A DNA stretch of 64,000 nt from Candidatus Rokuibacteriota bacterium (GTDB taxonomy: Bacteria; JAUVQV01; DATDCY01): contig JANOHV010000007.1 of the NCBI GenBank assembly GCA_031406795.1, positions 48,574 to 112,573 of the forward strand. The letters are read 5' to 3'. This document shows positions 1-64,000 of this stretch, in pieces. Below the pieces are notes generated by a model, which did no database searches, had not been told where the DNA came from, and worked only from the letters and a program-made list of their open reading frames with translations. How positions within the stretch are numbered: the stretch's first letter is position 1; every line of letters starts with the position of its first letter. A program made the position numbers and the translations under genes.

Positions 1-27
1 CATAGGGGCTCCTAACAGTTGAAGTGT

Positions 28-119
28 GTTTCAGCAAATGCTGAAACCACTATAAATACTGAAATTCGCGGGGTCAATAGAGTTTCAGTGATTTGGCATG
101 TTTCAGCGTGTGCTGAAAC
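28..119. repeat. Two copies of the palindromic motif GTTTCAGCA-N2/4-TGCTGAAAC (28-47 and 100-119) plus a half-site GTTTCAGTG (83-91). The same palindrome recurs at 9098-9116.
   Basis: Direct reading: gtttcagcaaatgctgaaac (28-47); gtttcagcgtgtgctgaaac (100-119). Both have perfect 8-9 bp inverted arms. Confidence 0.6.
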
Positions 120-182
120 ACTCATGAAGTCTTTTCTGTCTGAATACTCATGGCAGCCCCACGATTGCGGACCCCTCGATTC

Positions 183-1064
183 TTACGGCAAGGGGAACGT
201 AAGCGGAGTGCAACCGATTCCTCGCCAGAATCCAGCAATGGCGATGATGGTCGCTTCCACTTCCTCAAAGGTGCAACCGTCCTTCGGGATAACGCGGCTC
301 GCCTCGAAAGTGGCTCTTGTGACCGCCCAGTCTTCCATGAAGCTGTCCAATCCGGAGCAATCGACATAACGGGATTCGCAAGCGAGCTGAAACTCTTGGC
401 CCGCGATGGTCCAGAACTCGGTCTTGGAAATCGGTTTGGCCCTGATGATTCTGGTGAGATCGTACAGGTCCTTCACGCGGACGGCTTCCCCCGGCTTCTT
501 CATCTTTGCCCGATAGGCCGGCAGGGTGCTGAGATAGGCGCGGGCCTTTTCGCCGGCGATGCGTTCCAGGGTGTAGGCCCTGATCGGGACACCATCTATG
601 TCCAGGTCAGCGATCGACCGTTCAGACAACTCCTCGGGGGCCGCCACATCGATTTTAACATTCGGCAATCCCCTGCCACCGGCATGTTTGTGGTCGATCA
701 GGGAGACCGCAATGGCAAAGGCGTTCCATTCTCGGGGATGCTGCTTCTCCGGGCTCGACGCGATGCTCAATCTCTTCAGCTCGTACCGCACGGGGTCTTG
801 CGATTCGAAGTGCCGTGAAATAGCTCTCCCTATATGCTCCTCGAGGAAGGCCTTCTGTCCCTCCCTGTCGGGGTGCAGCTTCGCAAAATCCACGTCGAGA
901 TTGGCGTCGATGTCGAGGGACATCCTCGGCGTCCCCAGTCGCCGATTGAGGACCAAGGCCCCCTTGAAGACGAGGCTGTCCCTCAGGTCTCGACTCTTCG
1001 CCAACGCCAGCAGGATGTGGTTGATCGCCTCGAATCGCCATTCTTCCTGCTGAGATGGATTCAT
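183..1064 (-). CDS. abiEii: AbiEii/AbiGii-family nucleotidyltransferase toxin (DUF1814), type IV TA / abortive infection
   Basis: ORF 183..1175, trimmed to the internal ATG at 1064 (MNPSQQ...). Contains the FKGALVL motif (KGGTAL-like), an SLDID acidic motif and ERIAGEKARA typical of AbiEii. Its ATG lies 1 nt after the upstream gene's stop (TGAgATG). Confidence 0.75.
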   Translation of the reverse strand: MNPSQQEEWRFEAINHILLALAKSRDLRDSLVFKGALVLNRRLGTPRMSLDIDANLDVDFAKLHPDREGQKAFLEEHIGRAISRHFESQDPVRYELKRLSIASSPEKQHPREWNAFAIAVSLIDHKHAGGRGLPNVKIDVAAPEELSERSIADLDIDGVPIRAYTLERIAGEKARAYLSTLPAYRAKMKKPGEAVRVKDLYDLTRIIRAKPISKTEFWTIAGQEFQLACESRYVDCSGLDSFMEDWAVTRATFEASRVIPKDGCTFEEVEATIIAIAGFWRGIGCTPLTFPLP

Positions 1065-1065
1065 C

Positions 1066-2043
1066 TCAAGGCACCAGGACTTTCCACTCGGCGATCTCTC
1101 TGGAGTATGGAACCCCGCGCAGAAGGGGAATCCAGGGAGTCTCGGGCTGCTCCAGAACGGTTTTTTTCGTCGCATCGAGATACGAGCCGAGTGCGCCCGT
1201 CGCCGGGATCCCGAGAAGCTCGAAGAGGGCGCCCACCCGCCGCGTCAAAGGCGGAATCTGGATTGCCTTCAGGTAAGCGAGGTAGAGTTCCTCGTCGGTT
1301 GTTCCCGTTTGCCGCTCCCAGGACTCCAGAACCACCTCCGGCCCTCCGCAATGAAAGGGGTATTGCAGCGTATCCAGGAGGGTTTGCTCTATCGTCGCAA
1401 TGTGGATGTTCGTTGCCGGCCCGAGAACCCTCGTCTTGACGCCGGGGATGGATTTCCGGGAACGCTTCGTCGAATAAAAAGGCACACCGCCATAGGAGAA
1501 CACACGCGTCCCAAGTTTCGACCTCGCGGTGCTTCTAGGGGATGTGCTCAACTTCTCCGCGGACTTGGCGACTGACGAAGTTTTGTGTGTGACGAGGGAA
1601 GCGATGTGATGCGACGCGGGGATTTGCGTGGTCAGGTTGTAGTAGGCGAGCGCGCTGAAGTAACAGATCACCCCTTGTGGATCGTATGCCTGAAGCAGCT
1701 CCAGGGGATCGACTTGCAACTCTCGTGACTCCTGGATCCCGAGCAGGATGAAATCCCGCGAGGGACCCGGTCTCGAAACCTCCTCTATCGGGACATGGGA
1801 GGCCAGCCCCATCGAGACCAGGTGCTCGATGATCTTCTTTCCGGTGGGGAAGGTGGAAGGCAGATGCAACTCGCTCGCCGCCTCGCCGATGAGCTGGACG
1901 AGATTCTGCCTGGTGACGCATCGGACTGATGGGAGATCGGGCGTTGGCTGTGCCAGCCTGCCGGTGAGGGCCTTGAGGAATGGCTCCCAATGGGAATCAG
2001 CGAGGATGTCTGGTGTAGCTCTTGGTAAGAGGATTGTGCTCAT
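1066..2043 (-). CDS. abiEi: AbiEi-family antitoxin / transcriptional regulator
   Basis: ORF 1066..2115, trimmed to the ATG at 2043 (MSTILLPR...). ~325 aa, lies immediately upstream of abiEii with the stop and ATG adjacent, the usual AbiE operon arrangement. Confidence 0.65.
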   Translation of the reverse strand: MSTILLPRATPDILADSHWEPFLKALTGRLAQPTPDLPSVRCVTRQNLVQLIGEAASELHLPSTFPTGKKIIEHLVSMGLASHVPIEEVSRPGPSRDFILLGIQESRELQVDPLELLQAYDPQGVICYFSALAYYNLTTQIPASHHIASLVTHKTSSVAKSAEKLSTSPRSTARSKLGTRVFSYGGVPFYSTKRSRKSIPGVKTRVLGPATNIHIATIEQTLLDTLQYPFHCGGPEVVLESWERQTGTTDEELYLAYLKAIQIPPLTRRVGALFELLGIPATGALGSYLDATKKTVLEQPETPWIPLLRGVPYSREIAEWKVLVP

Positions 2044-2059
2044 GGTGTGTCTTTTGATG

Positions 2060-2104
2060 CCCTCCACTTGATACGCTTGCGAAGCAAGCGTATCAAGTGG
2101 AGGG
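2060..2104. repeat. Perfect palindrome: 21-bp arms around a GAA loop (CCCTCCACTTGATACGCTTGC-GAA-GCAAGCGTATCAAGTGGAGGG); its centre is the GCGAAGC mini-hairpin motif
   Basis: Seen directly, 17 bp upstream of the abiEi start. Confidence 0.9.
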
Positions 2105-2189
2105 CATCGCGTCAAGCCAAAAACATTGATGCCATAATATAGACAAATGTCTCATGGAGAAAGATGACGGCAGCTGGATACTCTAGCTA

Positions 2190-2242
2190 GATGAGACCCC
2201 GTTGATAGGCTGGCGAAGCCAGCCTATCAACGGGGTCTCATC
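2190..2242. repeat. Second perfect palindrome: 25-bp arms around a GAA loop (GATGAGACCCCGTTGATAGGCTGGC-GAA-GCCAGCCTATCAACGGGGTCTCATC). Shares the TTGATAsGCTkGC-GAA core with the first.
   Basis: Seen directly. The arms are related to but distinct from those of the 2060-2104 palindrome. Confidence 0.9.
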
Positions 2243-2444
2243 ATGTCAAGCCTAACCCGGCGCGTCCTGCATTTTCAACGGCAGCCTGGTTGGCGTCAGC
2301 CGGCTATGCCGGTGGCGCAGCATCCCTTGGCTTTTTCCTGAGCGGCAGGAACGCGAGGATGATTTCTCTCCGCGCGCGGACCTTACGTCCAACCCTGTCA
2401 AGAAGCCCGAGGCTGACGAGAGCGTTCACATCCCGTCGGCAAGA

Positions 2445-2579
2445 TCACCCAAAGATTAGCGAGATGAGCTGATCCTTGGTGATTTTTCTCTGGTCGGCAA
2501 TGTCGCCGAGCATCGCCGAGAGTGTTCCCACGCGGATCGGGTCATGATTCGGCACCGTGACATGGTGTTCAGGCGCTGA
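2445..2579 (-). pseudogene. HicA-like toxin remnant (C-terminal half only, no start codon, catalytic N-terminal half absent)
   Basis: Minus-strand frame reads ...HHVTVPNHDPIRVGTLSAMLGDIADQRK..., matching the HicA C-terminal pattern TVP-H...GTL..IL. It overlaps the 3' end of the HicB-like gene; there is no upstream ORF for the His-containing N-terminal half. Confidence 0.35.
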
Positions 2580-2775
2580 TCACTTCCTCGCGTACGAAGT
2601 GCAGACGGATAATCCGCGGCTCCTGCCCGGGTTCGAAGTGGCAGTGCACGGCATCACGAACATGGGTATGGAGTTGCTCGACGGAGTCCGCCTCGGTGAA
2701 TATGGATACTCCGAGAGCTCGCGCCTCATAGCCGCCCTCGGAGGATTCCGACACCATGAAAATCAGTTCGTTCAT
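2569..2775 (-). CDS. HicB-like / UPF0150-family antitoxin-like small protein (68 aa)
   Basis: Sequence LIFMVSESSEGGYEARALGVSIFTEADSVEQLHTHVRDAVHCHF resembles the HicB N-terminal domain (..EDGGYVVSVPDLPGCHTQGDTLEEALENAKEAI..). Its start overlaps the hsdS stop. Confidence 0.45.
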   Translation of the reverse strand: MNELIFMVSESSEGGYEARALGVSIFTEADSVEQLHTHVRDAVHCHFEPGQEPRIIRLHFVREEVISA

Positions 2776-4379
2776 CGTCTCCTCCCAATCAATTCGTCAA
2801 TCTTTGCCACAATCCGGTGCTGTTCGGCGATGGGAGGAATTGGGATCCGTACCAACTTTAGATTGGAGGCGCTGATACCCCAATTCCCAACCGTCGTCGC
2901 ACAATAAGTTTCTATGTCTTCACGTACTACTGCTGATTTAGCAAACCATCGAACAAGTTCCGGAAGGACGATCCTTGTAGACAAACGGAGGCGGATAAGC
3001 TTATCCGGAAAGATCTGACGTAAACCCAGGTAGCCGGTGTACAGGGAAAGGCGACCTACAAAGTCTCGATTACCATTGAAACGGCATGCCAGGAGATCAC
3101 CGGGTTTTAGGCTGAATTGCTCCTGGAGTTTGCGAGTTATCCCGCCAATGAGTTTATATTCTTCTTCAGCAACAATTCCGTCTCTTCTGATTGTCCCAGC
3201 GCTAATACGAAGGATCGGAACTCCATTTGTTGCCTCGTCTGGCTTCTTGGAATATCCGTTTCGGGAGTCGTCAAGGAGTATGTCCTCAATCCTGACCCAT
3301 TCCCAACCAGACGGAAGCTGAAGAGGTTGAATCTTCCCACCTTCTTGGGTCACCGATTCCTGACGTATCGCTCGGTCTGCTGATTTTAGTTGATCGTTCG
3401 CTGAACGTGTCCGCCCCAAAAGGGTAGCGACAGGCTCGTTCCTTGAATCCTGGGGGACGAGTTTGCCGCGAACGGCTAGGTTTAGGATGGTTTTGCGGAG
3501 TTGGTGGATGTGTTCGGGACGGGTGGTGAGGCGCGGGAGGTAGTTGAAGTAGAAGCGGGCGCTCTCCTCGAAGGTGGTGGGGGCGCCGGGTGTCTGGGTG
3601 GCGTCGCCGTTGTTCAGGCCGTGGAGAGTTGCCGCCACCAGGCGGTCGCGGCGCTTCTCGCGTTTGGTTTGCGCCGCCTCCAGTTCGTCGCACAGCGCCA
3701 TCAGCTCGTCCACCTTCGCCACGATTCGGCGTTGCTCGGCGAGGGGCGGAAGTGGAATTGCCGCGGCTCTTAGAAGTTTGAAATGGCGACCATACCCACG
3801 GCTGTCCAGTGGCAACCATCTGAGCGCGAGATAGTAAAATTCTGTCAGCACGCCAAGGGGATGAAGGAGTTTCACGCCATCTGCCCCGACTACGAAGTCA
3901 AAGTCGATTAGTTTTGTTTCTCGTGTATGGTCACCAAACAGGATGATCGGCGCATCAACATGGATGACTTTATGCTGATCGTTGCAATAACCCCTGATGA
4001 AAACCTTGCCTTGGTCGACTACAGGGAAAGCACCCGATTCCAAAACATCCTTTGTCTGAACCTTTTTCCCCATGTCCGAGATCAGATATGCTGGAAAAGT
4101 GGCAGGAACCCATTCCCATGTCGGCGGAATCTCGAACGGCATCTCTGATCTTTCAATCGACTCGAACGGCTCTTGGCTTCTGATCTCCCCGGCCTTCACC
4201 AGCTTCGTTTTCTCAGCCTGAATTTGTTTCAGCAACTCCCCCGCCGGCTCATCCTTCGGATCCTGCTCCACGAGCTTTCCGCGCACGGCCAGATCCAGGA
4301 TGAATCTTCGGAGGCGCGGGACGGCCTCGGGGGTGTCGATGAGACGATCGAAATGTTCGAGGAGGCGGGCGGGACTCAT
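2772..4379 (-). CDS. hsdS: Type I restriction-modification specificity subunit HsdS (two target-recognition domains)
   Basis: Long ORF 2772..4793; the real start is ATG 4379 (MSPARLLEHFDRL...), which overlaps the hsdM stop as ATGA. Shows the conserved HsdS repeat LAEQRRIVAKVDELMALCDELE / IAEQHRIVAKIDELIGRRR after each TRD. Confidence 0.85.
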   Translation of the reverse strand: MSPARLLEHFDRLIDTPEAVPRLRRFILDLAVRGKLVEQDPKDEPAGELLKQIQAEKTKLVKAGEIRSQEPFESIERSEMPFEIPPTWEWVPATFPAYLISDMGKKVQTKDVLESGAFPVVDQGKVFIRGYCNDQHKVIHVDAPIILFGDHTRETKLIDFDFVVGADGVKLLHPLGVLTEFYYLALRWLPLDSRGYGRHFKLLRAAAIPLPPLAEQRRIVAKVDELMALCDELEAAQTKREKRRDRLVAATLHGLNNGDATQTPGAPTTFEESARFYFNYLPRLTTRPEHIHQLRKTILNLAVRGKLVPQDSRNEPVATLLGRTRSANDQLKSADRAIRQESVTQEGGKIQPLQLPSGWEWVRIEDILLDDSRNGYSKKPDEATNGVPILRISAGTIRRDGIVAEEEYKLIGGITRKLQEQFSLKPGDLLACRFNGNRDFVGRLSLYTGYLGLRQIFPDKLIRLRLSTRIVLPELVRWFAKSAVVREDIETYCATTVGNWGISASNLKLVRIPIPPIAEQHRIVAKIDELIGRRR

Positions 4380-5815
4380 CGCAGCAGCGCCTGCTCCAGA
4401 ATGGCCTTGAGTTTGTCGCGGAGCTTTGCCGTCGCGGCCTCGCTCTCGTTGAGTTTGGCGAGCAGCTCGGCGGGATCGCCGTGGTCTTCCTCGACGGTGT
4501 GGGGATTCTTGATGTCGAGGTTGTAGCCGCGGGCCTTGATGTCGTCGATCGTGACCTTCCAGGCGATCTCGTTCTTCTCGCGCTTGTCCCACCAGTCGAT
4601 GCAGGGCTTGAAGTGCTCGAAGCGGATCGGCCTGGTCATGGAGTAGGCCTTCTGGCCGTCGGGGACGCGGTGCTCGTAGAACCAGACGGTTTGGGTCGGC
4701 GTCCCCTTCTCGAAGAAGAGCAGGTTGGTGCCGATGGAGGCGTAGGGCTTGAAGACGCTGTTGGGCAGCCGGACGATGGTGTGGAGGTTGCACTCCTCCA
4801 GCAGGTGCTCCTTGAGGCGCGTCTTGACCCCCTCGCCGAAGAGCGTGCCGTCGGGCAAGACCACGGCGGCGCGGCCCTGGGACTTGAGCAGGCGCACGAT
4901 GAGGGCGAGGAAGAGGTCGGCGGTCTCGCGCGTCTGGAACTGCTACGGGAAGTTGCTCTCGATGCCGTCTTCCTCGCGGCCACCGAAGGGGGGATTGGTC
5001 AGGACGATGTCCACCCGGTCGGACTGGGTGTAGCTGGTGTAGGGGCGCGCCAGGGTGTTGTCGTGACGGACGAAGGAGGGGTCCTCGATGCCGTGGAGCA
5101 GCATGTTCGTCACGCAGAGCATGTGCGGGAGCTGTTTCTTCTCGGTGGCGCGCAGGGCTCCCTGCATCTTACGTTCGGCGGCCGGGGTCTTCACGTAGCG
5201 CTCGCGCATGTGGCGGATGGCGCAGGTGAGGAAGCCGCCGGTGCCGCATGCGGGATCGTAGAGGATCTCGCCGGGCTTCGGGTCGATGCGGTCGGCCATG
5301 AAGGCGGTGACGGCGCGCGGGGTGTAGTACTCGCCCGCGTTGCCGGCGCTCTGGAGGTCGGTGAGGACCTGTTCGTAGATGTCGCCGAAGTGCTGACGCT
5401 CGCTGAGGTTGTTGAAGTCGATGCCGTTGATCTTGTTGATCACCTGGCGCATCAGCTGACCGGACTTCATGCAGTTGTAGGCGTCCTCGAAGACGTCGCG
5501 CACGACGCGGCGCCGGCCGTCCCGGGCGACGCCGGAGAGTTCCTTAAGGGTCGGGAAGAGCTTGTCGTTGATGAAGGCGAGCAGCGCATCGCCGGTCAGC
5601 CCCTCGGGGTCGGCGGCCCAGGCGCGCCACTGGAGCTTGGCCGGGATCGGCGAGCGGTAGCCCTTCTGGAGCTGCTCCAGCTCCTGGTCCTGGTCGTCGA
5701 TGATCTTGAGGAAGAACATCCAGCAGAGCTGGGAGATGCGCTGGGCGTCGCCGTCGACGCCGACGTCCTGGCGAATGATGTCCTGGATGGATTTGACGGT
5801 GGTGCGGACGGACAA
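4376..5815 (-). pseudogene. hsdM: Type I R-M N6-adenine methyltransferase HsdM, interrupted by one in-frame amber codon (TAG at 4943-4945)
   Basis: ORFs 4943..5815 (HsdM N-terminal domain, ..TNPPFGGREEDGIESNFP*) and 4376..4897 (..GRAAVVLPDGTLFGEG..) are in the same frame. Reading through the TAG gives FP*QFQTRETADLFLALIVRLLKSQGRAAVVLPDG, a colinear HsdM. TTG start with AAGGAAGAG SD. Confidence 0.7.
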
Positions 5816-5871
5816 GCTGCTTCCCTCGCTCTTCCTTCTTCGGATATTGCCAGGAGTCGACTTTCCCAGGC

Positions 5872-6165
5872 TCAGGCGCGGTCGATCCAGTACGACGGTT
5901 TGCGATGCAAATGCGCTACGGCAACCACAATCAGCGTTTCGCCATCCAGGCCGTTGATCATTCCGTAAGGGAAACGATTTAGCAGACAGCGCCGCAGTCC
6001 AGGATCGATCTCCGGGCAGCCGAGAGGAAAGGTAACCGATCTGCGGATCGCGCGATCGAACTCGTCGAGGAAGTCGTACCCGAGGTTGACTGCCTGCGTA
6101 TTGTACCAGACGAAAGCGTCGTCAAGTTCATGCTGGGCGGCCGCGAGAAGCCGGACTTCATGGAT
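5872..6165 (-). CDS. RelE/ParE-family toxin; lacks a canonical start codon (frame opens with ATC ACC ATC CAT GAA...)
   Basis: Minus-strand frame not in the ORF track: IHEVRLLAAAQHELDDAFVWYNTQAVNLGYDFLDEFDRAIRRSVTFPLGCPEIDPGLRRCLLNRFPYGMINGLDGETLIVVAVAHLHRKPSYWIDRA, a typical ParE/RelE. No ATG/GTG/TTG between the upstream stop and the conserved N-terminus. The listed ORF 5979..6161 is the wrong, S/T-rich frame. Confidence 0.5.
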   Translation of the reverse strand: MHEVRLLAAAQHELDDAFVWYNTQAVNLGYDFLDEFDRAIRRSVTFPLGCPEIDPGLRRCLLNRFPYGMINGLDGETLIVVAVAHLHRKPSYWIDRA

Positions 6166-6379
6166 GGTGATACTTGCCCATCACGGTCTGATAGTCTTCA
6201 GAGGCCGTCCGGCCGCCCAAGTATACGGCCCAGCGCTTGCGGGCTTCATCCGCCCAGATCCGATCAATCTCTGGGTCTGGCTTGTCCAAGTCCGTGAGGA
6301 TCGATTCCACGAGGTGCAACTTCTCCATGTCGGACAACGCACGGATCTCCTCTGCCAATTTCTCAGTTGAAGTCGTCAT
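6158..6379 (-). CDS. Putative addiction-module antitoxin (TIGR02574-like small acidic protein), partner of the ParE/RelE toxin
   Basis: 73 aa, MTTSTEKLAEEIRALSDMEKLHLVESILTDLDKPDPEIDRIWADEARKRW..., overlapping the toxin frame by 8 nt. SD aaggagag upstream. Confidence 0.6.
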   Translation of the reverse strand: MTTSTEKLAEEIRALSDMEKLHLVESILTDLDKPDPEIDRIWADEARKRWAVYLGGRTASEDYQTVMGKYHHP

Positions 6380-6532
6380 TGCGTCTCTCCTTGTTCGCTG
6401 TGTACCTCAATATAATCGAGGCTCCTGCAAATGTCTTGCTTGTGGTTCGACAGGCCCACCACGAACGGGATTATCGCTGAAGAATCAATATTCCGCCGTT
6501 CGCCCTGAGCAAGCGAAGGGTAATAACTATAC

Positions 6533-8997
6533 CTATGCAACGGCGTAGAGGGCGGATTGGAGTTCGTGGACGGCCCGCTCGAAGCCCTCTCGGCCGCCGA
6601 AGCGCCGCAGGAGCTGGACCGGGGTGCCCATGGTATCGAAAGGGGCGATCTTGAGGATCTGCGGGTCGTCGAGATCGGCAATCCCCTGGTCCTGGTACTT
6701 CTGCAGCAGCGCTTCGAGCACGGCGCGGGCCTGTTCGCCGTAGCGGGTGAAAACGTCGCGCTTGCGGACGCTGTCGACGCGCTCGCGCCGGGTGAGCGGC
6801 GGCTGGTCGAAGGCGACGTGGCAGATCAGGTCGAAGGCATCGAGGTCTTTCCCCACCTCGTCCGCGAGCGGCTCCAGCAAGAGACCCTCGTTTTCCAACT
6901 CCTCGATGACCGCTTCCTTGCGCTCGGCGGTGTTCCAGCGCCCGAGGAAGTCATCGAGGCTGGCGAAGTGCTTGCGCAGCGTGCGCTTGGAGTAGTCGCG
7001 GAGGCTCTCGGTGACGAGCTTCCCGTTTTCGTCGAGGTATTCGATGCGCTCGGTAAGGATGCGGACCTCGTGGCCGCGGATGAAGTACTTGGACGGGTGC
7101 TCGTTGGCGTTGCCGGGAGGAAGGCTGATATCAGGAGGCCAGGGCTGGCCGTCGACGATTACTTCGTCGTTGCCCGGTTCGGGCGGAATAGGGTCTTCAT
7201 CATCGACAGGCGGCGGCACATCGTCCGGTGGACTGACCGGATCCCCATCCCCCGGCTCGTAGATCTGCACCGGCTCGCCGTCGAAGTCCGGATCGGCAAA
7301 GTGGTTCGTGGCCTTGCGGAAATCGATCAGCGTGAAATAGAACTTCTTCGTGTCCTCATGCACGCGGGTGCCGCGCCCGACGATCTGCTTGAACTCGGTC
7401 ATGGAGCCGACTTCACGATCGAGCACGATCAGCCGGCAGGTCTGGGCGTCGACGCCGGTGGAGAGCAGCCGCGAGGTGGTGACGATCACCGGAAATCTCG
7501 CTTCAGGGTCGATGAAATTGCCGAGCGCGCCTGGCCCTCGGGGTCGTCGCCCGTGATGCGCATGACGTAGCGCGGGTTCTGGAGCGTCAGGTCCTGGTTT
7601 TCGTTGATCAGCGCCTGACGCATCCGGGCGGCGTGTTCGGTGTCCACGCAGAAGATGATGGTCTTCTGATAGCGATCGCCGCTCTCCCTCAGGAACTCGG
7701 TCACCCGGCGGGCGACGCGCTTCGTGCGCTCGTCGATCACGAGATTGCGGTCGAAATCCTTCTGGTTATAAATCCGGTCTTCAATCTCGTAGCCGTACGT
7801 GTCGGTCTCGCCGCGGGTGGGGCGATAGCCCTCCACATCGACGTCGAAGTGGACCTTCACCGCCTTGTAGGGCGCGAGGAAGCCGTCGCGGATCCCTTCT
7901 CTGAGCGAGTAGGTGTATACCGGTTCGCCGAAGTAGTGGATGTTGGAGACGTATTCGGTCTCTTTCGGCGTGGCGGTGAGACCGATCTGCGTGGCGGAGG
8001 AGAAATGGTCGAGGATCTCGCGCCAAGCGGAATCCGCTGCCGCACTGCCGCGGTGGCATTCGTCGATGACAATGAGGTCGAAGAAATCGGGAGAAAGTTC
8101 GCGGAAGAGCTTCTGGCGCTCCTCCGGGCCGGTGATTGCCTGGTAGAGGGCGAGGTAGATCTCGTAGGAGGTGTCGATGCGCCGCTGCTTGCGATCAACG
8201 GCGGTGGGGAGCCGGACCTCGCTGCCGTCCTCGCGTTCGATGGTCTTCGAGGATGTGCTGAGCTTGGCCATCGCGGCGCCGAAGGGACGGAAGTCGTTGA
8301 CCATCGTCTGGTCGATCAGAACGTTGCGGTCGGCGAGGTAGAGAATGCGCTTTCTGCGGCCGGCCTTCCAGAGGCGCCAGATGATCTGAAAGGCCGTGTA
8401 CGTCTTTCCGGTTCCGGTGGCCATGACGAGGAGGAGGCGATTCTGTCCCGCTGCGATGGCCTCGATGGCCTTGTTGATCGCGATGCGCTGGTAGTATCGC
8501 GGCTCCGTGCCTCCCGGATCCTCGTAGTAATTCTGGAGGACGACCTCCTCCTGGGCTGGTGCGAGGCTCTTCCAAGTTCGATATCTGGACCAAAGCCTTT
8601 CGGGGGAGGGAAAGGCGTCGAGGGAAAGGTTCGTCTCGGTCTGCTCGCCGAGGCCGGTCCGGTCGTGGAAGACAAAGCCGCTGCCGTTGGATGTAAAGAC
8701 GAACGGGATATCGAGGGTAGTCGCGTATTCCAGAGCCTGCTGCATCCCGGCGCCGACGGCGTTGTTGCCGTCCTTGGCCTCGATCAGTGCGAGGGGGATG
8801 TTCGGCTTGTGGTAGAGGATGTAATCGGCCCGTTTGGCCTTGCCCCGGGTGACCAGCTTGCCGCGGACGATGATCCGCCCTTTGGTGAACCCGACCTCCT
8901 CGCGAATCTGGGAATGGACATCCCATCCCGCTTTGACAAGAGCGGGAGTGATGAACTTGGTGCAGATGTCCCGCTCGCTGAGGTCCTTTACGGCCAT
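6533..8997 (-). pseudogene. hsdR: Type I restriction endonuclease subunit HsdR, frameshifted near 7486-7490
   Basis: N-part ORF 7486..8997 has helicase motifs ([19 protein letters not shown]) and ends ..[10 protein letters not shown]-part ORF 6533..7489 (GTG start) continues IVTTSRLLSTGVDAQTC..QIVGRGTR in a different frame (8997-7489 is not a multiple of 3). No slippery site or homopolymer at the junction. Confidence 0.7.
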
Positions 8998-9097
8998 AGA
9001 GCCATATCCACCTCTGTTTTCAATGAGTTCGAGCGATTTTGCGGTCGGGATAACGGACTGTCAAGCAGGAACGCCAACAATTTCATTATTTCTGGCT

Positions 9098-9116
9098 GTT
9101 TCAGCATTTGCTGAAA
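9098..9116. promoter_or_regulatory. Palindrome GTTTCAGCA-TT-TGCTGAAA, ~90 bp upstream of the hsdR start; reverse complement of the 28-47 site
   Basis: Seen directly in the hsdR 5' intergenic region (8998-9163). Confidence 0.5.
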
Positions 9117-9163
9117 TGAAGGTGATGTCTTTTCGAGCCGGATAGCAATGAGGAGCAGGGGGC

Positions 9164-9811
9164 TTACTCGAGAAGCCCGCGCTCCCGGGCCTTGAGCACG
9201 GCCTCGGTTCTCGAGCGCGCCTGGAGCTTGCGGTAGATCTTCCCGACGTGGGTGTGGACCGTGTGGGGGCTCAGCGCGAGCTCAGCCGCCAGTTCCTTCT
9301 CGGGCAGGCCGGTGGCGAGCCGGCGCAGCACGTCGCGCTCGCGCGCGGTGAGTGTCGGGCCCGCGGCCGGTCCCTTCCCCTGGCGCAGCTCTTCGACGAC
9401 GCTGCGCGCCACCCGGGCGGAGAGGGGTGAGCCGCCTGCAGCGGCCGTGCGCACCGCGGCGAGAATATCGACCGCGGAGGAGCCCTTGAGCAGGTAGCCG
9501 CTCGCGCCAGCCCGCAGCGCCGCGAGGAGGTGCTCCCGGTCTTCATGCATCGTCAGCACGACGATCTCGACGAGCGGGAAGTACTCCTTGATGGACCTGA
9601 TGACCTCGAGTCCCGGGAGGTCCGGCAATCCGAGGTCGACAAGGGCAACATTCGGCAAGGTGCGCCGCAGCCCGTCGACGGCCTCGCGGCCGGTGGCGTA
9701 GGCCCCGACGACCTCGATCCCCTCCGTCCCGTGGAACAGCGCGGCCAGGTAGTTCAGGGTCGCGCGGTGGTCCTCGACGATCGCGAGCTTCAGGTTGGTC
9801 TGCACTTTCAT
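9164..9811 (-). CDS. NarL/LuxR-family two-component response regulator (REC + LuxR HTH)
   Basis: ORF 9164..9916, trimmed to MKVQTNLKLAIVEDH (ATG 9811). REC motifs (VDLGLPD, phospho-acceptor Asp) and a C-terminal LuxR HTH (LTARERDVLRRLATGLPEKELAAELALSPHTVHTHVGKIYRKL). Confidence 0.85.
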   Translation of the reverse strand: MKVQTNLKLAIVEDHRATLNYLAALFHGTEGIEVVGAYATGREAVDGLRRTLPNVALVDLGLPDLPGLEVIRSIKEYFPLVEIVVLTMHEDREHLLAALRAGASGYLLKGSSAVDILAAVRTAAAGGSPLSARVARSVVEELRQGKGPAAGPTLTARERDVLRRLATGLPEKELAAELALSPHTVHTHVGKIYRKLQARSRTEAVLKARERGLLE

Positions 9812-10146
9812 CGGGCCGCTTCCTCGGGCAAGGGGTGAACGGCTGTTGTCCCGGGGATTAGACGGCAGCGGGCCGCAGCTGTCAACGGCGCTTGATGGAC
9901 GGCCGACCGGGCTCACCCGCCATCGCCTGGTCAGGTGAGGGGCGCTTCACCTGCTGCGTCAGCATGAAAACGACCGTTGCGGCGCGGTCCCGCGGATGCA
10001 CTGCCGTATTTTCATGGGCCTGGCGGTACGCCGCCCGCGGAACGGGCTCGCGTTCTCCATTGCCGTGCTGCAACCGGAGCCGCCGCCCCGGCGTAACGGA
10101 TGCCGTCAGGGTGTCGTGGTCAACCACCAACGGAGGAGTGCCAGGT

Positions 10147-12906
10147 ATGAAGGCTCGTCGAGGTACGCTTCGCACACTCGTCGCTCTCGCGCTGTTCTGT
10201 TCGCTGCTCGTCGGCGGAGGCGGGCTCGCCCGCGCCGACCTGCAGAGTCCGTGGGTCACCGTGCTCTCCGGAAGGGTCCAGGCCGTGGTCACGACCGCGA
10301 GCGCCGCCCCGGGAGCCCCCCGGGTCGTGTTCGCCGGCACCCCCACTGCTACGCTCAGGAGCGAGGACGGCGGGCTGACCTGGACGCAGGTGCTCGCAAC
10401 GTACACGAGTGCCTTGGCCGCCGACCCGGTCAGCGGCGGCGTCGTCTATGCCGCGACGGCGTCGGGCCTGCAGAAAACCGCCGACTACGGCCTGACCTGG
10501 ACGAACCTCAACCCATCGATCAGGACCAGCATCGCCGTGAGCCCCTTCGACGGCCAGGTGCTCTTCGGCGGCAGCTATCGGAGCACCGACGGCGGCGCGA
10601 CGTGGACGGTGATGTCTGGATTGACGTCAGGGTCCTCGACCCCCCATCTCAGTGCATCGCGGGACCCGGCCAACCCCGGGGACCTGCTCTACTTCACCGG
10701 CAGCGTCCACCGCAGCCTGGACAACGGCCTGAGTTGGACGCCGGTGAACGTCGGGTTCAACGAGGACTCGGCCGCGCTGGACCCGACGGACCCCCGCTAC
10801 TATTACGTCGGCGCCTGCGGCGGCACCATCTTCCGCGCGTTCCCCGGCGGGAGTTCGAGCTCTTCGAATATCGGCGGGCACGTCCACGGGATCGTCGTCG
10901 ACCCGGGGTCCCACAACCGGGTGTACGCGGCGCGCGACTCCGGCGGCGTCATGGTCAGCCAGGACTTCGGCGCGACCTGGGCCTCGTCAGGAACCGGCGC
11001 ACCCTCCGGCGTTGTCGAGAACAGGATGTTCTTCGACGCCGACTCCGGGATCATCTACCTGCCGACCTACGGAGGCCTCTCCGTCAAGAACAGCCGCTGC
11101 TCCGACCTCGACCACGACGGCGCCTCCGCCGAGGGCGGGCTCTGCGGCGCGGTCGACTGCAACGATGCCGACGCGGCGCGCAGCCCGTTCAAGAAGGAGA
11201 ACTGTTTCGACGGGATCGACAACAACTGCACGGAGGCGATAGATTTCGCGGACACCTGGTGCGCCACGATGTGCGTGGACGGCGACGGCGACGGGCACTT
11301 CCCGCTGCTCTGCGGCGGCGACGACACCAAGGACGCCGACGCGACGATCTACCCCGGCGCCCCCGAGCTCTGCGACGACAAGGACAACGACGTCGACTTC
11401 GTGGTGGACGAGGGGTGCACGCGCTACACGTACTATCGCGACTCCGACCTCGACGGCTTCGGCAACCCCGATTACACGACCCTTTCCTCCTTCACCACGC
11501 CGCCTGTCGGCTTTCTCGCAGACAATCGGGACTGCAACGACTGGGATCTGAACACGCACCCGGGGGCCGTGGACTTCTGCGGCGATGCGGCCGACAACGA
11601 CTGCGACGGAACGCCGGACAACGGCTGTCCGACGTTCACGTACTTTGCCGACATGGACGGCGACAGTTTCGGCGATCAGAGTCGGGTGGTCGTGACGACC
11701 GTTACCGATCCCCTCGCCGTCGGGGCGAGCCTGAACAATCTCGACTGCAACGACGCGGCGTACTGGGTCAACCCCGACGCCCTCGAGGAGTGCGACTGGG
11801 TCGACAACAACTGCGACGGGGTCGTCGACGAAGTCTGCGGCCACGCGGCCATGCTCTGGGGCGACAACGCCAAGGGACAGGTCGGCGACGGCACCACGAC
11901 GGACCGCAAGTCCCCGGCGTCGCTGGCCGGGCTCTCCCCGCTCGCGGTTGCCGCCGGCAATCAGCACACGCTGGTCGTCAACAACGACGGCACGGTCTGG
12001 GCCTGGGGAGTCAACGGGAGCGGTCAGCTCGGCGACGGGACGACGACGACGAGGAAAAGCCCGATCAAGGTTTCAGGGATCTCCGGCGTCGCCGCGGTCT
12101 CGGCCGGGCTGAACCACAGCCTGGCGCTCAAGGCCGACGGCACGGTCTGGGCCTGGGGCGCCAACGGCAACGGTCAGCTCGGCGACGGCACGACGACCAC
12201 GAGAAAGACGCCCGTCCAGGTCTTCGGCCTCGCTGGCGTCATCGCCGTGTCGGCGGGCAACTACCACAACCTGGCGCTCAAGAGCGACCAGACGGTCTGG
12301 GCCTGGGGCAGCAACGGCGACGGCCGGCTTGGCGACGGCACGGCGACCACGCGGAAGACGCCGATCCAGGTAATCGACACTCTTGCGGGCTTCGAATACG
12401 CAATCGCGGTCGCTGCCGGCGGGGACTTCAGCCTGGCAATCGATCAGTACGGGTCCGTCTGGTCCTGGGGTAGCAACTGCGCCGGGCAGCTCGGTGACGG
12501 CTCCACGGTCACCAGGAAGAGTCCAGTCATGGTACCCGGCCTCTCCAACGTCGCATGGGGCATTGCCGCGGGCGCGAGCCACGGCCTGGCCATGACTGGC
12601 GAAGGCGTGATGGCGTGGGGGTCGAACGCGAAGGGGCAACTCGGCGACGGCACGACGACGACGCGCAAGACGCCCGTGTTGCTGCCGGAGAGCTACAACA
12701 TCTGGGCGATCGCCGCAGGCGGCAGCCACTCCCTGGCGCTGGGTTGGGTCGGCGATGTCATTGAACTGCAGGCCTGGGGGAGCAACGGTGACGGGCAACT
12801 CGGCGACGGCACCACGACGAACCGGAAGACGCCGGTCGTGGTGCCGGGTCAGAGCGACGCGCTCTTCTTCGCGGCCGGCGGGGCGCACAGCGTTACGTTG
12901 AGATAG
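10147..12906 (+). CDS. Large secreted multidomain protein: signal peptide, BNR/Asp-box (SxDxGxTW) beta-propeller, MopE-like Cys-rich putative metal-binding repeats (C.D.D....E.CDG.DNDCDG), then a 7x RCC1-repeat beta-propeller
   Basis: ORF 9892..12906, start set at ATG 10147 (MKARRGTLRTLVALALFCSLLVGGGGLARA signal peptide). BNR motifs SEDGGLTWTQ, TADYGLTWTN, STDGGATWTV, SLDNGLSWTP, SQDFGATWAS. Repeated CNDxDxxxxPxxxExCxDxxDNDCDG units. RCC1 repeats G(S/A)NxxGQLGDGTTTxRKxP x7. Confidence 0.8.
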   Translation: MKARRGTLRTLVALALFCSLLVGGGGLARADLQSPWVTVLSGRVQAVVTTASAAPGAPRVVFAGTPTATLRSEDGGLTWTQVLATYTSALAADPVSGGVVYAATASGLQKTADYGLTWTNLNPSIRTSIAVSPFDGQVLFGGSYRSTDGGATWTVMSGLTSGSSTPHLSASRDPANPGDLLYFTGSVHRSLDNGLSWTPVNVGFNEDSAALDPTDPRYYYVGACGGTIFRAFPGGSSSSSNIGGHVHGIVVDPGSHNRVYAARDSGGVMVSQDFGATWASSGTGAPSGVVENRMFFDADSGIIYLPTYGGLSVKNSRCSDLDHDGASAEGGLCGAVDCNDADAARSPFKKENCFDGIDNNCTEAIDFADTWCATMCVDGDGDGHFPLLCGGDDTKDADATIYPGAPELCDDKDNDVDFVVDEGCTRYTYYRDSDLDGFGNPDYTTLSSFTTPPVGFLADNRDCNDWDLNTHPGAVDFCGDAADNDCDGTPDNGCPTFTYFADMDGDSFGDQSRVVVTTVTDPLAVGASLNNLDCNDAAYWVNPDALEECDWVDNNCDGVVDEVCGHAAMLWGDNAKGQVGDGTTTDRKSPASLAGLSPLAVAAGNQHTLVVNNDGTVWAWGVNGSGQLGDGTTTTRKSPIKVSGISGVAAVSAGLNHSLALKADGTVWAWGANGNGQLGDGTTTTRKTPVQVFGLAGVIAVSAGNYHNLALKSDQTVWAWGSNGDGRLGDGTATTRKTPIQVIDTLAGFEYAIAVAAGGDFSLAIDQYGSVWSWGSNCAGQLGDGSTVTRKSPVMVPGLSNVAWGIAAGASHGLAMTGEGVMAWGSNAKGQLGDGTTTTRKTPVLLPESYNIWAIAAGGSHSLALGWVGDVIELQAWGSNGDGQLGDGTTTNRKTPVVVPGQSDALFFAAGGAHSVTLR

Positions 12907-13031
12907 CGCACCAGAGGATCGGGATTCCCGGCAGGGGCGCCGACCTTCAGTCGCGAGGTCGGCGCCCCTTTCCGGGGAATCCTGTGGGCAATTCTTGACA
13001 ATGACGGGCCGCGTCCGGAGAATCGCCCGGC

Positions 13032-14501
13032 ATGGCAGGCGGGGAGCTCTTTTCGCAGATCTTCTCCCTCTGTCCCGACGCCATCAACGTCAACCGGCTG
13101 CGGGACGGGGTGTTCCTGGCGGTCAACGAGGGCTTCACCCGGCTGACAGGGTACAGCGAGGAGGACGTCCGGGGGAGATCGGCCCTGGACCTGCAGCTCT
13201 GGGTCAATCCCGAAGACCGCAGCCTGCTGCTCGCCCGGCTGCGGTCGGGCGACGAGGTCGCGGATTTCACGACGGAATTCCGGCTCAAGAGCGGTCTGAC
13301 GAAACCCGGCTCCCTCTCCGCGCGGCTGATCGTCGTCGACGGCGAAGAGTGCCTGCTCAGCTACACCCGCGACATCTCCGAGCGGCAGATGGCCGAGGAT
13401 GCGCTGCGGCAGTACCACGAGGCCGCGTTCATGATCGAGAACGCGCCGATGGGGATCTACATCGCCCAGAACGGCCTGCTCGTCTACGGCAACCAGTGGC
13501 TGCGCGAGTTCTGCGGCATCGCAATGTCCGATCTGCCGCGCGACCCCTTGAGCGTGGTCGTCCCCGAAGACCGTGAGCTCGTCCGCGAGCAGATGGTCAA
13601 GAGGATGCGCGGCGAAGAGTCGCTGCCCCAGTACACCGTACGCCTCCCGAGGAAGGACGGCTCCATCGCGCACGTGGAGCTCATCGCCAAGGTGGTGACC
13701 TATCGTGGCCTGCCGGCGATACAGGGTTCCATCGTGGACATCTCGGCGAAGGTCGCCGCCGAGCAGCGGCTCCGCGAATATGCGGCCGAACTCGAAGAGT
13801 CCAACCAGCTCAAACTGCTCTTCAACGACATCCTGAGCCACGACCTTATGGACCCGCTCTGGGTGGCCACCGGCCAGACGGACCTGCTTGCCGATCGGGT
13901 CTCGCCGGAGCACCGGGATGTGCTGCGGTCGATCCAGGCGGCGCTCGCGGAGGCGAGGGAGATCCTCTCCGACGCCCACGCGTTCCTGCGGCTCAGGGAC
14001 GACGAGGGACTCTCCTTCGCGTCGCTGGACCTCTGCGCGCTGCTCCGCGAGGTCGCGGCGGCTTTCGCGCCGGAGATGGCGCAGCAACGGATCGGCGTCG
14101 ATATGCGCGTCCCGCGGGAACTGCAGGTGGAAGCCAGCCCCGTTTTGCGGCAGGCGTTCTCGAACCTGCTCTCCAACGCCCTCAAGTATGGGCCCGCGGG
14201 TTCGGCGGTGATCGTCGAGGCGCAGGAGGGGCCGCCCGTGCGGGTCGTCTTCCGGAACCGGGGCGAGCGCATTCCCCCGGAATTCCGCGAGCGGGTCTTT
14301 CAGCGCTTCGTCCAGGGGGGCAAGCAAGGCATCAAGGGGGTCGGCCTGGGCCTCGCCATCGTGAGGAGAATCGCGGACCTCCACGGGGGGAGAGCCTGGG
14401 TCGAGGACGACCCGGAGGGCGGGTGCGCCTTCTTCTTCGAGTTCCCGCGCCAGCAGCCGGAAACGGTCGGCGAAAAGGGTCAAGAGTCTCCAGCTGGTTG
14501 A
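13032..14501 (+). CDS. PAS-domain sensor histidine kinase (cytoplasmic; 2 PAS + HisKA + HATPase_c)
   Basis: 489 aa. PAS region at the N-terminus, H-box ILSHDLMDPL, and N/G boxes LSNALKYGP...GVGLGLAIVRRIADLHGG. Confidence 0.85.
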   Translation: MAGGELFSQIFSLCPDAINVNRLRDGVFLAVNEGFTRLTGYSEEDVRGRSALDLQLWVNPEDRSLLLARLRSGDEVADFTTEFRLKSGLTKPGSLSARLIVVDGEECLLSYTRDISERQMAEDALRQYHEAAFMIENAPMGIYIAQNGLLVYGNQWLREFCGIAMSDLPRDPLSVVVPEDRELVREQMVKRMRGEESLPQYTVRLPRKDGSIAHVELIAKVVTYRGLPAIQGSIVDISAKVAAEQRLREYAAELEESNQLKLLFNDILSHDLMDPLWVATGQTDLLADRVSPEHRDVLRSIQAALAEAREILSDAHAFLRLRDDEGLSFASLDLCALLREVAAAFAPEMAQQRIGVDMRVPRELQVEASPVLRQAFSNLLSNALKYGPAGSAVIVEAQEGPPVRVVFRNRGERIPPEFRERVFQRFVQGGKQGIKGVGLGLAIVRRIADLHGGRAWVEDDPEGGCAFFFEFPRQQPETVGEKGQESPAG

Positions 14502-14545
14502 ACACGCCCGCCGACTCGGGGATAAGCCGGCGGCGGCCTGCAGAC

Positions 14546-14914
14546 TTACGGGGGAAGTTCCGATTCGTCCAGTCCGAAGTAGTGGCCGAGTTCGTGGATC
14601 ACGGTCGTGCGCACCTCCGCGACCGCCTCCGCGCGCGTCTCGCAGGCCCAGAGGATCGGCAAGCGGTAGATCGCGATGCGGTCGGGGAGCACGGGGGCGT
14701 CGGGGCCGCGCTCGGGCAGCGGCACCCCCTGGTAGAGGCCGAAGAGGTCGTCCTGTTCCGGGTCGAGCCCGAGCGACTCGAGTTCCTCCGCGGTCGGCTC
14801 CTCCTCGACGACGACGGCGACGTTTTCCATCGCGCGTGCGAATTCCTCGGGCAGTTCGGTGAGCGCCTCCTGCACGAGCTCCCGGAATGCGCGGCGGTTG
14901 ATGCGAATCGGCAT
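14546..14914 (-). CDS. Zincin-like metallopeptidase family protein (DUF1025/PF06262)
   Basis: 122 aa, MPIRINRRAFRELVQEALTELPEEF... with a C-terminal HELGHYFG motif. Convergent with the histidine kinase, divergent from ptsP. Confidence 0.7.
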   Translation of the reverse strand: MPIRINRRAFRELVQEALTELPEEFARAMENVAVVVEEEPTAEELESLGLDPEQDDLFGLYQGVPLPERGPDAPVLPDRIAIYRLPILWACETRAEAVAEVRTTVIHELGHYFGLDESELPP

Positions 14915-14934
14915 GATGTCGGTATAATGCCCGC

Positions 14935-17289
14935 ATGCCGCCCAGGAAGAAAGAGCCGCTCGGTGTCGCGACCCTCGAGGACATCGGCCGGCTGATCCTG
15001 CACTCGCACGACCTCGACGAGACGCTGCGCAACGTCGCGGACCTGGTCGCCCGGCGCGCCGGCACCGATGTCTGTTCGATCTACCTGATCGGCGAAGACG
15101 GCGAGACGCTCGTGCTGCGCGCCAGCCACGGGCTGGCGAAGAAGGCGATCGGGAAGGTCAGCATGAAGTCCACCGAGGGGCTGACCGGCCTGGTCGTGCG
15201 CGAGCGGCGCATCGTCGCGGTGCGCGAGCCGCAGCGGCACCCACTCTACCGCTACTTCAAGGAGACGGGCGAGGAGCGCTTTCACAGTTTTTTCGGCGTC
15301 CCGCTGCTCGACCGCGGCGTCCCGGTTGGCGTGCTTGTGCTGCAGACGCGCGAGCCGCGGGATTTCACCGCCGTCGAGACGAGCGCGCTCTCCTCAATCG
15401 CGTACCAGGTGGCCGCGATCGTCGTGAACGCCCGCCTGCTGGACACCGTGCGGCGCACCGAGGACGCCGCGCGCCACTACGCGGGGGAGCTCGAGCGGCT
15501 GCGCCGCGGCGGCGGGGTGGCGCCGGATGCGGGCCGTGGCCCGGGGCGCGAGTTGCTGCTGCGCGGCACCGGGACGAGCCCCGGCTTCGTCATCGGGACG
15601 GCGAACCTGATGGACGAGCAGCTCTCCTCGTCCGAGGCGGCCGTCGTCACGCCGGCCGACCCCACGGGCGAATCGGCCCGTCTGGACAAGGCGCTTGAGG
15701 AGACGCGCATCCAGACAATCCTGCTCGAGCAGCAGGTCGCCGGCCGTCTCGCCGAATCCGACGCCGGTATTTTCCACACGCACCTGATGGTGCTCGAGGA
15801 CCGCGGTTTCCTCGAAAAACTGCAGCGTGAAGTCGCCCGCGGCCACGGCGCGGCGACCGCGGTCAAGGTCGCGGTCGCCGAGTATCTCGAAGCCTTCAGC
15901 CGGATGGAGGACCCCTATCTGCGCGAGCGGGCGGCCGACATCCGCGACATCGGCCGGCGCGTCATCGCGCACCTGGCCGGGCGCGGCACCCCCGACCCGG
16001 CGCTCGCGGCCGAGGGCATTCTCGTCGCCGCCGAGATGCTGCCCTCGGACATGGCGGCCCTCGACCCCGCGCGCGTCCGCGGCATCATCACCGAGCGCGG
16101 CGAGCCGACCTCCCACGCCGCGATCATGGCGCGCTCGCTGGGCATCCCCGCGCTGATGGGGGTCAAGGGCGCGCTGCGTGCCATCAACCAGGGGGACCGG
16201 CTGATTCTCGACGCCAACTCGGGGTGCGTCTACATCAACCCCGGCGAGGTTGTCGCCGCCGAATACCGGCGCCTCGGGGAGGAGCACCGCCGCGAGAGCG
16301 ACCGCCTCGACGGGATGCGCGACCTGCCGGCGGTCAGCCGGGACGGCGTTCGTGTGACGCTTCGTGCGAACATCGGTCTGGTCAGCGACCTGGAAGTCGC
16401 CCTGCGCAACGGCGCCGACGGCGTCGGTCTCTACCGGACGGAATTCCCCTACATGGTGCGCGAGGGCTTTCCCAGCCGCACCGACCAGTATCAGCTCTAC
16501 CGGCGCGTCGTCGAGGGCTTCCGCGGTGCGCCGGTCACGATCCGCACGCTGGATGTCGGGGGCGACAAGCACCTGCCCTACGCGATGGCGGCGCACGAGG
16601 AGAACCCCTTCATGGGGCTGCGCTCGGTGCGGTTCACGCTCGAGAACCCCGAGATCTTCCGCACGCAGATCGAGGCGATCCTGATGGCCGGCGCGCACGG
16701 GCCGGTGCGGATCCTTTTTCCGCTGATCACCAGCCTCGACGAGGTGCGCCGCTGCAAGGCGGTCGTGGCGACCGCGCGCGAGAGTCTGACGCGCGAGGGG
16801 GTGACGTTCGGGCACGAGGTTCCGCTCGGCATCATGATCGAGGTGCCCGCGGCGGTCTGGCAGGCGCCGGCGCTCGCCCTCGAAGTGGACTTTTTTTCGG
16901 TGGGGACGAACGACCTCGTCCAGTACCTGCTGGCAGCCGACCGGACGAACCCTCTGGTCAGCCGCTACTACGACCACCTGCATCCGGCCGTGCTCGCGGC
17001 GCTGCGCCACGTGGCCGAGGCGGCGCAACGCGAAAACTGCGGTCTTTCGATCTGCGGCGAAATGGCCACCGACCCGCGGGCGTTCCTGCTGCTCTTCGGG
17101 CTCGGCTACCGCGAATTCTCGCTGCCGGCGCCCTTCATTCCCCGGATGAAACAGCTGCTCGCGGGGATTTCTTCAGCCGCGGCCGCCGAGACCGCCGCCG
17201 AGTGCCTGCGCCAGGGCGACGCGTCGCGTATCAAGGCGCTGCTCGACGAGGCGCTGCTGAAGGTCCGGCCGGACCAACGAGGATCGTGA
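14935..17289 (+). CDS. ptsP: Phosphoenolpyruvate-protein phosphotransferase PtsP (EI-Ntr: N-terminal GAF domain + PEP-utilizing enzyme I)
   Basis: 784 aa. GAF region (LGVATLEDIGRLILHSHDLDETL...). EI motifs GGRTSHAAIMARSLGIPALMG (active His), ENPFMGLRSVRF and IMIEVPAA. Confidence 0.9.
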   Translation: MPPRKKEPLGVATLEDIGRLILHSHDLDETLRNVADLVARRAGTDVCSIYLIGEDGETLVLRASHGLAKKAIGKVSMKSTEGLTGLVVRERRIVAVREPQRHPLYRYFKETGEERFHSFFGVPLLDRGVPVGVLVLQTREPRDFTAVETSALSSIAYQVAAIVVNARLLDTVRRTEDAARHYAGELERLRRGGGVAPDAGRGPGRELLLRGTGTSPGFVIGTANLMDEQLSSSEAAVVTPADPTGESARLDKALEETRIQTILLEQQVAGRLAESDAGIFHTHLMVLEDRGFLEKLQREVARGHGAATAVKVAVAEYLEAFSRMEDPYLRERAADIRDIGRRVIAHLAGRGTPDPALAAEGILVAAEMLPSDMAALDPARVRGIITERGEPTSHAAIMARSLGIPALMGVKGALRAINQGDRLILDANSGCVYINPGEVVAAEYRRLGEEHRRESDRLDGMRDLPAVSRDGVRVTLRANIGLVSDLEVALRNGADGVGLYRTEFPYMVREGFPSRTDQYQLYRRVVEGFRGAPVTIRTLDVGGDKHLPYAMAAHEENPFMGLRSVRFTLENPEIFRTQIEAILMAGAHGPVRILFPLITSLDEVRRCKAVVATARESLTREGVTFGHEVPLGIMIEVPAAVWQAPALALEVDFFSVGTNDLVQYLLAADRTNPLVSRYYDHLHPAVLAALRHVAEAAQRENCGLSICGEMATDPRAFLLLFGLGYREFSLPAPFIPRMKQLLAGISSAAAAETAAECLRQGDASRIKALLDEALLKVRPDQRGS

Positions 17290-17410
17290 TCCGACTCGCG
17301 CGGGCCGGCGCACCTCTGACACGCACGGGAGGGGGTGAACCCCTCCCCTACACACGGGATGCTTCTTCCATTGCGGGGCGGAATATCACCCCCCACGGAA
17401 TTCGATCTCT

Positions 17411-17488
17411 GTCGTAGGGGCGGGATTCATTCCCGCCTGAGTAAGGAAATGACCGTCTGTGGTAGTGGCGGGATTCATTCCCGCCTGA
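17411..17488. repeat. Two tandem copies of a REP-like hairpin element, GTCGTAGGGGCGGGATTCATTCCCGCCTGA (17411-17440) and GTGGCGGGATTCATTCCCGCCTGA (17465-17488)
   Basis: Seen directly in the convergent ptsP / cytochrome intergenic region. Related copies occur at 39815-39844 and 41224-41253. Confidence 0.7.
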
Positions 17489-17499
17489 ATCAGATGAAA

Positions 17500-17531
17500 G
17501 CCGGCGGGGAAGGACATCCTCCCCCGCCGGC
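17500..17531. terminator. GC-rich hairpin GCCGGCGGGGA-N10-TCCCCCGCCGGC between convergent ptsP and the cytochrome gene; probable terminator
   Basis: Perfect 11-bp stem seen directly. A U-rich tract follows on the minus strand (CUUUCAUCU). Confidence 0.5.
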
Positions 17532-17539
17532 GATTCCCT

Positions 17540-19225
17540 CTACTTCGCCGGAGCCGCCGCCGGTGCGGCCGCGGGCGTGGCGGCCGGCGCCGTTGCCGCG
17601 GGCGGGTTCAGGGCGTCGTTGATGATCTTGATGCCCTTCTGCGACTCATCGATCGACTTCGCGATCGACTCGCGCGCCAGCTCCGGGTTGTGGTAGCCGT
17701 CCGAGTTCTCGGCGGTCCAGTACTCCCAGAGGATGTGCGCCCGCAGGTGCTGGTCCTGCGCCTGCTTGATCACGTCGGCGGCAAGGCCGGCCTTCTTGCC
17801 CTCGACGATCTTGTCGATCAGGGCCGAAAGCCAGAACTCTGCCTTGCGCAGCTTGCCGCGGGTGTAGGCCTTCACCGAGTCGATCGCGTACTTTGCGGTC
17901 TCCTCGGTGTATTCCTTGTGGCATTTCAGGCAGGTCTCCTTGAGCTGGTAGCGCGGCGAGACGGCGAAGTGCGAGGTGTACTCCTTGCCGCTCTTCGGGT
18001 CCTTGCGCTTCGGCGTGTGGCAGTCGTCGCAGGAGACGCCGCCTTTGGCGTGCTTGGAGTTGTAGAAGCTCTCGGCCTCCGGGTGCTGGGCCTTCCAGAG
18101 CAGGCCGCCCGTGAGCGTGTGCTTGAAGTCGCCGAACGCGATCTGGTTCACGTAGTGGTCGTAGAGTCCGAGAACGTCCTTGTAGGGGAAGTGGTTGGTG
18201 CGCGCGTCGTCGAACTTCACCGGCTGCCCGGTCTTCAGGTCGGTGCCGGGGTTGCAGTTGTACTCGACGTGGCACTGCCCGCACAGCAGCCGCGAGTCGT
18301 ACTTCTCGAGCAGGGCGATCTTGCGCGTGAACCCGCGCACCCCCATGTCGATCACCTCGATCTTCGTGCGCTTCTCGTCCTTGTGCCAGAGCGTGTCGGC
18401 CTCCGGGCGGGTCAGCGCCTGGATCAGCCCGTCGCGCACGATCCGGGGCTTCGCGGCGTGGGGGTCGTGGCACATGAAGCAGTTCAGGGCGTGCTCGATC
18501 GTGCGGGCCACGTCGACCACGTTCGAGGCGCGCGAGAACTTGGCGCCCTTGGCGGCCGGGTCGCCGAGGTAGGCCCAGTCGAGGATCTGGTCCTGGGACT
18601 TGCACTGCATGCAGGTCGCGTTCGCGGCGGCGGCGGTCTGGGGCATCCAGGCCTTCTGCTCGTTGGTCTCCGGGTGCGTGTCGACCAGGTACTCCCAGGT
18701 CGTCTTGCCGGTCTTCTCGGTGACGTAGTGCCAGCCGTTCTTCGGCTGGAAGCGTCCGCCGAAGGCGCGGTCGACGGCGAACTGGTCGACGACCATCCAG
18801 GCGTGGCTGCGCGTCAGGTTGTGCTCTTTTGTGAAGCCGTGCCCCATCATCAACTTGTCCCAGAAGGGGTTCGGCGAGCGACCCGTCAGCTGGCTCTTCT
18901 CGTCGCGCGCGGGGCGGTGGTAGGACATCTCGAGGAAGCTCTCGTACTGCGCCTTGTGGCAGGAGCCGCAGACTTCCGGGCCCATCCTGGTGACCGGGCG
19001 GGTCTTCTCGTCGGCGAGGTGCTTGTCGATCCCGTCGTGGCACTTCTCGCAGCCGACCTTGGTGTGCTTGCCGCCGGCGTGGAGTTTTTCGATGGTGTCG
19101 TGACAACCGTAGCAGTCCGCGATCTTGAAGCCCGGGCCGGCCTTGGCCGCCCCGGCGTCGGTGGCGCTGAGCGCAATCAGCGCCGCGGCAGCGACGAACC
19201 AGGCAACAGCAGGTTTCCGCGTCAT
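17540..19225 (-). CDS. Secreted octaheme c-type cytochrome of the ONR/NrfA-like nitrite-reductase family (3 CXXCH + CXXCK + 4 CXXCH) with a Pro/Ala-rich C-terminal tail
   Basis: ORF 17540..19252, trimmed to MTRKPAVAWFVAAAALIALSA (ATG 19225, GGGGGGAG SD). Haem motifs CYGCH, CEKCH, CGSCH, CMQCK, CFMCH, CGQCH, CDDCH, CLKCH in the same order as octaheme nitrite reductase (TvNiR-type: three extra N-terminal haems, then the Lys-ligated catalytic haem, then four). Tail NPPAATAPAATPAAAPAAAPAK. Confidence 0.85.
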   Translation of the reverse strand: MTRKPAVAWFVAAAALIALSATDAGAAKAGPGFKIADCYGCHDTIEKLHAGGKHTKVGCEKCHDGIDKHLADEKTRPVTRMGPEVCGSCHKAQYESFLEMSYHRPARDEKSQLTGRSPNPFWDKLMMGHGFTKEHNLTRSHAWMVVDQFAVDRAFGGRFQPKNGWHYVTEKTGKTTWEYLVDTHPETNEQKAWMPQTAAAANATCMQCKSQDQILDWAYLGDPAAKGAKFSRASNVVDVARTIEHALNCFMCHDPHAAKPRIVRDGLIQALTRPEADTLWHKDEKRTKIEVIDMGVRGFTRKIALLEKYDSRLLCGQCHVEYNCNPGTDLKTGQPVKFDDARTNHFPYKDVLGLYDHYVNQIAFGDFKHTLTGGLLWKAQHPEAESFYNSKHAKGGVSCDDCHTPKRKDPKSGKEYTSHFAVSPRYQLKETCLKCHKEYTEETAKYAIDSVKAYTRGKLRKAEFWLSALIDKIVEGKKAGLAADVIKQAQDQHLRAHILWEYWTAENSDGYHNPELARESIAKSIDESQKGIKIINDALNPPAATAPAATPAAAPAAAPAK

Positions 19226-19473
19226 GGTAGCTCCCCCCCGTTGGATGTCCAACCGCCCGACGGACGGTTGCCCGACCAGCGAAACCTCACGAAACCCAGA
19301 GTGGCGGATCCCTCATCAGGCACCTCACGCGAGCAGTGGTGCAATGAGCCGGTGTTCACAAGCAATGTATTCCCGAACGGGGGCAGCGGTCAAGCAACGC
19401 TTGCAGCGAGCAGCACGGTCCGGTATGAGCCACGAGACCCGAAAGACAAGACCTGGGAACAAACCTGCCTCAA

Positions 19474-19500
19474 CTGATCCGCGCGTTACGCGCGGATCAG
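19474..19500. promoter_or_regulatory. Perfect palindrome CTGATCCGCGCG-TTA-CGCGCGGATCAG in the divergent promoter region between the octaheme cytochrome and the FKBP gene
   Basis: Seen directly. A TACTATAAT -10-like box follows at 19511-19519, upstream of the FKBP gene (SD GAGGAGGAG). Confidence 0.5.
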
Positions 19501-19553
19501 GGTCATTTGTACTATAATCGGCGCGGCACGATCAACTTCGAGGAGGAGTACCG

Positions 19554-19982
19554 ATGGCACAGGTGAAGAAGGGGGACCGGGTGAAATTCAATTACTCGCT
19601 CACCCTCAAGGACGGGAAGGTTTTCGAATCGAACATGGGGCAGGCGCCGCTGGAGATCGCCGTCGGCAAGGGCAAGGCGATCAAGGGGCTGGAGAACGGA
19701 CTCATCGGCATGAGCCCCGGCCAGACCAAGACCGTGGTCGTCAAACCGGCGGACGGCTACGGAGCCAAGGACCCGGCGTTCGTGTGGACCGTGCCGCTCG
19801 GCGAACTGCCGGCCGGGACGGCGGTCGCCCTCGAGAGCGAAGTCGGCTTCGCTCGCGCGGACGGGTCGCGCGTCGAGGGCCGGATCGCGAAGATCGACGG
19901 CGACCAGGTGACGGTCGACGGCAATCACCCGCTGGCGGGGCGCAATCTCACCTTCGAAATCAAGCTGGCCTCCATCGGCTGA
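19554..19982 (+). CDS. FKBP-type peptidyl-prolyl cis-trans isomerase (SlyD/FkpB-like)
   Basis: 142 aa, MAQVKKGDRVKFNYSLTLKDGKVFESN...LEIAVGKGKAIKGLENGLIGMSPGQTKTVVVKPADGYG; classic FKBP fold with an IF-domain insert. Confidence 0.85.
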   Translation: MAQVKKGDRVKFNYSLTLKDGKVFESNMGQAPLEIAVGKGKAIKGLENGLIGMSPGQTKTVVVKPADGYGAKDPAFVWTVPLGELPAGTAVALESEVGFARADGSRVEGRIAKIDGDQVTVDGNHPLAGRNLTFEIKLASIG

Positions 19983-19985
19983 CCC

Positions 19986-20465
19986 GTGAAGATCGGGATA
20001 CTGTCGGATTCGCACGACGACATGGCCGCCATCGCGAAGGCGGTCGCGCTCTTCAACGCCGAGGGGGTGGTGCAGGTGCTGCACGCGGGGGACATCGTCT
20101 CACCCTTCACCTTCGAGATCTTCCGCGATCTGCAGGCGCCGCTCGGGGGTGTCTTCGGCAACAACGACGGCGATCGGCTGCTCCTGCGCGAGCGTTCGGC
20201 CGGAGCCCTGCATGTGCAGCCGCATTTCGTGAGCCTCGACGGCATGCGGGGGGTGATCGTGCACGAACCGCCCCTGGTGAAGTCGCTGGCGCGAAGCGGC
20301 GACTTCGACCTGGTGGTCTACGGGCATACGCACGTGCCAGACGTGCACCGGGAGGGGTCGTCGCTCGTGCTCAATCCCGGCAAGGCGGCGTGCCTGAACA
20401 AGGGGCGCGCGACCGTGGCGGTGCTGGAAACCGAGACCCGCGAGGCCCGGATCATCGAGTTATAG
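19986..20465 (+). CDS. YfcE/MJ0936-family metallophosphoesterase
   Basis: 159 aa (GTG start). MKIGILSDSHDDMAAI...VLHAGDIVSP...GNNDGD...VYGHTHVP. Confidence 0.8.
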   Translation: MKIGILSDSHDDMAAIAKAVALFNAEGVVQVLHAGDIVSPFTFEIFRDLQAPLGGVFGNNDGDRLLLRERSAGALHVQPHFVSLDGMRGVIVHEPPLVKSLARSGDFDLVVYGHTHVPDVHREGSSLVLNPGKAACLNKGRATVAVLETETREARIIEL

Positions 20466-20849
20466 CAGGTGCTTGCGGACGATCTCCACGAGCGAGCGCG
20501 GTTGAAAGGGCTTGTCGAGGTAAGCGATGCACCCGGCTTCCAGCGCCTTCTCTTCATAGATCTGGCGCGGAAAGGCCGAGAAGGCGATGACAGGCAGCGT
20601 CCGGTAGCGCTCCTGGGTCTTGATGCGCCGGCAAAAGGTCAGACCATCTTCGCCCGGAAGCGCGAGGTCGAGCAGGATCAGGTCCACTTGCTCGCTGGCG
20701 AGGATTTTATCAGCCTCCGCGGTGGTGCCCGCGCCGAAGAACGCCAGGCCCGGCTCACCGCGAAAGAGCATTTCGACCGCCATCAGGTGGTCGGGCTCGT
20801 CCTCGACGGCGAGGATGCCCCTGACCCGGGTGGGTTCTGAGGTAGTCAT
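20460..20849 (-). CDS. Single-domain response regulator (CheY-like REC)
   Basis: ORF 20460..21050, trimmed to MTTSEPTRVRGILAVEDEPDH (ATG 20849). Motifs DLILLDLALPGEDG and IAFSAF...K. The long N-terminal extension of the ORF is unsupported. Confidence 0.75.
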   Translation of the reverse strand: MTTSEPTRVRGILAVEDEPDHLMAVEMLFRGEPGLAFFGAGTTAEADKILASEQVDLILLDLALPGEDGLTFCRRIKTQERYRTLPVIAFSAFPRQIYEEKALEAGCIAYLDKPFQPRSLVEIVRKHLL

Positions 20850-21016
20850 TGGCGGATTGTCGCCCTGACCCTCGCTTCTGTCAACAGCCTCCGCGAGCAG
20901 CGCTACCGGGAGGCCCCCGCAATCCGCGCTCCCGCCGCGGCAACCGTCCGGGAATCGGGTAGAATGCGCGGCAACTGTCCACGGGGCCACTGCGATCAAC
21001 CACCGAGGGGTAGGCC

Positions 21017-22168
21017 ATGAAGAAGACCGCCGCGTTACTCGCCGCAGCAATCCTGTACGGAGCCGCCGGCGCCCGCGCCGAGAGCGTGCGCATCGGCGTC
21101 ATCGCCGAGATCACCGGCGACATGCCCGCCGTCGGCGCCTCCTGCCGCAACGCCGCCGAGATGGCGGTGAAGGAGGTCAACGCCGCGGGCGGGATCAATG
21201 TCGGCGGGAAGAAGCTCAAGGTCGAGCTGTTCGTCGAGGACAACGGCGGCAAGGCCGACCAGTCGGCCGCGGCGGCGCAGAAGCTGATCACCCAGGAGGA
21301 GGTCGTCGCGATCATCGGCCCGAACGCCAGCCGCTACGCGATCCCGGCCTCCGAGATCGCCGAGGGCAACCAGACGATCTTCATCACCCCGTGGTCGACG
21401 AACCCCAAGACTACGCTCGACGCCGTGACCGGCAAACCGAAACGCTATGCCTTCCGCTCCTGCTTCATCGACCCCTTCCAGGGCAAGGTCCTGGCGCGCT
21501 TCGCGGCCGAGACGATGAAGGCGAAGAAGGCCGCGGTGCTCTACGATGTCGCTTCGGACTACAACAAGGGGATCGCCGAGGTCTTCAAGGCGGATTACGA
21601 GAAACTCGGCGGCAAGGTCGTGGCCTTCGAGACCTACACGACCAACGACCGGGATTTCTCGGCGCAGCTCACGAAGATCAAGGCCGCCGCGCCGGACGTC
21701 GTCTTCCTGCCGAACTACTACAGCGAGGTGCCGCTGCAGGTGCAGCAGGCCCACCGGCTCGGCATCACGGCGCCTTTTCTCGGCAGCGACTCCTGGGGCA
21801 GCGCGGAACTGCTGAAGCTCGGCGGCGCGGATCTCGAGGGCTATTACTTCTCGACGCACTACTCCGCCGAAAACGCCGCGCCCGCCGCGGTGAAATTCAT
21901 CGCCGGCTATACGAAAGCGTACGGCGCCACCCCGGACGACGTAGCGGCGCTCACCTGGGACGCGTTCGGCCTGCTGTTTACGGCGATCGGCAACGCCGGC
22001 AAGACCGACCGCGAAGCGGTGCGCAACGCCCTGGCGAAGCTGCCGGGCTACGCGGGGGTCACCGGGGACATGAAGTTCCAGGACGGCTCCGGCGACCCGA
22101 TCAAGAGCGCCGTGATCCTGCAGATCAAGGGCGGCAAGTTCGTCTACGTGACGAACGCCCAGCCGTAG
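21017..22168 (+). CDS. livK: Branched-chain amino acid ABC transporter substrate-binding protein (LivK/LivJ family), signal peptide
   Basis: 383 aa, MKKTAALLAAAILYGAAGARA signal peptide, periplasmic-binding-protein type I fold motifs. First gene of a livKHMGF-like operon. Confidence 0.9.
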   Translation: MKKTAALLAAAILYGAAGARAESVRIGVIAEITGDMPAVGASCRNAAEMAVKEVNAAGGINVGGKKLKVELFVEDNGGKADQSAAAAQKLITQEEVVAIIGPNASRYAIPASEIAEGNQTIFITPWSTNPKTTLDAVTGKPKRYAFRSCFIDPFQGKVLARFAAETMKAKKAAVLYDVASDYNKGIAEVFKADYEKLGGKVVAFETYTTNDRDFSAQLTKIKAAAPDVVFLPNYYSEVPLQVQQAHRLGITAPFLGSDSWGSAELLKLGGADLEGYYFSTHYSAENAAPAAVKFIAGYTKAYGATPDDVAALTWDAFGLLFTAIGNAGKTDREAVRNALAKLPGYAGVTGDMKFQDGSGDPIKSAVILQIKGGKFVYVTNAQP

Positions 22169-22231
22169 GTTGGCAGTTCTTCGAGCGCCTCCTGAGCTGA
22201 GCGGGCGCGTTCAGGAAACCGGGGACCGGTG

Positions 22232-23119
22232 ATGGAATCCCGCCTCGTCTACGCGCTGCAGCAGAGCCTCAACGCCCTGCAGCTCGGGAGCATTTACGCG
22301 CTGATTGCGCTGGGCTACACCATGGTCTACGGCGTGCTGACCATGATCAACTTCGCCCATGGCGACGTCTTCATGGTCGGGGCGTTCCTCTGCTTCGCGG
22401 CCGCGTCGCTTGCCGGCCTGCCGTTCGTGCCGACGCTGCTGGCCGCCATGCTCGGCGCCGCGGTGCTCGGCGTCGCGATCGAGCGGCTCGCCTACCGCCC
22501 GCTGCGCAACGCGCCGCGCGTCTCGGCGATCATCACCGCGCTCGGCGTCGGCATCTTCCTCGAAAACTTCCTGCTGGCCCTCAACCCCTATCCGCGCAGC
22601 ATCCCGAAGCTCTTCGGCGAAGGGGCCTGGAGCGCCGGCGGGCTCTCGTTCTCCTCGCTGCAGATCCTGATCGTGGTCGTCTCGCTCGCGCTGATGCTGC
22701 TGCTCGACCGGCTCGTGCACCACACGATGCTCGGCACGGCGATGCGGGCCGTCTCCTTCGACCGCGCCTTCGTGCCGCTGATGGGGGTACCGGTGGACCT
22801 GGTGATCTCGGCGACCTTTGCGATCGGCGCCGGTCTCGCCGGCGCGGCCGGCACTCTCTACGCCATGGCCTACCCGGTGATCGACCCGTACATGGGGATC
22901 ATGGTCGGCTGGAAGGCCTTCATCGCGGCGGTCATCGGCGGGATCGGCAACATCCGCGGCGCGATGATCGGGGCGTTCATCCTCGGCACCACCGAGATCA
23001 TGGTCGCGGCGTTCCTCCCCTCGACCTATCGCGACTTTGTGGCCTTCACCTTCCTGCTCGTGCTGCTGGTCGCGCGGCCCTACGGCATCCTCGGCCAGCC
23101 CCGCATCCAAAAGGTATGA
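22232..23119 (+). CDS. livH: Branched-chain amino acid ABC transporter permease LivH
   Basis: MESRLVYALQQSLNALQLGSIYALIALGYTMVYGVLTMINFAHGD...; canonical LivH N-terminus. Stop overlaps the livM ATG. Confidence 0.9.
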   Translation: MESRLVYALQQSLNALQLGSIYALIALGYTMVYGVLTMINFAHGDVFMVGAFLCFAAASLAGLPFVPTLLAAMLGAAVLGVAIERLAYRPLRNAPRVSAIITALGVGIFLENFLLALNPYPRSIPKLFGEGAWSAGGLSFSSLQILIVVVSLALMLLLDRLVHHTMLGTAMRAVSFDRAFVPLMGVPVDLVISATFAIGAGLAGAAGTLYAMAYPVIDPYMGIMVGWKAFIAAVIGGIGNIRGAMIGAFILGTTEIMVAAFLPSTYRDFVAFTFLLVLLVARPYGILGQPRIQKV

Positions 23120-24234
23120 TGAGAGAGAGAATAGCGCTTCCCGTGATCGTGGTTGCCGGGCTCGCGCTCTCGTTCGCGATCCCCGCCTATGGCCTTGTCA
23201 ACAAGTACCAGCAGATGATCCTGATGTACGTGGGCATCAACATCATCCTCGCGGTCAGTCTGAACCTGGTGAACGGCTACATGGGGGAGTTTTCGCTCGG
23301 CAGCGCGGGTTTCATGGCGGTCGGGGCCTACACCGCATCCGTTGCCACGGTGCGGCTGCTGCCGGCGGCGTGCGTCCACCTGGGGCTGGACCCGGCCGCC
23401 GCGCTCTTCTGGGGGTTCCCCCTTGCCGTGCTCGCCGGCGGGATGATGGCGGCGCTCTTCGGCCTGCTGGTGGCGTTCCCCTCATTCAAGACCCGCGGCG
23501 ACTACCTGGCCCTGGTGACACTCGCCTTCCTGATGATCGTGAAGTCGGCAATCGAAAACCTCGACGTGATCGGCGGCCCCCGGGGATTTCTCGGCATGAA
23601 GCGCCTGACGACGCTCCCCTGGGTCTACGCCTGGACGGTGCTCACGCTGCTGGTGATCCGCAACTTCGTCTACTCGCGCTTCGGCCGCGGCGTGCTCGCC
23701 GTGCGCGAGGACGAAATCGCCGCGGAGCTCACCGGCGTCGACACGCGCCGGGCGAAGTTCCTGGCCTTCACGCTCTCGGCGTTCTTCTCCGGCGTGGCGG
23801 GGGGGCTCTTCGCGCACCTGCTGCAGTTCATCTCGCCGCGGGTCTTCGACATCATCAAGTCCACCGACGTGCTGATCATGGTTTATCTCGGCGGGATCGC
23901 CTCGATCGGCGGCTCGGTGCTCGGCGCGACGCTCTACACGGTGCTGCTCGAGGCGCTGCGACCCTCGGCGGTGGCCTGGGCGTTCGGCTGGCTGCCGGCG
24001 GCGCTGTTCGAGCCGCTGAACACCCACGTCATTTCGCACCTCAATGTCTGGCGGATGGTGATCATGCCGCTGCTGCTCGTGCTGGTCATGCTCTACCGGC
24101 CGCGGGGGATCATGGGGCTGCGGGAGCTGCGCTGGCTCGTGCCGCGGCGGGATCGCGACGCTCTGGGAAAAGGGCTCCACCCGCCGTGCGCCTCCCCGCG
24201 GCTGCCGGGCGAGCCGGGAGGCGGCGTGAGATGA
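23116..24234 (+). CDS. livM: Branched-chain amino acid ABC transporter permease LivM
   Basis: 372 aa, ...MYVGINIILAVSLNLVNGYMGEFSLGSAGFMAVGAYTAS...; stop overlaps the livG ATG. Confidence 0.9.
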   Translation: MMRERIALPVIVVAGLALSFAIPAYGLVNKYQQMILMYVGINIILAVSLNLVNGYMGEFSLGSAGFMAVGAYTASVATVRLLPAACVHLGLDPAAALFWGFPLAVLAGGMMAALFGLLVAFPSFKTRGDYLALVTLAFLMIVKSAIENLDVIGGPRGFLGMKRLTTLPWVYAWTVLTLLVIRNFVYSRFGRGVLAVREDEIAAELTGVDTRRAKFLAFTLSAFFSGVAGGLFAHLLQFISPRVFDIIKSTDVLIMVYLGGIASIGGSVLGATLYTVLLEALRPSAVAWAFGWLPAALFEPLNTHVISHLNVWRMVIMPLLLVLVMLYRPRGIMGLRELRWLVPRRDRDALGKGLHPPCASPRLPGEPGGGVR

Positions 24235-25031
24235 CGGCACCGCTGCTCGAGATCGGCGGCCTCTCGCACTATTTCGGTGGTCTCTGCGCCGTGCAGGAGT
24301 TCTCGCTGGACATCGCGCCGGGGGAACTCGTGGGGCTGATCGGACCGAATGGCGCCGGCAAGACGACGGTCTTCAACTTGATCACCGGCGTCTACCGGGC
24401 TTCCGCCGGCAGTATCCGCCTCGGCGGCCAGGAGCTGGTCGGCCGCGCCCCGCACGCCATCGCGCGGCTCGGCGTGGCGCGGACCTTCCAGAACATCCGG
24501 CTCTTTCGGGATCTGCCGGTGCTCGACAACGTGCGCACGGCGCTCGACGGCCACGCGCGCTACGGCGCCTTCGAGGCGCTCGCCAGAATCGGGCGGTTCG
24601 GTGCCGAGGAGCGGCGGACCATCAACGAGGCGCGCGAGCTGCTCGCGCTGCTCAAACTCGAACACCTCGCCGGCGAAGCGGCGTGCAACCTCCCTTACGG
24701 CCTGCAGCGGCGCCTCGAAATCGCCCGCGCGCTCGCGCTGCGCCCCCGGCTGCTGCTGCTCGACGAGCCTGCTGCTGGGATGAATCCCAACGAGATCGGG
24801 CAGCTGATGGAGTTCATCGCCTGGGTGCGCGACCACTTCAGGCTGACGATCCTGCTGATCGAGCACCAGATGCGCCTGGTCATGGGGATTTGCGAGCGCC
24901 TGGCGGTGCTGGACTTCGGCGCGACCATCGCGGCTGGCTCCCCCGCCGAAGTGCGCGCCCATCCGAAAGTGCTCGAGGCGTACCTCGGCGTCGAGGAGCC
25001 GGCGTTCGGGCAGGGGGAGACACGGTCGTGA
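24231..25031 (+). CDS. livG: Branched-chain amino acid ABC transporter ATP-binding protein LivG
   Basis: Internal start of ORF 23037..25031 at ATG 24231 ([21 protein letters not shown]...GPNGAGKTT...[12 protein letters not shown]). Confidence 0.9.
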
Positions 25032-25774
25032 GCCTCGGCGAATCACTGCTTGAAGTGCGCGACCTCGGCGTCGCCTACGGCGGGATCAGCGCCGTGCGCG
25101 GGGTCTCGTTCGATGTCCGCCGCGGCGAGATTATGACGCTCATCGGCGGCAACGGCGCCGGCAAGAGTTCGATCCTGCGCGCGATCTCGGGGCTGGTGCC
25201 GCGCGCGGGCAGGGTACTCTACGAGGGGCGGGACCTGGCCCGGGTCCCGGCGCACGCCATCGTCGGGCTCGGCATCGCCCACGTTCCGGAGGGGCGGGGG
25301 ATCTTCGGCAATCTCACCGTGGCGGAGAACCTGCGCCTCGCCACCTGGCAGCGCCGCTTCGGGCCGGGCCGGAAGCGGGGGAGGGTGGGCGCTGAAATCG
25401 CGGCGGACCTCGAACGGGTCTTCGCGATCTTCCCGCGCCTCAAGGAGCGGCTGCGTCAGCCGGGCGGCACCCTCTCGGGCGGCGAGCAGCAGATGCTGGC
25501 GGTCGGCCGTGCGCTGATGTGCCGCCCAAGCCTGCTGCTGCTCGACGAGCCCTCGATGGGCCTCGCGCCGCTGCTGGTGCGGGAGATCTTCCGGGTCCTC
25601 GCTGAGATCAACGCGGCGGGGACCACGATCCTGCTGGTGGAACAGAATGCCAACATGGCCCTGCGCACCGCGCACCGCGCGCACGTACTGGAGATCGGCG
25701 CGATCGTCAGAAGCGGGAGCGGCGCGGAGCTGCTCGGGGACCCGGCGGTTCGAGCCGCCTATCTGGGAGGGTGA
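25028..25774 (+). CDS. livF: Branched-chain amino acid ABC transporter ATP-binding protein LivF
   Basis: GTG 25028 overlaps the livG stop. (V)[47 protein letters not shown]...LSGGEQQMLAVGRAL...LLLDEPSMGLAP. Confidence 0.85.
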   Translation: MSLGESLLEVRDLGVAYGGISAVRGVSFDVRRGEIMTLIGGNGAGKSSILRAISGLVPRAGRVLYEGRDLARVPAHAIVGLGIAHVPEGRGIFGNLTVAENLRLATWQRRFGPGRKRGRVGAEIAADLERVFAIFPRLKERLRQPGGTLSGGEQQMLAVGRALMCRPSLLLLDEPSMGLAPLLVREIFRVLAEINAAGTTILLVEQNANMALRTAHRAHVLEIGAIVRSGSGAELLGDPAVRAAYLGG

Positions 25775-26541
25775 CGACGATGGCACGGAAGAACGACCGC
25801 GAGTCCCCGTCGCTGACGGCGCGGATCAAACGACGGGCTGCCGGCTGGGGAGCGGACCTCTGCGGCGTGGCCGACCTCGCGCCCTTCCGGGAGTACGAGA
25901 CGATTCCCGCGGGCCTGCTCGAGCCGTACACGCGCGCTGTCTCTTTCGCGCTGCGGGTTCCGGCCGGAGTCTTCGAGACGGTCACCGACCGACCGACGCC
26001 TCTTTACGCAGCCGTCTACCTGACGGCGAACCGCCTCCTCGACGACATCGCGTTCCGGACGGCGGCCTTCCTCCAGGACGAAGGTTTCAGGAGCCTCCCG
26101 ATCCCCGCGTCGCAGGTGCTGGACCGCGAAGACTGGCGGGGCGCGATCTCGCACAAGGCGGTCGCCCGCATGGCCGGGATCGGCTGGCAGGGGAAGAACC
26201 TGCTGCTGGTCACGCAGAAGCACGGCTCGCGGGTGCGCCTCGTCACGGTGCTCACGAACGCGCCGCTCGCCGTCGACGGCCCGCTGAAGAACCGCTGTGG
26301 AAGCTGCACGGCCTGCCGCGACGCCTGCCCCTCCGGCGCGATCCGCGGGGTCGGCACGAAGGACCGCTATGCGCGCCGGGGGGATGCGCTGGTTTTCGAG
26401 CGCTGCCGCGACCGGCTGACGCAGGAGAACGCGAAGCTCGTGGACGTCGGCGTGCCGATCTGCGGCGTCTGCATCAGGGTCTGCCCGTTCGGGAAGCCAA
26501 AACCCGTGGCCGGCGGACGGAAACTTGAACTTCCCGGGTGA
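25771..26541 (+). CDS. QueG-like (epoxyqueuosine reductase family) 4Fe-4S protein, short form lacking the C-terminal HEAT-like region
   Basis: 256 aa. ..GIGWQGKNLLLVTQKHGSRVRLVTVLTNAPL...CGSCTACRDACPSGAI...CGVCIRVCPFG resembles the QueG cobalamin/Fe-S core. Only 256 aa versus ~380 for canonical QueG. Confidence 0.5.
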   Translation: MTTMARKNDRESPSLTARIKRRAAGWGADLCGVADLAPFREYETIPAGLLEPYTRAVSFALRVPAGVFETVTDRPTPLYAAVYLTANRLLDDIAFRTAAFLQDEGFRSLPIPASQVLDREDWRGAISHKAVARMAGIGWQGKNLLLVTQKHGSRVRLVTVLTNAPLAVDGPLKNRCGSCTACRDACPSGAIRGVGTKDRYARRGDALVFERCRDRLTQENAKLVDVGVPICGVCIRVCPFGKPKPVAGGRKLELPG

Positions 26542-26599
26542 TCCGGGCAGAATCAAACCCCTTGAAAACGAGCACTGAACCCGCACCGAAGGTGGAGAC

Positions 26600-28282
<1,683 letters not shown>

Positions 28283-28293
28283 GAGCCGGCCGG

Positions 28294-28686
28294 CTAGGCC
28301 GGGATGACGGTAATTTCGATGCGGCGGGTGCGGGGGCCGTCGAATTCGCAGAACCAGATCGCCTGCCAGGTGCCGAGGCGCAGGTCGCCGCCGCGAACCG
28401 CGATCGTCTTCTCGCAGCCGACGAGCGTCGACTTGAGGTGCGCGTCGCTGTTGCCTTCGCCGTGGCGGAAGGGCCAGCGGGCGTCGACGATGCGCCCGAG
28501 TCCCATCAGCAGATCGGCGGGGACGTCCGGGTCGGAGTTTTCGTTCACGGTGATCCCGGCGGTGGTGTGCGGGCACCAGACGTGGCACAACCCGTCCACC
28601 ACGCCGGAGGCCCGGACGGCGCGCCGCACCCCGGCGGTGATGTCCACAAACTGACAGCGCTCCGCTGTCCTGACGGCAATGTCCAC
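28294..28686 (-). CDS. yjbQ: YjbQ/UPF0047-family protein (secondary thiamine-phosphate synthase fold)
   Basis: ORF 28294..28959, trimmed to GTG 28686 (VDIAVRTAERCQFVDIT...CHVWCPHTTAGITVNENSDPDV...NSDAHLKSTLVGCEKTI). The upstream ~90 aa of the ORF is low-complexity. Confidence 0.7.
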   Translation of the reverse strand: MDIAVRTAERCQFVDITAGVRRAVRASGVVDGLCHVWCPHTTAGITVNENSDPDVPADLLMGLGRIVDARWPFRHGEGNSDAHLKSTLVGCEKTIAVRGGDLRLGTWQAIWFCEFDGPRTRRIEITVIPA

Positions 28687-28894
28687 GACGCTCCCTCCCC
28701 CGGCGCCCCAGTGAAGGCGGGCTTCCCGGGTCCCGCCGCGCGGGGATCCGCTGTTGCCGCACCACTGGGTTGATTTGGGGTATGATACCCGAAGACAGCT
28801 TCCTGAGGGTTGAGACCGATGAAACGCAGCCGTGCCCCTGGTTCCGCGGCCGTGGTGTCGGCCGCCCCGCGCGGTCCGGTGGGGGAATGGGACG

Positions 28895-30622
28895 ATGATC
28901 GACGCGCGCCGCGCTGATGCCCCGGACAAGGCGGAGGTCGCATCCGCCGGTCTGTTCATGCAGGCACTCGCAAAGGCGGACCGCGGCTTCTCGATCTACC
29001 TGCCGAACAACCCGCTGCACGACAAGTTCTTCGCGGAATTCTGCCGGCGCGCCGGGGAGCATCTCGAGGAATTCGGCACCCTGCGCCTCGAGATCACGCA
29101 CGAGAGCGTGCTGTTCGACGGGGAGACAGTCTACACCAGCCCCGACCTGCGCGAGAATTTCGCCTTCCGCATGTACGCCGACGGCATCCGCAGCCTGATC
29201 GTCGAGCGGGGCGTCGAGCCGCCCGAACTGCGCACCCTGGTCGAGATCCTCGGGCGTCCCGCGAGAGAGGATGACGAGGACGACATCGTGACCCGCCTCT
29301 GGTCCTCCGACCTGCCGCATCTGAGATACGTTCTCGCCGAAGTCCCCTTGGAGAGCAGCGCGGCCGCCCTCGACGCGGGGGTGAGCGGTTCGCGCGCCAC
29401 CCAGGCGGGAGCGCTGCGCCGCTACGCCGCCGAGCTTGCCGCCGCGCCGCCGGCGTCGCTGCTCCCGCCGCCCTCGCAGCAGATCTTCAGCCTGTCCGAG
29501 GCGGAGATTGCGACCCTCCAGGGGCTGCTCACCCAGGATGAGCAGCGCACGCCCCTAGAGGACATGGTCAGCATACTCGAGGCGGTCATCGCCGCCGAGC
29601 GGGAGGACGCGGTCCTCCAGGAATTCCTCGAGATCGTCGCGCGCCTCTGCGGCGACTTCCTGATTGCCGGCCGCGTCGACCAGGCGGTCGAACTGCTGTC
29701 ACTGCTCTCGCGCACCGCGGCCCACCCCGGATTGCCGGCGGGTAACGCGGCGAAGATCGCGGGGGTCCGCGGGCGGGTGATTACGCCCGAGGTGCTCGCG
29801 GGACTCTCCCGGCTGCTGGCGACGGGCGATGGCATCGACCGCGAGGCGCTGCGGGGCCTCGTCACCGGGCTGGGGCGTTCGGCCATCGAGCCGTTCTGCC
29901 ACATTCTCGGCGATGCCCCCGGGAAGGAAACCCGCAAGGTGCTCATCGAGGCGCTGGTTGCGGCGGGGCGGGGCTCCCCCGAACTGTTCCTGCCCTTCCT
30001 CCTCGATCCCCGCTGGTATCTCGTCCGCAACGCCATCTACATCCTGCGCCGGATCGCCGGTCCCGAGTCCGCGCGCGCGGCGCTGCGCTGCGCGGGACAC
30101 AGCGACCAGCGCGTCAGAAAAGAGGTCATGCTTTTCTTCGACGAAACCGGCGACCCCGCGGGCGAGTCGGTGATGCTCGGGTTCCTCGGCGACGACGTGC
30201 AGTCGCTGCGCGTGGCGGCGACCCGCAGCCTGGCGCGGCGCGGTTCAAGCGCCGCAGCCGAGCGCCTGCTGGCCCTCACGGCTTCACCGGGGTTCGCCGA
30301 GCGCGAACTGCTCGAGCGCGAGTCGGTCTGGGAGGCCCTCGGGGCGCTCGCTCCCGACCGCGTGCTGCCGACGTTTGCGGACATGCTGCTGAAGCGCCGC
30401 TGGTTCGCGCGTGCACAGGATCTCGATGAGACCGCCTGCGCCTGCGCTGGTCTGAAACGCATCGGCACTCCCGCGGCGGTCGATCTACTCAAGAAGGCCG
30501 CGGCCGGCAAGCGGGGCGAGCAGCGGGAGCTCGTCGAGAAGGCGCTGCGCGCCATCGCCCAGACCCGCAGGCCCGGCGTCCGGGCCGGGAACGATGCCCC
30601 CGGGGGGCCGGACCGTGGCTGA
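28895..30622 (+). CDS. HEAT/PBS-lyase-repeat protein of unknown function, translationally coupled to the downstream HD-GYP gene
   Basis: ORF 28832..30622; start preferred at ATG 28895 (GGGGGAATGGGACG SD). C-terminal HEAT-like repeats (..DPRWYLVRNAIYILRRIAG..HSDQRVRKEVMLFF..LGDDVQSLRVAATRSLARRG..). Confidence 0.55.
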   Translation: MIDARRADAPDKAEVASAGLFMQALAKADRGFSIYLPNNPLHDKFFAEFCRRAGEHLEEFGTLRLEITHESVLFDGETVYTSPDLRENFAFRMYADGIRSLIVERGVEPPELRTLVEILGRPAREDDEDDIVTRLWSSDLPHLRYVLAEVPLESSAAALDAGVSGSRATQAGALRRYAAELAAAPPASLLPPPSQQIFSLSEAEIATLQGLLTQDEQRTPLEDMVSILEAVIAAEREDAVLQEFLEIVARLCGDFLIAGRVDQAVELLSLLSRTAAHPGLPAGNAAKIAGVRGRVITPEVLAGLSRLLATGDGIDREALRGLVTGLGRSAIEPFCHILGDAPGKETRKVLIEALVAAGRGSPELFLPFLLDPRWYLVRNAIYILRRIAGPESARAALRCAGHSDQRVRKEVMLFFDETGDPAGESVMLGFLGDDVQSLRVAATRSLARRGSSAAAERLLALTASPGFAERELLERESVWEALGALAPDRVLPTFADMLLKRRWFARAQDLDETACACAGLKRIGTPAAVDLLKKAAAGKRGEQRELVEKALRAIAQTRRPGVRAGNDAPGGPDRG

Positions 30623-32033
30623 CCGCATCGATGAGCGGCTGATCCTCCTCGGCAAGCGTTTTCTGCGCTCCTTCTTCGTGCTCTACAAGACCTCGAGCAA
30701 TTACGTCGTCGGGCATCCCGCGCTCGCGCAGCCGCTGGCGGAATTCGCCGAGATCATCCGGGAGTTCGAGCACAGGCGCGAAGAGGCGCTTCTGGCCTTT
30801 CATGACGACAATCTGTACGTCGGCGAGCTGCGGCTCAAGCCGGACGCGGCCGGTTTCGACGCCTTCCTGACGACGCTGCGGGCGTTCAAGCTCGGCCGGA
30901 TCGGCAGCGTGAGCTTCACCGGCCAGGCGGGTCCCCGGGAGATCGGGGCCTGGTTCGTGCTGCTGCACGAGGTCGAGGCCTCGGTGCAGGAGGACCCCTG
31001 CGGGGCGCTGCTCGCCCGGATGGCTGCGGCGGGTCTCGGCGGCATCGCGGTCGAACGCCCCGGGGAGCAGCTCCCGGAGCGGGCCGGGATGAGCGAGGAT
31101 GCGAAGGAGCGCGCCAAGGGGATCTACGCGCAGACGCTGGAGGTCATCTCCGATGTCATGGATCACGTGAAGCTGGGCAAGGCGCTCAAGCTCAAGCGCG
31201 CCAAGCGGGTCGTGCAGTCGATGATCGACCAGCTTCTCGAGGCCGAGACCAACCTGCTCGGGCTCACCAACCTGCGCTGCTACGATGAGTACACGTACAA
31301 CCACTCGGTCAACGTCGGCATTCTTTCGATCGCCATCGGCCAGCGCGTCGGCATCGGCAAGAACCGTCTGGTCGATCTGGGCATGGCGGCGGTCTTCCAC
31401 GACATCGGCAAATCCTGCATTCCGCTCGCCGTGCTCAACAAGCCCGCGCCGTTCGACGAGCGGGAGTGGGCCGTGATACGGCGCCACCCGGTCCTCGGCG
31501 TCAAGGAACTGCTCAAGCTCAAGGGGGCGGATGCGCTGACGGCGCGTATCATGCAGGGGGCGTTCGAGCATCATTTGCATTTGGACGGTTCCGGATATCC
31601 CCAGGTGGCATATCCCCGCGGCGTCAGCCTCAGCGGGCGGATCGTCGCGATCGCCGACTGCTACGACGCGCTGACTTCCTCAAGGGTCTACCGCCGCACC
31701 GCCGACACGCCGGACGCCACGCTGCGCTACATCCTGCAGAAGAGCGGGACGCTCTACGACCCGATTCTCGCCAAGCTCTTCGTGAACGTCCTCGGGGTCT
31801 ACCCGGTGGGGACGCTCTGCCAGCTCTCGAGCGGGGAACTCGGGGTGGTCATGGAGTGCAACCCGGATCCGGAGCAATGGGAAAGCCCCCGCGTGAAGGT
31901 CATCGCCAGCGCCGATGGCACCGCGGTGGACGGGACCATGGTCGACCTGGCGGACCCCGCTTCGGGCCGGCGGATCGCCCAAACGCTCGACGCCCGCCGC
32001 CACGACATCGACGTCGCCCGCTACTTTCTATAA
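30594..32033 (+). CDS. HD-GYP domain c-di-GMP phosphodiesterase-like protein
   Basis: 479 aa. HD motif NHSVNVGILSIAIG...AAVFHDIGK and HHLHLDGSGYP (HD-GYP signature). Overlaps the HEAT-repeat gene by 29 nt; the start could alternatively be GTG 30615. Confidence 0.8.
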   Translation: MPPGGRTVADRIDERLILLGKRFLRSFFVLYKTSSNYVVGHPALAQPLAEFAEIIREFEHRREEALLAFHDDNLYVGELRLKPDAAGFDAFLTTLRAFKLGRIGSVSFTGQAGPREIGAWFVLLHEVEASVQEDPCGALLARMAAAGLGGIAVERPGEQLPERAGMSEDAKERAKGIYAQTLEVISDVMDHVKLGKALKLKRAKRVVQSMIDQLLEAETNLLGLTNLRCYDEYTYNHSVNVGILSIAIGQRVGIGKNRLVDLGMAAVFHDIGKSCIPLAVLNKPAPFDEREWAVIRRHPVLGVKELLKLKGADALTARIMQGAFEHHLHLDGSGYPQVAYPRGVSLSGRIVAIADCYDALTSSRVYRRTADTPDATLRYILQKSGTLYDPILAKLFVNVLGVYPVGTLCQLSSGELGVVMECNPDPEQWESPRVKVIASADGTAVDGTMVDLADPASGRRIAQTLDARRHDIDVARYFL

Positions 32034-32081
32034 AGCCGGAGGGAGGCGGTTCAAGAGGGTCTGGATGCAAGCAGGCCCTTT

Positions 32082-32450
32082 TCAACCGCCGAGTAAACGG
32101 TTCAGGCGTTCGCGGATGGCGGCGAGGCGGTAGGGCTTCGTGATGAAGTCGTCGCAGCCGGCCTGCCGGGCCATCTCTTCCGAGTATTGCACGGTGCGCG
32201 CCGTGACCGCGGCGATCTTCGTGAACCGCAACCCCGGCGTCGCCTTGATGACGCGTGCCGCCTCGTAGCCGTTCATCTTGGGCAGATCGATGTCCATGAC
32301 GATCAGGTCGGGTTGCTCGCGAACGGCGACCTCAACGGCTTCCTGGCCGTCTTTGGCGTACAACAGTTGATGTCCCCGGCCCTCGAGGGCGATCGCGAGA
32401 ATTCGCCGGCTGGTTTCCTCGTCGTCGACGATCAGGATTTTCTTGGCCAT
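32082..32450 (-). CDS. Single-domain response regulator (CheY-like)
   Basis: ORF 32082..32954, trimmed to MAKKILIVDDEETSRRILAIALEGRGHQLLYAKDGQEAVE...LIVMDIDLPKMNGYEAARVIK (ATG 32450, AGGAGG SD). The upstream extension is low-complexity. Confidence 0.85.
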   Translation of the reverse strand: MAKKILIVDDEETSRRILAIALEGRGHQLLYAKDGQEAVEVAVREQPDLIVMDIDLPKMNGYEAARVIKATPGLRFTKIAAVTARTVQYSEEMARQAGCDDFITKPYRLAAIRERLNRLLGG

Positions 32451-32511
32451 GGTCCCTCCTTGCACGGACATGGTAGCACGACGCTGAAAATTCGTTGAAC
32501 GGGACGGCTGT

Positions 32512-35397
32512 TCAACAGGGTTCCGGCTGCTGTCGGCCGCCTGCCGGCACGGTGCCGTCGAGCACGTGTCGCAGAGACCGGGCGATTTCCTCCGGACCGA
32601 GGTTCTTGGACAGGAGCGTGTCCCCCGTCTCGAGCAGGCCGCGCTGAGCGAGTTGAGAATCCGGGTGTCCGGACAAGAAGACGATCCGCACGCCGGCAAC
32701 CCGCGCGCGCGCCACCCCGGCGACGTGGCGTGCGCTGATGTCGGGGAGCGTGACATCGCAGAGGAGCAGGTCGGGCTGGACGCGATCCCTCTCGAGCAGG
32801 CGCAGGGTCTCCTCCCCGCCGCGGGCTTCGAGGACCCGGTACCCGAGGTCGGCGAGCTTGCGTCCCAGGGCATGGAGTGCCAGCGGGTCGTCCTCGACGA
32901 GAAGGATCGTTTCCGTCCCGCGCGGCGCGGGAGAGGTCGCGAACGCATCCCCACCGGGGATCGCGGGCAGATAGACGAAAAACGTCGCTCCCGCCCCCTG
33001 CTCGCTCTGCACCCGCATGGCGCCCCCGTGCTGCGAGACGATCCCGTAGGCCGTGGCCAGCCCGAGTCCGGTGCCCTGTCCCGGTTCCTTCGTCGTGAAG
33101 AAGGGGTCGAAGATCCGCGCGCACACCTTCGGGCTCATCCCGGTGCCGCTGTCGCTGACCTTGAGCAGGGCGTACTTTCCCGGTGCGATCCCCGGATGCG
33201 CCGGGTCGCTGTCGACCAGGTCGACCAACCCGGTCTCGATCGAGAGATTGCCGCCGTCGGGCATGGCGTCGCGGGCGTTGACGGCAAGGTTCATCAGCAC
33301 CTGGCCGATCTGTACGGGGTCGGCGATCACCGGGCACGGGTTGTCGGCACCGCGGATTTCAATGGCGATCTTCTTCGGAAAAACGTGGACGAGCATCACC
33401 CGCGTCTCTTCGACGAGAAGGCGCAGGTCGACGGGGTGCATCCGCAGTTCCTGTTTGCGGCCGAACGCCAGGAGCTGCTGGACCAGGCCGGATCCGCGCT
33501 CGGCCGCGCCGATGACCGCTTCGAGTTCGGGGCGCGCCATGTGGTCCGCGGGGAGCTGCTCGGCGGCCGCGTCGGTGAGGCCGATCACCGCGAGCAGGAT
33601 GTTGTTGAAGTCGTGGGCGATCCCGGAGGCCAGCGTGCCGATGGACTGCATCTTCTGGGCCTGCAGCAGCAGCGAATTGAGCCGGAGACGCTCCTCCTCG
33701 GCGCTCGCCAGGGAGGTCACGTCCTCGACGAAGACCACAACCTTGCGCTGCCCGCTCTCTTCGATGGGGATGCCGGTGAACTGCCCGATCACGAGCTGGC
33801 CGGAGGGACAATGGAATTCGGCCGGGCCGAACCGGAAGGGCACGCCTTGGATCGCCCCCTGGACGTGGCGGGCCATGCCGATCTCGGTCCACCCCGGGAA
33901 GCCGCCGACCAGGGCGCCCACGAACTGCTCGAGCGGGTAGCCCGAGATGGCGATCATCGACGGGTTGGCGAACTCGACGCGGAGCTGTTCGTTCACGATG
34001 AAGACGCCGAACGGGGCGCGGCCGAGGATCCCCTGGAGACGCTCGGCGGCCAGGGTGAGTTCGACCATCGCCTGCTTGCGCTCGGAGATGTCGTGCACGA
34101 CGTGGATGATGCCGCCGCCGGCGCGCGGCAGGGCCGTAATCTCCAGGTGCCGACCGAGGAACGGCTCGTCGAGGTTGATGGTTGTCGGCACCCCGGTGGC
34201 GAGGGTCTCGCAGCCGGGGCAGCCGACTATCGCGGTTCCCCGTCCGTGGAACAGCTCGAAGCACCGGGTCCCCGCGAGAGAGGCAGCCGGGGAGCCGAGA
34301 AGCCCGGCGGCCGCGGCGTTTGCGCGCAGCACGACGAAGTTCGCATCGTGGATGGTGATGCCCTCGCGGATGCTGTTGAAGGTCTCCTCCCAGTCGTCGC
34401 GCGCGTCCAGGATAGCCTGCTCCATGGACTTGATGGCGGAAATGTCGCGGAGCGTGAGGACGGCGCCCCCCGCCCGCGCGCGACCCTGCGGGATGGGTTC
34501 GGCGGTTGCGAGAAACCAGCGATCGGCGGCGGCGTGCCGGGTCTCGGCCGCAGAGCGCGCCCCCGTGCGCTGCACGGCAACCAGCGGCGGCAGCGCCCCG
34601 GCGAGCCCGGCATCTTTCAGCAGGTCGCCGGCCGGCAGACCCACGAGGTCCCGGGGGTTCGTGCGCGAAAAGAGCGCGGTTGCGAGGTTGGCCTTCACGA
34701 CGCGCCCCTCGCTGTCGATCATCAGCATCAGGTCGTCCGTCGAGTCGAACGCCGCCCGCCACTCGTTCGAGGCGTTGATCAGCGCCGCGGTGCGCTCCTC
34801 GACTTGATCTTCGAGCTGACGGTCTTTGGCGATCAGGTCATAGGCCAGGCCGATCCCGCGTATCAACGCGGTACGGTGCATCTTGCGCATGAAGATCGTC
34901 ACCGCGAGGATGGCGAGGAAAAGGTAGTTCTGGGTGAAGAAGATCCGGGGCGCGATGGACGTCCCCCACAGCAGCAGCGGCACGAGGAAGATGCCGTAGA
35001 TGGTTCCGGCCATCAGCAGGTGGAAGCCGGCGCTGGCCGGGATGAAGCCGAGTGCGGTCACCGCCAGCAGGATCATGCCGTCGCCGTAGGCCGAGTCGTA
35101 GCTGCCGGAATCGAGGATGATGATTTCGATGGTGGCCGCGGCGCAGACGACGCCCGTCAGGATCCAGGCACGCAGGGCACGCGGGGATCGAACGGTGGCC
35201 ACCTGGCGCCAGACGAGAAGCAGGACGGCGGCGACCGCAATGCGATAGGCGAGAAAACGCAGCGCGAAAGTCGGGACGCTGACGAAATCCAGGGGGGAGA
35301 TCAGCAGGAAAATGATCGCGCCGATCGGCGCCGTGCGGACGGACCACTCGCGAAGGGTTCTTTCCAGTTCGCAGCTGACGTGTTCGTCGCGTGTCAT
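32512..35397 (-). CDS. Membrane-bound hybrid sensor histidine kinase (N-terminal multi-TM sensor, PAS/PAC domains, HisKA, HATPase_c, C-terminal receiver domains)
   Basis: 961 aa. N-terminal hydrophobic segments, several PAS regions, H-box IAHDFNNIL, the ATPase G-box DSGTGM...GTGLGLATAYGIV, and two REC-like regions at the C-terminus. Confidence 0.85.
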   Translation of the reverse strand: MTRDEHVSCELERTLREWSVRTAPIGAIIFLLISPLDFVSVPTFALRFLAYRIAVAAVLLLVWRQVATVRSPRALRAWILTGVVCAAATIEIIILDSGSYDSAYGDGMILLAVTALGFIPASAGFHLLMAGTIYGIFLVPLLLWGTSIAPRIFFTQNYLFLAILAVTIFMRKMHRTALIRGIGLAYDLIAKDRQLEDQVEERTAALINASNEWRAAFDSTDDLMLMIDSEGRVVKANLATALFSRTNPRDLVGLPAGDLLKDAGLAGALPPLVAVQRTGARSAAETRHAAADRWFLATAEPIPQGRARAGGAVLTLRDISAIKSMEQAILDARDDWEETFNSIREGITIHDANFVVLRANAAAAGLLGSPAASLAGTRCFELFHGRGTAIVGCPGCETLATGVPTTINLDEPFLGRHLEITALPRAGGGIIHVVHDISERKQAMVELTLAAERLQGILGRAPFGVFIVNEQLRVEFANPSMIAISGYPLEQFVGALVGGFPGWTEIGMARHVQGAIQGVPFRFGPAEFHCPSGQLVIGQFTGIPIEESGQRKVVVFVEDVTSLASAEEERLRLNSLLLQAQKMQSIGTLASGIAHDFNNILLAVIGLTDAAAEQLPADHMARPELEAVIGAAERGSGLVQQLLAFGRKQELRMHPVDLRLLVEETRVMLVHVFPKKIAIEIRGADNPCPVIADPVQIGQVLMNLAVNARDAMPDGGNLSIETGLVDLVDSDPAHPGIAPGKYALLKVSDSGTGMSPKVCARIFDPFFTTKEPGQGTGLGLATAYGIVSQHGGAMRVQSEQGAGATFFVYLPAIPGGDAFATSPAPRGTETILLVEDDPLALHALGRKLADLGYRVLEARGGEETLRLLERDRVQPDLLLCDVTLPDISARHVAGVARARVAGVRIVFLSGHPDSQLAQRGLLETGDTLLSKNLGPEEIARSLRHVLDGTVPAGGRQQPEPC

Positions 35398-35452
35398 GGC
35401 GCTCCCCCCCTGCGGAACCCCGGGTTTTCAGGATTCTGCTGTTGGGTTCTGA

Positions 35453-36631
35453 CTACTTGTACAACAGGGAATTCGCGGTTCGCTGCTCAAAGGCGGCCAA
35501 CTCGCGCGACCACGCCCGTTCGAGCGCGGCGACCGGCTGCCCCGCATCCAGCCCTTCGCGGATGCGGGCGTCTCCCGTCAACAGGTCGATCGGCAGGCGA
35601 ACCGTCTCGTATTCGTAGGGGGGCGGTCGCCAGAGTTCGGCGTCGGGCCAGAGCCGGCGAATCTCCGTCAGCAGCGCGAGCGTCGTGCGATAGGGACGGT
35701 AGGCGCGCGGGTCGACGACGTGGATCTGCAGGCCGCCGCAGACCTGCCCCGCCCACTTCTGGAATGTCGGCTGGAACCAGGCTTCCCGGAAGACCGCCCC
35801 AGGGAGGCGGCGGCGGCGCAGCGCGGCGCACAGCGGCGCGGGATCGATCCAGGGCGCGCCGCAGCTCTCGAAGGGCCGCGTAGTGCCCCGTCCCTCCGAG
35901 AGCAGTGTCCCTTCGAGGAGCACCTGGCCGGGGTAGACCAGCGCCGTGTCGGGCGTCGGCATGTTCGGGCTCGGCGGCACCCAGGGCAGCCCGGTGTCGG
36001 TGAAGAGCAGCCGCCGGCGCCAGCCGCGCAGCCGGATGACGTGCAGGTCGACGTCGATGCCCCCTTCGGCGGTGAAGAGCCGCGCCAGCTCGCCCATCGT
36101 GAGGCCATGGCGCATCGGGAGCGGGTGGGCGCCGACGAAGGAGAGCTGCGCGGGGACGAGGAGGTTGCCTTCGGTCGTGCCGCCGACCGGGTTTGGCCGG
36201 TCGAGAACCACGATCTTCTTCCCGAGGCGGGCCGCCTCCTCGAGGCAGTAGCGCAGCGTCGTGATGAAGGTGTAGACGCGGCAGCCGACATCCTGCAGGT
36301 CGACCAGCAGCATGTCGATCCCCGCGAACATCTCCGCGGTCGGTCGGCGAACGTCGGCGTAGAGCGAGTACACCGGGATGCCGAGCGCGGGGTCGCGCCC
36401 GTGCCGGGATTCGACCATGTTGTCCTGCTGCTCGCCGAAGATGCCGTGCTGCGGTGAAAAAAGCGCCGTGAGGCGCCGGCCGAATTTTTTCGCGACGAGG
36501 TCGCGGGCGTGCCGCAGGTTCGCGTCGACGGAGGCCTGATTGCAGAGCAGACCGAGCCGGGCTTGCGCGAGGAATCCCGGCGGCTTGGCGAGCAGGGCCT
36601 CGAGTCCGGTGGTGACGCGTCGATTGGCCAT
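35453..36631 (-). CDS. DUF1343-family protein (NamZ-like exo-beta-N-acetylmuramidase family)
   Basis: 392 aa with family-typical blocks (..LFSPQHG..VYSLY..LLVDLQDVGCRVYTFITTL..VVLDRPNP..GLPWVPPSPNMPT..). Confidence 0.7.
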   Translation of the reverse strand: MANRRVTTGLEALLAKPPGFLAQARLGLLCNQASVDANLRHARDLVAKKFGRRLTALFSPQHGIFGEQQDNMVESRHGRDPALGIPVYSLYADVRRPTAEMFAGIDMLLVDLQDVGCRVYTFITTLRYCLEEAARLGKKIVVLDRPNPVGGTTEGNLLVPAQLSFVGAHPLPMRHGLTMGELARLFTAEGGIDVDLHVIRLRGWRRRLLFTDTGLPWVPPSPNMPTPDTALVYPGQVLLEGTLLSEGRGTTRPFESCGAPWIDPAPLCAALRRRRLPGAVFREAWFQPTFQKWAGQVCGGLQIHVVDPRAYRPYRTTLALLTEIRRLWPDAELWRPPPYEYETVRLPIDLLTGDARIREGLDAGQPVAALERAWSRELAAFEQRTANSLLYK

Positions 36632-36865
36632 GGCCGGCGTCCCTTCCCCCCCCGATCCGATGTTTGCAGCTGTCCCCGACCCTGGATGGCGACTATAGCA
36701 TGCCGGCAGGCGCTTGATTTTCTTGACACAAGTTCAAGGAACTGGTAGGTAATTCAGTCGCCGTGACGGGGACGGGCGCTTGCCGGAACAAAGGTGGACG
36801 CAATTGCCGTGTTTGTCCGTCGCGCTCGAACAGTGGTGGGTGAGAACCCGGGCAAAGGAGCGCAC

Positions 36866-37330
36866 ATGCAAGAGTTGAGTTTCGCGGAGATTATCAGCTA
36901 CGCCACGATCGCCGAGGACAACGCCATCGCCTTCTACAAGAGCGCGGCGGCGATGGCTTCGCAGCCGAGCGTGAAGAAGTTCCTCGAGGAGCTGGCGGCG
37001 ATGGAAGCCGGCCACAAGCGGCACCTCGAGAAGCTGATCCAGAAGTTCGAGAAGAGCAAGTGCATCCCGAGGCTCCAGAAGGAAATCCACACCCTCGGGT
37101 ACGCCGAGTTCATCAAGCCGATCACGCTCGACGCCGACTCCTCCTACAAGGACGCGATCGAGGCCGCGATGGTCAAGGAGCGCGAAGCGGTCGCCACCTA
37201 CGAGAAACTGTCGATCTACGTCGACGACCCGGACGCCAAGCAGGTCTTCAAGCTGCTGCTCGAGGAGGAGAAGAAACACCTCAAGCGCTTCGAGACCGAG
37301 TACGACGATTTGACGAATCAGAACTGGTAG
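36866..37330 (+). CDS. Rubrerythrin/erythrin-like ferritin-fold diiron protein (no rubredoxin domain)
   Basis: ORF 36794..37330, trimmed to MQELSFAEIISYA (ATG 36866, AAAGGAG SD). Two E...EXXH pairs (EDNAIAFY...ELAAMEAGH; EREAVATY...EEEKKH). Confidence 0.7.
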   Translation: MQELSFAEIISYATIAEDNAIAFYKSAAAMASQPSVKKFLEELAAMEAGHKRHLEKLIQKFEKSKCIPRLQKEIHTLGYAEFIKPITLDADSSYKDAIEAAMVKEREAVATYEKLSIYVDDPDAKQVFKLLLEEEKKHLKRFETEYDDLTNQNW

Positions 37331-37345
37331 GGGGACGAGAGAGCC

Positions 37346-38203
37346 ATGTTTGAGATTCTGGAGAAGAAAGTCTGGCTGGCCGAGGAGCCGCGGATCGTCG
37401 AGTTCCTCGTGAAGGCCCCCGAGATCGCCCGCGCGCATCACGCCGGGCAGTTCGTGATCGTCATCCCGGTCGAGGGCGGCGAGCGCATCCCGCTGACGAT
37501 CGCCGACAGCGACGCCAAGGCCGGCACGATCAGCCTGGTCTTCCAGGAGGTCGGCGCCTCGACGATCCTGCTCGGCCGCCTCGAGAAGGGGCAGCCGATC
37601 CCGCACGTCGCCGGCCCGCTCGGCAAGCCGACGCACATCGAGAGGTTCGACGGCGCGGTGGTCTGCGTCGGCGGCGGCATCGGCGTCGCGCCGATCCACC
37701 CGATCGCCAAGGCCATGAAGGCCGCCGGCAACCACGTGATCTCGATCCTGGGAGCGCGCTCGAAGAACCTGATGATCTACGAGGACCGGATGTGGGCCGC
37801 GAGCAACGACGTGCGGATCACCACCGACGACGGTTCCTACGGCCGCAAGGGTTTCGTCACCGACGAGCTCAAGGGGATCATCGAGGGCGGCACGAAGGTC
37901 GGCTGCGCAGTCGTGATCGGGCCGCCGATCATGATGAAGTTCACCTGCAAGGTCACCGAGCCGCACAAGATCCCGACGTTCGCCAGCCTGAACACGATCA
38001 TGGTCGACGGCACCGGGATGTGCGGCGCCTGCCGCGTGACCGTGGGCGGCAAGACCAGGTTCGTCTGCGTGGACGGCCCGGAGTTCGACGGGCACCAGGT
38101 GGACTTCGACGAGATGATGGCGCGCCAGCGGCAGTACCTCCCCGAGGAGAAGCAGGCGAAGGACCGCTGCCAGAGCGGCCACGGCACCTGCCACACGGTC
38201 TAG
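37346..38203 (+). CDS. nfnA: NfnA/SudB-type FAD and [2Fe-2S] ferredoxin-NADP+ reductase-like subunit (PyrK/GltD-small-partner family)
   Basis: 285 aa. MFEILEKKVWLAEEPRIVEFLVKAPEIARAHHAGQFVIV...GGGIGVAPIHPIAKA...CGACRV (Cys cluster at the C-terminus). Confidence 0.8.
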   Translation: MFEILEKKVWLAEEPRIVEFLVKAPEIARAHHAGQFVIVIPVEGGERIPLTIADSDAKAGTISLVFQEVGASTILLGRLEKGQPIPHVAGPLGKPTHIERFDGAVVCVGGGIGVAPIHPIAKAMKAAGNHVISILGARSKNLMIYEDRMWAASNDVRITTDDGSYGRKGFVTDELKGIIEGGTKVGCAVVIGPPIMMKFTCKVTEPHKIPTFASLNTIMVDGTGMCGACRVTVGGKTRFVCVDGPEFDGHQVDFDEMMARQRQYLPEEKQAKDRCQSGHGTCHTV

Positions 38204-38255
38204 CCCGGGCGACCGGCGAGCGTGCAACCCAAGAGCGATCGAGGACGACGAGACG

Positions 38256-39752
38256 ATGACTGAAGAGCAGAAGGACCAGCCGAAGCCCGCCCCCGCCGCG
38301 AAGCCCAAGGTGCCGCGGCAGGCGATGCCCGAGCAGAACGCCAAGAAGCGCGCCAAGAACTTCGAGCAGGTGACCACCGGCTACACCGAGGAGCAGGCGC
38401 AGCTCGAGGCCTCGCGCTGCCTCTCGTGCAAGAAACCCAGCTGCGTCGCCGGTTGCCCGGTGAGCGTGCCGATCAACGTCTTCATCACCGCGATCAAGGA
38501 GAAGGACTACGCCAAGGCGGTCGCGGCGATCAAGTCGACGAACCTGCTCCCCGCGGTCTGCGGCCGCGTCTGCCCGCAGGAGATTCAGTGCGAGAGCAAG
38601 TGCGTGATCGCCAAGAAGCAGGAGTCGGTCGCGATCGGGCGCCTCGAGCGTTTCGTCGCCGACTGGGAGGCGAGCCAGGGCGATTCCCCGGTGCCCCCCA
38701 AGCCGAAGCAGACCGGCAAGAAGATCGCCGTCTGCGGCTCCGGCCCCGGCGGTCTGATCTGCGCCGGGTACCTGATCCAGGCCGGCCACGACGTGACGAT
38801 CTTCGAGGCGCTGCACAAGGCCGGCGGTGTGCTGGTCTACGGCATCCCGGAGTTCCGGCTGCCCAAGGCGATCGTGCAGCGCGAGGTGGACTACCTCGTC
38901 AAGCTCGGCTGCGAGCTCAAGACCGACTTCATCGTCGGCAAGACGCGTACGATCGGCCAGCTGATGCAGGAAGACGGCTATGACGCGGTCTACATCGGCG
39001 TCGGCGCGGGGCTGCCGTGGTTCATGGACATCCCGGGCGAGAACCTCAACGGCGTCTACAGCGCGAACGAGTACCTGACGCGCAACAACCTGATGAAGGC
39101 CTTCGAGTTCCCGAATTCGGACACGCCGATCAAGCGGCACAAGAATGTCGCGGTGGTCGGCGGCGGCAACGTGGCGATGGACTCGGTGCGCACGGCGCTG
39201 CGTCTCGGCGCGGACAACGCGTACATCGTCTACCGCCGCGGCATGGAAGAGCTGCCCGCGCGCAAGGAAGAGGTCGAGCACGCCGGGCACGAGGGCGTGC
39301 AGTTCAAGATCCTCACGGCGCCGGTCAAGGTGATCGGCAACAAGGAAGGTTGGGTCTGCGGGCTCGAGTGCCTGGAGATGGAGCTGGGCGAGCCGGACGC
39401 CTCGGGCCGCCGCCGCCCGATCCCGAAGGAGGGCTCGAACTTCGTGCTCGAGGTCGACGCGGTGATCCCCTCGATCGGCACGGGCGCGAACCCCTTGCTG
39501 GCGCAGACGACCCCGGACATGCAGTTCACCAAGCGCGGCTACATCGCCGTCGAGTCCGAGGCCACCGGCCGCACGACCAAGAAGGGCGTCTTTGCGGGGG
39601 GCGACATCGTCACCGGCGCGGCGACCGTCATCCTCGCGGCCGGCGCGGGCCGCGCCGCGGGCATGGCGATCGACAAGTTCCTCAAGGACGGCGAGTGGTG
39701 GGATCCGAACGCGCCGAAGCCCGAGGCGGTGCCGGCGCCGGCGGCGAAATAA
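38256..39752 (+). CDS. nfnB: NfnB/SudA/GltD-type NAD(P)H-dependent oxidoreductase subunit (glutamate synthase small-subunit family, 2x[4Fe-4S] + FAD + NAD(P))
   Basis: 498 aa. CLSCKKPSCVAGCPV..CGRVCPQEIQCESKC..IAVCGSGPGGL..VVGGGNVAMD. Confidence 0.85.
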   Translation: MTEEQKDQPKPAPAAKPKVPRQAMPEQNAKKRAKNFEQVTTGYTEEQAQLEASRCLSCKKPSCVAGCPVSVPINVFITAIKEKDYAKAVAAIKSTNLLPAVCGRVCPQEIQCESKCVIAKKQESVAIGRLERFVADWEASQGDSPVPPKPKQTGKKIAVCGSGPGGLICAGYLIQAGHDVTIFEALHKAGGVLVYGIPEFRLPKAIVQREVDYLVKLGCELKTDFIVGKTRTIGQLMQEDGYDAVYIGVGAGLPWFMDIPGENLNGVYSANEYLTRNNLMKAFEFPNSDTPIKRHKNVAVVGGGNVAMDSVRTALRLGADNAYIVYRRGMEELPARKEEVEHAGHEGVQFKILTAPVKVIGNKEGWVCGLECLEMELGEPDASGRRRPIPKEGSNFVLEVDAVIPSIGTGANPLLAQTTPDMQFTKRGYIAVESEATGRTTKKGVFAGGDIVTGAATVILAAGAGRAAGMAIDKFLKDGEWWDPNAPKPEAVPAPAAK

Positions 39753-39814
39753 CGACGGGACCCGCCGGGCACATTCCGGCTGGTCGCGACGATCGGCGAC
39801 GGGATTCATTCACC

Positions 39815-39844
39815 GTCGTAGGGGCGGGGTTGATCCCCGCCCGC
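39815..39844. repeat. REP-like hairpin element GTCGTAGGGGCGGGGTTGATCCCCGCCCGC (same family as 17411-17488 and 41224-41253)
   Basis: Seen directly, downstream of the nfnB stop. Confidence 0.7.
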
Positions 39845-39861
39845 TCCTGAACGATCACGAA

Positions 39862-39896
39862 GCCCTCCCCCGGCGAACCTGGGGGAGGGCTTTTCT
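39862..39896 (+). terminator. Rho-independent terminator of nfnB (GCCCTCCCCC-ggcgaacct-GGGGGAGGGC-TTTTCT)
   Basis: Perfect 10-bp GC stem followed by a T-tract. Confidence 0.8.
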
Positions 39897-39992
39897 GTCC
39901 CCGACACCGGAATCCCGTGCCGGAGGTTGATCCCCGGTGGAACAGTGGGGCGGGAAAACCTCATGCGCTACCTGATCCGTGCACCGTTCTCG

Positions 39993-40222
39993 ATGAACAA
40001 GATCTGCTACGACCCAAAAACCCAATCCGTGATCCGGTGGCGCGATGCGGATCGTCGCGTTCATCGAAGAGCCTCGGGTCGTGAGCGCCATCCTCGAGCA
40101 TCTGTCGCTCTGGGACGAGCCGCGGGGTGGATTGATCTTCACCGGGAGGCGACGCGGCGGTGGTCTGCGTCGCGATGCGCAGTGGTACATACAACGGCAT
40201 GGCGGCGCGTGAGTGCTGGAAC
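39993..40222 (+). pseudogene. Degraded transposase C-terminal fragment, possibly IS91-like (two frames: ..CYDPKTQ.. then MRIVAFIEEPRVVSAILEHLSLWDEP..)
   Basis: Frame-shifted short reading frames. The tail motif IAFIE-P-V(V/I)..IL.HLGLWD recalls the C-terminus of some transposases; the family assignment is from memory and uncertain. ORF 39927..40376 mixes these frames. Confidence 0.3.
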
Positions 40223-40278
40223 TTCATCGCCAGCTTTGTCCAGCCGCCTCCCTGGGAGAAGTCGTGAACAGCCCAGGA

Positions 40279-40653
40279 TCACTTCTTTCGGTAGTACCTC
40301 ACGTCCGTCAGCCCATCGAAGTGCGCGTCGGTCGTCCAGAGCGTGGCCCGGTATCGGTGCGCGGTGGCGAGGATGACGCTATCGGCGAGCGGAAGCGCGT
40401 GCTGCAGGCCCAGGTCAGCAGCAAAGATCGCCAGCGATTCGTCGAGGGGTGCGAGCCGTCCCTTGCTCATCTGGGCGGCAACTTCAGCCGCCAACTCCTG
40501 ACCGCGCCGACGCTTGATGATCTTGTAGACTTCGAGAAGACAGACGGTCGGCACAAGCAGGGCGCTTGTGTCACAGATCGGTTTGGCGAAAGCTGCCCCG
40601 TGTTGCCCGTCCATCAGGAACTCGATCCAGCCGGAGGAGTCGACGAGGTTCAC
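40279..40653 (-). CDS. vapC: PIN-domain VapC toxin (type II TA)
   Basis: 124 aa. MNLVDSSGWIEFLMDG...LLVPTVCLLEVYKII...DSVILATAHRYRATLWTTDAHF (PIN acidic residues). Stop overlaps the vapB start. Confidence 0.8.
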   Translation of the reverse strand: MNLVDSSGWIEFLMDGQHGAAFAKPICDTSALLVPTVCLLEVYKIIKRRRGQELAAEVAAQMSKGRLAPLDESLAIFAADLGLQHALPLADSVILATAHRYRATLWTTDAHFDGLTDVRYYRKK

Positions 40654-40865
40654 CCGCGATCCTCTTCGTCGGCGTCGCGGTCGAAGTCGAGCGGCACGCC
40701 TTTGAGAATTCCGCGCATCTCCCGGATCGGCCGGTTCGGGACCAGCCGCACCTGGTCGCCGATCGTGACGAGCTGCAGCTTCTGCCCGGGTTTTATCCTG
40801 AGCTGTTCACGGACTTCCCGCGGAATGACGATCTGGTACTTGGACGAGACGGTCACGGCTGCCAT
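40650..40865 (-). CDS. vapB: AbrB/MazE/SpoVT-family antitoxin VapB
   Basis: ORF 40650..41102, trimmed to MAAVTVSSKYQIVIPREVREQLRIKPGQKLQLVTIGDQVRLVP... (ATG 40865; alternative ATG 40877). Swapped-hairpin AbrB fold signature. Confidence 0.7.
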   Translation of the reverse strand: MAAVTVSSKYQIVIPREVREQLRIKPGQKLQLVTIGDQVRLVPNRPIREMRGILKGVPLDFDRDADEEDRG

Positions 40866-40980
40866 AGGCACCTCCATCGATCGATGATTTGTAAGACGAT
40901 GGTACCGGTGCCGGCGGCGAAAGGCAAGGATGCCAGTGCTATCTGGTTTTGCGACTGGGCCGGGCGCGACTGGCTCGGCA

Positions 40981-41310
40981 TCGAAGCGATCAAATCGGCG
41001 CCGACAACGCGAACATCGTCTACCGCCGCGGCGTGGAAGAGCTGCCCACGCGCAAGGAACAAGAAGGGCGTCTTCGCGGGCGGCGATCGACAAGTACCTC
41101 AAGGACGGCGAGTGGTGGGATCCAAACGCGCCGAAGCCCGCCGAGGCGGCCCCGGCGGCGAAGTAACAACGAAACCCGTCGGCCAGATTCCGACGGACCG
41201 TGCAGCGACGGAATCCAATCGCCGTCGTAGGGGCGGGGTTGATCCCCGCCCGCAGGTAACGGACACCAGAGCCCTCCTCCGGCGACGAGCCGGGGGAAGG
41301 TTTTTTTGCC
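40981..41310. repeat. Decayed, internally deleted second copy of the nfnB 3' end plus REP element and terminator (~85-90% identical to 39209-39270, 39578-39605 and 39668-39900)
   Basis: Direct comparison: gcgccgacaacgcgaacatcgtctaccgccgcggcgtggaagagctgccc... / ...tcgacaagtacctcaaggacggcgagtggtgggatccaaacgcgccgaagccc...gcggcgaagtaa...gtcgtaggggcggggttgatccccgcccgc...gccgggggaaggttttttt. Confidence 0.8.
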
Positions 41311-41365
41311 CGTCGGGGAGGCGCCGCTCAGCGGCGTTTGACATGCGTCACGTTACGCATTACAT

Positions 41366-41483
41366 TTGCGTCGTGATCAAGACCTTCGCGGACCGCCACA
41401 CCCTCAATGGCGCATTTGCTTTCGCTTTGCCGCCGGCGATGCGTTCGACGTCGAGATTGCGGATTACCACGAGGAGGGTGTGA
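41366..41483 (+). pseudogene. higB: HigB (RelE-like) toxin remnant: N-terminal ~10 residues joined out of frame to the C-terminal ~25 residues, middle deleted
   Basis: Frame 1 reads VIKTFADRHTLNG (HigB N-terminus, compare MIKSFKHKGLE). An overlapping second frame reads PHPQWRICFRFAAGDAFDVEIADYH (the conserved HigB C-terminus ..W.RICFR...GDAYDVEIVDYH). The whole locus is only ~115 nt; a full HigB is ~92 aa. Confidence 0.5.
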
Positions 41484-41484
41484 C

Positions 41485-41808
41485 ATGGCGATCGGGTTCA
41501 ACGGCAAGCGGGACATCGCGCCGACCCATCCGGGGGAGATGCTCCGGGAGGACTTCATTCCGGACTACGGGCTCACCGTCGCCGGCTTGGCGAGCGCCCT
41601 CGGGGTTTCGCGCCAGAGCGTGAACGAGGTGCTTCGCGAGCGGCGCGCGGTGTCCCCGGAGATGGCACTTCGTCTCTCGCGGCTCTTCCACAACTCCCCG
41701 GAGTTCTGGCTGAACGCGCAGCGCGCGGTGGATCTCTGGAATGCCGCGCGTCACATCGAGAAGGAGATCCAGCGCATCAAGCCGCTGAATGCGATCGTCG
41801 AGGGGTGA
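41485..41808 (+). CDS. higA: HigA-family antitoxin (XRE-type HTH)
   Basis: ORF 41407..41808, trimmed to MAIGFNGKRDIAPTHPGEMLREDFIPDYGLTVAGLASALGVSRQSVNEVLRERRAVSPEMALRLSRLF (ATG 41485, GAGGAGGG SD); a classic HigA. Confidence 0.75.
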   Translation: MAIGFNGKRDIAPTHPGEMLREDFIPDYGLTVAGLASALGVSRQSVNEVLRERRAVSPEMALRLSRLFHNSPEFWLNAQRAVDLWNAARHIEKEIQRIKPLNAIVEG

Positions 41809-41812
41809 CGAT

Positions 41813-42664
41813 ATGGAGCGCGTGCAGATCCAGTCGATTCTGGCCCGACTCGAGGAGCAGGAAGATGTCCGGATCGTTTACGCCTGCGAGTCCGGCAGCC
41901 GGGCTTGGGGATTTCCGTCGGCGGACAGCGACTACGACATCCGGTTCATCTACGTCCGGCCGCGGGACTGGTATCTTTCCGTCGATCTCGAGCACCGGCG
42001 CGATGTCATCGAGCGCCCCGTGCAGGGTGTGGTCGACCTCAGCGGCTGGGACTTCCGGAAAGCCCTTGGGCTCTTCAGGAAGTCCAACCCCCCGCTGCTG
42101 GAATGGTTGAACTCGCCGATCGTCTATCTCGAAGCGACAGGCGCGGCCGCCAGGCTGCGCGCGCTGCTCGGGGAATTCTACTCCCCGGCGGCTTGCGCCC
42201 ACCACTACCTGCACATGGCGCGGGGGAACTTCCGCGAGTACCTCAGCGGGTCGGAGGTCTGGGTCAAGAAATACTTCTATGTCCTGCGCCCGCTGCTGGC
42301 GGTGAAGTGGATCGAAGCCGGGCACGGCGTGGCGCCGATGGCGTTCTCGGTTCTCGTCGACCGTATCATCACGGATCCCGATCTCAAAAATGCGATCGCG
42401 CGTCTTGTCGAAGCCAAACGCCGCGGTGACGAGCTGGACCGGGGGCCGATGATCCCCGCGATCACCGCCTTCATCGAACAGGAGATGTCGCGGCTCGAGA
42501 CCTCGCCGCTGAGTCTTCCCGGCGCAGCCCCGCCGATCGATCCGCTGAACGAACTGTTCCGATCAGTGCTGGAGGAGGCCTGGGCCGACTCGCGTCATGG
42601 GCGGAGGGTGGCACCCGCTCCCGCGGTCGCCCTCGTCGCGGAACTTGGCATCGAGCCCGATTAA
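41813..42664 (+). CDS. Predicted nucleotidyltransferase-domain protein (Pol-beta superfamily NTase with a C-terminal helical domain; PF10127-like)
   Basis: ORF 41789..42664, start at ATG 41813 (MERVQIQSILARLEEQEDVRIVYACESGSRAWGFPSADSDYDIRFIYV; GS...D.D NTase motif). A decayed duplicate of parts of this gene lies at 46430-46620. Confidence 0.6.
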   Translation: MERVQIQSILARLEEQEDVRIVYACESGSRAWGFPSADSDYDIRFIYVRPRDWYLSVDLEHRRDVIERPVQGVVDLSGWDFRKALGLFRKSNPPLLEWLNSPIVYLEATGAAARLRALLGEFYSPAACAHHYLHMARGNFREYLSGSEVWVKKYFYVLRPLLAVKWIEAGHGVAPMAFSVLVDRIITDPDLKNAIARLVEAKRRGDELDRGPMIPAITAFIEQEMSRLETSPLSLPGAAPPIDPLNELFRSVLEEAWADSRHGRRVAPAPAVALVAELGIEPD

Positions 42665-43013
42665 CCGAGAGATTTCTTCGTGCTCGGCGTCAAGAAGAAC
42701 GCTGGGCGGTGCCGATCGTCGCGCGCGGGCCGCGTCCATCCTTCGAAATGGGACAGGTCCTCCCCGGTATGAAGCTGGAAGATCTCGGTGTCACCGAGAT
42801 GGCGCGCCGTATCGCCGCCTTGGTGCTCCTGGAGCCGGAATTGGACGCGAACTGCCAGCGCGTAACCGCCGCGACCTATCCCTGGCCGCGGGAAGCTTCT
42901 GACCTACTACTTTGAAAAATCATCGCGTGGGGCGACGATATAGACAAAACACAAGCCTCTAGAGTCTTGCGGGCGAGACGCCCGCGCTAGGGAATTGTGA
43001 TAGCATTCACGTC

Positions 43014-43304
43014 ATGAGCAGGGAAGAGATCATCGGCGCCCTGCACGCGGCGCTGCCAACGATTCAGCGGAAATATCATGTCCAGAGGCTTGCGCTGTTC
43101 GGCTCAGCCGCGCGCGGCGAGCAGATTCCGACGAGCGACGTCGACCTTCTTGTTGAATTCGACGAGCCGATCGGCTTGTTCGATTTCGTCCGTCTCGAGC
43201 GTTCTCTCGGAGAAATCCTGCATGCCAACGTCGACCTGGTCTCGGCGAAGGCGCTGAAACCGGCCATTCGCGAGGAAGTATTGAGTCAGGCGGTGTACGT
43301 CTAG
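43014..43304 (+). CDS. mntA: MntA-type minimal nucleotidyltransferase antitoxin (HepT/MntA type VII TA)
   Basis: 96 aa. ..LALFGSAARGEQIPTSDVDLLVEF... (GS...D.D motif). Confidence 0.75.
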   Translation: MSREEIIGALHAALPTIQRKYHVQRLALFGSAARGEQIPTSDVDLLVEFDEPIGLFDFVRLERSLGEILHANVDLVSAKALKPAIREEVLSQAVYV

Positions 43305-43311
43305 CCGGGGT

Positions 43312-43389
43312 GTGAAGCTCTATCTCGCGGATATCCTGGAAGCCATCGAGAAGATCGGGCGGTACGGGTCGAATCGGACCTCCGGTTGA
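43312..43389 (+). pseudogene. hepT: HepT (HEPN/DUF86) toxin remnant: only the first ~26 codons remain, then a stop
   Basis: (V)KLYLADILEAIEKIGRYGSNRTSG* matches the DUF86 N-terminus (..RLYLEHILEAIEKIERY..); the rest of the ~115-aa protein including the Rx4-6H motif is absent. Confidence 0.4.
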
Positions 43390-43479
43390 AAAGTGGTGGC
43401 ACGATGCTATATTTGCGTTGACGTATAGCGTTCGCTAACAGGGGCTTCGGGCAGTTCTCATCGCTGGAGGAAGCGCATT

Positions 43480-43842
43480 ATGGCAAACCCGTTCGTCCAC
43501 GTGGAATTGAACACGCGCGATCTCGCCACGTCCAAGGAATTCTACGCCGGCCTTTTCGACTGGAAGCTCGAGGAAATGACGGGCGGCGGGGACTATTCGA
43601 TCATCAATGTCGGGGAAGGAACGGGGGGAGGCATGATGAAGAACCCCGTCCCCGGAATGCCCGACTTCTGGCTTCCTTATATCCTCGTGGACGACGTGAA
43701 AACCTCGACGAAGAAGGCGCAATCCCTCGGGGCCACCGTCCACAAGGACGTCACCGAGGTGCCGGGCATGGGGTGGTTCAGTGTGCTCGCGGATCCCACC
43801 GGTGCGGCTTTCGGGCTCTGGCAGGCCACTATGGGGAAATGA
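43480..43842 (+). CDS. VOC (glyoxalase/bleomycin-resistance fold) family protein
   Basis: 120 aa. MANPFVHVELNTRDLATSKEFYAGLFDWKLEEM...GMMKNPVPGMPDFWLPYILVDDV. Confidence 0.7.
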   Translation: MANPFVHVELNTRDLATSKEFYAGLFDWKLEEMTGGGDYSIINVGEGTGGGMMKNPVPGMPDFWLPYILVDDVKTSTKKAQSLGATVHKDVTEVPGMGWFSVLADPTGAAFGLWQATMGK

Positions 43843-43909
43843 ACCTCGGAGGCAGGGACAGCCGATTTGCTTCCTGATCCTATAACCACGGCTGAGAAGG
43901 AGGATTCCC

Positions 43910-44263
43910 ATGAGCTACGTTGACGGCTTTCTTATCCCCGTTCCGAAGAAGAACCTGAAAATCTACGCCCGGATGGCGAAGCAGGGTGCGAAAGCGTGGA
44001 TGAAGCACGGCGCCCTCGACTACAAGGAGTGCGTCGGGGATGACCTGCAGCCGAAATTTGGGATGCCCTTCCCGAAGCTGTTGAAGCTCAAGCCCGGCGA
44101 GACCGCGGTCTTCGCGTACATCGTCTTCAAGTCGCGGGCGCACCGCGATCGCGTCAATGCGAAGGTGATAAAGGAGATGGAGCAGGCGGCCCCGCCGACG
44201 GAGATGCCTTTCGACATGAAGCGGATGGTCTACGGAGGCTTCAAGACCCTGGTCGAGAGCTAG
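43910..44263 (+). CDS. DUF1428-family protein
   Basis: 117 aa. MSYVDGFLIPVPKKNLKIYARMAKQGAKAWMKHGALDYKECVGDDL... characteristic of DUF1428. Confidence 0.6.
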   Translation: MSYVDGFLIPVPKKNLKIYARMAKQGAKAWMKHGALDYKECVGDDLQPKFGMPFPKLLKLKPGETAVFAYIVFKSRAHRDRVNAKVIKEMEQAAPPTEMPFDMKRMVYGGFKTLVES

Positions 44264-44303
44264 CGTAGCAAGCGGCACAAGAACGTCGGGTGCGGCGAAA
44301 CCC

Positions 44304-45503
44304 CTACATCAGGGTCAGGACGGCGTCGCTGGTTCGGCCCTCGGGGTCGCAGCTTTTGAAGAGGATTTGGATTTCTCCGTCCGCGCTGATCTTGATGGGG
44401 ATTCCGCCATAGCGGTAGGCGGATTGCGCCGCGCTGCTGCGCGCGCCGAGGTGACTCCCCAGATTCGGATGTGGCTTGATCATCGCACCGACCGTGAGAA
44501 GTTCCTGGTCGTCGAAAATAACGGCGCCGTCCAGCCCGGCGAGTTCCAGGAAAAGATTCTTCTTTTCTACCAGGCGGTCCGTGCGGCCGAGGTGAATATC
44601 GCGAATGACCGGAGCGAGCATCGCGCGGGCCGCGTCGGGCGAAGGCGACTCGCCGCCGACAATGGATTGCGGATTCAGCACCTGCTCGATCACCTTGTGT
44701 CGCGGGTCGTAGACCAGCAGGGCGCCGTGCCGCCTATAGCTCAGGTCGAACATCAGTTCGAACAGGTTACTCCCGAGCGTGACGTTGCCCAGGATGGTGC
44801 AGACGCTGTTCTCGAGAGCCGGCGCGTCGTAAATATGCCAGCGTCCCTTCCGGTTCGCGGCCAGGAGGCCGCGCGAGTCCATGATGAAGAAGTCGCCTCT
44901 CTTCGTCAGGTGCAGGGAGAATTCTCCGTCCTGCAAAATCGACGCGAACGGCTCGAGAAACTCCGGGACGAACCGATACCCGGAAGACTCGGACACGTCT
45001 TTCAACAAAATTTCCCGATAGTCCAAATATTGCAAGTCGCGGTCCACGCGGAAATACACCTGCATGCTCGAAGACAGCGGGTCGATAATCTTCTGAATAC
45101 CCGGGTCCGCCAGCGAAAGCGCGCCCTGCCCGCTGCCGATGACGAGATTCATCGTGACGCGGTTATTTTCGTAGGTCCTGAACCGGATGTGCTCGATATA
45201 GGCGATGAACCGATTCCATTTGATGGCGGGATTGGCTATCTCCAGCCAGCGGACGGCGATGTCTTCCTCGACCTGCTGGAGCGATCTTGGCGTCGGGCTG
45301 GCAGGCATCTTCGCGATCCAGTCCTTGAGATGGTTCTGGATATATTCGTGGAGCAGGACCAGCTTCGGCGTCAGCGAGCTGTGGCTTTGGAACCTGAAGA
45401 CGTCTTTATCCACGGTGAGGGTGTAAACGTTTTTGGCGAACTCGCTGGCATACCAGTGCGGAACCGTCGATACCGCGGTCTCCATCACGATGTTTTCGTG
45501 CAT
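44304..45503 (-). CDS. Protein of unknown function, 399 aa: unknown ~250-aa N-terminal domain plus a divergent DAC (DisA_N, diadenylate cyclase)-like C-terminal domain. Low-GC gene with an AT-rich promoter region, likely horizontally acquired.
   Basis: C-terminal blocks align to DAC motifs: LSYRRHGALLVYD (~LS..R.GALIVIE), LDGAVIFDDQELLTVGAMIKP (~HDGAVII.GNRIAAAGCILPL), LGARSSAAQSAYRYGGIPIKISADGEIQI (~[31 protein letters not shown]), but RHR is replaced by RSS. The translation is K/N/I/F/Y-rich and the 5' flank 45504-45729 is AT-rich, unlike the ~68% GC surroundings. Confidence 0.45.
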   Translation of the reverse strand: MHENIVMETAVSTVPHWYASEFAKNVYTLTVDKDVFRFQSHSSLTPKLVLLHEYIQNHLKDWIAKMPASPTPRSLQQVEEDIAVRWLEIANPAIKWNRFIAYIEHIRFRTYENNRVTMNLVIGSGQGALSLADPGIQKIIDPLSSSMQVYFRVDRDLQYLDYREILLKDVSESSGYRFVPEFLEPFASILQDGEFSLHLTKRGDFFIMDSRGLLAANRKGRWHIYDAPALENSVCTILGNVTLGSNLFELMFDLSYRRHGALLVYDPRHKVIEQVLNPQSIVGGESPSPDAARAMLAPVIRDIHLGRTDRLVEKKNLFLELAGLDGAVIFDDQELLTVGAMIKPHPNLGSHLGARSSAAQSAYRYGGIPIKISADGEIQILFKSCDPEGRTSDAVLTLM

Positions 45504-45729
45504 GCGTCACTCCGGTTTGAAATTAGTTCCATTATACCTGAACGATCCCCTGGACGTGAGAATACTCGGGAACCTCAAAAAGAAAATAGTTGGCCTGCGC
45601 TTCGAAAAGCCGGCCGTCGCGCCGAGGTGGGCCATTTCTTTGCGCTGAACTTCGTTTTCAGCGAAACTGGCTCTATCTCCTTCAGGATCGACTTGACATC
45701 AAGGCATCATCATATTTATGCTTTGATGC

Positions 45730-45975
45730 ATGAGAACCACGCTGACTTTAGACGACGATGTCGCCGCAATCCTGAAACGGCTTGCGCGCACCCGCAACGC
45801 TCGCTTCAAGGAAGTGGTGAATGAGGCTCTCCGCCGCGGACTGACGAGCACGACCGCCGTGCCGGTTCGGGAGCCATTCCGGACGACCTCGGTCGCCCTT
45901 GGCCGGTGCCGGACGGGAACCGTCGATAATGTCGCCGACGCTCTCGCTGCGGCAGAGGGCGAGTCTTTTCGGTGA
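45730..45975 (+). CDS. vapB: Ribbon-helix-helix (CopG/VapB-like) antitoxin
   Basis: 81 aa. MRTTLTLDDDVAAILKRLARTRNARFKEVVNEALRRGL (RHH). Stop overlaps the GTG of the downstream PIN gene (GTGA). Confidence 0.7.
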   Translation: MRTTLTLDDDVAAILKRLARTRNARFKEVVNEALRRGLTSTTAVPVREPFRTTSVALGRCRTGTVDNVADALAAAEGESFR

Positions 45976-46400
45976 TCCTCGTCGATGCAAATCTGCTCGT
46001 CTATGCCCACGTAACGAGCTTCCCGCAACACAAGACCGCCAGGGAATGGCTTGACGGCAAGTTAAACGGAGCCGCCCCGGTCGGTTTGCCCTGGGAGAGC
46101 CTCCTCGCCTTTCTGCGGCTGGTCACCAACCCGCGGGTTTTCGAACAGCCGGAGCCGGCAGCAGCCGCTTGGGCGCAGGTGCAAGGCTGGCTCGGTAACC
46201 CGAACGTCTGGATTCCTCTGCCGACCGAAAACCACCGGGCGGTGCTCGGGAACTTGCTTTCGGCATCCAGCGTCCATGCGAACCTCGTCCCTGACGCGCA
46301 TCTCGCCGCGCTTGCCATCGAGCATGGGCTGGTCCTGTACTCGACTGACGGCGACTTCGCGCGGTTTCCCGGACTGCGCTGGAAAAACCCGCTGGCCTAA
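45972..46400 (+). CDS. vapC: PIN-domain VapC toxin
   Basis: 142 aa. MILVDANLLVYAH...LLAFLRLVTNPRVF...PDAHLAALAIEHGLVLYSTDGDFARF (PIN acidic residues D5, E-like, D at the C-terminus). Confidence 0.8.
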   Translation: MILVDANLLVYAHVTSFPQHKTAREWLDGKLNGAAPVGLPWESLLAFLRLVTNPRVFEQPEPAAAAWAQVQGWLGNPNVWIPLPTENHRAVLGNLLSASSVHANLVPDAHLAALAIEHGLVLYSTDGDFARFPGLRWKNPLA

Positions 46401-46429
46401 AGGCGAAGTTCGGCGAGCCGGCCGCGGGA

Positions 46430-46620
46430 TTGGTAGCTCTCCGTTGATCTTGAGCACCGGCGCGGTGTCACCGAACGCCCCGTGCAGGAAGAGATCGATC
46501 TCAGCGGCTGGGATTTCAGGAAAGCGCTCGGGCTCTTCAGGAAGTCTAATCCGCCGCTGCTGGCGGTGAAGTGGATCGAGGCCGGGCACGGCGTGGCGCC
46601 GAACGAGAAAGCAGCTGGGC
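46430..46620. repeat. Decayed, internally deleted duplicate of the NTase gene 41813-42664 (matches ~41985-42115 and ~42298-42350)
   Basis: Direct comparison: ...gatctcagcggctgggatttcaggaaagcgctcgggctcttcaggaagtctaatccgccgctgctggcggtgaagtggatcgaggccgggcacggcgtggcgccg... versus the NTase gene. ORF 46482..46673 translates to DLSGWDFRKALGLFRKSNPPLL / AVKWIEAGHGVAP. Confidence 0.8.
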
Positions 46621-46718
46621 AAGATCGATCAGCTGTTCTTCTGAGGGACGCGGAGGCCCCGGGACGCGCGTGAAAACTGTTACAATCCGGGCGGACTGAC
46701 ATAAACCAGGGAGGGGAT

Positions 46719-47324
46719 GTGGCCATGGACACGTTTGCCGCCATCGAGCAGCGCCGCTCAGTCAAGCACTACGACCCGAACCACCGGATGACCGACGAGG
46801 AGGTCCGCAAGCTCATCGGGCTGGCGATCCTCTCGCCCACCTCGATCAACATGCAGAACTGGCGCTTCGTCGTCGCGCGCGACCCCGAGCTGCGCCGGCA
46901 GTTGCGCGCCGTCTCGTGGAACCAGGCCCAGGTGACGGACGCCTCGATCTGGGTGATCATCTGCGCCGACCTGCAGGCCTTCAAGAAGAAGCCGGAGCGC
47001 TACTGGCGCACGGCGCCGGCGGAGATCGCGAAGATGATGGTGCAGATGCTCGGGATGTACGAGGGGAAGGAGCAGCTGCAGCGCGACGAGGCGCTGCGCT
47101 CCTGCGGCATTGCGGCCCAGACGATCATGCTCGCCGCCAAGGCGATGGGGTACGACAGCTGCCCGATGGCCGGGTTCGACCCCGCGGCGGTCGGCACGCT
47201 GATCAACCTGCCGGTCGACCACGTGATCGGCATGGCGGTCGCGGTGGGCAAGCCGCTGCAGCCGGCGCGGCCGCGCGGCGGCCAGCTGCCGCTCGAGGAA
47301 GTGATGGTCTTCGACCGTTTCTAG
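46719..47324 (+). CDS. Nitroreductase-family protein (FMN-dependent NAD(P)H oxidoreductase)
   Basis: 201 aa. ..AIEQRRSVKHYDPNHRMTDEEVRKLIGLAILSPTSINMQNWRFVV...; classic nitroreductase N-terminus. Confidence 0.8.
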   Translation: MAMDTFAAIEQRRSVKHYDPNHRMTDEEVRKLIGLAILSPTSINMQNWRFVVARDPELRRQLRAVSWNQAQVTDASIWVIICADLQAFKKKPERYWRTAPAEIAKMMVQMLGMYEGKEQLQRDEALRSCGIAAQTIMLAAKAMGYDSCPMAGFDPAAVGTLINLPVDHVIGMAVAVGKPLQPARPRGGQLPLEEVMVFDRF

Positions 47325-47436
47325 CGCCGTGGCGATCGGCGAGGTGGGCCGGCTGGTCGGGGGGCGTCAAGCCCGCCGAGGCCGCTCCCGTCGCCAAGTG
47401 CCATTGCGCCGACCCATCCGGGGGAGGGTAGCGTCT

Positions 47437-49773
47437 TTACGCGTCCGCGGGCCCGGCGGGGGGCGCCTTCCTCGCGGCCGTCTTCTTGACGGCGGCCTTC
47501 TTCGGTGCGGCCTTTGCCGGCTTCTCCTTCGGCGCCGCAGCCTTTTTTGGTGCGGTCTTCCGCGGTGCCTTCTTCACGGCCGGCTCCTCCCGGGGAGCGG
47601 GGGCTTCCCGGGAGGCTTCCCCTGACGCCTGAGGGACGGGGGCTGCCGCGGGTGCCGGTGCCGCCGCCTCAGCGGCGCGCTCCACCGCCGGCGGGGGGAC
47701 GGCAGGCACTGCGAATGCCTCCCAGGCCTCGTCGTGGCGGACATTCGGAGCCCCGGCGCCGGACTCCGTCAGGACCGGCGGCGCTGTCTTCAGCTCGACG
47801 GCGGCCTGGTCTGACGGCCTCTCGCCCTTCGATCGTCTTCGCCGCCGCCTTTTTCGCCGGGATGACGCGGCGGCGTCAGCGTCTTCCTGCGCGGGCCCCG
47901 CGTCGGTTTGAGCGACCAGCGCTTCGCGGGACATCACCCGGGCTGCGGGCGGGAAATCATTCTCGGGAGCGACGTTCCCGCGGAACTCATTTTCGATCTT
48001 TTCGACCACCGATCCGATCGACGCTGCAGGGGGTGCTCCCCACTCCCGGGGGGACGGCTCCTGAGCGCTGCCGTCGTGCTTGCGGCCCCGCCGCCGGCGC
48101 TTGCGGCGGGAACGCTTCTCGCCGCCGGCCCCATTCCCGTGTTCCTGTGCCGGTCTGGGCGGTGCCGTTTCCCTGGGCGGCGCCGCATCCCTTCGTGGCG
48201 TCTCGGCCCGCTCCTCGTCCGCGGGAGCGATCGGCACGGCTGGGGAACGGTCGTCGTCTTCGTCGCCCGTGCGGCGCTCCGGCGCTCCGGGGACTTCCCA
48301 GGCGGGCACGTCGAACCACTCGTAGCGCTCCGTCGAGAGCTCCACGCCCGGGTCGCCGACGATCTCCACCACGATGCGGTAGGTCCTCTCGAGGTCGGCA
48401 AGCTCGCGGCGCCGGTTGTTCTGGACGAAATCAGCGACCTTCGAGTGCAGCACCACCTTCGCCCTGGCCAGTCGCCCGGTGGCTGCCCGGCCCTCGATGC
48501 GGCGCACCAGATTCAGGCTGAGCAGCTCGGGGCTGATGATCCGGCCGACACCCTCGCAGGTCGGGCAGATCCGGCGAGTCCGAAGCTGGAGGGCGCTCCT
48601 GATGCGCTGGCGGTTGATCTCGACCAGGCCGTTTTCGCCGATGCGCCCGATCTCGTGGCGGGCGTGGTCCGGCTTCATCGCCTCCCGCAAGGCCTTCTCC
48701 ACGTCGTGCCGGTGTGCGCGCGAGCGCATGTCGATGAAGTCCACGACCACCAGCCCGCCGATGTCGCGCAGCCGCAGCTGCCTCCCGACCTCGGCCGCGG
48801 CCTCGAGATTGGTATGGCTGGCCGTGTCGCCCTGATTCTTCCCGGCTTTCGACTTTCCGGAGTTGACATCGATCGCGGTCAGCGCCTCGGCGTGGTCGAT
48901 GACGATGGCGCCGCCGCTCGGCAGGCCGACGGTGCGGCTGTAGATCGAGGCGATCTGGGGTTCGACGTTGAATCGCGAGAAGAGGGGCATGGATTCGGCG
49001 TAGAGCTTGAGCGCGACCTTCGCGCGCGGCATCACCGCCTGGACGTACTTCTCCGCCTTGGCGAGGAGCTGTTCGTCGTCGATCAGGACCTCGGCGATCT
49101 GCGTGTCGAGGTTGTCGCGCAGCGAGTGGATCAGCAGGTCCTGGTCGTCGTACAGCAACTTCGCGCCCCGTCCCTGCGCCGTGTCGTCGACCACGGCCTT
49201 CCAGAGGCGCTTGAGCACCTGCAGGTCGGCCTTGAGGTCGGCCTTGGTCTGCTCGGCGGCGTTGGTGCGGACGATGACGCCCTCGCCCTCGTCCAGGTCG
49301 AGGTCCTTGGCCTTTTCGCGCAGCTTGCGGCGCAGCGCCTCGTCCTCGACCTTGCGGGAGACGCCGCGCTGCGCGTCGTACGGGAAGTAGACGAGAAAGC
49401 GGCCGGCGAGGCTGATGTTGGTCGTCAGCGTCGCGCCCTTGCCGCCCTCGGCGTCCCGCGTGACCTGCACGACCAGGGGCTGCCCCTTCTGGAGGATCTG
49501 GTCGATCGGTGCCGAGTCGCCCGCGTCGCGGTGAAACGCCTGGGGAATCACGTCGTGGCGGGTCAGAAAGCCGTGCTTCGCGTCGCCGTACTCGATGAAG
49601 CCGGCATTGAGGCTCCGCTCGATGTTGGCGACGACGCCGCGGTAGATGTTGCCGCGCTTGAGTGTGGCCTCGGTTCCCTCGACGTCGTAGAGCTGGAGGA
49701 CTCCCCCCTCCACGACGGCCACGCGAAGCTGCTCGGCGTGGCGTCCGTTGATCAGCATGATGCGGTTGCTCAT
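47437..49773 (-). CDS. rne: Ribonuclease E/G-family endoribonuclease with a long Arg/Ala/Pro/Lys-rich disordered C-terminal region (RNase E-like degradosome scaffold)
   Basis: 778 aa. S1 domain at the N-terminus (MLINGRHAEQLRVAVVEGGVLQLYDVE..GNIYRGVVANIERSLNAGFIEYG), catalytic core (..GGAIVIDHAEALTAIDVNSGKS..GGLVVVDFIDMRSRAHRHDVEKAL..), Zn-link CPTCEGVGRI, then a ~300-aa low-complexity tail. Confidence 0.85.
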   Translation of the reverse strand: MSNRIMLINGRHAEQLRVAVVEGGVLQLYDVEGTEATLKRGNIYRGVVANIERSLNAGFIEYGDAKHGFLTRHDVIPQAFHRDAGDSAPIDQILQKGQPLVVQVTRDAEGGKGATLTTNISLAGRFLVYFPYDAQRGVSRKVEDEALRRKLREKAKDLDLDEGEGVIVRTNAAEQTKADLKADLQVLKRLWKAVVDDTAQGRGAKLLYDDQDLLIHSLRDNLDTQIAEVLIDDEQLLAKAEKYVQAVMPRAKVALKLYAESMPLFSRFNVEPQIASIYSRTVGLPSGGAIVIDHAEALTAIDVNSGKSKAGKNQGDTASHTNLEAAAEVGRQLRLRDIGGLVVVDFIDMRSRAHRHDVEKALREAMKPDHARHEIGRIGENGLVEINRQRIRSALQLRTRRICPTCEGVGRIISPELLSLNLVRRIEGRAATGRLARAKVVLHSKVADFVQNNRRRELADLERTYRIVVEIVGDPGVELSTERYEWFDVPAWEVPGAPERRTGDEDDDRSPAVPIAPADEERAETPRRDAAPPRETAPPRPAQEHGNGAGGEKRSRRKRRRRGRKHDGSAQEPSPREWGAPPAASIGSVVEKIENEFRGNVAPENDFPPAARVMSREALVAQTDAGPAQEDADAAASSRRKRRRRRRSKGERPSDQAAVELKTAPPVLTESGAGAPNVRHDEAWEAFAVPAVPPPAVERAAEAAAPAPAAAPVPQASGEASREAPAPREEPAVKKAPRKTAPKKAAAPKEKPAKAAPKKAAVKKTAARKAPPAGPADA

Positions 49774-50146
49774 AGGTGCTCCCTTGTCCTGTGGGTGGGT
49801 GGCCGGGTTACGGGAGAGGCGCGGGACTTCCAGGGCCGGTTCCGGAACCGCCTGCCGGCCGACGATCGAAGAAAGCCGCCCGGCGACGCAATGGCGGGCG
49901 GCTATGCCGGGGTGGCAATGGCCACGAGCAACGGTCCTCTCACCAGACGCATGGAGCGTATTGTGACGATCCTGTCTCAGGTGTCAACCTCGATCGCGCC
50001 AGATCCCTCTGGAGACGACCTTTCTCGGTGTCGGAGAGATCGCCGATCTCCGGGTGAGCGCGACCGGACCGGTTCCCCAGCGGGCGGCTGTGCCTGTACC
50101 ATCGGCACAGCCGCCCCCATTCTCTGGAGGGAGTGAAAGCGCTCCT

Positions 50147-53100
50147 TTAGTTCAGCGTGAAGGTCGTCGTCCTGATGATGCCGTCCCAGGCAACGCCGTT
50201 CGTCACGTTGGTGACTCTTACCGTGTAGGTCCCCTTGACCGCGCCGCGCGACCGCCACTTGGCGATCGCGTACCCGCTCGTGGCGGTTGTCGAGGTCAAG
50301 GCCGTCACCAGCGCCCCGCTCGGCGCGAAGATCTGCTGCGTCACCGTCGCTCCGCTGACGCTGGCCGGCGGCGGCGGAACCGCGGTCACGTGCGCCCGGA
50401 CGTTGACGTCGGCCCCGGCGGCGAACGTGGTCTGCGGGGTGAAAGTGCCGCTTTTCGACACTGTTCCCGTCTGGAGCTGATCGACGCTCACCTGCTGGCC
50501 GATCTGAATCGTCGTCGTCACGGACGCCGAGCCGGGCAGATGGCCCGGTGCAGAGGCGGCGACGGTCGTGACATTGACCCCGCCGCCCTGGTTTCGGAGC
50601 GCCGTCACGGTAAGCGTGGCGGTGCCAGTCTCTCCCGCCGCTAGCGTGAGGGCAGTCGGCGCGATCGCCGACGGCGCGAAGTTCGTGGTATTGCTGTCAG
50701 CCGATGTCAGCGCGTAGGTCGCGGGCTGACAGCCGGAGCCGCTGTCGTTGTTCAGCACGCTGGCCGCGTACGTGACGCTGCCGCCATCCGTCGTGATCAG
50801 CCGCGAAGCGGGCGTGAGCGTCACGGTCGGGGCGGTGAAGTTGCAGTTGGCGCAGTCGGCGGCACAGTAGGTTGGGCCGCTCACCTGCTCCTGCCCTTCG
50901 CAGAGCCAGTCCCCGCAGCAGGCCGCCAGCCGCATCATGTCCCGGCAGAAGAAACCGGGTACCTCGCAGATCGGATCGAGGTTGGCGTCGAGTGTCTTGC
51001 AGCCGGCGGCCACGGTGCCGCAGCCGGGAGCGCAGTCGCCCGAACAATTCGTCGCGTTCTCGCCATCGCCGAGCTCGCAGAGCCGGTTGCCACAGAACGA
51101 GCCGAGGACGGCGGGGCAATCTCCCGGACAACTCACGCAGTCCTCGCCCCGTTCACAGATCCCGTTGCCGTTGCAGGCCAAGTTGACCACCTGGAACTGG
51201 CGCATCATCTCGTGGTCTTCATGCTCGATGATGTGGCAGTGGAAGGGATATCTGCCGTAGAAGTCCGGCGTCCCGGCGTGATCCGTGAAGCGGAGAACGA
51301 CTCTCGTGACCTGCCCGGGCATCGCCTTGACCGTGTCCTTCCAGGCGGCGGCCTCCAGCGGATCGGGGGGGATGATCGGCCCGGTCGGACTGCCATTGAC
51401 ATCGACCGCCTGGCGATTGACCACCTGGAACTCCACCAGGTGGATATGCATTGGGTGCATCACGGTGCTGGTGTTCCTGAACTCCCAGACCTCGGTGGAG
51501 CCGATGGGCGGGAATTCGGTGAGGTCGTCCCAGTGCTGGCCGAGGACGGCGCCGTTCCAGCCGCCGTTCAAGGTCTGGATCAGCCACTCTCCGCCGACGC
51601 ACGGCTCAGGAACGCGCTTGAGGTCGAAGTAGCGGTGAGAAGCGCCGGTCTGATTGAGCGGCTCGAAGTAGGGGAGCGTCGGCCGCAGCTGCGTGGCGAT
51701 CGCGCCGGTGAACCCGCTCCTCCTCCCGACGATGAACTTCAGTACGTTCTGGGTGCCGAAGGAGGGCGCCATGCCGGTCGGGAAGTCGGTGACGGCGCTG
51801 TTCTTCATAATGACTTCGGTGTTTCGTGCCAGACCTCCGAAATTCACGACGATGTCGAATCGCTCCGCCGGACCGAGCGTCAACTGCGTGATGGGCTGGC
51901 CGTTGGCCAGGGTCCGCGGCGTGTCGTAGAATCCGCCCTCGGTGGCGAGCACGGTGATCGGGAGCTGGGGCCGCGCGGCATTGGTGACGTTTACAAAGGA
52001 GATGGTGTAGGTGCGCGTGCTCGACCCGTTGAGAATCCTCAGGCGATACTTGCCCTGGTCGACGTTCAGATAGGGCCAGACCTTGCCATTCACGAGGATG
52101 TTGCTGCCGTGGAACATCTGGTTGCTGATGTCGAGCGCCGGCTCGTAGCGCAACGAGCCGTCGGGATAGAAGTCCCGGTCCTGGATCGCCAAGCCAAGCT
52201 CGTAGGGGCCGCTCGGCAGCTGGTTGGCGGCGATCAGACCGTTCTCGTACGCATCGCGCAGCAGGTAGAAGGCGGCCATGCCCATCGTCACGTTGAGCCG
52301 GGTGATGCCGAGGGCGTGATCGTGGAACCAGAGGGTCGTGGGTTCCTGGTTGTTCGGGTACTCATACGTGTCGGATGCGCCGGGGAAGAAGTCGTACTCC
52401 GGGTTTCCGTCGAATCTCGGGGGGACGTGTCCGCCGTGCAGATGCACGACGGTCCGCGGCGAGTCGCGCCACTCCATCGGCCCGTGCGGGCACGGGTCGA
52501 CCGGCATGTAATGGCTCGTCCGCAGCTGGCCGGTGTTCAAGTCGCGCAGGTCGTTGCTGTAATTCACGATGATCGGCTGATTCTGCTGCGCCACGATGGT
52601 CGGCCCGGGGTAGCTGCCGTTGTACCCCCAGACGGTCGTGTCCGGCAGGTCGCGGTGGAGGTTCTGGGTGAACTCGGTCATCGTGACGTTGTAGATCGGC
52701 TTGCCTTGGGGATCGGTCCCCACGGGCTGCAGGACCGGCGGAATCGGCAGAGGATCCCGCCACGGGACGAGCCCACAGCTGCTGCAGGCCTCGTTCGGTC
52801 CCTGGAACGTCCCGCCCAGCGCGGAACACTCCGTCACCGTCACGTTCTGGCACGTGAAGTTGATGTCCTCGGCCGGGATGCAGCAGGCCCCGGGCACGTC
52901 TGAAGCGCAGGTGGACGGTGCGCAGACATCCACGCCAGTCTGGAACGTGCCGCCGCGGGCCGTGCAGCCGGCGTCAGTGTCGAATGCGCACGAGTTGTCG
53001 GCCAGGCAACAGGCGTCGTAGGCCGGCGAAGGCGTCTGACCGTCGGGCGCCGTGAAGCTCACATCCAGGAGTGGAGGATCGGCCCCCTCCCGGGAGCTGA

Positions 53101-53743
53101 AGCGATAAGCCGTCTGGTTGGCGGCTTCATTGCCCAGCAGCAGCCAGCCGAAATTCGACGAGGGCGACCCGATCCAGCCCTGGACATCCGCAGTCAACCG
53201 CGTTCCGGTGAAGGTGTACGGCCCATTGGCGGTCCCGACGAGCGCCGAAGCGCTCGGGAGGGCCGCCGCATCCGTGGCGGCCCCGGGGACCGTCCAGGGC
53301 ACATGAGGGGCCCCGGTGATCCGATTGATCCACGTCGCGTCAGGAGGTACGGCTAGAGCGCCCTGTCCGGCGTTCGCGTCGCAATTGGAGGCCCCTTCTC
53401 CCCAATCCGCAAGCAGGTAATAGAGGTTAAACGTCTCGGCGTTCGCGGCCCGGGACCTGTCGGTGGTCAGGATCACGCTCGCCTGGGTCACCGTGGAGCC
53501 CGCCGGAATCGCCGCCGGGACGCCGAAGGAGATCAGGGCGCGGCGCACGGCATTTGAGGCATCCGTCCTGCCGGCGATGATCCCCGACCCGGCGCCGCAG
53601 CTGTTGTTTTCGAACTGTGCTCCCTGATAGATCGTATTGTCCTTGTTCGGGATGCCCACCCACTGTTCGGCAGATACGGTGCCGATGCCCACCGCGAGCA
53701 GCGCGGTCGTGGCTATCGCGCCCAGAAAGGCTATCTTCTTCAC
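50147..53743 (-). CDS. Large secreted multicopper oxidase (CotA/bilirubin-oxidase-like core with four Cu-binding His motifs) carrying an extra ~270-aa N-terminal beta-rich domain and C-terminal Cys-rich / Ig-like regions
   Basis: 1198 aa, signal peptide MKKIAFLGAIATTALLAVGIGTVSA. MCO motifs HLHGGH, WFHDH, HPMHIHL, HCHIIEHEDHEMM. N-terminal domain blocks (VRRALISF, ADWGEGAS, DATW, NFGWLLLGNEA, RFSSREGADPPLLDVSF) are paralogous to the adjacent gene 53833-54543. Confidence 0.8.
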   Translation of the reverse strand: MKKIAFLGAIATTALLAVGIGTVSAEQWVGIPNKDNTIYQGAQFENNSCGAGSGIIAGRTDASNAVRRALISFGVPAAIPAGSTVTQASVILTTDRSRAANAETFNLYYLLADWGEGASNCDANAGQGALAVPPDATWINRITGAPHVPWTVPGAATDAAALPSASALVGTANGPYTFTGTRLTADVQGWIGSPSSNFGWLLLGNEAANQTAYRFSSREGADPPLLDVSFTAPDGQTPSPAYDACCLADNSCAFDTDAGCTARGGTFQTGVDVCAPSTCASDVPGACCIPAEDINFTCQNVTVTECSALGGTFQGPNEACSSCGLVPWRDPLPIPPVLQPVGTDPQGKPIYNVTMTEFTQNLHRDLPDTTVWGYNGSYPGPTIVAQQNQPIIVNYSNDLRDLNTGQLRTSHYMPVDPCPHGPMEWRDSPRTVVHLHGGHVPPRFDGNPEYDFFPGASDTYEYPNNQEPTTLWFHDHALGITRLNVTMGMAAFYLLRDAYENGLIAANQLPSGPYELGLAIQDRDFYPDGSLRYEPALDISNQMFHGSNILVNGKVWPYLNVDQGKYRLRILNGSSTRTYTISFVNVTNAARPQLPITVLATEGGFYDTPRTLANGQPITQLTLGPAERFDIVVNFGGLARNTEVIMKNSAVTDFPTGMAPSFGTQNVLKFIVGRRSGFTGAIATQLRPTLPYFEPLNQTGASHRYFDLKRVPEPCVGGEWLIQTLNGGWNGAVLGQHWDDLTEFPPIGSTEVWEFRNTSTVMHPMHIHLVEFQVVNRQAVDVNGSPTGPIIPPDPLEAAAWKDTVKAMPGQVTRVVLRFTDHAGTPDFYGRYPFHCHIIEHEDHEMMRQFQVVNLACNGNGICERGEDCVSCPGDCPAVLGSFCGNRLCELGDGENATNCSGDCAPGCGTVAAGCKTLDANLDPICEVPGFFCRDMMRLAACCGDWLCEGQEQVSGPTYCAADCANCNFTAPTVTLTPASRLITTDGGSVTYAASVLNNDSGSGCQPATYALTSADSNTTNFAPSAIAPTALTLAAGETGTATLTVTALRNQGGGVNVTTVAASAPGHLPGSASVTTTIQIGQQVSVDQLQTGTVSKSGTFTPQTTFAAGADVNVRAHVTAVPPPPASVSGATVTQQIFAPSGALVTALTSTTATSGYAIAKWRSRGAVKGTYTVRVTNVTNGVAWDGIIRTTTFTLN

Positions 53744-53832
53744 GGACTCCCCCCTTGCCTCAATCCGCCTCGTGAAAGAACGCCCGTCCTTTGCCCTTGC
53801 CCCTCCTTTCTTGGTCCCTCCGCAGGATTCAC

Positions 53833-54543
53833 CTACTGTGGTCCGAATGCCTCCTCGGCCGTCTGCTCGCCGGGCAACCGGTAGGTCACCTCGAGGAGCG
53901 GCCGCAGCCTGGAGTTGGCATTCTCGCGGCTTGCGAAACGCTTGGCGTTCTGAAGCGTCGCTTCATCGCCGACAAGAATCCACCCGAAGTTGTGCTCCGG
54001 GTTGTTCAGCCACAGGCGAACATCCTGGACCAGATGGTTTGTGCTCGACCACTCGTAATAGCCGTTGCCCTCCACCTCCAGGCGGGCTGATTCCCGGCCG
54101 ATGAAATGCCCCCCGTCCTGCACCCAGAACGCGGAGTCGAAGAATGTGTGAATCCAGGTGGCATCCCCCGGCTCAGCGGGAGCTCCGCCGCCCCCGGAAG
54201 CGGCCGACGCTCCCTCGCCCCAGTCGTCCTGCACCCTGAACAGGGCGACCTCGCACTTGGCGGGATTGCCCTGCGACTGGTAGAGCGCCAACGACACGCT
54301 CTCGATGACGGCATCAAAGGGAAGGAGGGAAGCGACATCGAAGCGGATCAATCCACGCCGGATCGCTCTTCCTTCCTGATTGGTCCTCCCGACGAAAAAA
54401 TAGGGTCCCGCGCCGTTCGCCAGCACGCCGCCGGGATCCTCGATCAGTGTCGTGTCCCTGACCGCCTCAAAGTACTCGGTCGCGGCTGGGACGGACGATG
54501 GCAGGAGCAAGAGGAGCAACAGCACGGATCCCTTCTTGAACAT
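53833..54543 (-). CDS. Secreted ~236-aa protein paralogous to the N-terminal extra domain of the adjacent multicopper oxidase (possibly a DNRLRE-type jelly-roll domain)
   Basis: ORF 53833..54648, trimmed to MFKKGSVLLLLLLLPSSVPA (ATG 54543, AGGAGG SD). Shared blocks: IRRGLIRFDV, QDDWGEGAS, GDATWIH, HNFGWILVGDEATLQNAKRFASRENANSRLRPLLEVTY. Confidence 0.6.
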   Translation of the reverse strand: MFKKGSVLLLLLLLPSSVPAATEYFEAVRDTTLIEDPGGVLANGAGPYFFVGRTNQEGRAIRRGLIRFDVASLLPFDAVIESVSLALYQSQGNPAKCEVALFRVQDDWGEGASAASGGGGAPAEPGDATWIHTFFDSAFWVQDGGHFIGRESARLEVEGNGYYEWSSTNHLVQDVRLWLNNPEHNFGWILVGDEATLQNAKRFASRENANSRLRPLLEVTYRLPGEQTAEEAFGPQ

Positions 54544-54841
54544 GTGAACCTCCTGAGTTGTGGGGCTTCGGCAGCCTGTCAACGGGAAGCGACACGAAAT
54601 CGGTTCGTGGGCGGCTGCATCCGGTCGGTCCGAGAATAAACAATACATTCAATGCCTTGAGGCGTTGCGCTGGAGCTGCACCCCTGACTCATTCGTCAGC
54701 TTTCCTCAAGAAACCCGAGGCCAGAACAACGCGAACTCCCCAACCTTGGTCAGAGTTTGAATGTTTAAAGCTATTTACTGCATAATGCCCAGTCAATACC
54801 TGGAAGTAAGTAGTTCCTGCTTGATAAGTTGGCGGTGCGCC

Positions 54842-55207
54842 GTGAGCGCCGGCCTGACGCGGCTCGAGTTTCTCAAGTGCTCCGGCGCCGGTCTCACGCC
54901 GGCGGTCGTCTTCTCGCCCTTCAGCCTTCGCTCCGCCGGAGCCGAGGCCGTGTCTGAAACCAGCTTCCGGCCCAACGCCTGGCTGACCGTGCACCCCGGC
55001 GGGAGCGTGACCGTCGTCGTCGCCAAGTCCGAGATGGAACCGGGGGTCGCCACTTCGCTGCCGATGATCGTGGCCGACGAGCTCGAGGCGGATTGGCAGC
55101 GGTATGCTCCCCTGTCCTCTGGATCGGTGAGGGCTCTTGTTTTCGCGGCGATCGCCGCGTGTGCGGCCGGGCAGCCCGGCTCGGGTGCATCCGGAACGGC
55201 AGTATGA
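54842..55207 (+). pseudogene. N-terminal fragment (~90 aa incl. Tat-like signal) of a molybdopterin-dependent oxidoreductase beta subunit (IorB / xanthine-dehydrogenase family); the rest of the ~700-aa protein is absent
   Basis: (V)SAGLTRLEFLKCSGAGLTPAV...FRPNAWLTVHPGGSVTVVVAKSEMEPGVATSLPMIVADELEADW matches the IorB N-terminus (twin-Arg-like RxEFLK, then FxPNAWIRIxPDGTVTI..KSEMGQGV..LAMLVAEELDVDW); the frame then degenerates. Confidence 0.4.
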
Positions 55208-55219
55208 TAAACATGGTCT

Positions 55220-56005
55220 ATGACCGCGCCTGTGTTCCTCGTCCGCGAGGTACCCCGCTTCGGGCGCCCGCTCTTTCGTCTCGGGCTCTCGGGGTCCTTT
55301 GGGCTCGACGAGACGGCGTGCCGCGAGGCGCTCGAGCGGATGCAATACGTCTTCTGGACGCCTCGCATGAAGGGACTGACCCCCGCGCTTCGCGACGCGC
55401 TCGCGCGGGACCGGGACCGCTACGTGGTCGCCAGCGGGCCGCTGCTCGGGTTCTTTCCCGGCGCGCTGCGCAAGGCCGTGGAGAACGCGCGGCGGACCCT
55501 TCGCACCGATGTGATCGATGTCTTCCAGCTCTTCTGGCTCGGGAAGATGTCCGCATTCACGCGGGGCGTGCAGGCCGAGATGACCGCGCTGCGGGAGGAG
55601 GGGAAGGTGCGCTGGCTTTGCGTCTCGATCCACGATCGCCCGCGCGCGGGGCGGCTCGCCGCCGACTCGATCCTCGACGCGCTGATGATCCGCTACAACG
55701 CCGCGCATCCCGGCGCGGAGCAGGAAATCTTCCCGCACCTCGATGCGCGGCGTCCGGCGCTCGTCTGCTACACGGCCACCGCGTGGCGCAAGCTGCTGAA
55801 GGCGCCGAAAGGCTGGGACGGCCGGGTCCCGACCGCCGGCGACTGCTACCGTTTCGTGCTCTCCTCGCCGCACGTCGATGTTGCGCTCACGGGTCCGCGC
55901 ACGGTCGGACAGCTGCGGGAGAACCTCGACGCGGTGGAACGCGGCCCGCTTTCGGCCGAAGAGGATGGTTGGATTCGCGCGATCGGTCGAGCGGTGCATG
56001 GCTGA
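55220..56005 (+). CDS. Aldo/keto-reductase-like oxidoreductase (divergent, short)
   Basis: 261 aa. N-terminus ..VPRFGRPLFRLGLSGSFGLDETACREALERMQ resembles the AKR start (..LG.TGL.VS.LGLG..). Weak overall. Confidence 0.45.
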   Translation: MTAPVFLVREVPRFGRPLFRLGLSGSFGLDETACREALERMQYVFWTPRMKGLTPALRDALARDRDRYVVASGPLLGFFPGALRKAVENARRTLRTDVIDVFQLFWLGKMSAFTRGVQAEMTALREEGKVRWLCVSIHDRPRAGRLAADSILDALMIRYNAAHPGAEQEIFPHLDARRPALVCYTATAWRKLLKAPKGWDGRVPTAGDCYRFVLSSPHVDVALTGPRTVGQLRENLDAVERGPLSAEEDGWIRAIGRAVHG

Positions 56006-56370
56006 TCCCGCGCAGGGCACCGCCACAAAATACCGGTTTGTTGTATCAGATGCTTCGTAATTGAATAACGAGACAACCGTTTCCGGCCGGAGCTTCTCTT
56101 CACGGCAGGAAAATGGTGAATTTATTCAATTCCAGCCGCGGCGCCGGTGATCAGCAGAGTGGCAAGACCGCCCGATCGTCTCGAAATTGAACTGGCCCGG
56201 CCGCGGAATCATCAGGGAACTCCCCACCGGTCGCGTTGGCTATTCTCTATTATTTCAGATAGTTGCGGGTTACGCTCCGCTCCAAATCAGTCAATGGCAC
56301 GTCTGATGCAGAGGATCTTACAAAGATGGGCAAACCGGGCGATGGAATGCAAACCGAAAGGAGAACGAAC

Positions 56371-56550
56371 ATGAACAGCGGCGCGAAGGACAAAGTGGAA
56401 GGCACGTTTCACCAGGCGAAAGGCAAAGTCAAGGAAATGGCCGGGAGCATCACCGATAACCCGAAACTGAAGGCCGAGGGCACCGCCGAAAGAGTGGCCG
56501 GAAAAGTGCAGGAAAAGGTCGGCGAGGTCAAGAAGGTTCTGGGGAAGTAG
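56371..56550 (+). CDS. CsbD-family general stress protein (59 aa)
   Basis: Internal ATG of ORF 56263..56550 (AAAGGAGAACGAAC SD): MNSGAKDKVEGTFHQAKGKVKEMAGSITDNPKLKAEGTAERVAGKVQEKVGEVKKVLGK; canonical CsbD repeats. Confidence 0.75.
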   Translation: MNSGAKDKVEGTFHQAKGKVKEMAGSITDNPKLKAEGTAERVAGKVQEKVGEVKKVLGK

Positions 56551-56584
56551 CGGGAGCTGCGCCCTGGCAGCCGACGAAGATGAG

Positions 56585-56622
56585 CCCTCCCCCCGCGTCC
56601 AACGGGGGGAGGGCTTTTCGTG
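56585..56622. terminator. Rho-independent terminator (GCCCTCCCCCCG-cgtccaa-CGGGGGGAGGGC-TTTTCGTG) after csbD; probably bidirectional with the convergent lipoprotein gene
   Basis: Perfect 12-bp GC stem followed by a T-tract. Confidence 0.8.
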
Positions 56623-56645
56623 TCGCCGGCGCGTTCCAAATCCGA

Positions 56646-56936
56646 CTACTTGAACTTCTGGCCCTTTGCAACCACCTTGCCGTCGTGGAACTGGATAAGG
56701 CCCCTCTTGTAGAACCAGGTTTCGCTCGACCCAGCCGGCGTTGGCAACACCGTACCGACCCCGCTCGACTCCATGCGGAACTTCTGATGCGGCTTGCCGG
56801 CAACCGTCAAGACCTGGTCCACCGTCATGCCGAGCGAAACCTTCTCGTAGTTTTGCAGCACCGCTGCGCAGCCGAACCCGAGCGCCCCGACGACGACCGC
56901 CGTGGCGAACATCCCCGCCTTCTGCCTGCACGACAT
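56646..56936 (-). CDS. Small lipoprotein, BamE/SmpA-OmlA-like
   Basis: 96 aa. Lipobox ..VVVGALGFGC, then ..KVSLGMTVDQVLTVAGKPHQ..WFYKRGLIQFHDGKVV typical of the SmpA/OmlA fold. Confidence 0.5.
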   Translation of the reverse strand: MSCRQKAGMFATAVVVGALGFGCAAVLQNYEKVSLGMTVDQVLTVAGKPHQKFRMESSGVGTVLPTPAGSSETWFYKRGLIQFHDGKVVAKGQKFK

Positions 56937-57094
56937 GTTCCACCTCCGAACCCGATTGCGGGATGCGCCGCCGCCACCCCTGTGACGGACTCCGTCCCTT
57001 GTTCGTTTCGACGCGCAAGGCCCGGAAAGGTTTCCGCCACGGAACTCCGCGATCCGCTTGACGTTGCGCGACCGTCCCTGCTATGCTCGATTTC

Positions 57095-57230
57095 GTCAAG
57101 GGGGAGTAGCTGAACCGGCCACCATCGTCAGCACGGCCCGTAGGGGCCCGGTGGCGCCGGATTCGGGGAACTGAACAGGCGAGACCTTTGTCGCGGCGCA
57201 CGAGTGCTGCGGCAAAGGTCTTTTTTTTGG
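57095..57230 (+). promoter_or_regulatory. Probable yybP-ykoY (Mn2+) riboswitch with an intrinsic terminator as expression platform, 5' of the UPF0016 exporter gene
   Basis: Conserved elements read directly: AAGGGGGAGUAGC (57097-57110), CGUCAGCA, GGCGAGACC, then GACCUUUGUCGCGG...CCGCAAAGGUC + U8 (57183-57228). UPF0016/MneA-type genes are a known target class of this riboswitch. Confidence 0.5.
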
Positions 57231-57290
57231 CTCGGGAGGGGCGATGCAGCGCAAGAAGGACGCCGGCGCCGGCTGGGCGGGCGGGCGCGG

Positions 57291-57965
57291 ATGACCGCGT
57301 TTCTCGCCTCCCTGGCATTCGTCGTCCTCGCGGAGATGGGCGACAAGACCCAACTGCTCGCGATGGCCTTCGCCACCAAGTTCCGCTGGCAAACGGTCAT
57401 GTGGGGCGTCCTCGTCGCGACGATGGCCAACCACCTGATGGCGGCTGCCGCCGGCAGTTGGCTGGCCACGGTTGTGCCGCTGGCGACCATCAAGATCGTC
57501 GCGGCCGCGTCCTTCATCCTCTTCGGACTGTGGACGATCCGCGGCGACCAGCTCGAGGGCGAAGACGAGCGTTACCACTTCAGCCCGTTCTGGACCGTCG
57601 CGGTGGCCTTCTTCATCGCCGAGATGGGGGACAAGACGCAGCTGGCGACGATCTCGCTCGCGGTCAAGTATAATGCGATCTGGTCGGTCTGGCTGGGTAC
57701 CACGGCGGGGATGATGGTCGCCGACGCCATCGGCATCGGCGTCGGGATCGTGATGGGCAAGCGCATCCCCGAGCGGGCGGTCAAGTGGGGGGCGGCGCTG
57801 ATCTTCATCGCCTTCGGCGTCTACGGCCTCTGGGAAAACCTGCCGCGCGAACTCTGGCGGGCGCCGGTGGTTTTCGCCGGCGCGGCGGCGCTCGCGGCCG
57901 CGATCTGGGGCATGGCGCGCTGGGGTTCGGGTCGCGCGGTCGTCGCGGGAACCGGCGGCGGATGA
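57291..57965 (+). CDS. UPF0016 (GDT1/TMEM165/MneA-family) putative Mn2+/Ca2+ exporter, two E-x-G-D-K-T repeats
   Basis: ORF 57204..57965, trimmed to ATG 57291 (MTAFLASLAFVVLAEMGDKTQLLAMAF...FFIAEMGDKTQLATISLA). Confidence 0.8.
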   Translation: MTAFLASLAFVVLAEMGDKTQLLAMAFATKFRWQTVMWGVLVATMANHLMAAAAGSWLATVVPLATIKIVAAASFILFGLWTIRGDQLEGEDERYHFSPFWTVAVAFFIAEMGDKTQLATISLAVKYNAIWSVWLGTTAGMMVADAIGIGVGIVMGKRIPERAVKWGAALIFIAFGVYGLWENLPRELWRAPVVFAGAAALAAAIWGMARWGSGRAVVAGTGGG

Positions 57966-58047
57966 CGGGGTCAAAGGCACGGGACGCGTGCGGTGGAGCC
58001 CCGCCGCCCGTTGAGGAAAACAGGCACAACCTGAGAGGGAGACCGGC

Positions 58048-58338
58048 ATGAAGTGTCCGACCTGCAGCATCGACCTGGTGATGTCCGAGCGACAGGGCAT
58101 CGAAATCGACTACTGCCCGACCTGCCGGGGCGTCTGGCTGGATCGGGGCGAACTCGACAAGATCATCGAGCGATCGCAGCAGGACCGCACGGAGGCGCCG
58201 CAGGTTCCGATCCCGCAACAGCCGGTGCGGCGTGAGGAGTATCGCGGGAGCGATCACCACCATGGCAGCCACCATGACGATCACGGCTACTCCGGGAAGC
58301 ACAAGCGCAAATCATTCCTTGCGGAGTTATTCGACTGA
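58048..58338 (+). CDS. Zinc-ribbon protein (TFIIB-type zf) with a His-rich C-terminal tail
   Basis: 96 aa. MKCPTCSIDLVMSERQGIEIDYCPTCRGVWLDRGELDKII...GSDHHHGSHHDDHGYSGKH. Confidence 0.55.
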   Translation: MKCPTCSIDLVMSERQGIEIDYCPTCRGVWLDRGELDKIIERSQQDRTEAPQVPIPQQPVRREEYRGSDHHHGSHHDDHGYSGKHKRKSFLAELFD

Positions 58339-58364
58339 CGCTCTCTCGAAACGAGGTACATCGC

Positions 58365-61067
58365 ATGGCTGATCCTGGAACCGTGGCGGACAAGGCGGCG
58401 GGTGCGCAGCCCGCAGCGGCCTGGCACACACTGGGCGTCGACGCGGCGCTCGCGGCGCTCGAAACCCGCCCCGGCGGCCTGAGCGCCGCCGAGGCCGAAG
58501 CGCGCCTCGTGGCCCACGGTCCGAACGAGCTGGTCGCAAAGCGCAAGCGCACGCCATTCGCGATGTTCCTCGACCAGTTCAAGGATTTCATGATCGTCGT
58601 GCTGATCGCCGCCGCCGTGCTCGCCGGCGTGCTCGGCGAGGTGGCCGACACGATCGCCATTGTCGTGATCGTGGTGCTCAATGCCGCGCTGGGATTCACG
58701 CAGGAGTTTCGGGCCGAAAAGGCGATGGAGGCCCTCAAGAAGATGGCCGCAACGCTGGCGACGGTCGTCCGGGACGGCGCCCCCGCCTCAGTTCCCGCGG
58801 CGCACCTCGTTCCCGGCGACGTCGTGCACCTCGAGGCGGGAAACGTCGTGCCGGCCGACCTGCGGCTGACCGAGGCCGCGCGGCTCAAAGTCGAGGAGGC
58901 CGCGCTGACGGGCGAGTCGGTCCCGTCGGAAAAACAGACGGACGCTCTGCCCGACCCGGGCCTGCCGATCGGCGATCGCAAGAACCTGGCTTACAAGGGG
59001 ACGGTCGTCACCTACGGTCGCGCGACGGGCCTCGTGGTCGCCACGGGGATGCGGACCGAACTGGGCCGGATCGCCTCGATGCTCCAGGACGAGGAGGAGG
59101 GGAAGACCCCGCTGCAGAAGCGCCTCGTCGCCTTCGGCAAGAAGCTCGCGTTCGCGATCCTGGCCATCTGCGCGGTCGTGTTTCTGATTGGTATCCTGCG
59201 CGGCGAACCGCCGCTGCTGATGCTGCTCACGGCTGTGTCTCTGGCCGTCGCCGCGATCCCGGAAGCGCTGCCGGCGGTGATCACCATCTCGCTCGCCTTC
59301 GGTGCGAAGAAGATGGTCCGACAGAACGCACTCGTGCGCAAGCTGCCCGCCGTCGAGACGCTTGGTTCCGTGACCTACATCTGCTCCGACAAGACCGGCA
59401 CGCTGACGTTGAACCGGATGACGGCGGAGGAAGTCTACGTCGACGGCCGGCTCTTCGCCAAAGCGGAGATGCGCGGCGAACCAGCGCCGAAGGATGCCGG
59501 CACGCCAGTCGTCCTGCCGCTGCCGAAGCTGCTCCTCGCGGTGGCCCTCTCCAATGACGCGAAGCAGGACGCCGCCGGCGCGATCATCGGCGACCCGACC
59601 GAGGCTGCCCTCTTCACGCTGGCTGCCGAGGGCGGTTTCGCGAAGGCGGCGCTGGAAGGGAGCTACCCGCGGCTGGCGGAGCTGCCCTTCGATTCGGAAC
59701 GCAAGCTGATGACGACGTTTCACGCCTGGGAGGGGGGGAAGGTCGTCTCCTTTACGAAGGGGGCCGTCGAGGTGGTGCTCGAGCGCGCCTCCCGCGTGCT
59801 CACGGCGCAGGGGGAGGTCGATCTGGCGCCCGCGGAGATCCTCGGCGTGGCCGACCGGATCGCCGCCGACGGCCTGCGCGCCCTCGGTTTCGGCATGCGG
59901 GTCTGGGACCGGCTCCCTGAAAACCCGGAGGCCGCGGAGGTCGAGTCGGGCCTGACGCTCCTCGGGCTCGTGGGCCTGATGGACCCGCCGCGGCCGGAGG
60001 CGAAGGACGCGGTCGCGCTGTGCCGCAAAGCCGGGATCGTGCCCGTGATGATCACCGGCGACCACCCGCTGACGGCGCGGGCGATCGCCCGGCGCATCGG
60101 GATTCTGGACGACGGCCACGCGGACAACCAGATCATCACCGGGCGCGAGCTCGACCAGCTCTCGCTCGAGGAATTCGAGGAGCGGGTCGAGCGGATCCGG
60201 GTCTACGCGCGGGTCGCCCCGGAGCAGAAGCTCAAGATCGTCAAGGCGCTGCAGGACCGCGGTCAGTTCGTCGCGATGACCGGCGACGGCGTCAACGACG
60301 CGCCGGCGCTCAAGCGCGCGGACATCGGCGTCGCGATGGGGATCACCGGCACGGACGTCTCGAAAGAGGCGTCGCACATGATCCTGCTCGACGACAACTT
60401 CGCGACCATCGTCAAGGCGGTCAAGGAGGGGCGGCGGATCTTCGACAACATCCGCAAGTTCATCAAGTACGCGATGACCGGCAACTCCGCGGAGATCTGG
60501 ACCATCTTCCTCGCGCCGTTCTTCGGGATGCCGATCCCGCTGCTGCCGATCCACATCCTCTGGATCAACCTCGTGACCGACGGGCTCCCCGGACTGGCCC
60601 TGGCCGCGGAGCCCGGCGAGAAGGGGATCATGGAGCGGCCGCCGCGCCACCCGAAGGAGAGCATCTTCGCCGACGGCATGGGCACGCACATCGTCTGGGT
60701 CGGCCTGCTGATGGGAGCCGCGTCCCTCGGCACCCAGGCCTGGTCCATGCGAACCGGCTTCGCGCACTGGCAGACGATGGTCTTTACCGTGCTCTGCCTC
60801 AACCAGATGGGGCACGTGCTCGCGATCCGCTCCGAGCGCGAGTCGCTCTTCAGCCAGGGGCTGTTCTCGAACAAGCCGCTGGTGGGCGCGTTCGCGCTGA
60901 CCTTCGCGCTGCAGATGGCCACGATCTATGTGCCGCTTCTCAACCCGATCTTCAAGACCGAGCCGCTGACGGCCGCGGAGCTCGGTTTCACGCTCGTCAT
61001 GTCGACGGTGGTCTTCATCGCCGTCGAGATCGAGAAGTTCTTCAAGCGCCGGAAAAGAACCTCCTGA
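58365..61067 (+). CDS. Cation-transporting P-type ATPase, P2-type (Ca2+/Mn2+-ATPase-like)
   Basis: 900 aa. ICSDKTGTLTLN (phosphorylation site), TGDHPLTA, MTGDGVNDAPALKRADIGVAMGITGTDVSKEAS, 10 TM helices, N-terminal cation-ATPase_N domain. Confidence 0.9.
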   Translation: MADPGTVADKAAGAQPAAAWHTLGVDAALAALETRPGGLSAAEAEARLVAHGPNELVAKRKRTPFAMFLDQFKDFMIVVLIAAAVLAGVLGEVADTIAIVVIVVLNAALGFTQEFRAEKAMEALKKMAATLATVVRDGAPASVPAAHLVPGDVVHLEAGNVVPADLRLTEAARLKVEEAALTGESVPSEKQTDALPDPGLPIGDRKNLAYKGTVVTYGRATGLVVATGMRTELGRIASMLQDEEEGKTPLQKRLVAFGKKLAFAILAICAVVFLIGILRGEPPLLMLLTAVSLAVAAIPEALPAVITISLAFGAKKMVRQNALVRKLPAVETLGSVTYICSDKTGTLTLNRMTAEEVYVDGRLFAKAEMRGEPAPKDAGTPVVLPLPKLLLAVALSNDAKQDAAGAIIGDPTEAALFTLAAEGGFAKAALEGSYPRLAELPFDSERKLMTTFHAWEGGKVVSFTKGAVEVVLERASRVLTAQGEVDLAPAEILGVADRIAADGLRALGFGMRVWDRLPENPEAAEVESGLTLLGLVGLMDPPRPEAKDAVALCRKAGIVPVMITGDHPLTARAIARRIGILDDGHADNQIITGRELDQLSLEEFEERVERIRVYARVAPEQKLKIVKALQDRGQFVAMTGDGVNDAPALKRADIGVAMGITGTDVSKEASHMILLDDNFATIVKAVKEGRRIFDNIRKFIKYAMTGNSAEIWTIFLAPFFGMPIPLLPIHILWINLVTDGLPGLALAAEPGEKGIMERPPRHPKESIFADGMGTHIVWVGLLMGAASLGTQAWSMRTGFAHWQTMVFTVLCLNQMGHVLAIRSERESLFSQGLFSNKPLVGAFALTFALQMATIYVPLLNPIFKTEPLTAAELGFTLVMSTVVFIAVEIEKFFKRRKRTS

Positions 61068-61105
61068 TACGCACGAAGAGCTCGAAGCACGGGAGAGGCA
61101 TTACG

Positions 61106-61543
61106 ATGACCCAGTCCGGTCGCACATCCAATACGAACTGGGCCATACTTTTTCTCTGCTGGCTTTTGGCCAGCGGATCAACCCTGGGAAGTGTGTTTTT
61201 CAGTAATGTAATGGAGTTTGCTCCCTGTGTTCTGTGTTGGTATCAGAGAATATGCCTGTTTCCTCTGGTAGTTATCTTAGCCGCCGGGCTGTTCCCTTTT
61301 GACAAGAGCGTTGTGAAGTACGCCCTGCCTTTGGCGACAGCCGGCTGGCTGACGGCCCTTTATCACACCTTGCTCTATTCCGGAATCATCCCGGAGCGTA
61401 TGCGACCTTGCACACAAGGGGTTTCTTGTACGGAAGAATACATCAATCTGTTCGGATTTCTGACGATACCAATGCTTTCCCTCCTTTCATTTTCAATACT
61501 CGTCGCTCTGTTGACGACCTTAAAAATGAGGGTAACCAAGTGA
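61106..61543 (+). CDS. dsbB: DsbB/BdbC-family disulfide bond formation protein B (low-GC segment)
   Basis: 145 aa, four TM helices, Cys pairs C..C (CVLCWYQRI) and C....C (CTQGVSC). GC ~50% versus ~68% around it. Not in the ORF track because it is hidden under the artefact ORF 60020..61543. Confidence 0.7.
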   Translation: MTQSGRTSNTNWAILFLCWLLASGSTLGSVFFSNVMEFAPCVLCWYQRICLFPLVVILAAGLFPFDKSVVKYALPLATAGWLTALYHTLLYSGIIPERMRPCTQGVSCTEEYINLFGFLTIPMLSLLSFSILVALLTTLKMRVTK

Positions 61544-62193
61544 AATATGTCCTGTTTGGAGTTTCAGGTTTAGTGTTGATCGTCGTATTTGTCTTCGCCG
61601 CGTCCTCCTACAAGGGACGACAGGCTGAAAAGTACGGCTTTATGGCCCAGCAGAGCGCTGCAACTTTTGTCAGAGACCACTCGCAGACGCTCGGCAGCGA
61701 TAGTGCCAAAGTCTATCTTGTCGAGTTTATGGACCCCGCCTGTGAAACCTGTGCAGCCTTTTCTCCTTTCGTTAAGCAATTGCTGGGCGCCTATCCCGGC
61801 AAAATAAAACTTGTTCTTCGCTATGCCCCGTTTCACCAAGGTGCCGACTATTTTGTCAAGATTCTCGAGGCAGCCAGAAGACAGGGTAGATATTGGGAGA
61901 CGTTGGATGTCATGTACAAGTCGCAGCCATACTGGGCCAGCCACCACAATCCACAACCTGAAAAGATCTGGCAATTCCTTCCAGCGGCTGGACTCGATGT
62001 GGAGCGAATCAAGAAGGATATGAGCGACCCTGCAATCGTCAAACTCATTGAACAGGATCTTGCCGATGCCAAGACGCTCGCTGTTCGAAAGACGCCAGGA
62101 TTCTTTGTTAATGGGAAGCCGCTCCAAGTCTTTGGATCCGAGCAATTACTGCAATTGGTTCGGACTGAAATCAGCGCCAGCTACCCGGAATAA
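61540..62193 (+). CDS. DsbA/BdbD-family thiol:disulfide oxidoreductase (thioredoxin fold, CETC active site), membrane-anchored
   Basis: GTG 61540 overlaps the dsbB stop. (V)KYVLFGVSGLVLIVVFVFAASS...LVEFMDPACETCAAFSP. Confidence 0.7.
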   Translation: MKYVLFGVSGLVLIVVFVFAASSYKGRQAEKYGFMAQQSAATFVRDHSQTLGSDSAKVYLVEFMDPACETCAAFSPFVKQLLGAYPGKIKLVLRYAPFHQGADYFVKILEAARRQGRYWETLDVMYKSQPYWASHHNPQPEKIWQFLPAAGLDVERIKKDMSDPAIVKLIEQDLADAKTLAVRKTPGFFVNGKPLQVFGSEQLLQLVRTEISASYPE

Positions 62194-62238
62194 CCAACCA
62201 TGCCCTCAAGACCCGGATTGTGGAGGTTACAGGCGATT

Positions 62239-62748
62239 ATGAACAGATTGACGCTCATGGTTCTGGCGTGTTGTGCGCCCCTGTTCGCTGCTTCCTGCGA
62301 ACAAGCTCCAAAGGTGGCGGAAGTGGGGAAGTTGGCCCCGGACTTTACCCTCGTCGACACAAAAGGCACTACCTGGACTCTCTCCCAACTCAGAGGTCAG
62401 GTGGTATTCGTCAATTTTTGGGCAACCTGGTGTCCTCCCTGCCGCGAGGAGATGCCTGCGATGCAACGGCTGTACGCGATGATGCCGAACGATACCTTTA
62501 AAATGCTGGCGGTGCTTGAAAATGACGACCCGGCACGGGCGGATTCTTTTGCCGCAAAAGCCGGCATCACGCTGCCAATTCTCGTTGATCGAGACAAGAA
62601 GGTCTGGCCGAAATATGGACTTACCGGAGTGCCTGAGACGTTCATCGTCGACAAGCAGGGTGTGATCCGGGAAAAATTCATTGGCCCTGCTCAGTGGGAC
62701 TCGCCCAGATATCTGCAGATATTGGAGAAATACCTGAATCAGAAATGA
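62239..62748 (+). CDS. TlpA/ResA-family thiol-disulfide oxidoreductase lipoprotein (WCPPC active site)
   Basis: ORF 62200..62748, trimmed to MNRLTLMVLACCAPLFAASC (lipobox; ATG 62239, GGAGG SD) ...FVNFWATWCPPCREEMP. Confidence 0.8.
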   Translation: MNRLTLMVLACCAPLFAASCEQAPKVAEVGKLAPDFTLVDTKGTTWTLSQLRGQVVFVNFWATWCPPCREEMPAMQRLYAMMPNDTFKMLAVLENDDPARADSFAAKAGITLPILVDRDKKVWPKYGLTGVPETFIVDKQGVIREKFIGPAQWDSPRYLQILEKYLNQK

Positions 62749-62790
62749 TGAGCATCGGGTGATTTCAATAACAAACGGGAGGGCAAGACT

Positions 62791-63255
62791 GTGCGGACAA
62801 GAATTCTTGTGATTTCAGCCGTTGCTGTTGTTTGCGGGTTCACGCGGTTTGCCGGCGCCGAGGAGACGACGTGGCGCTCCGGCATCGCGCAGATTATCCA
62901 GGCGCGGTGTGCGGGCTGTCACGGCGCCGCCGCCAAGGAGTACAACGACTGGAATCTGGGGGACAAGAAGGATGCCCCGCGCATGGACACCTACCCGGCG
63001 TTCATGACGTACGTCGTCTGGCCGGCGACCGGGGCGATCATGCGCCGGCTCGATGACGGCAAGAGCGCGGCGGACGGCAAAGCCGGCAACATGTACGCCC
63101 ACCTCGGCGAGGGCGCCGAAGAGCGCGCCGCGAACCTCGCGAAAATCAAGAGCTGGCTCGGCGACGGCGCGTGGAACCTGAATCGCTGGGGCGCCCGCGG
63201 GGATGTCCCGGGCGTCACCAAGGAGCAACTCGACAAGATCAAGGCGAAATACTGA
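62791..63255 (+). CDS. Secreted monohaem c-type cytochrome (CAGCH)
   Basis: 154 aa, GTG start, signal peptide MRTRILVISAVAVVCGFTRFAGA, single CAGCH haem motif. Confidence 0.6.
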   Translation: MRTRILVISAVAVVCGFTRFAGAEETTWRSGIAQIIQARCAGCHGAAAKEYNDWNLGDKKDAPRMDTYPAFMTYVVWPATGAIMRRLDDGKSAADGKAGNMYAHLGEGAEERAANLAKIKSWLGDGAWNLNRWGARGDVPGVTKEQLDKIKAKY

Positions 63256-63321
63256 CGGAGCAGCGGCGGCGGCCCCGGGCAGTGCGCGCGCGGATCGCGA
63301 CAGCGCGCAGCCGATTCCGGC

Positions 63322-64000
63322 TCAGGGCGGCAATTCGGTCGCCGGCGTCTGCCGGTCGAGCAGACGGAGAAAGACATCGACCACAGCAGGGTCGTACTGT
63401 TTGCCGGCCTGTGCGGTCAGATACTCGCGGATGCGGACCGCCGGCCAGGCCGCGCGATAGGGACGGTTGCTCGCGAGCGCGTCCCACGCGTCCACGACGC
63501 TGAAGATGCGCGCTGAAAGGGGGATCTGCGCACCCGCCAGGCCGCGCGGATAACCGGAGCCATCCCACTTCTCGTGGTGGCAGTAAGGGATGTCGATCGC
63601 GCGCCCCAGGTAGCTGATGTTCTGGAGCACATGCCGGGCGAATTCGGGATGCCGGCGCATGATCTCCGTTTCCTCGCCGGTGAGCGGGCCGGGCTTGAGC
63701 AGAATTGCGTCCGGGACCCCCATCTTGCCGATGTCGTGCAGGAGCGCGCCACGCCGCGCGTCGTCGAGTTCCGTGCCGGAGAGGCCAAGTTCCTTCGCCA
63801 CGAGCAGCGTCATCCCCGTCGTGCGGCGGCAATGCCCCTCGGTTTCCGCGTCGCGGAGTTCGAGCGCCCTCGCCCAGCCCTCGAGCGTTTCGTCCCAGGC
63901 ATCGGTGACCTGCCGCGCGAGGCGCTCGTTCTCGATGGCCTGGCCCACGAGGCGGCGCGACGCCTGGGCAACGACGCCGAACAGGGCAAGGTAGAGGAGA
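63322..64000 (-). CDS. HD-GYP domain protein, 5'-truncated by the window edge (reading frame stays open to position 64000)
   Basis: ..GALLHDIGKMGVPDAIL...HHEKWDGSGYPRGL (HD-GYP). No stop upstream of the annotated GTG before the window end (..LLYLALFGVVAQASRRLVGQAIENE..). Confidence 0.75.
   Translation of the reverse strand, partial: LLYLALFGVVAQASRRLVGQAIENERLARQVTDAWDETLEGWARALELRDAETEGHCRRTTGMTLLVAKELGLSGTELDDARRGALLHDIGKMGVPDAILLKPGPLTGEETEIMRRHPEFARHVLQNISYLGRAIDIPYCHHEKWDGSGYPRGLAGAQIPLSARIFSVVDAWDALASNRPYRAAWPAVRIREYLTAQAGKQYDPAVVDVFLRLLDRQTPATELPP

Follow-up and report, generated by a model that had tools for sequence, protein, structure and literature searches.

A GTTTCAGCA-N2-TGCTGAAAC palindrome that occurs at both ends of a 9-kb defence island is probably the operator of X, an AbiEi_2-family protein that would regulate its own gene and act on the type I restriction-modification operon hsdRMS within the island. 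The regulator gene is not inside the island but starts at position 3 of the window, that is, the 64-kb stretch of DNA that we analysed. Of the two uses originally suggested for the sites, we favour that of operators bound by a common dimeric regulator, since the palindrome is a promoter element of AbiEi_2 genes in many phyla and the copy at hsdR is invariant between two genomes. The layout of the sites, the family-wide association with AbiEi_2 genes, the boundaries of the insertion and the selective conservation of the hsdR-proximal site were observed directly, and we infer from sequence the identity of X as the binding protein as well as the sign of regulation.

Palindromes mark two promoters

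Scanning the whole window with the pattern GTTTCAGCANNTGCTGAAAC, allowing up to three mismatches, recovered all three palindromes of the original prediction, two at 28-47 and 100-119 and one at the far end (9098-9117), and no other copy (3 found, 0.02 expected from shuffles; 0/100 shuffles reached 3). The copies depart from the pattern at zero, one and one positions, respectively, the last of them ending in GAAAT. The half-site noted earlier at 83-91 is real, though one nucleotide off, its true position being 82-90, and the sites at 28-119 do lie downstream of abiEii, which is encoded on the minus strand. The three palindromes correspond to two promoters: in a scan of the gene strand over positions 1-9400, the two top-scoring promoter-like sites are those that the palindromes adjoin.

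The promoter of X is one of these two sites and is kept in the alignments of relatives. Elements at X follow the order distal palindrome, half-site, -35, half-site, -10 and proximal palindrome, which together form a nested dyad of ~92 bp (Table 1), and the half-site within the promoter spacer is kept in five related loci (L123, L125, L128, L129, L131). Because it begins 1 nt past the -10 hexamer, the proximal palindrome covers the predicted transcription start. The same region was detected as an inverted repeat, I1, with arms at 14-67 and 80-133 that are 70% complementary. As in AbiEi-type operators, inverted repeats thus lie in the gene's own promoter and overlap the core promoter and start, and the predicted structure of X contains the winged helix-turn-helix of the cognate proteins.

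Table 1 Features at the two ends of the defence island and within it (window positions).
Feature	Position	Strand	Remarks
Gene X start codon	1..3	-	Window 1-3 is CAT (ATG on minus strand), preceded by AGGAG; gene continues past left end
Proximal palindrome GTTTCAGCA-AA-TGCTGAAAC	28..47	.	Same position before X orthologues and full-length family genes
X sigma-70-like promoter	49..77	-	TTGACC (77..72), 17-nt spacer, TATAGT (54..49); 10/12 matches
Inner half-site ACTGAAAT (minus strand ATTTCAGT)	58..65	.	Within X promoter spacer; inverted-repeat search
Inner half-site GTTTCAGTG	82..90	.	Immediately upstream of X -35 hexamer
Distal palindrome GTTTCAGCG-TG-TGCTGAAAC	100..119	.	Centre ~67 nt upstream of predicted X transcript start
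Conserved outer block GAAAAGAC (minus-strand reading)	129..136	-	Upstream of distal palindrome
Island cargo	183..9077	-	Pfam and PADLOC matches; all genes in 1-9000 on minus strand
abiEii	1064..183	-	
abiEi	2046..1066	-	
hsdS	4379..2772	-	
hsdM	5815..4376	-	In-frame stop
Small antitoxin-like insert	6379..5979	-	
hsdR	8997..6533	-	Frameshifted
hsdR sigma-70-like promoter	9036..9064	-	TTGACA (9064..9059), 17-nt spacer, CAAAAT (9041..9036); 10/12 matches
Copy R, ~80-bp partial direct copy of distal half of X operator	9071..9150	-	nhmmer, BLASTN
Half-site ATTTCATT (minus strand AATGAAAT)	9080..9087	.	9 nt from palindrome, as at X promoter
Third palindrome, minus strand ATTTCAGCAAATGCTGAAAC	9098..9117	.	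33 nt upstream of hsdR -35, 100 nt upstream of ATG
Outer block GAAAAGACATCACC (minus-strand reading)	9121..9134	-	Identical to L129 block
LuxR/NarL-type response regulator	9164-9916		Adjoins copy R; in L128 adjoins X upstream region

X is a truncated relative of AbiEi_2 proteins

What the first sites flank was to be read from the DNA upstream of position 1, a check put forward with the original prediction, and the answer is gene X, which had been invisible at first reading because it starts at position 3 and runs off the window. A Logan contig that extends the window (L001) contains the gene in full (L001:2026-2715, 229 aa). Over residues 1 to ~225, X shares 73-80% identity with the first two thirds of 348-aa PF09952 (AbiEi_2) proteins, and X itself has no PF09952 match in the Pfam scan, so we regard it as a truncated relative and not as a full member of the family. 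Of the family's features it retains the N-terminal nuclease-fold domain and the winged helix, but neither the PF09952 domain at the C terminus nor the catalytic lysine, and its toxin partner is gone as well; full-length members keep the D...ExK signature of PD-(D/E)xK nucleases. X orthologues have dN/dS of 0.20-0.35, and the truncated gene is therefore maintained by purifying selection.

In the AlphaFold model of X (pLDDT 82.7), residues 144-199 form a winged helix-turn-helix. Foldseek matched the model weakly to MarR/ArsR-type regulators (E 0.004-0.02), and Pfam gave a weak MarR match at 162-194. The predicted recognition helix (174-186) is the most conserved stretch in the family alignment, and such conservation fits an invariant operator. 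Neither a WYL domain nor a PADLOC regulator or AbiEi match was found in X, and no ligand or sensor domain was evident. A PDB sequence search with a full-length family member gave no match, and a literature search for the motif string or PF09952 returned nothing relevant. The gene that follows X belongs to the histone-deacetylase family and is not abiEii, and X is not arranged bicistronically with an AbiEii (DUF1814) toxin as in AbiE systems. Among full-length relatives, the gene downstream of L126 has a weak AbiEii match, and the family genes of L265 and L266 are followed by a ~280-aa gene with no Pfam match on record.

The motif accompanies AbiEi_2 genes across phyla

The palindrome was present, in a similar layout, upstream of all 13 family genes that we found by protein similarity alone. 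Both palindromes stand at fixed positions before the X orthologues of L123, L124, L125 and L128, where the surrounding intergenic DNA differs, and again at L129, L130 and L131 in a different gene context; the L132 contig ends before the position of the distal palindrome. Full-length abiEi_2-abiEii pairs (L126, L127) have the same palindrome 20-45 nt before the ATG. Three distant members, chosen on protein sequence alone (from Ca. Brocadia, Desulfonatronum and a further metagenome contig), have related palindromes of the TTTCAGCA-NN-TGCTGAAA type upstream, with the full layout in two of the three (L266, L267).

When the motif alone was searched, a family gene lay at a fixed distance in 60 of 240 loci (10/120 genome and 50/120 metagenome loci). 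The remaining loci were scattered and shared no recurrent neighbour; about half lay within long ORFs, and many were on AT-rich contigs. Clustering of ORFs around the 70 other metagenome loci gave small groups only, in which the motif lay inside a conserved coding gene, and a recurrent neighbour other than AbiEi_2 was discarded. Carriage by phages was likewise rejected (12 motif matches in viral contigs, none adjoining a family gene). Two loci, L243 and L138, have two palindromes each, 130 nt apart. Overall, the motif accompanies AbiEi_2 genes in Methylomirabilota/Rokubacteria, Planctomycetota, Desulfobacterota, Rhodocyclales and Eubacteriales, regardless of which genes lie nearby. With three sites in 64 kb at two promoters and this association in public data, the view that the motif is not a LexA-type box holds, and we rejected a LexA/SOS or global-regulator box on the same grounds; a dispersed REP/MITE-like repeat was rejected since copies elsewhere stand at a fixed distance from one gene family.

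A partial copy of the operator lies upstream of hsdR within an insertion

The claim of a 9-kb island is borne out by a related contig, L128, which has the same flanking genes without the island: an RCC1-repeat protein, a LuxR-type response regulator and gene X, with only 227 bp between the flanking genes. By this comparison, the stretch ~180-9160, which the empty site of L128 lacks, is a true insertion. Homology of L123 to the island begins near 9077, a few nucleotides from the end of copy R, and the cargo upstream of the X operator varies in four genomes. A Pfam scan of the ten main ORFs (183-9916) detected no integrase, recombinase or transposase domain, and no recombinase-type gene adjoins or follows X in L001. 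The hsdR frameshift and the in-frame stop in hsdM mean that the operon may be dead here, or that the assembly contains errors; with strong purifying selection acting on hsdR (dN/dS 0.08), inactivation in the window would be recent or an assembly artefact. The island's own AbiEi was rejected as the binder, having no sequence similarity to X and perfect 25-3-25 palindromes of its own at 2056-2108 and 2190-2242.

Copy R, which contains the third palindrome, ends at the would-be -35 position and is fused to the hsdR promoter. An nhmmer search detected it with a profile of five promoters from beyond the window (E=8e-15, 50 bits, model positions 28-109), and BLASTN aligned it to the L128 upstream region with 80% identity over 66 nt. 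The third palindrome does lie upstream of hsdR, at a measured 100 nt from the ATG at 8997 instead of the ~90 bp first given. Its description as a reverse-complement version fits the centre, AA at 28-47 and TT at 9098-9117 on the plus strand, but not the flanks, which are a direct copy. The position of the outer block GAAAAGACATCACC relative to the palindrome is as at X, and copy R is therefore of the distal type and in direct orientation. Inverted ends were rejected on that block and on the nhmmer scores (50 bits direct vs. 26 bits inverted); a repeat search also gave a 33/38 inverted match between 29-66 and 9079-9116, and this inner flank by itself fits either orientation, given the dyad symmetry of the operator region (inverted repeats I1 and I2). 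The ends of the island are thus direct repeats, and with no recombinase domain in the scanned ORFs and a motif tied to AbiEi_2 promoters, the alternative suggestion that the sites are inverted ends of a cassette that moves or inverts was abandoned.

The same site precedes hsdR on the L268 contig, which has an intact hsdRMS in the same hotspot, and copy R is thus not unique to the window. Between the two, the palindrome is identical at 20/20 positions, the half-site at 8/9, the -35 at 5/6 and the -10 at 6/6, and the 33-nt spacing from palindrome to -35 is kept, while the intervening DNA is identical at 13/28, 4/9, 5/15 and 11/17 positions and the palindrome flanks at ~45%. Given a pS of 0.37 for hsdR, 20 nt would remain unchanged under neutrality with a chance of ~1e-4. 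This comparison, which covers one further lineage (L268 and L269 are the same sequence), shows selective conservation of the hsdR-side site while its surroundings diverge. The hsdR promoter is kept in both L123 and L268, in L123 as a remnant from which the palindrome is gone, and L270, with an 85%-identical hsdR and no X nearby, is without the site.

Discussion

We propose that X binds the nested dyad at its own promoter and probably represses its own transcription, as AbiEi antitoxins do. Through copy R, X would most likely also modulate the hsdRMS operon 9 kb away, and one orphan antitoxin-derived regulator would then probably control both itself and the island. With its centre near -78, the hsdR site could mediate activation or repression, or merely provide a tether; simple steric repression there is unlikely because the site is upstream of the -35 and none lies over the transcription start. 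Points against the model are the possibly dead hsdRMS, the loss of the palindrome in L123 and conservation in a single further lineage. Another is that X lacks the C-terminal domain, which aids repression by AbiEi of S. agalactiae; in that protein, from a different AbiEi family, it contributes to repression and cooperativity (PMC3985639, PMC7319586).

The putative operators belong to a known kind of antitoxin operator, and the orphan regulator is unusual. AbiEi and Rv2827c bind two to four inverted repeats within ~130 bp of start codons (PMC7319586), and the operators of these type IV toxin-antitoxin systems (S. agalactiae AbiEi, M. tuberculosis Rv2827c) likewise combine a winged-helix protein with inverted repeats over its own promoter and start; negative autoregulation would be expected of X by analogy (PMC7319586, PMC3985639), and its full-length relatives are also encoded just upstream of an AbiEii-type gene. 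X differs in coming from the PF09952 lineage, with no sequence similarity to the island AbiEi, and in having a nuclease-fold N-domain followed by the winged helix, whereas the winged helix of AbiEi is N-terminal. Its sites are 9-2-9 palindromes and half-sites in a ~92-bp dyad, in contrast to AbiE 23-bp repeats spaced 3 or 13 bp apart, and it is truncated and toxin-less with an extra site at a second operon 9 kb off.

Action on a neighbouring operon has a reported parallel in AbiEi of S. suis ICESsuHN105, which, according to PMC11062541 as cited in bioRxiv 10.64898/2026.01.19.700257, also represses the neighbouring SezAT toxin-antitoxin operon. By that cited account, a neighbouring defence or stability operon is proposed to be targeted in addition to the protein's own promoter, as here, but the case was shown experimentally for a canonical AbiEi with its toxin and a toxin-antitoxin target, while ours is a sequence-based proposal for an orphan fragment and a type I restriction-modification target. 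The WYL-domain repressors BrxR and CapW are likewise small DNA-binding proteins at defence-island edges with inverted-repeat operators before defence operons (PMC9122601); they differ from X, which is of antitoxin-family origin and has none of their recognisable regulator or sensor domains.

A rather unlikely alternative is that the ~80-bp direct repeats with their identical palindromic core are att-like island boundaries used in integration, excision or exchange, possibly bound by an AbiEi_2-type nuclease-fold protein, with regulation secondary. Like attL and attR, they share a common core, lie at both ends of a segment missing from L128 and have a single-copy empty site there, and the L128 copy matches each window copy at 54/72 positions while the window copies match each other at 45/72, the pattern of a deletion or Campbell-type product. 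Cargo turnover upstream of X in four genomes, the start of L123 island homology within a few nucleotides of copy R's end and the nuclease signature of full-length members point the same way, as does the 9-2-9 geometry, which resembles serine-recombinase crossover sites; perfect conservation, too, would be expected of a recombination site, which counts against our model. However, no integrase, recombinase or transposase gene was found in the ten main island ORFs or beside X in L001. The repeats make up an operator module of a promoter and share only ~63% identity away from the core, and at ~60 unrelated loci this palindrome stands alone as a promoter element with no flanking repeat. In addition, X has lost the catalytic lysine, and no excised or alternative junction was observed. 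It is unlikely, again, that copy R has no function, as a leftover of some old duplication or rearrangement of the region upstream of X carried along with the island, and that only 28-119 is functional: its truncation at the -35 with no site over the transcription start, the inactivated look of the restriction-modification genes in the window and the loss of the site beside a promoter remnant in L123 would suit such a relic, but not the retention of palindrome, half-site and spacing against L268, where adjacent bases are 33-47% identical, nor the low dN/dS of hsdR.

We consider it highly improbable that the sites form RNA or terminator hairpins or serve another host factor, such as the LuxR/NarL-type response regulator, a nucleoid protein or a LexA-like repressor. 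In favour, the gene of the response regulator adjoins copy R in the window and the X upstream region in L128, NarL-type regulators bind 7-2-7 inverted repeats, and sites lie just past the 3' end of abiEii. Yet the motif is scarce in the window, follows AbiEi_2 genes across phyla and persists in L123 and L268 without the response regulator, which we rejected as the binder for that reason, and an intrinsic terminator or structured RNA was rejected as the hairpins lack a following T-run, the palindromes are absent from the output of the terminator scan and there was no Rfam match in 1-9400.

Regulation by X, the reading we prefer, would supply the uncharacterised AbiEi_2/PF09952 branch of type IV antitoxins with a concrete operator that can be tested, TTTCAGCA-NN-TGCTGAAA arranged as a nested dyad, which is kept from Methylomirabilota to Planctomycetota and Desulfobacterota. 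X, a toxin-less orphan fragment of an antitoxin under purifying selection, is likely a stand-alone regulator at the edge of a defence-island hotspot and has a conserved second, putative target before a type I restriction-modification operon. Confirmation would make this a simple case of toxin-antitoxin remnants recruited to wire neighbouring defence systems together, and would provide a sequence marker for such hotspots in uncultured lineages.

A more speculative and quite improbable idea is that AbiEi_2 operators are recombination hotspots as well as regulatory sites, the protein-operator pair being a site-specific nicking, capture or excision module that builds defence islands and exchanges their cargo, and X a domesticated, catalytically dead remnant that still marks and regulates the site. 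It was suggested by the nuclease signature that full-length members have beside a winged helix reading an invariant 9-2-9 palindrome, by the turnover of defence cargo in several genomes precisely where the distal operator of X lies and by the direct operator copies that bracket the island.

Palindromes and promoters at the island ends

The original prediction of palindromes at both ends of the 9-kb defence island (hsdRMS and abiEi-abiEii) was borne out by a pattern search, which placed GTTTCAGCA-N2-TGCTGAAAC sites at 28-47 (proximal), 100-119 (distal) and 9098-9117, so that the coordinates first given were correct to within one base. These were the three matches in the 64-kb window at up to 3 mismatches, compared to 0.02 expected in shuffled sequence. 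Every gene in the first 9 kb lies on the minus strand, and G+C content is 54-64% there vs. about 67% beyond. The two best sigma-70-like sites of positions 1-9400 are likewise both on the minus strand, each adjoining a palindrome. The proximal palindrome starts 1 nt past the -10 hexamer of the first promoter, while the second promoter is separated by 33 nt from the third palindrome, on its upstream side, and by 39 nt from the hsdR ATG downstream.

Coordinates of half-sites, promoters and genes in the window
Feature	Position	Strand	Sequence or description
Half-site	82-90		GTTTCAGTG
Mirror half-site	58-65		ACTGAAAT
Sigma-70-like promoter of X	77..49	minus	TTGACC-17-TATAGT
Sigma-70-like site before hsdR	9064..9036	minus	TTGACA-17-CAAAAT
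hsdR	8997..6533	minus	
hsdM	5815..4376	minus	
hsdS	4379..2772	minus	
abiEi	2046..1066	minus	
abiEii	1064..183	minus	
Unstab_antitox (PF09720) protein	6379..6158	minus	73 aa, in hsdR-hsdM insert

A truncated AbiEi_2-family gene at the left end

Positions 3..1 are the ATG, preceded by AGGAG, of a minus-strand gene, X, whose complete operator region forms an extended imperfect dyad (arms, 14-67 and 80-133). The original prediction had looked to the DNA left of position 1 for what the first sites flank, and the public contig L001, with an identical abiEii, supplies it: a 229-aa X gene (L001:2026-2715) followed by genes for histone-deacetylase-family, CBS, ADP-forming acetyl-CoA synthetase, acetyltransferase, HSP20 and LigT proteins. 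A Pfam scan of X returned no family of its own. X shares 73-80% identity with 348-aa PF09952 (AbiEi_2) proteins over their first ~225 residues; those proteins are encoded upstream of an AbiEii-like gene. Its identity to 220-230-aa proteins with the same truncation point is 80-89%.

The AlphaFold model of X (pLDDT 82.7) has an N-terminal alpha/beta domain, for which NucS/EndoMS nucleases were the best Foldseek matches, and a winged helix-turn-helix at 144-199 with weaker matches to MarR/ArsR-type regulators (E 0.004-0.02). Conservation in the family alignment peaks at the recognition helix. A D39...E56-x-K58 signature is retained by 33/36 full-length sequences, and the N-terminal NucS/EndoMS-like fold of this ‘antitoxin’ family apparently holds an intact PD-(D/E)xK nuclease domain. 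Position 58 is R in all seven truncated X-type proteins (K58R), and the X of the window also has L at 56. The dN/dS of truncated orthologues (0.20-0.35) indicates that X is a maintained gene, not debris. X is toxin-less and probably catalytically dead, and it remains equipped for DNA binding.

The motif accompanies AbiEi_2-family genes

The motif was found upstream of the gene at every locus reached by protein similarity alone (n = 13), which is the only unbiased set. It precedes X orthologues in two chromosomal contexts (contigs L123, L124, L125 and L128 vs. L129-L132), full-length abiEi_2 genes (L126, L127), and three ~50%-identical members from Ca. Brocadia, Desulfonatronum and a third metagenome contig. 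Most of these loci share one layout: distal palindrome, 9 nt, half-site, -35, spacer half-site, -10, proximal palindrome and RBS. The exceptions are L126, with only the proximal palindrome intact, and the Ca. Brocadia contig L265, with only a clear distal one.

The motif-based counts consist mostly of loci found via the motif itself. GTTTCAGC-N4-GCTGAAAC occurred at 120 loci in public genomes, about the chance expectation for 596 Gb, and a family gene (35-43% identical) starts just downstream at 10 of them. Using a stricter pattern, 50 of 120 metagenome loci had a family gene whose protein-model start lies 10-26 nt (proximal type) or about 94 nt (distal type) downstream of the palindrome centre. 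The other 70 were scattered and had no recurrent neighbour; many came from AT-rich contigs, and roughly half fell within long ORFs.

AbiEi antitoxins are already known for autoregulatory inverted repeats: these proteins repress their own promoter and bind 2-4 inverted repeats at most about 130 bp from the start codon (PMC7319586, PMC3985639). The operator arrangement of the X family matches this experimentally established behaviour, although family, domain order and operator sequence all differ. In the literature searched, no description of an operator of the PF09952 lineage or of this motif was found, which is weak evidence of absence. Three features set the present case apart from the textbook one: the operator is invariant across the family, the orphan fragment X has been maintained at a defence hotspot, and a conserved second site precedes a type I restriction-modification operon.

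Family genes also occur in other settings. In L265 (168-6924), a full-length abiEi_2 and its 277-aa partner lie between a PglX-like methyltransferase and BrxL in a BREX locus, with a palindrome of the same type upstream of abiEi_2. In L129, L130 and L131, truncated 220-aa X-type genes with both palindromes precede an aryl-polyene-like cluster (AMP-binding, radical SAM, ApeP/ApeI-like, LolA, MMPL), and the DNA upstream of these genes varies between relatives.

Island boundaries and the hsdR-proximal site

The X orthologue in L128 is 87-88% identical and has the same flanks as in the window, an RCC1-repeat protein and a LuxR-type response regulator, with only 227 bp between the response-regulator stop and X. 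BLASTN aligned L128 to the window up to that stop (9165) and resumed from 165; ~180-9160 is therefore an insertion relative to L128. Cargo at this position differs among relatives, with L268/L125 (the same contig) carrying a 12-kb island (hsdRMS, nSTAND3, Fic, Mrr, DUF433, Fic, ABC ATPase), and X borders a defence-island hotspot. In L123 (5912-6010) and L124, the promoter of hsdR, with its first ten codons (MAVxxLSERD), is fused in frame to a PIN-like/DUF3368 ORF, followed by orthologous abiEi-abiEii; in L123 the fused ORF directly follows a Zincin_1 gene. This fusion is a scar left at the hotspot by a previous hsdRMS island.

An operator profile built from five promoters, all outside the window, matched 9150..9071 on the minus strand (E = 8e-15, model positions 28-109). 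The matched stretch opens with an outer block, GAAAAGACATCACC, takes in the palindrome and the inner half-site, and breaks off at the position expected for the -35. This copy scored 50 bits in direct orientation vs. 26 bits in the opposite one, which aligns only because the operator is itself a dyad. The match argues for partial copies of the operator module in direct orientation at the two ends of the island, and not for the inverted terminal sites that the original prediction had also considered.

The copy is not unique to the window, as an equivalent site precedes hsdR in L268 and in L269, from another sample. These contigs encode the closest full-length hsdR homologue (P0122, 92% identical). 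In L268, hsdR is intact and is preceded at 99 nt by ATTTCAGCAAATGCTGAAAC, with the same half-site and the same 33-nt distance to TTGACT-17-CAAAAT (profile E = 1e-15). Between the window and L268, identity was 20/20 in the palindrome, 8/9 in the half-site, 5/6 in the -35 and 6/6 in the -10, and 13/28 in the outer flank, 4/9 from palindrome to half-site, 5/15 from half-site to -35 and 11/17 in the promoter spacer. At the divergence of hsdR (pS = 0.37, dS 0.51, dN/dS 0.08), the probability of 20 neutral bases remaining unchanged is ~1e-4. No such palindrome lies upstream of hsdR in L270 (85% identical), where the context is unrelated and X is not nearby. The complete identity of the palindrome with that of L268 and its absence in L270 indicate that the hsdR-proximal site is under selection and specific to islands beside X, its conservation resting on one additional lineage.

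Regulatory and alternative interpretations

We favour the original proposal that the palindromes are operators of a shared dimeric regulator, as the motif goes with AbiEi_2-family promoters and the hsdR copy is conserved; another binder, or an RNA element, at the palindromes is disfavoured, since L123 and L268 carry the motif but not the response regulator, and neither the terminator scan nor Rfam (1-9400) returned these sites. Most likely, dimers or higher oligomers of X would occupy the nested dyad at its own promoter and, as the transcription start is covered by the proximal site, repress transcription from it; X would also bind the distal-type module ahead of the hsdR promoter. Binding and regulation by X are inferred from comparative sequence data. 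The hsdR site has its centre near -78, which places it one helical turn further out than the distal site of the X promoter, and the hsdR promoter has no start-proximal site; from this position X could activate, repress or only tether. Cross-regulation of a neighbouring operon has been reported for S. suis AbiEi (PMC11062541, as cited in bioRxiv 10.64898/2026.01.19.700257).

Alternatively, the operator copies may be att-like recombination boundaries of the island. The repeats sit exactly at its ends, homology between L123 and the window island starts a few bases from where the hsdR-proximal copy ends, and the single L128 copy matches each window copy at 54/72 positions while the window copies share 45/72; full-length family members also look like nucleases. 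However, no recombinase domain was found in the ten main island ORFs scanned, identity between the repeats is low beyond their core, and about 60 other loci use a single copy of the element. That the hsdR-proximal copy is a non-functional relic is disfavoured by its conservation pattern between the window and L268.

Other features of the island and its flanks

A ~720-bp insert (5816-6532) separates hsdR and hsdM, genes that are 3 nt apart in L268. Besides the Unstab_antitox protein, it holds a 60-aa ORF (6161..5979) with no database matches, and resembles a small TA-like module, complete or remnant, within the restriction-modification operon. The window hsdM has one in-frame stop at 4943-4945 (…GIESNFP*QFQTRE…), and hsdR a 1-nt frameshift at ~7490-7540, just ahead of the conserved LGNFIDPE…VTTSRLLSTGVD motif. 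As the L268 orthologues are intact and hsdR dN/dS is 0.08, these lesions are either assembly errors or signs that the genes were inactivated very recently.

Directly upstream of the abiEi ATG (2046) lie two perfect palindromes (25-nt arms, 3-nt centres), at 2056-2108 (GATGCCCTCCACTTGATACGCTTGC...) and 2190-2242 (GATGAGACCCCGTTGATAGGCTGGC...), 134 bp apart. The first overlaps the abiEi RBS, and L123 has a related palindrome at the equivalent place. The two palindromes are probably separate operators of the island's canonical AbiEi, which is unrelated to X. Adjoining the LuxR-type response regulator, 9892-12906 encodes a ~1000-aa secreted-looking protein, Cu-binding MopE-like with many RCC1 repeats, which is conserved in L128 and absent from L123 and L268, where the entire histidine kinase-RCC1-response regulator block is missing.

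Follow-up and report, generated by a model that had tools for sequence, protein, structure and literature searches.

The Type I restriction-modification (R-M) operon of a Candidatus Rokuibacteriota bacterium is, to judge from its sequence, non-functional as written and forms part of a defence and addiction island. This chromosomal island covers ~9 kb, with every gene on the minus strand, and was analysed within a window of 64,000 nucleotides (contig JANOHV010000007.1). The host is uncultured, and its genome is probably Methylomirabilota-like. The operon was probably functional until very recently and would now be dead. Judged by gene content, the decay extends beyond the R-M system, as the island also contains what is left of a fic gene after deletion and half of a hicA gene. 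The locus is an ordinary case of a defence island in decay; such genes commonly end this way, as is well known. The island and its borders contain the following features:

14..133: two inverted copies of a ~55-nt repeat unit (14-67 and 80-133) with the palindromic core TGTTTCAGC-N4-GCTGAAACA
183..1064, minus strand: abiEii, intact 293-aa ORF for the nucleotidyltransferase toxin in a Type IV toxin-antitoxin (TA)/abortive-infection pair
1066..2043, minus strand: abiEi, intact ORF of 325 aa, antitoxin/regulator (PADLOC AbiEi, E 2.7e-17)
2056..2242: two perfect palindromes upstream of abiEi (2056-2108 and 2190-2242), each with 25-nt arms and a 3-nt spacer
2304..2438, minus strand: 3'-terminal remnant of fic (Fic/Doc family), reduced to its final ~38 codons plus stop
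2445..2579, minus strand: hicA-like remnant, C-terminal half only, with one internal GTG and neither an ATG nor a TTG start
2569..2775, minus strand: HicB-like small gene, 68 aa, intact, from a conserved 68-aa cluster
2772..4379, minus strand: hsdS, intact ORF of 535 aa, specificity subunit
4376..5815, minus strand: hsdM pseudogene, start codon TTG, frame interrupted by TAG at 4943-4945 (codon 291)
5816..6532, minus strand: 717-bp insertion at the hsdR-hsdM junction, containing a TA pair
5872..6161, minus strand: parE-like toxin pseudogene with its ATG at 6161-6159 and one G missing beside 6156 (codon 3)
6158..6379, minus strand: antitoxin, intact, 73 aa, PF09720 'putative addiction module component' (Pfam E 1.9e-09)
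6533..8997, minus strand: hsdR pseudogene lacking one A between 7527 and 7526 (codon ~491), with early termination at a TGA (7488-7486)
9079..9131: the ~55-nt repeat unit again (third copy), located ~100 nt ahead of the hsdR ATG

The original prediction of a single in-frame TAG in an otherwise colinear hsdM was borne out by comparison with 120 homologues and three DNA relatives. Apart from this TAG, which is located just past the NPPF motif and leaves HsdM with 290 of its 479 residues, the gene is one continuous frame. Column 291 is occupied by lysine in 107 and by arginine in 9 of the 120 homologues, and by TAG in none. The three closest DNA relatives contain AAG, AAA and AAG at this codon; the change was therefore AAG to TAG, which converts a conserved lysine to a stop.

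The gene hsdR is split into two ORFs (7486-8997 and 6533-7489), and HsdR is truncated after ~490 of 821 residues. The frameshift had been predicted correctly but was placed at 7486-7490; that interval holds the early TGA stop where the two ORFs overlap, and the lesion itself is 37-41 nt upstream, at 7526/7527. Alignment to the relatives L003 and L005 identified the lesion as a change of GCGCAGCTC to GCGC-GCTC. With one base re-inserted, hsdR encodes 821 aa that are colinear with the relatives at 91% and 90% identity, and the base-restored frame contains no other stops.

In the closest relatives the hsdR-hsdM junction consists of 3 nt only. The TA-pair insertion was also found at this junction in L086, the only other retrievable contig that carries it, and junctions with 550-1300 nt of unrelated genes occur in ~16 of 66 surveyed related loci. 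The predicted ParE-antitoxin pair was upheld for the antitoxin (PF09720), whereas the toxin gene is disrupted by the 1-nt deletion at codon 3. The 96-codon body of the parE-like gene, a weak match to PF05016 (E 0.033), is out of frame with its sole start codon. Eleven homologues begin with MK[VI]R[FL]L, whereas the window reads HEVRLL; at the nucleotide level L086 contains ATGAAGGTCCGG and the window ATGAA-GTCCGG. The parE-like sequence is identical in the Logan contig L002, and the exact antitoxin protein also occurs in Logan.

The genes listed for the island in the original prediction are present, but the fic remnant, the hicA half-gene and the parE lesion had been missed. The fic remnant shows 84% identity to residues 336-373 of the L003 Fic protein (tblastn), and ~1 kb has been lost by comparison with L003 and L087; in L087 the fic start sits precisely where homology to the window stops. 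A 100% identical Logan contig, L001, spans the deletion junction. The hicA-like remnant matches positions 32-54 of the 58 in Pfam HicA_toxin, under the cut-off (E 0.011). It is present in the same form in L087, and its truncation therefore predates the other lesions. The 68-aa gene gave no match to Pfam, NCBIfam or PADLOC models, and the tentative name HicB-like was given solely from the adjoining hicA remnant and resemblance.

The specificity gene, hsdS, is intact and overlaps both neighbours, as predicted. Its ORF is open and matches full-length specificity-subunit models (Pfam Methylase_S twice; PADLOC Specificity_I, E 1.4e-99), and its start and stop each overlap a neighbour by 4 nt (ATGA), namely the hsdM stop and the start of the HicB-like gene. 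The exact HsdS protein occurs in Logan too. Its target-recognition domain pair was shared by none of 185,579 species genomes, the best match being 42-45% identical. At ~0.7 lesions per kb, ~1.1 lesions would be expected in the 1.6-kb hsdS and the chance of zero is ~0.3, so its intactness does not need a special explanation. The gene may be a functionless passenger that simply has not been mutated so far.

The AbiE module is probably the only island module still able to act. Both gene assignments were supported by PADLOC, that of AbiEii also by Pfam (PF08843, E 2.6e-20), and both by colinearity with L005 (75% aa identity for AbiEii, 84% for AbiEi); AbiEi gave no match to Pfam or NCBIfam models. 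The abiEi stop is located 1 nt ahead of the abiEii ATG, and abiEii is 100% identical in the Logan contigs L164 and L165. AbiEi autoregulates through inverted repeats. By analogy with this published autoregulation, the two palindromes upstream of abiEi are probably AbiEi operator sites.

The paired repeat copies at 14..133 lie in the gap that separates the abiEii stop from the following minus-strand gene (ATG at window positions 3-1). The ~55-nt repeat gives six strand-matches at three sites, with none expected by chance. On the hsdR side the window is syntenic with L003, with homology stopping at 9117.

The relative L003 carries the same R-M system intact. Values of dN/dS between intact relatives are 0.10-0.12, and those of the window genes against intact relatives are 0.08-0.18 (hsdM 0.09-0.18; hsdR 0.08-0.10). 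At conserved columns, unusual substitutions are not in excess in the window genes relative to intact homologues (HsdM 2 versus a median of 1; HsdR 3 versus a median of 4). Since dN/dS is ~0.1, as among the intact relatives, the hsd genes were constrained until very recently, and the predicted recent relic is supported. The lack of a neutral-substitution excess fits very recent inactivation and, equally, two base-call errors.

Such errors belong to a different explanation, in which the hsdM TAG, the hsdR deletion or both are artefacts of the source assembly (consensus error, minority allele or strain chimera) and the R-M system is intact in the population. This is considered unlikely. Neither hsd lesion is visible in a second assembly; both are present in the source NCBI assembly only, and no Logan or JGI contigs were retrievable over 4653-5739 or 6815-8947. 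Breaks in the Logan contigs flank hsdM and also fall within hsdR, which points to strain or paralogue complexity in those regions, the assembly graph is tangled right at the amber codon, and other members of the community have hsdM copies that share 95% identity with this one. NCBI is the sole recorded source of the 503-aa HsdR N-fragment, whereas its intact neighbours come from both NCBI and Logan; the Logan population could differ there, or its contigs could merely break. More than one strain is also indicated by the 11 SNPs in ~12 kb that distinguish run SRR20217198, and neither hsdM nor hsdR itself shows signs of relaxed selection. In the survey of related Type I operons, several broken loci came from MFD-labelled MAGs, presumably from a long-read based project, so broken hsd genes in MAGs may sometimes be artefacts.

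Against an artefact, Logan contigs totalling ~12.3 kb from three runs show 11 mismatches to the window and no indels. Within the same island the 1-nt parE deletion and the 1-kb fic deletion recur identically in independent Logan contigs of run SRR20217198. A chimera of relatives cannot produce a TAG that is absent from 120 homologues, and both indels lie outside homopolymer runs of at least three bases. The flank genes that were inspected showed no frameshift: the seven genes syntenic with L003 agree with it in ORF length, and 20 further ORFs (10 large and 10 small) show complete domain coverage or no break. EttA, encoded in the window, equals its homologues in length. Three point lesions are thus located in the 9-kb island and none in the inspected flank genes; if errors were uniform over the window, all three would fall in the island by chance with a probability of (9/64)^3, ~0.003. 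These observations weaken the assembly-error alternative raised earlier, though it keeps some weight for the two hsd lesions, which are seen in the source assembly alone. Both lesions are likely to be real.

If real, the hsd, parE and fic lesions would be mutations fixed in the population, arising by ordinary mutational decay after the first lesion had lifted selection. HsdM is needed for methylation as well as restriction, so the cell should be r-m- for the hsdS specificity. Restriction requires an R2M2S1 complex (PMC11411939), and an hsdM null is therefore already r-m-; a second lesion can be neutral. The suggestion that two lesions imply selection against restriction or methylation does not stand, because loss of HsdM already abolishes both activities.

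Selection could still have favoured real lesions through relief from self-restriction or toxin leakiness, or through uptake of incoming DNA, with retention of the antitoxins and hsdS being adaptive, for use as anti-addiction modules or a spare specificity gene. The lost or broken genes are all effectors (hsdR, parE, fic, hicA) plus hsdM, whereas the antitoxin- or regulator-type genes (PF09720 antitoxin, HicB-like gene, abiEi, hsdS) are all open. At ~0.7 lesions per kb, the probability that the other 3.9 kb would be untouched is ~0.07, and L086, with the same TA insertion, has its own, independent amber in hsdR. However, this pattern was spotted post hoc in a small sample, the toxin AbiEii is intact and HsdM is not toxic. 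The hicA truncation, common to L087, is older than the other lesions, and the second hsd lesion needs no selection once the hsdM null has ended restriction (R2M2S1, PMC11411939). Selection for the lesions is thus quite unlikely, and ordinary decay is preferred.

It is very improbable that the interruptions are bypassed or reversible, giving conditional expression through read-through or suppression of the hsdM amber, through programmed frameshifts in hsdR or parE, or through phase variation. In-frame TAGs do occur in two related loci, one in the window hsdM and one in the L086 hsdR, but TAG ends 12 of the 37 window genes, including the conserved EttA at normal length, and the window contains no tRNA genes. 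The closest relatives have sense codons and unbroken frames at all three sites, with nothing conserved there, and the sites lack slippery heptamers, homopolymers and short tandem repeats. Programmed frameshifting in hsdR had been judged unlikely, and the uninterrupted frame of the relatives at that site, with no slippery heptamer or homopolymer, agrees. The island has a single hsdS with no inverted hsdS repeats, and no recombinase was recognised among its ORFs. Recoding of TAG was also considered and is unlikely, as TAG is a normal stop in the window and the lesions are absent from all relatives.

The AbiE pair resembles known Type IV TA systems in its adjacent, open abiEi and abiEii with the expected domains and in the large palindromes upstream of abiEi; it differs in an AbiEi of 325 aa that lacks a Pfam match, and its activity is predicted only. 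The R-M system is of the EcoEI/EcoAI type. Its three genes form an operon in the order hsdR-hsdM-hsdS, with stop and start codons that overlap; HsdM consists of HsdM_N and N6_Mtase, HsdR of HSDR_N, ResIII and EcoEI_R_C (PF08463 tail), and HsdS contains two Methylase_S target-recognition domains. Unlike these enzymes, hsdM and hsdR are interrupted, with no functional enzyme as written, and the target-recognition pair is at most 45% identical to any elsewhere (185,579 species genomes).

Modules embedded in Type I clusters include DarTG2 between hsdS and hsdR in EPEC (PMC12255303) and TgvAB inside the VPI-2 cluster of Vibrio cholerae (PMC11411939). The window likewise has a two-gene module between hsd genes, although here it is a PF09720-antitoxin/ParE-like pair with a frameshifted toxin. 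In Streptococcus suis, SsuPORF652P is frameshifted in hsdM in certain lineages, whereas other lineages have a truncated hsdR (PMC5198162). The window differs in having both lesions in one genome of an uncultured environmental lineage, known from sequence alone, and resembles it as a decayed Type I system retained with independent lesions in M and R. Broken hsdM and/or hsdR were found in ~8 of ~66 complete related Type I loci from GTDB genomes.

The genes of the island are all located on the minus strand and are given here in the order in which they are read, from position 9116 down to 183.

Genes of the island, in reading order
8997-6533, minus strand: hsdR (Pfam HSDR_N, ResIII and EcoEI_R_C; PADLOC)
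6379-6158, minus strand: antitoxin of the PF09720 "addiction module component" family (Pfam/PADLOC scan)
6161-5872, minus strand: ParE-like reading frame
5815-4376, minus strand: hsdM (HsdM_N and N6_Mtase; Pfam, PADLOC)
4379-2772, minus strand: hsdS, with two Methylase_S domains (Specificity_I, E = 1.4e-99)
2775-2569, minus strand: gene encoding a 68-aa protein
2579-2304, minus strand: short remnants of fic and hicA
2043-1066, minus strand: abiEi (PADLOC AbiEi, E = 2.7e-17)
1064-183, minus strand: abiEii (PADLOC AbiEii, E = 9e-15; Pfam PF08843, E = 2.6e-20)

The genes encoding the R, M and S subunits are all present in one locus (Pfam and PADLOC) that is colinear with intact relatives, and the full-length frames of both HsdM and HsdR are interrupted. 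In the AbiE pair, the gene for a regulator of the AbiEi family precedes that for an AbiEii nucleotidyltransferase; the pair is colinear with its homologues in the relative L005. The 68-aa protein has no match in Pfam, NCBIfam or PADLOC, and the name HicB-like is a label by context. The GC content of the island is 53-64%, compared with 66-72% in the flank.

The gene hsdM is a single frame interrupted by one TAG at 4943-4945 (codon 291). The repaired HsdM is a member of a highly conserved family of 479-aa proteins, in which the best matches are 96-97% identical, and the column of the stop is occupied by Lys in 107 of 120 homologues and by Arg in nine. The corresponding codons in the three closest DNA relatives are AAG, AAA and AAG, which indicates a change from AAG to TAG. 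The stop lies 15 residues past the NPPF motif and removes 189 catalytic and C-terminal residues. In hsdR, alignment with two relatives shows that one A is missing between 7527 and 7526, at approximately codon 491 (GCGCAGCTC to GCGC-GCTC). With one base restored, the gene encodes 821 aa with no further stop and is 91% and 90% identical to the intact relatives over its full length. The single hsdM amber codon and the hsdR frameshift of the original prediction are thus both present as written, by frame reading and by homologue alignment. The position of the frame switch, placed earlier at 7486-7490, is moved to 7526/7527; 7486-7490 is the site of the resulting TGA in the shifted frame, downstream of the deletion.

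The parE-like, fic and hicA genes of the island have also decayed. The TGA of the PF09720 antitoxin gene (6160-6158) overlaps the ATG of the ParE-like toxin gene (6161-6159), an arrangement shared by L086, a JGI contig with the same toxin-antitoxin pair. The ParE-like protein aligns end to end with PF05016, weakly (E = 0.033; 15.2 bits, the cut-off being 23), and its L086 homologue likewise received a faint PF05016 flag. The family contains 564 relatives at E<=1e-10, whose members are 96-101 aa in length and begin with MK[VI]R[FL]L, and exactly at this point the window frame reads HEVRLL. The sole ATG of the 96-codon body (6161-6159) is one base out of register, and no in-frame ATG, GTG or TTG precedes the conserved body in the window. 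The pair in L086 occupies the same place with 93% DNA identity; its sequence at this point is ATGAAGGTCCGG, as against ATGAA-GTCCGG in the window, so that one G has been lost in codon 3. The toxin frame is therefore not intact, and the ParE-antitoxin module described earlier as a pair is reduced to its antitoxin.

The C-terminal 38 residues of a Fic protein that is intact (383 aa) in the syntenic relative L003 are encoded at window 2325-2438. In another relative, L087, the sequence matches window 2438-2802 with 95.9% identity and runs on directly into the start of fic where the homology ends, so the window has lost approximately 1 kb of this gene. The hicA remnant consists of 44 codons directly after the 68-aa gene, matches positions 32-54 of the approximately 58-residue HicA_toxin domain weakly (E = 0.011) and is immediately preceded by a stop codon; a full-length HicA toxin is absent. 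The same remnant is found in L087, and the hicA truncation is thus older than the other lesions. The R-M lesions reported earlier stand, and the decay extends beyond the R-M genes to parE, fic and hicA.

Recoding of the interrupted genes is unlikely, as judged from the window. Reassignment or suppression of the stop codon was rejected, since TAG ends 12 of the 37 window genes and the window contains no tRNA gene. Programmed frameshifting and phase variation were rejected as well: the relatives are uninterrupted at every site, and there is no slippery, homopolymer or repeat tract at the hsdM TAG or the hsdR deletion, in agreement with the earlier view that programmed frameshifting is improbable.

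Assembly error is the other explanation of the broken frames. The organism of the window is also present in Logan assemblies from three SRA runs, and the following segments were compared.

Logan contigs aligned to the window
1-2028: L164, no mismatches
2206-4652: L001, no mismatches
5740-6814: L002, one mismatch
9077-15853: L166, 10 mismatches

The contigs L165, L167 and L168, from other runs, also show no mismatches. Over approximately 12.3 kb, 11 mismatches and no indel were found, so the source assembly is not prone to errors of the indel type. L002 spans the parE deletion and L001 the fic junction, and these two lesions are therefore independently reproduced. No broken gene was found among the flank genes inspected outside the island: seven genes syntenic with L003 match in ORF length, ten large and ten small ORFs show full domain coverage or no break, EttA is equal in length to its homologues, and the GC3 frame plot contains no unexplained frame switch. 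For the two hsd lesions, the Logan contigs retrieved stop at 9077, 9094 and 8948, all short of the hsdR deletion. Exact look-ups of the hsd fragment proteins gave no match. Eleven predicted Logan partial proteins were absent from the collection, ten of them being the intact and broken versions with contig overlaps of 30 or 31 nt. In metagenome contigs, an amber-specific 26-mer had no match and a 19-mer specific for the hsdR deletion had 76 matches, none in hsdR. No independent contig covering the amber codon or the hsdR deletion was found, and for this reason the hsd lesions are both regarded as probably, and not certainly, real.

On the hsdR side, the locus L003 (JGI 3300044712) shares synteny with the window (82-89% DNA identity), and its hsdR, hsdM and hsdS are intact, so the Type I system looks inherited rather than newly gained. 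A scan of genome contigs with HsdS returned no twin locus, the relatives being at no more than 45% identity. The EttA protein of the flank is 95% identical to a protein that NCBI names from a "Candidatus Methylomirabilia bacterium" MAG, and the assignment of the host has no basis other than this match. The 717-bp toxin-antitoxin segment is an insertion, the closest relatives having 3 nt between hsdR and hsdM.

Pairwise dN/dS and counts of odd substitutions at conserved columns (95-97% or more conserved) gave no signal of relaxed selection on hsdM or hsdR. For hsdM, dN/dS is 0.09-0.18 between the window and its relatives and 0.10 between the intact relatives; the corresponding values for hsdR are 0.08-0.10 and 0.12. 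Odd substitutions number two in HsdM (median 1) and three in HsdR (median 4). These values fit a very recent inactivation and an artefact alike and cannot separate them. Taking the lesions as real, the lack of excess substitutions argues that the inactivation is very recent in comparison with the DNA divergence from the relatives (5-13%), and to this extent the original reading of the locus as a recent relic holds. Against the same relatives, the dS of hsdM (0.11-0.16) is three to five times below that of hsdR (0.50-0.55) in the same operon, which suggests that hsdM was recently exchanged or converted between lineages.

Type I systems require the R2M2S1 complex for restriction and the M and S subunits for methylation (PMC11411939). 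A null mutation of hsdM is thus r-m- and harmless, and whichever lesion came first, the other can therefore be neutral. Selection against restriction or methylation, proposed earlier from the presence of two lesions, is accordingly not needed. At the lesion density of the island, the probability that hsdS is intact by chance is approximately 0.3, and we know of no activity of HsdS without HsdM. From the sequence as it stands, the cell is expected to have neither methylation nor restriction of this specificity. Its PF09720 antitoxin and its HicB-like gene would both be orphans, with the AbiE pair potentially active.

Copies of a repeat of approximately 55 nt bracket the island at 14-67, 80-133 and 9079-9131, and further copies are found at L003 7400-7455 and at approximately L004 150-205; none are expected by chance. 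The core of the repeat is a palindrome, TGTTTCAGC-N4-GCTGAAACA, and a third half-site, ACTGAAAT (TGAAA), comes after it. The two left copies are 25-120 nt from the next minus-strand gene, on its upstream side. In L003 the repeat lies approximately 100 nt upstream of hsdR. The homology to L003 ends exactly at the outer edge of the right repeat (9117), where L166 also ends. It is a speculative and rather improbable reading that the repeat represents an undescribed cis-element of the defence islands of this lineage, either an operator by which a single regulator would control both the hsd operon and the next gene or a recombination site for swaps of defence cassettes. A swap site would fit effector-biased decay, in which the old cassette is silenced and the antitoxins are retained as anti-addiction genes.

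Close upstream of abiEi, which starts at 2043, two perfect palindromes with 25-nt arms, a 3-nt spacer and a TTGATA-GCT-GC core are located at 2056-2108 and 2190-2242, and Logan contigs break there. By analogy, they are probably AbiEi autoregulation sites. Control of the island of the RptR type was rejected, as the published operator TAGCTA (PMC12255303) is unrelated to the palindromes of this locus.

On the right, a 5.4-kb segment (9118-14570) abuts the outer edge of the right repeat and is absent from L003, which has 142 nt there. It carries genes for a LuxR-type response regulator and a PAS histidine kinase, and a 1004-aa ORF whose product combines RCC1 repeats with a MopE metal-binding motif. 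On the left, the Logan contig L164 continues from window position 3 into a 229-aa gene (L164 2026-2715), whose product has no Pfam match and may have a winged-helix C-terminal half. The genes beyond it appear to have housekeeping roles (histone deacetylase family, CBS, ADP-forming acetyl-CoA synthetase), so the island ends within one gene of abiEii. A second patch of the toxin-antitoxin type is located at 40279-46400, where the GC content is lower (56-65%), and all of its genes have full-length domain matches.

Genes of the second patch
40279-41102: PIN/MazE-type pair
41407-42664: HTH gene and RlaP
43014-43304: MNT-type nucleotidyltransferase
45972-46400: PIN gene

At 61000-63000 the GC content falls to 50-55% and the coding signal is weak.

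The value of these results is mostly practical, for annotation, and the observation that hsdM and hsdR are broken is upheld overall. The genes hsdM, hsdR and parE are to be annotated as pseudogenes and fic and hicA as remnants, rather than as an active Type I system or ParDE-like pair, and defence counts for this genome should credit AbiE only. The locus also offers a clean, datable case of how fast a vertically inherited R-M system can die, with a syntenic intact orthologue for comparison, and one more data point for the observation that small accessory modules often insert at the hsdR-hsdM junction of this Type I family. These points leave current understanding as it is.

The survey of this Type I family covered 80 loci from GTDB, of which approximately 66 are complete; hsdM and/or hsdR are disrupted in approximately eight of the complete loci. 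Unrelated genes amounting to 550-1300 nt are present at the hsdR-hsdM junction in approximately 16 of the 66, and the junction is an apparent hot spot for insertions. By sequence, the junction genes look like those for GxxExxY, HNH, PD-(D/E)XK, DUF559 and PIN-like proteins. The toxin-antitoxin pair of the window was found only in L086 (JGI 3300028462, contig Ga0307781_129123) when 84 loci of the family were searched. L086 is the only retrievable locus besides the window in which the pair separates hsdR from hsdM; its parE and hsdM are intact, and its hsdR carries an in-frame TAG of its own (1645-1647; codon 286, CAG to TAG).

The finding is one more case of a situation that is well known. In Streptococcus suis, for example, decayed Type I systems have been described in which M is hit in some lineages and R in others (PMC5198162), and the window resembles them in its lesions in M and R. 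Toxin-antitoxin and defence modules inside Type I operons include DarTG2 in EPEC (PMC12255303) and TgvAB in Vibrio cholerae (PMC11411939), and the window is like these loci in that the module sits within the Type I operon.

Follow-up and report, generated by a model that had tools for sequence, protein, structure and literature searches.

In the window, by which we mean the whole 64-kb stretch of DNA analysed here, the genes abiEi and abiEii are preceded by two long perfect palindromes, each of which is overlapped by a predicted promoter. All genes around the palindromes lie on the minus strand, and the ATG of abiEii is placed 1 nt past the stop codon of abiEi; the two genes form a bicistronic unit. 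The features of this region are:

183..1064, minus strand: abiEii, DUF1814 nucleotidyltransferase toxin (Pfam AbiEii, E = 3.7e-20)
1066..2043, minus strand: abiEi, 325 aa, antitoxin and presumed repressor (PADLOC AbiEi, E = 2.7e-17)
2056..2108, no strand assigned: proximal perfect palindrome, 25+3+25 = 53 bp, arms 100% complementary
2081..2083, no strand assigned: proximal centre triplet, GAA on the plus strand and TTC on the gene strand, within a GCGAAGC mini-hairpin motif
2087..2092, minus strand: predicted proximal -10 box TACGCT, located in the palindrome arm at a spacing of 17 nt from the -35 box
2109..2189, minus strand: inter-palindrome spacer, 81 nt, A/T-rich, with a UP-element-like T-tract upstream of the proximal -35 box
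2110..2115, minus strand: predicted proximal -35 box TTGACG, 1 nt off the palindrome edge
2190..2242, no strand assigned: distal perfect palindrome, 25+3+25 = 53 bp, arms 100% complementary
2215..2217, no strand assigned: distal centre triplet, GAA on the plus strand and TTC on the gene strand, within a GCGAAGC mini-hairpin motif
2221..2226, minus strand: predicted distal -10 box TAGGCT, inside the arm, 17 nt after the -35 box
2244..2249, minus strand: predicted distal -35 box TTGACA, 1 nt off the palindrome edge; the homology of the related locus L083 starts exactly here

Pfam searches with the 325-aa AbiEi and with the 68-aa "HicB" ORF gave no match. The AlphaFold (AF2) model of AbiEi has a pLDDT of 80, and a Foldseek search with this model returned two significant PDB matches only, 6Y8Q (AbiEi of S. 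agalactiae, 1.2e-5) and 1ZEL (Rv2827c of M. tuberculosis, 5e-5), of which 1ZEL was the best full-length structural match (end-to-end alignment, TM of about 0.5). A profile built from the AbiEi alignment matched none of the PDB sequences, and it was the fold search alone that found AbiEi and Rv2827c. As judged from the model, the protein encoded downstream of the palindromes is an antitoxin of the AbiEi/Rv2827c fold. An extra N-terminal DNA-binding domain, by which AbiEi might read 25 bp, was considered and rejected, since the alignment of the model with Rv2827c runs from one end to the other.

On the gene strand, the arm of the distal palindrome is GATGAGACCCCGTTGATAGGCTGGC and that of the proximal palindrome is GATGCCCTCCACTTGATACGCTTGC, each followed by the centre TTC. 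The initial annotation had given the second palindrome its correct size (53 bp with 25-nt arms), whereas the first, which it had described as a 45-bp element starting at 2060 with 21-bp arms, was made too short by 4 bp per arm. Its reading of the sequences themselves was accurate: both palindromes are centred on GC-GAA-GC (plus strand), both contain TTGATAsGCTkGC, and they are related without being identical, as 8 of the 25 arm positions are changed between them, each change being mirrored in the other arm. The likeness between the two copies runs past the palindrome edges into GTCAAGCC on the plus strand, which is the -35 box of the gene strand, the flank of shared similarity being GGCTTGAC. 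The abiEi start codon occupies positions 2043-2041 (minus strand); the proximal palindrome ends 12 nt from it, and the distal one ends 199 nt upstream. Folded as single-stranded DNA, the palindromes reach -31.8 kcal/mol (proximal) and -32.0 kcal/mol (distal), with z-scores between -12.5 and -13.9. The core TTGATAsGCTkGC occurs within the window at these two sites only (shuffled sequences are expected to contain 0), and no further long perfect palindrome was found in the 64 kb. An Rfam scan of the whole window at gathering thresholds and a tRNA scan of the window gave no match.

In each module, the symmetry centre falls 4–5 nt past the -10 box, i.e. approximately where transcription would be expected to start, and the start sites are predicted at about 2214 (distal) and about 2080 (proximal). 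With such starts, the module's own transcript is predicted to carry the promoter-distal arm only. A consensus promoter and terminator scan of positions 1900-2800 on both strands called nothing. No promoter was called because the -10 box matches TATAAT at only 3 of 6 positions (T1, A2 and T6), and the promoter call therefore rests on conservation. A putative, conserved -35/-10 pair of the form TTGACA-17-TAnGCT was found next to, or overlapping, each of the palindromes, including those of the related loci described below. Within 123 distinct palindrome contexts, the -35 box reads TTGACA in 89 and contains TTGAC in 112 (compared with 6.8% of random 45-nt stretches), the spacer measures 17 nt in 111, and the -10 box is mostly TAnGCT, with the five commonest hexamers, all of the type TAnnCT, covering 111 contexts. 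In most contexts the -35 box ends 0–2 nt from the palindrome edge and the centre lies 3.5–5.5 nt after the -10 box; in 25 of the 56 distal contexts it is found at 13–13.5 nt instead, and in one clade the distal copies are displaced by about 9–11 nt. The predicted promoter carried by each palindrome had been overlooked in the first reading of the sequence.

The comparison set comprised 80 metagenomic loci and ten loci of named relatives, one of which is the isolate Malonomonas rubra DSM 5091 (FQZT01000011), and the palindrome census was performed as a zero-mismatch search of about 0.36 Mb of locus sequence. This analysis revealed 151 perfect palindromes in 85 homologous loci, which span 34–90% AbiEi identity. 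These palindromes represent 119 distinct sequences and 103 distinct arms, with 2,689 paired positions; the arms measure 24–29 nt and the centres 0–4 nt. All 151 are located in the region upstream of abiEi, the farthest being the distal copy of L060, at about 420 nt from the start codon. Two palindromes are present in 66 of the 85 loci, and several relatives were observed to be without the second, tandem promoter. Only two imperfect copies were encountered, with 2 and 1 mismatches (3 in total). The same architecture was found in a MAG of Aminicenantales whose AbiEi is 51% identical, with unrelated outer arm sequences. The possibility that the perfection of the arms is an artefact of the way in which arms were measured was rejected, as the locus sequence (about 0.36 Mb) contains no perfect inverted repeats with arms of 15–21 nt, and complementarity falls to chance level directly outside the arms.

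Perfect orthologues of the proximal palindrome are present in L083–L089 and in L100, and perfect orthologues of the distal one in L086 and L083, with the changes mirrored. Homology to the window begins at 2250 (the distal -35 box) in L083, at 2117 (the proximal promoter) in L085, a relative with a single palindrome, and at 2100 (inside the proximal palindrome) in L088, and the homology of the module stops at the abiEii stop codon. Given these limits, which extend from promoter to abiEii stop codon, the palindromes belong to a mobile promoter-abiEi-abiEii module. The initial annotation had regarded the palindromes, together with a HicA remnant, as a non-coding gap; this gap also holds the remnant of a Fic gene, and the palindromes are part of the abiE module and not of the hicA side. 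The upstream neighbours vary among the loci, which leaves AbiEi as the only conserved candidate for a sequence-specific reader. The 81-nt spacer sequence is poorly conserved among relatives. Searches for the module outside the bacterial loci were negative within their scope: no match to the promoter-plus-core pattern was found in viral contigs, the core-only pattern gave 8 matches in these contigs, all of them chance matches with 6-nt arms, and tblastn of AbiEi against the plasmids of PLSDB returned no match.

Conservation is unevenly distributed along the arms. The inner 9 nt or so of each arm are nearly invariant, and positions 10–22 vary freely. Counted on a minimum spanning tree that connects related arms, the mirrored substitutions number at least 183 (81 transitions and 102 transversions). 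In the clade to which the window belongs (76–90% protein identity), divergence averages 0.33 over the outer 12 nt and 0.31 at third codon positions (averages of per-pair values), and all arm differences are mirrored in 15 of 15 pairwise comparisons among the window, L083 and L085–L088. Despite the 81 mirrored transitions, not a single G:T pair was found in the 2,689 paired positions, which places the constraint on DNA (Watson-Crick pairing) and not on RNA. As read from these sequences, protein binding alone does not explain a perfect symmetry at positions that vary freely. Compensatory evolution driven by selection alone would be expected to run below the neutral rate and to leave intermediates behind, whereas a mutation that is then converted from arm to arm proceeds at the neutral rate and leaves none.

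Further changes in the palindromes were found in particular lineages. In some of them extended palindromes of 74–84 bp have grown across the -35 box, and in L100, a close relative, the distal palindrome was lost through an 89-nt deletion between CATGAG direct repeats. Template switching is known to perfect stems, to produce multi-base compensatory changes, to extend stems and to invert loops (PMC8794818; PMC7202029). Mirrored multi-base changes, inversions of the centre (see below) and stem extension, which together make up the signature of template switching at a hairpin, are all present in the abiE palindromes. Since mirrored changes, loop inversions, extension and deletion are the published signatures of this process, we infer from the pattern of changes that hairpin-mediated template switching homogenises the arms.

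The centre of the palindrome evolves in a manner of its own. Between loci that are 95–100% identical (mean mismatch 1.7%, i.e. 98.3% identity), the central 2–3 nt differ by 36.6% per nt, which corresponds to mutation and flipping about 20-fold faster than in the surrounding DNA, and 14 of the 43 differing centres are exact inversions (reverse complements). L056 and L058, for example, have only 3 differences in 1760 nt, but the centre is ATA in the former and TAT in the latter. The composition of the centres is biased as well. GNA or TNC centres make up 39 of the 71 distinct odd-length palindromes (12.5% expected, P of about 1e-17), they are divided 18 to 21 between the strands, and a C:G pair closes the centre in 65 of the 71; centres of the reverse polarity (ANG/CNT) number 0 in the same set. 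The sequence d(GCGNAGC) is a classical extra-stable DNA mini-hairpin (PMC13037366, PMC3201870), and GC-GNA-GC is represented by GCGAAGC at both centres of the window, with C-GNA-G enriched across the related loci. A purely mutational model does not predict the polarity bias of C-GNA-G, and the hairpin itself may be selected. The known mini-hairpins (Hirao and co-workers; PMC13037366) are short and isolated, whereas the motif of the window, which is read from sequence only, would cap a 25-bp stem.

The closest precedents are two characterized AbiEi-type regulators. AbiEi of S. agalactiae binds a 23-N3-23 inverted repeat with 4 mismatches that overlaps its own promoter, and represses this promoter (PMC3985639), and at this promoter, PabiE, the repeats IR1 and IR2 mediate negative autoregulation with one monomer per repeat (Dy et al. 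2014, PMC3985639; Hampton et al. 2018). PabiE and the window share a long inverted repeat directly upstream of abiEi-abiEii (23-N3-23 and 25-N3-25, respectively) and a cognate two-domain winged-helix AbiEi, with the same fold in the model of the window protein. At PabiE the repeat overlaps the sigma-70 promoter, and a corresponding overlap is predicted in the window. In the window a 25-N3-25 palindrome was found twice, directly upstream of the bicistronic abiEi-abiEii, together with a cognate protein of AbiEi type. The two systems differ in several respects: (i) PabiE has one repeat pair and the window two, (ii) the S. agalactiae arms carry the 4 mismatches and are perfect in the outer 11 bp, whereas those of the window are perfect throughout and conserved in the inner part, (iii) the -35 box lies inside IR1 in S. 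agalactiae and just outside the palindrome in the window, where the centre is near the predicted +1, (iv) the repeats have no sequence similarity to the window arms (compared by eye), and (v) AbiEi has 196 aa in S. agalactiae and 325 aa, with no Pfam match, in the window. The better conservation of the outer repeat part in S. agalactiae speaks against a sure assignment of the inner half as the part read by the window AbiEi.

The inverted repeats bound by Rv2827c of M. tuberculosis are likewise arranged in two pairs (Beck et al. 2020, PMC7319586). At its promoter Prv2827c, as in the window, two such pairs precede the gene of an AbiEi-like antitoxin (about 300 aa) within about 130–200 bp. The pair closest to the gene overlaps the promoter, as is predicted for the window, and the four binding sites, which are putative in the window, would permit graded autoregulation. 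In Prv2827c, however, 13 bp separate the repeats within pairs and 4 bp lie between the pairs, compared with 3 bp and 81 bp in the window, where each pair has its own -35/-10. Moreover, the mycobacterial repeats are imperfect and those of the window are perfect, and there is no sequence similarity between them. The window thus combines the 3-bp geometry of S. agalactiae with the two-pair layout of Rv2827c. With respect to their evolution, the abiE palindromes resemble quasipalindromes and template-switch hotspots (Ripley; Lovett; Monttinen & Loytynoja 2022, PMC8794818; PMC7202029), in which changes of several bases are likewise mirrored, loops are inverted, stems are extended and segments are lost between flanking short direct repeats. 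Those, however, are mutational events in assay or RNA genes, whereas in the abiE palindromes they constitute a standing, family-wide property of regulatory DNA.

We consider it likely that the palindromes are tandem promoter-operators of the abiEi-abiEii operon, whose arms are homogenised by hairpin-mediated template switching. That AbiEi binds inverted repeats of this kind had been put forward in the initial annotation, and this reading is now favoured by the 85 loci with such palindromes upstream of abiEi, by their overlap with a conserved predicted promoter, by the predicted AbiEi fold and by the 23-N3-23 precedent. AbiEi binding is putative, and the assignment of the operators rests on architecture and protein fold; the proximal palindrome is proposed as the main AbiEi operator and the distal one as a second. 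The inner arms of the distal and proximal palindromes are closer to each other within a locus than between lineages (permutation test, 122/10000), and this likeness lends modest support to a single reader of both palindromes. Recognition helix and operator core were also compared for covariation, which was left unused as evidence: it tracks clades and is confounded by ancestry, and some different helices share one core.

In the proposed mechanism, each module would comprise a sigma-70-type promoter (on the gene strand TTGACr, a 17-nt spacer and TAsGCT), in which one arm would be built from the spacer together with the -10 box and start region, and the other from the first 25 nt or so of the transcript (its 5' UTR). 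The AbiEi operator would overlap each promoter from about -30 to +25. AbiEi, a winged-helix antitoxin, would bind with one monomer per arm, with base-specific reading most likely limited to the conserved inner 9–13 nt or so (TTGATAsGCTkGC), and its occupancy would block RNA polymerase and result in graded negative autoregulation through up to four sites per locus. The outer halves of the arms would ride along, with their complementarity kept by template switching or arm-to-arm conversion during replication. Such conversion would copy the change of one arm onto the other, leave the centre flipped or scrambled, and could lengthen the palindrome until an essential flank (the -35 box or the start codon) is reached.

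Several other explanations of the palindromes were weighed against the promoter-operator reading. Some of the evolutionary evidence also suits a DNA structure as the functional species, namely a cruciform or hairpin extruded over the -10/+1 region and acting as a structure-dependent promoter switch or sensor, with AbiEi binding being secondary or structure-specific; supercoiling, single-stranded DNA or structure-specific nucleases of phages might be what such a device senses. Symmetry is retained where the sequence is free, the absence of G:T pairs indicates a Watson-Crick constraint at the DNA level, and the hypermutation and flipping of the centre show that the arms interact in vivo. Furthermore, C-GNA-G or its complement occupies 39 of 71 centres, on both strands equally and never as ANG/CNT, and d(GCGNAGC) belongs to the classical extra-stable mini-hairpins (PMC13037366, PMC3201870). 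Template switching alone, however, can give perfect stems and loop inversions in the absence of any structural function (PMC8794818), many of the palindromes have non-GNA or even-length centres, and the extrusion of a 53-bp G+C-rich palindrome in vivo is not assured, which makes this explanation rather unlikely in our view. A broader form of it, in which the promoters are structure-dependent switches or baits that couple toxin-antitoxin expression to DNA topology, replication state or phage nucleases, with the invertible centre tuning their strength like a contingency locus and AbiEi repression laid on top, is likewise doubtful.

If the stem acted in RNA, transcripts reading through from the hsd/hic genes or from the distal promoter would fold the 25-bp proximal stem, which would mask the 5' UTR, the Shine-Dalgarno sequence or the start codon, or else be a target of RNase III, and only transcripts started at the centre would be translated. 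The order of genes on one strand makes read-through plausible, and in several lineages both the Shine-Dalgarno sequence and the start codon do fall within the promoter-distal arm, e.g. AGGAAGACTCATGA in L004–L008 and, in a distant clade, ...GGGGAAGACACTGTG. RNA stems tolerate G:U pairs, however, and the census of arms, with its 81 mirrored transitions, contains no G:T pair; in the window, moreover, the arm contains no Shine-Dalgarno sequence and stops 12 nt short of the start codon, the distal palindrome has no gene to mask, and the predicted start sites leave one arm out of the module's own transcript. RNA masking is accordingly improbable. Very stable stem-loops between two groups of genes could also be intrinsic (bidirectional) terminators of the restriction-modification/hic transcription unit located upstream, but no T-tract follows the stem on either strand, the scan returned no terminator-like site, a conserved -35/-10 abuts every copy and the elements travel with abiE into unrelated contexts, so that a terminator role has next to no probability. 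Scarcely more credible are dispersed repeats (REP, BIME or MITE) and recombination or transposition sites (attC-like, or hairpins of the IS200/IS605 type) that mobilise the abiE cassette, even though palindromes with conserved structure and variable sequence stand at the 5' boundary of the module in many contexts. The 64 kb contain no more than two copies, and in the related loci (about 0.36 Mb) every copy is confined to the region upstream of abiEi; no such site follows abiEii, and no conserved recombinase is found in the neighbourhood. The stems of the window are perfect, whereas attC sites are imperfect and have extrahelical bases; integron attC or hairpin-type recombination sites are further marked by conserved R/L boxes and by an integrase or HUH transposase next to them. 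The REP/MITE and recombination-site alternatives named in the initial annotation thus find neither dispersed copies (in the 64-kb window or in about 0.36 Mb of locus sequence) nor a recombinase.

For the window itself, the answer is an ordinary one: the palindromes lie in the regulatory region of an AbiE phage-defence module. An AbiEi operator is of a known kind, and what is new is the tandem layout with one promoter per palindrome, the family-wide perfect symmetry with mirrored drift at the neutral rate, the hypermutable and invertible centre, and the GNA-loop bias; in the AbiE literature searched, the tandem layout, mirrored drift, invertible centre and GNA-loop bias were not found described. 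Across phyla the putative promoter-operator stays a perfect palindrome of about 53 bp while half of each arm drifts nearly neutrally, which provides a clean natural case of concerted evolution within a regulatory site, with template switching during replication as the simplest explanation. This also raises the question of whether hairpin or cruciform DNA is used in the control of an abortive-infection system. In practical terms, abiE modules and their promoters can be recognized by a DNA signature, in which TTGACA is followed by a 25-N3-25 perfect palindrome with a core of the TAnGCTTGC type, and the operator core is predicted to be the inner 21–29 bp or so. Malonomonas rubra DSM 5091 is a cultured organism suited to testing.

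Fic was also considered as a conserved partner of the system and rejected, as the strict Fic motif was found in 3 of 91 loci only. As a separate observation, a Pfam Fic gene is present in L090 and a C-terminal piece of one in L100.

In the 90%-identical relative L100 (GCA_041643095.1, JBGGHE010000009; positions 3690-3765), exactly the distal of the two palindromes upstream of abiEi and 36 nt are missing. This 89-nt deletion is bounded by CATGAG direct repeats, leaves an orphan TTGACA and is a classical case of palindrome-stimulated deletion. Within 500 nt upstream of the abiEi homologue of L021 (VAPA010354591.1), no palindrome, perfect or imperfect, was found, and this is the sole locus which has 2 kb of upstream DNA yet lacks any palindrome. 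In the 87%-identical relative L087 (positions 1380-3164), the homology to the window ends approx. 160 nt into abiEii and a DDE_Tnp_1 transposase gene is located 218 nt past the abiEi stop codon, so that abiEi, with its palindrome, is apparently an orphan.

Loci sharing 99.5-99.8% identity over 1.7-3.3 kb (among L055, L056, L058, L059, L074 and L076) have unlike palindrome centres (ATA/TAT, AA/AT, TT/AA and TTC/AAA), with exact inversions among the changes. The palindrome centres are thus mutational hotspots. Perfect palindromes of 74-84 bp, with arms of 37-42 nt, were identified in some lineages:

L032, positions 1-84: perfect palindrome
L034, positions 1657-1732: perfect palindrome
L034, positions 1746-1823: perfect palindrome
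L044, positions 332-405: perfect palindrome

A -35-like hexamer falls within them, which gives the impression of outward growth of the palindrome. Locus L060 carries two near-identical 58-bp palindromes (positions 1521-1578 and 1832-1889; 3 arm differences), 311 nt apart, an arrangement suggesting that the promoter-operator module was recently duplicated in tandem.

The initial annotation described the region upstream of abiEi as a non-coding gap containing a HicA remnant. The segment between the HicA-like remnant and the distal promoter (2304-2429, minus strand) encodes ...VNALVSLGLLDRVGRKVRARREIILAFLPLRKKPRDAAPPA*, the last ~41 aa at the C-terminus of a Fic-family protein, and therefore the gap holds two gene remnants, not one. 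In L086 this protein is intact, has an HPYGDGNGR motif and adjoins abiE on the upstream side. The Fic piece is shared by L100, and a Fic gene is located upstream in Malonomonas rubra (L090). The HicA label (2455-2566, minus strand) comes from a weak, below-threshold Pfam match (E = 0.023), covering a 40-aa C-terminal fragment without a start codon. The presumed HicB, a 68-aa ORF upstream of this fragment (2569-2775, minus strand), gave no Pfam or PADLOC matches.

The first ~9 kb of the window (1-9000), comprising abiE, the gene remnants and type I restriction-modification genes, has a G+C content of 54-64%, versus 65-72% in most of the window, which fits a horizontally acquired defence island. 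Within it, the type I methylase gene hsdM contains an in-frame stop codon (4943-4945, minus strand; ...NPPFGGREEDGIESNFP*QFQTRETADLF...) dividing it into ORFs 4943-5815 and 4376-4897 (minus strand), so hsdM is a pseudogene unless the stop stems from an error in sequencing. At its N-terminus, the hsdS ORF (2772-4793) is lengthened by a long spurious stretch that overlaps hsdM.
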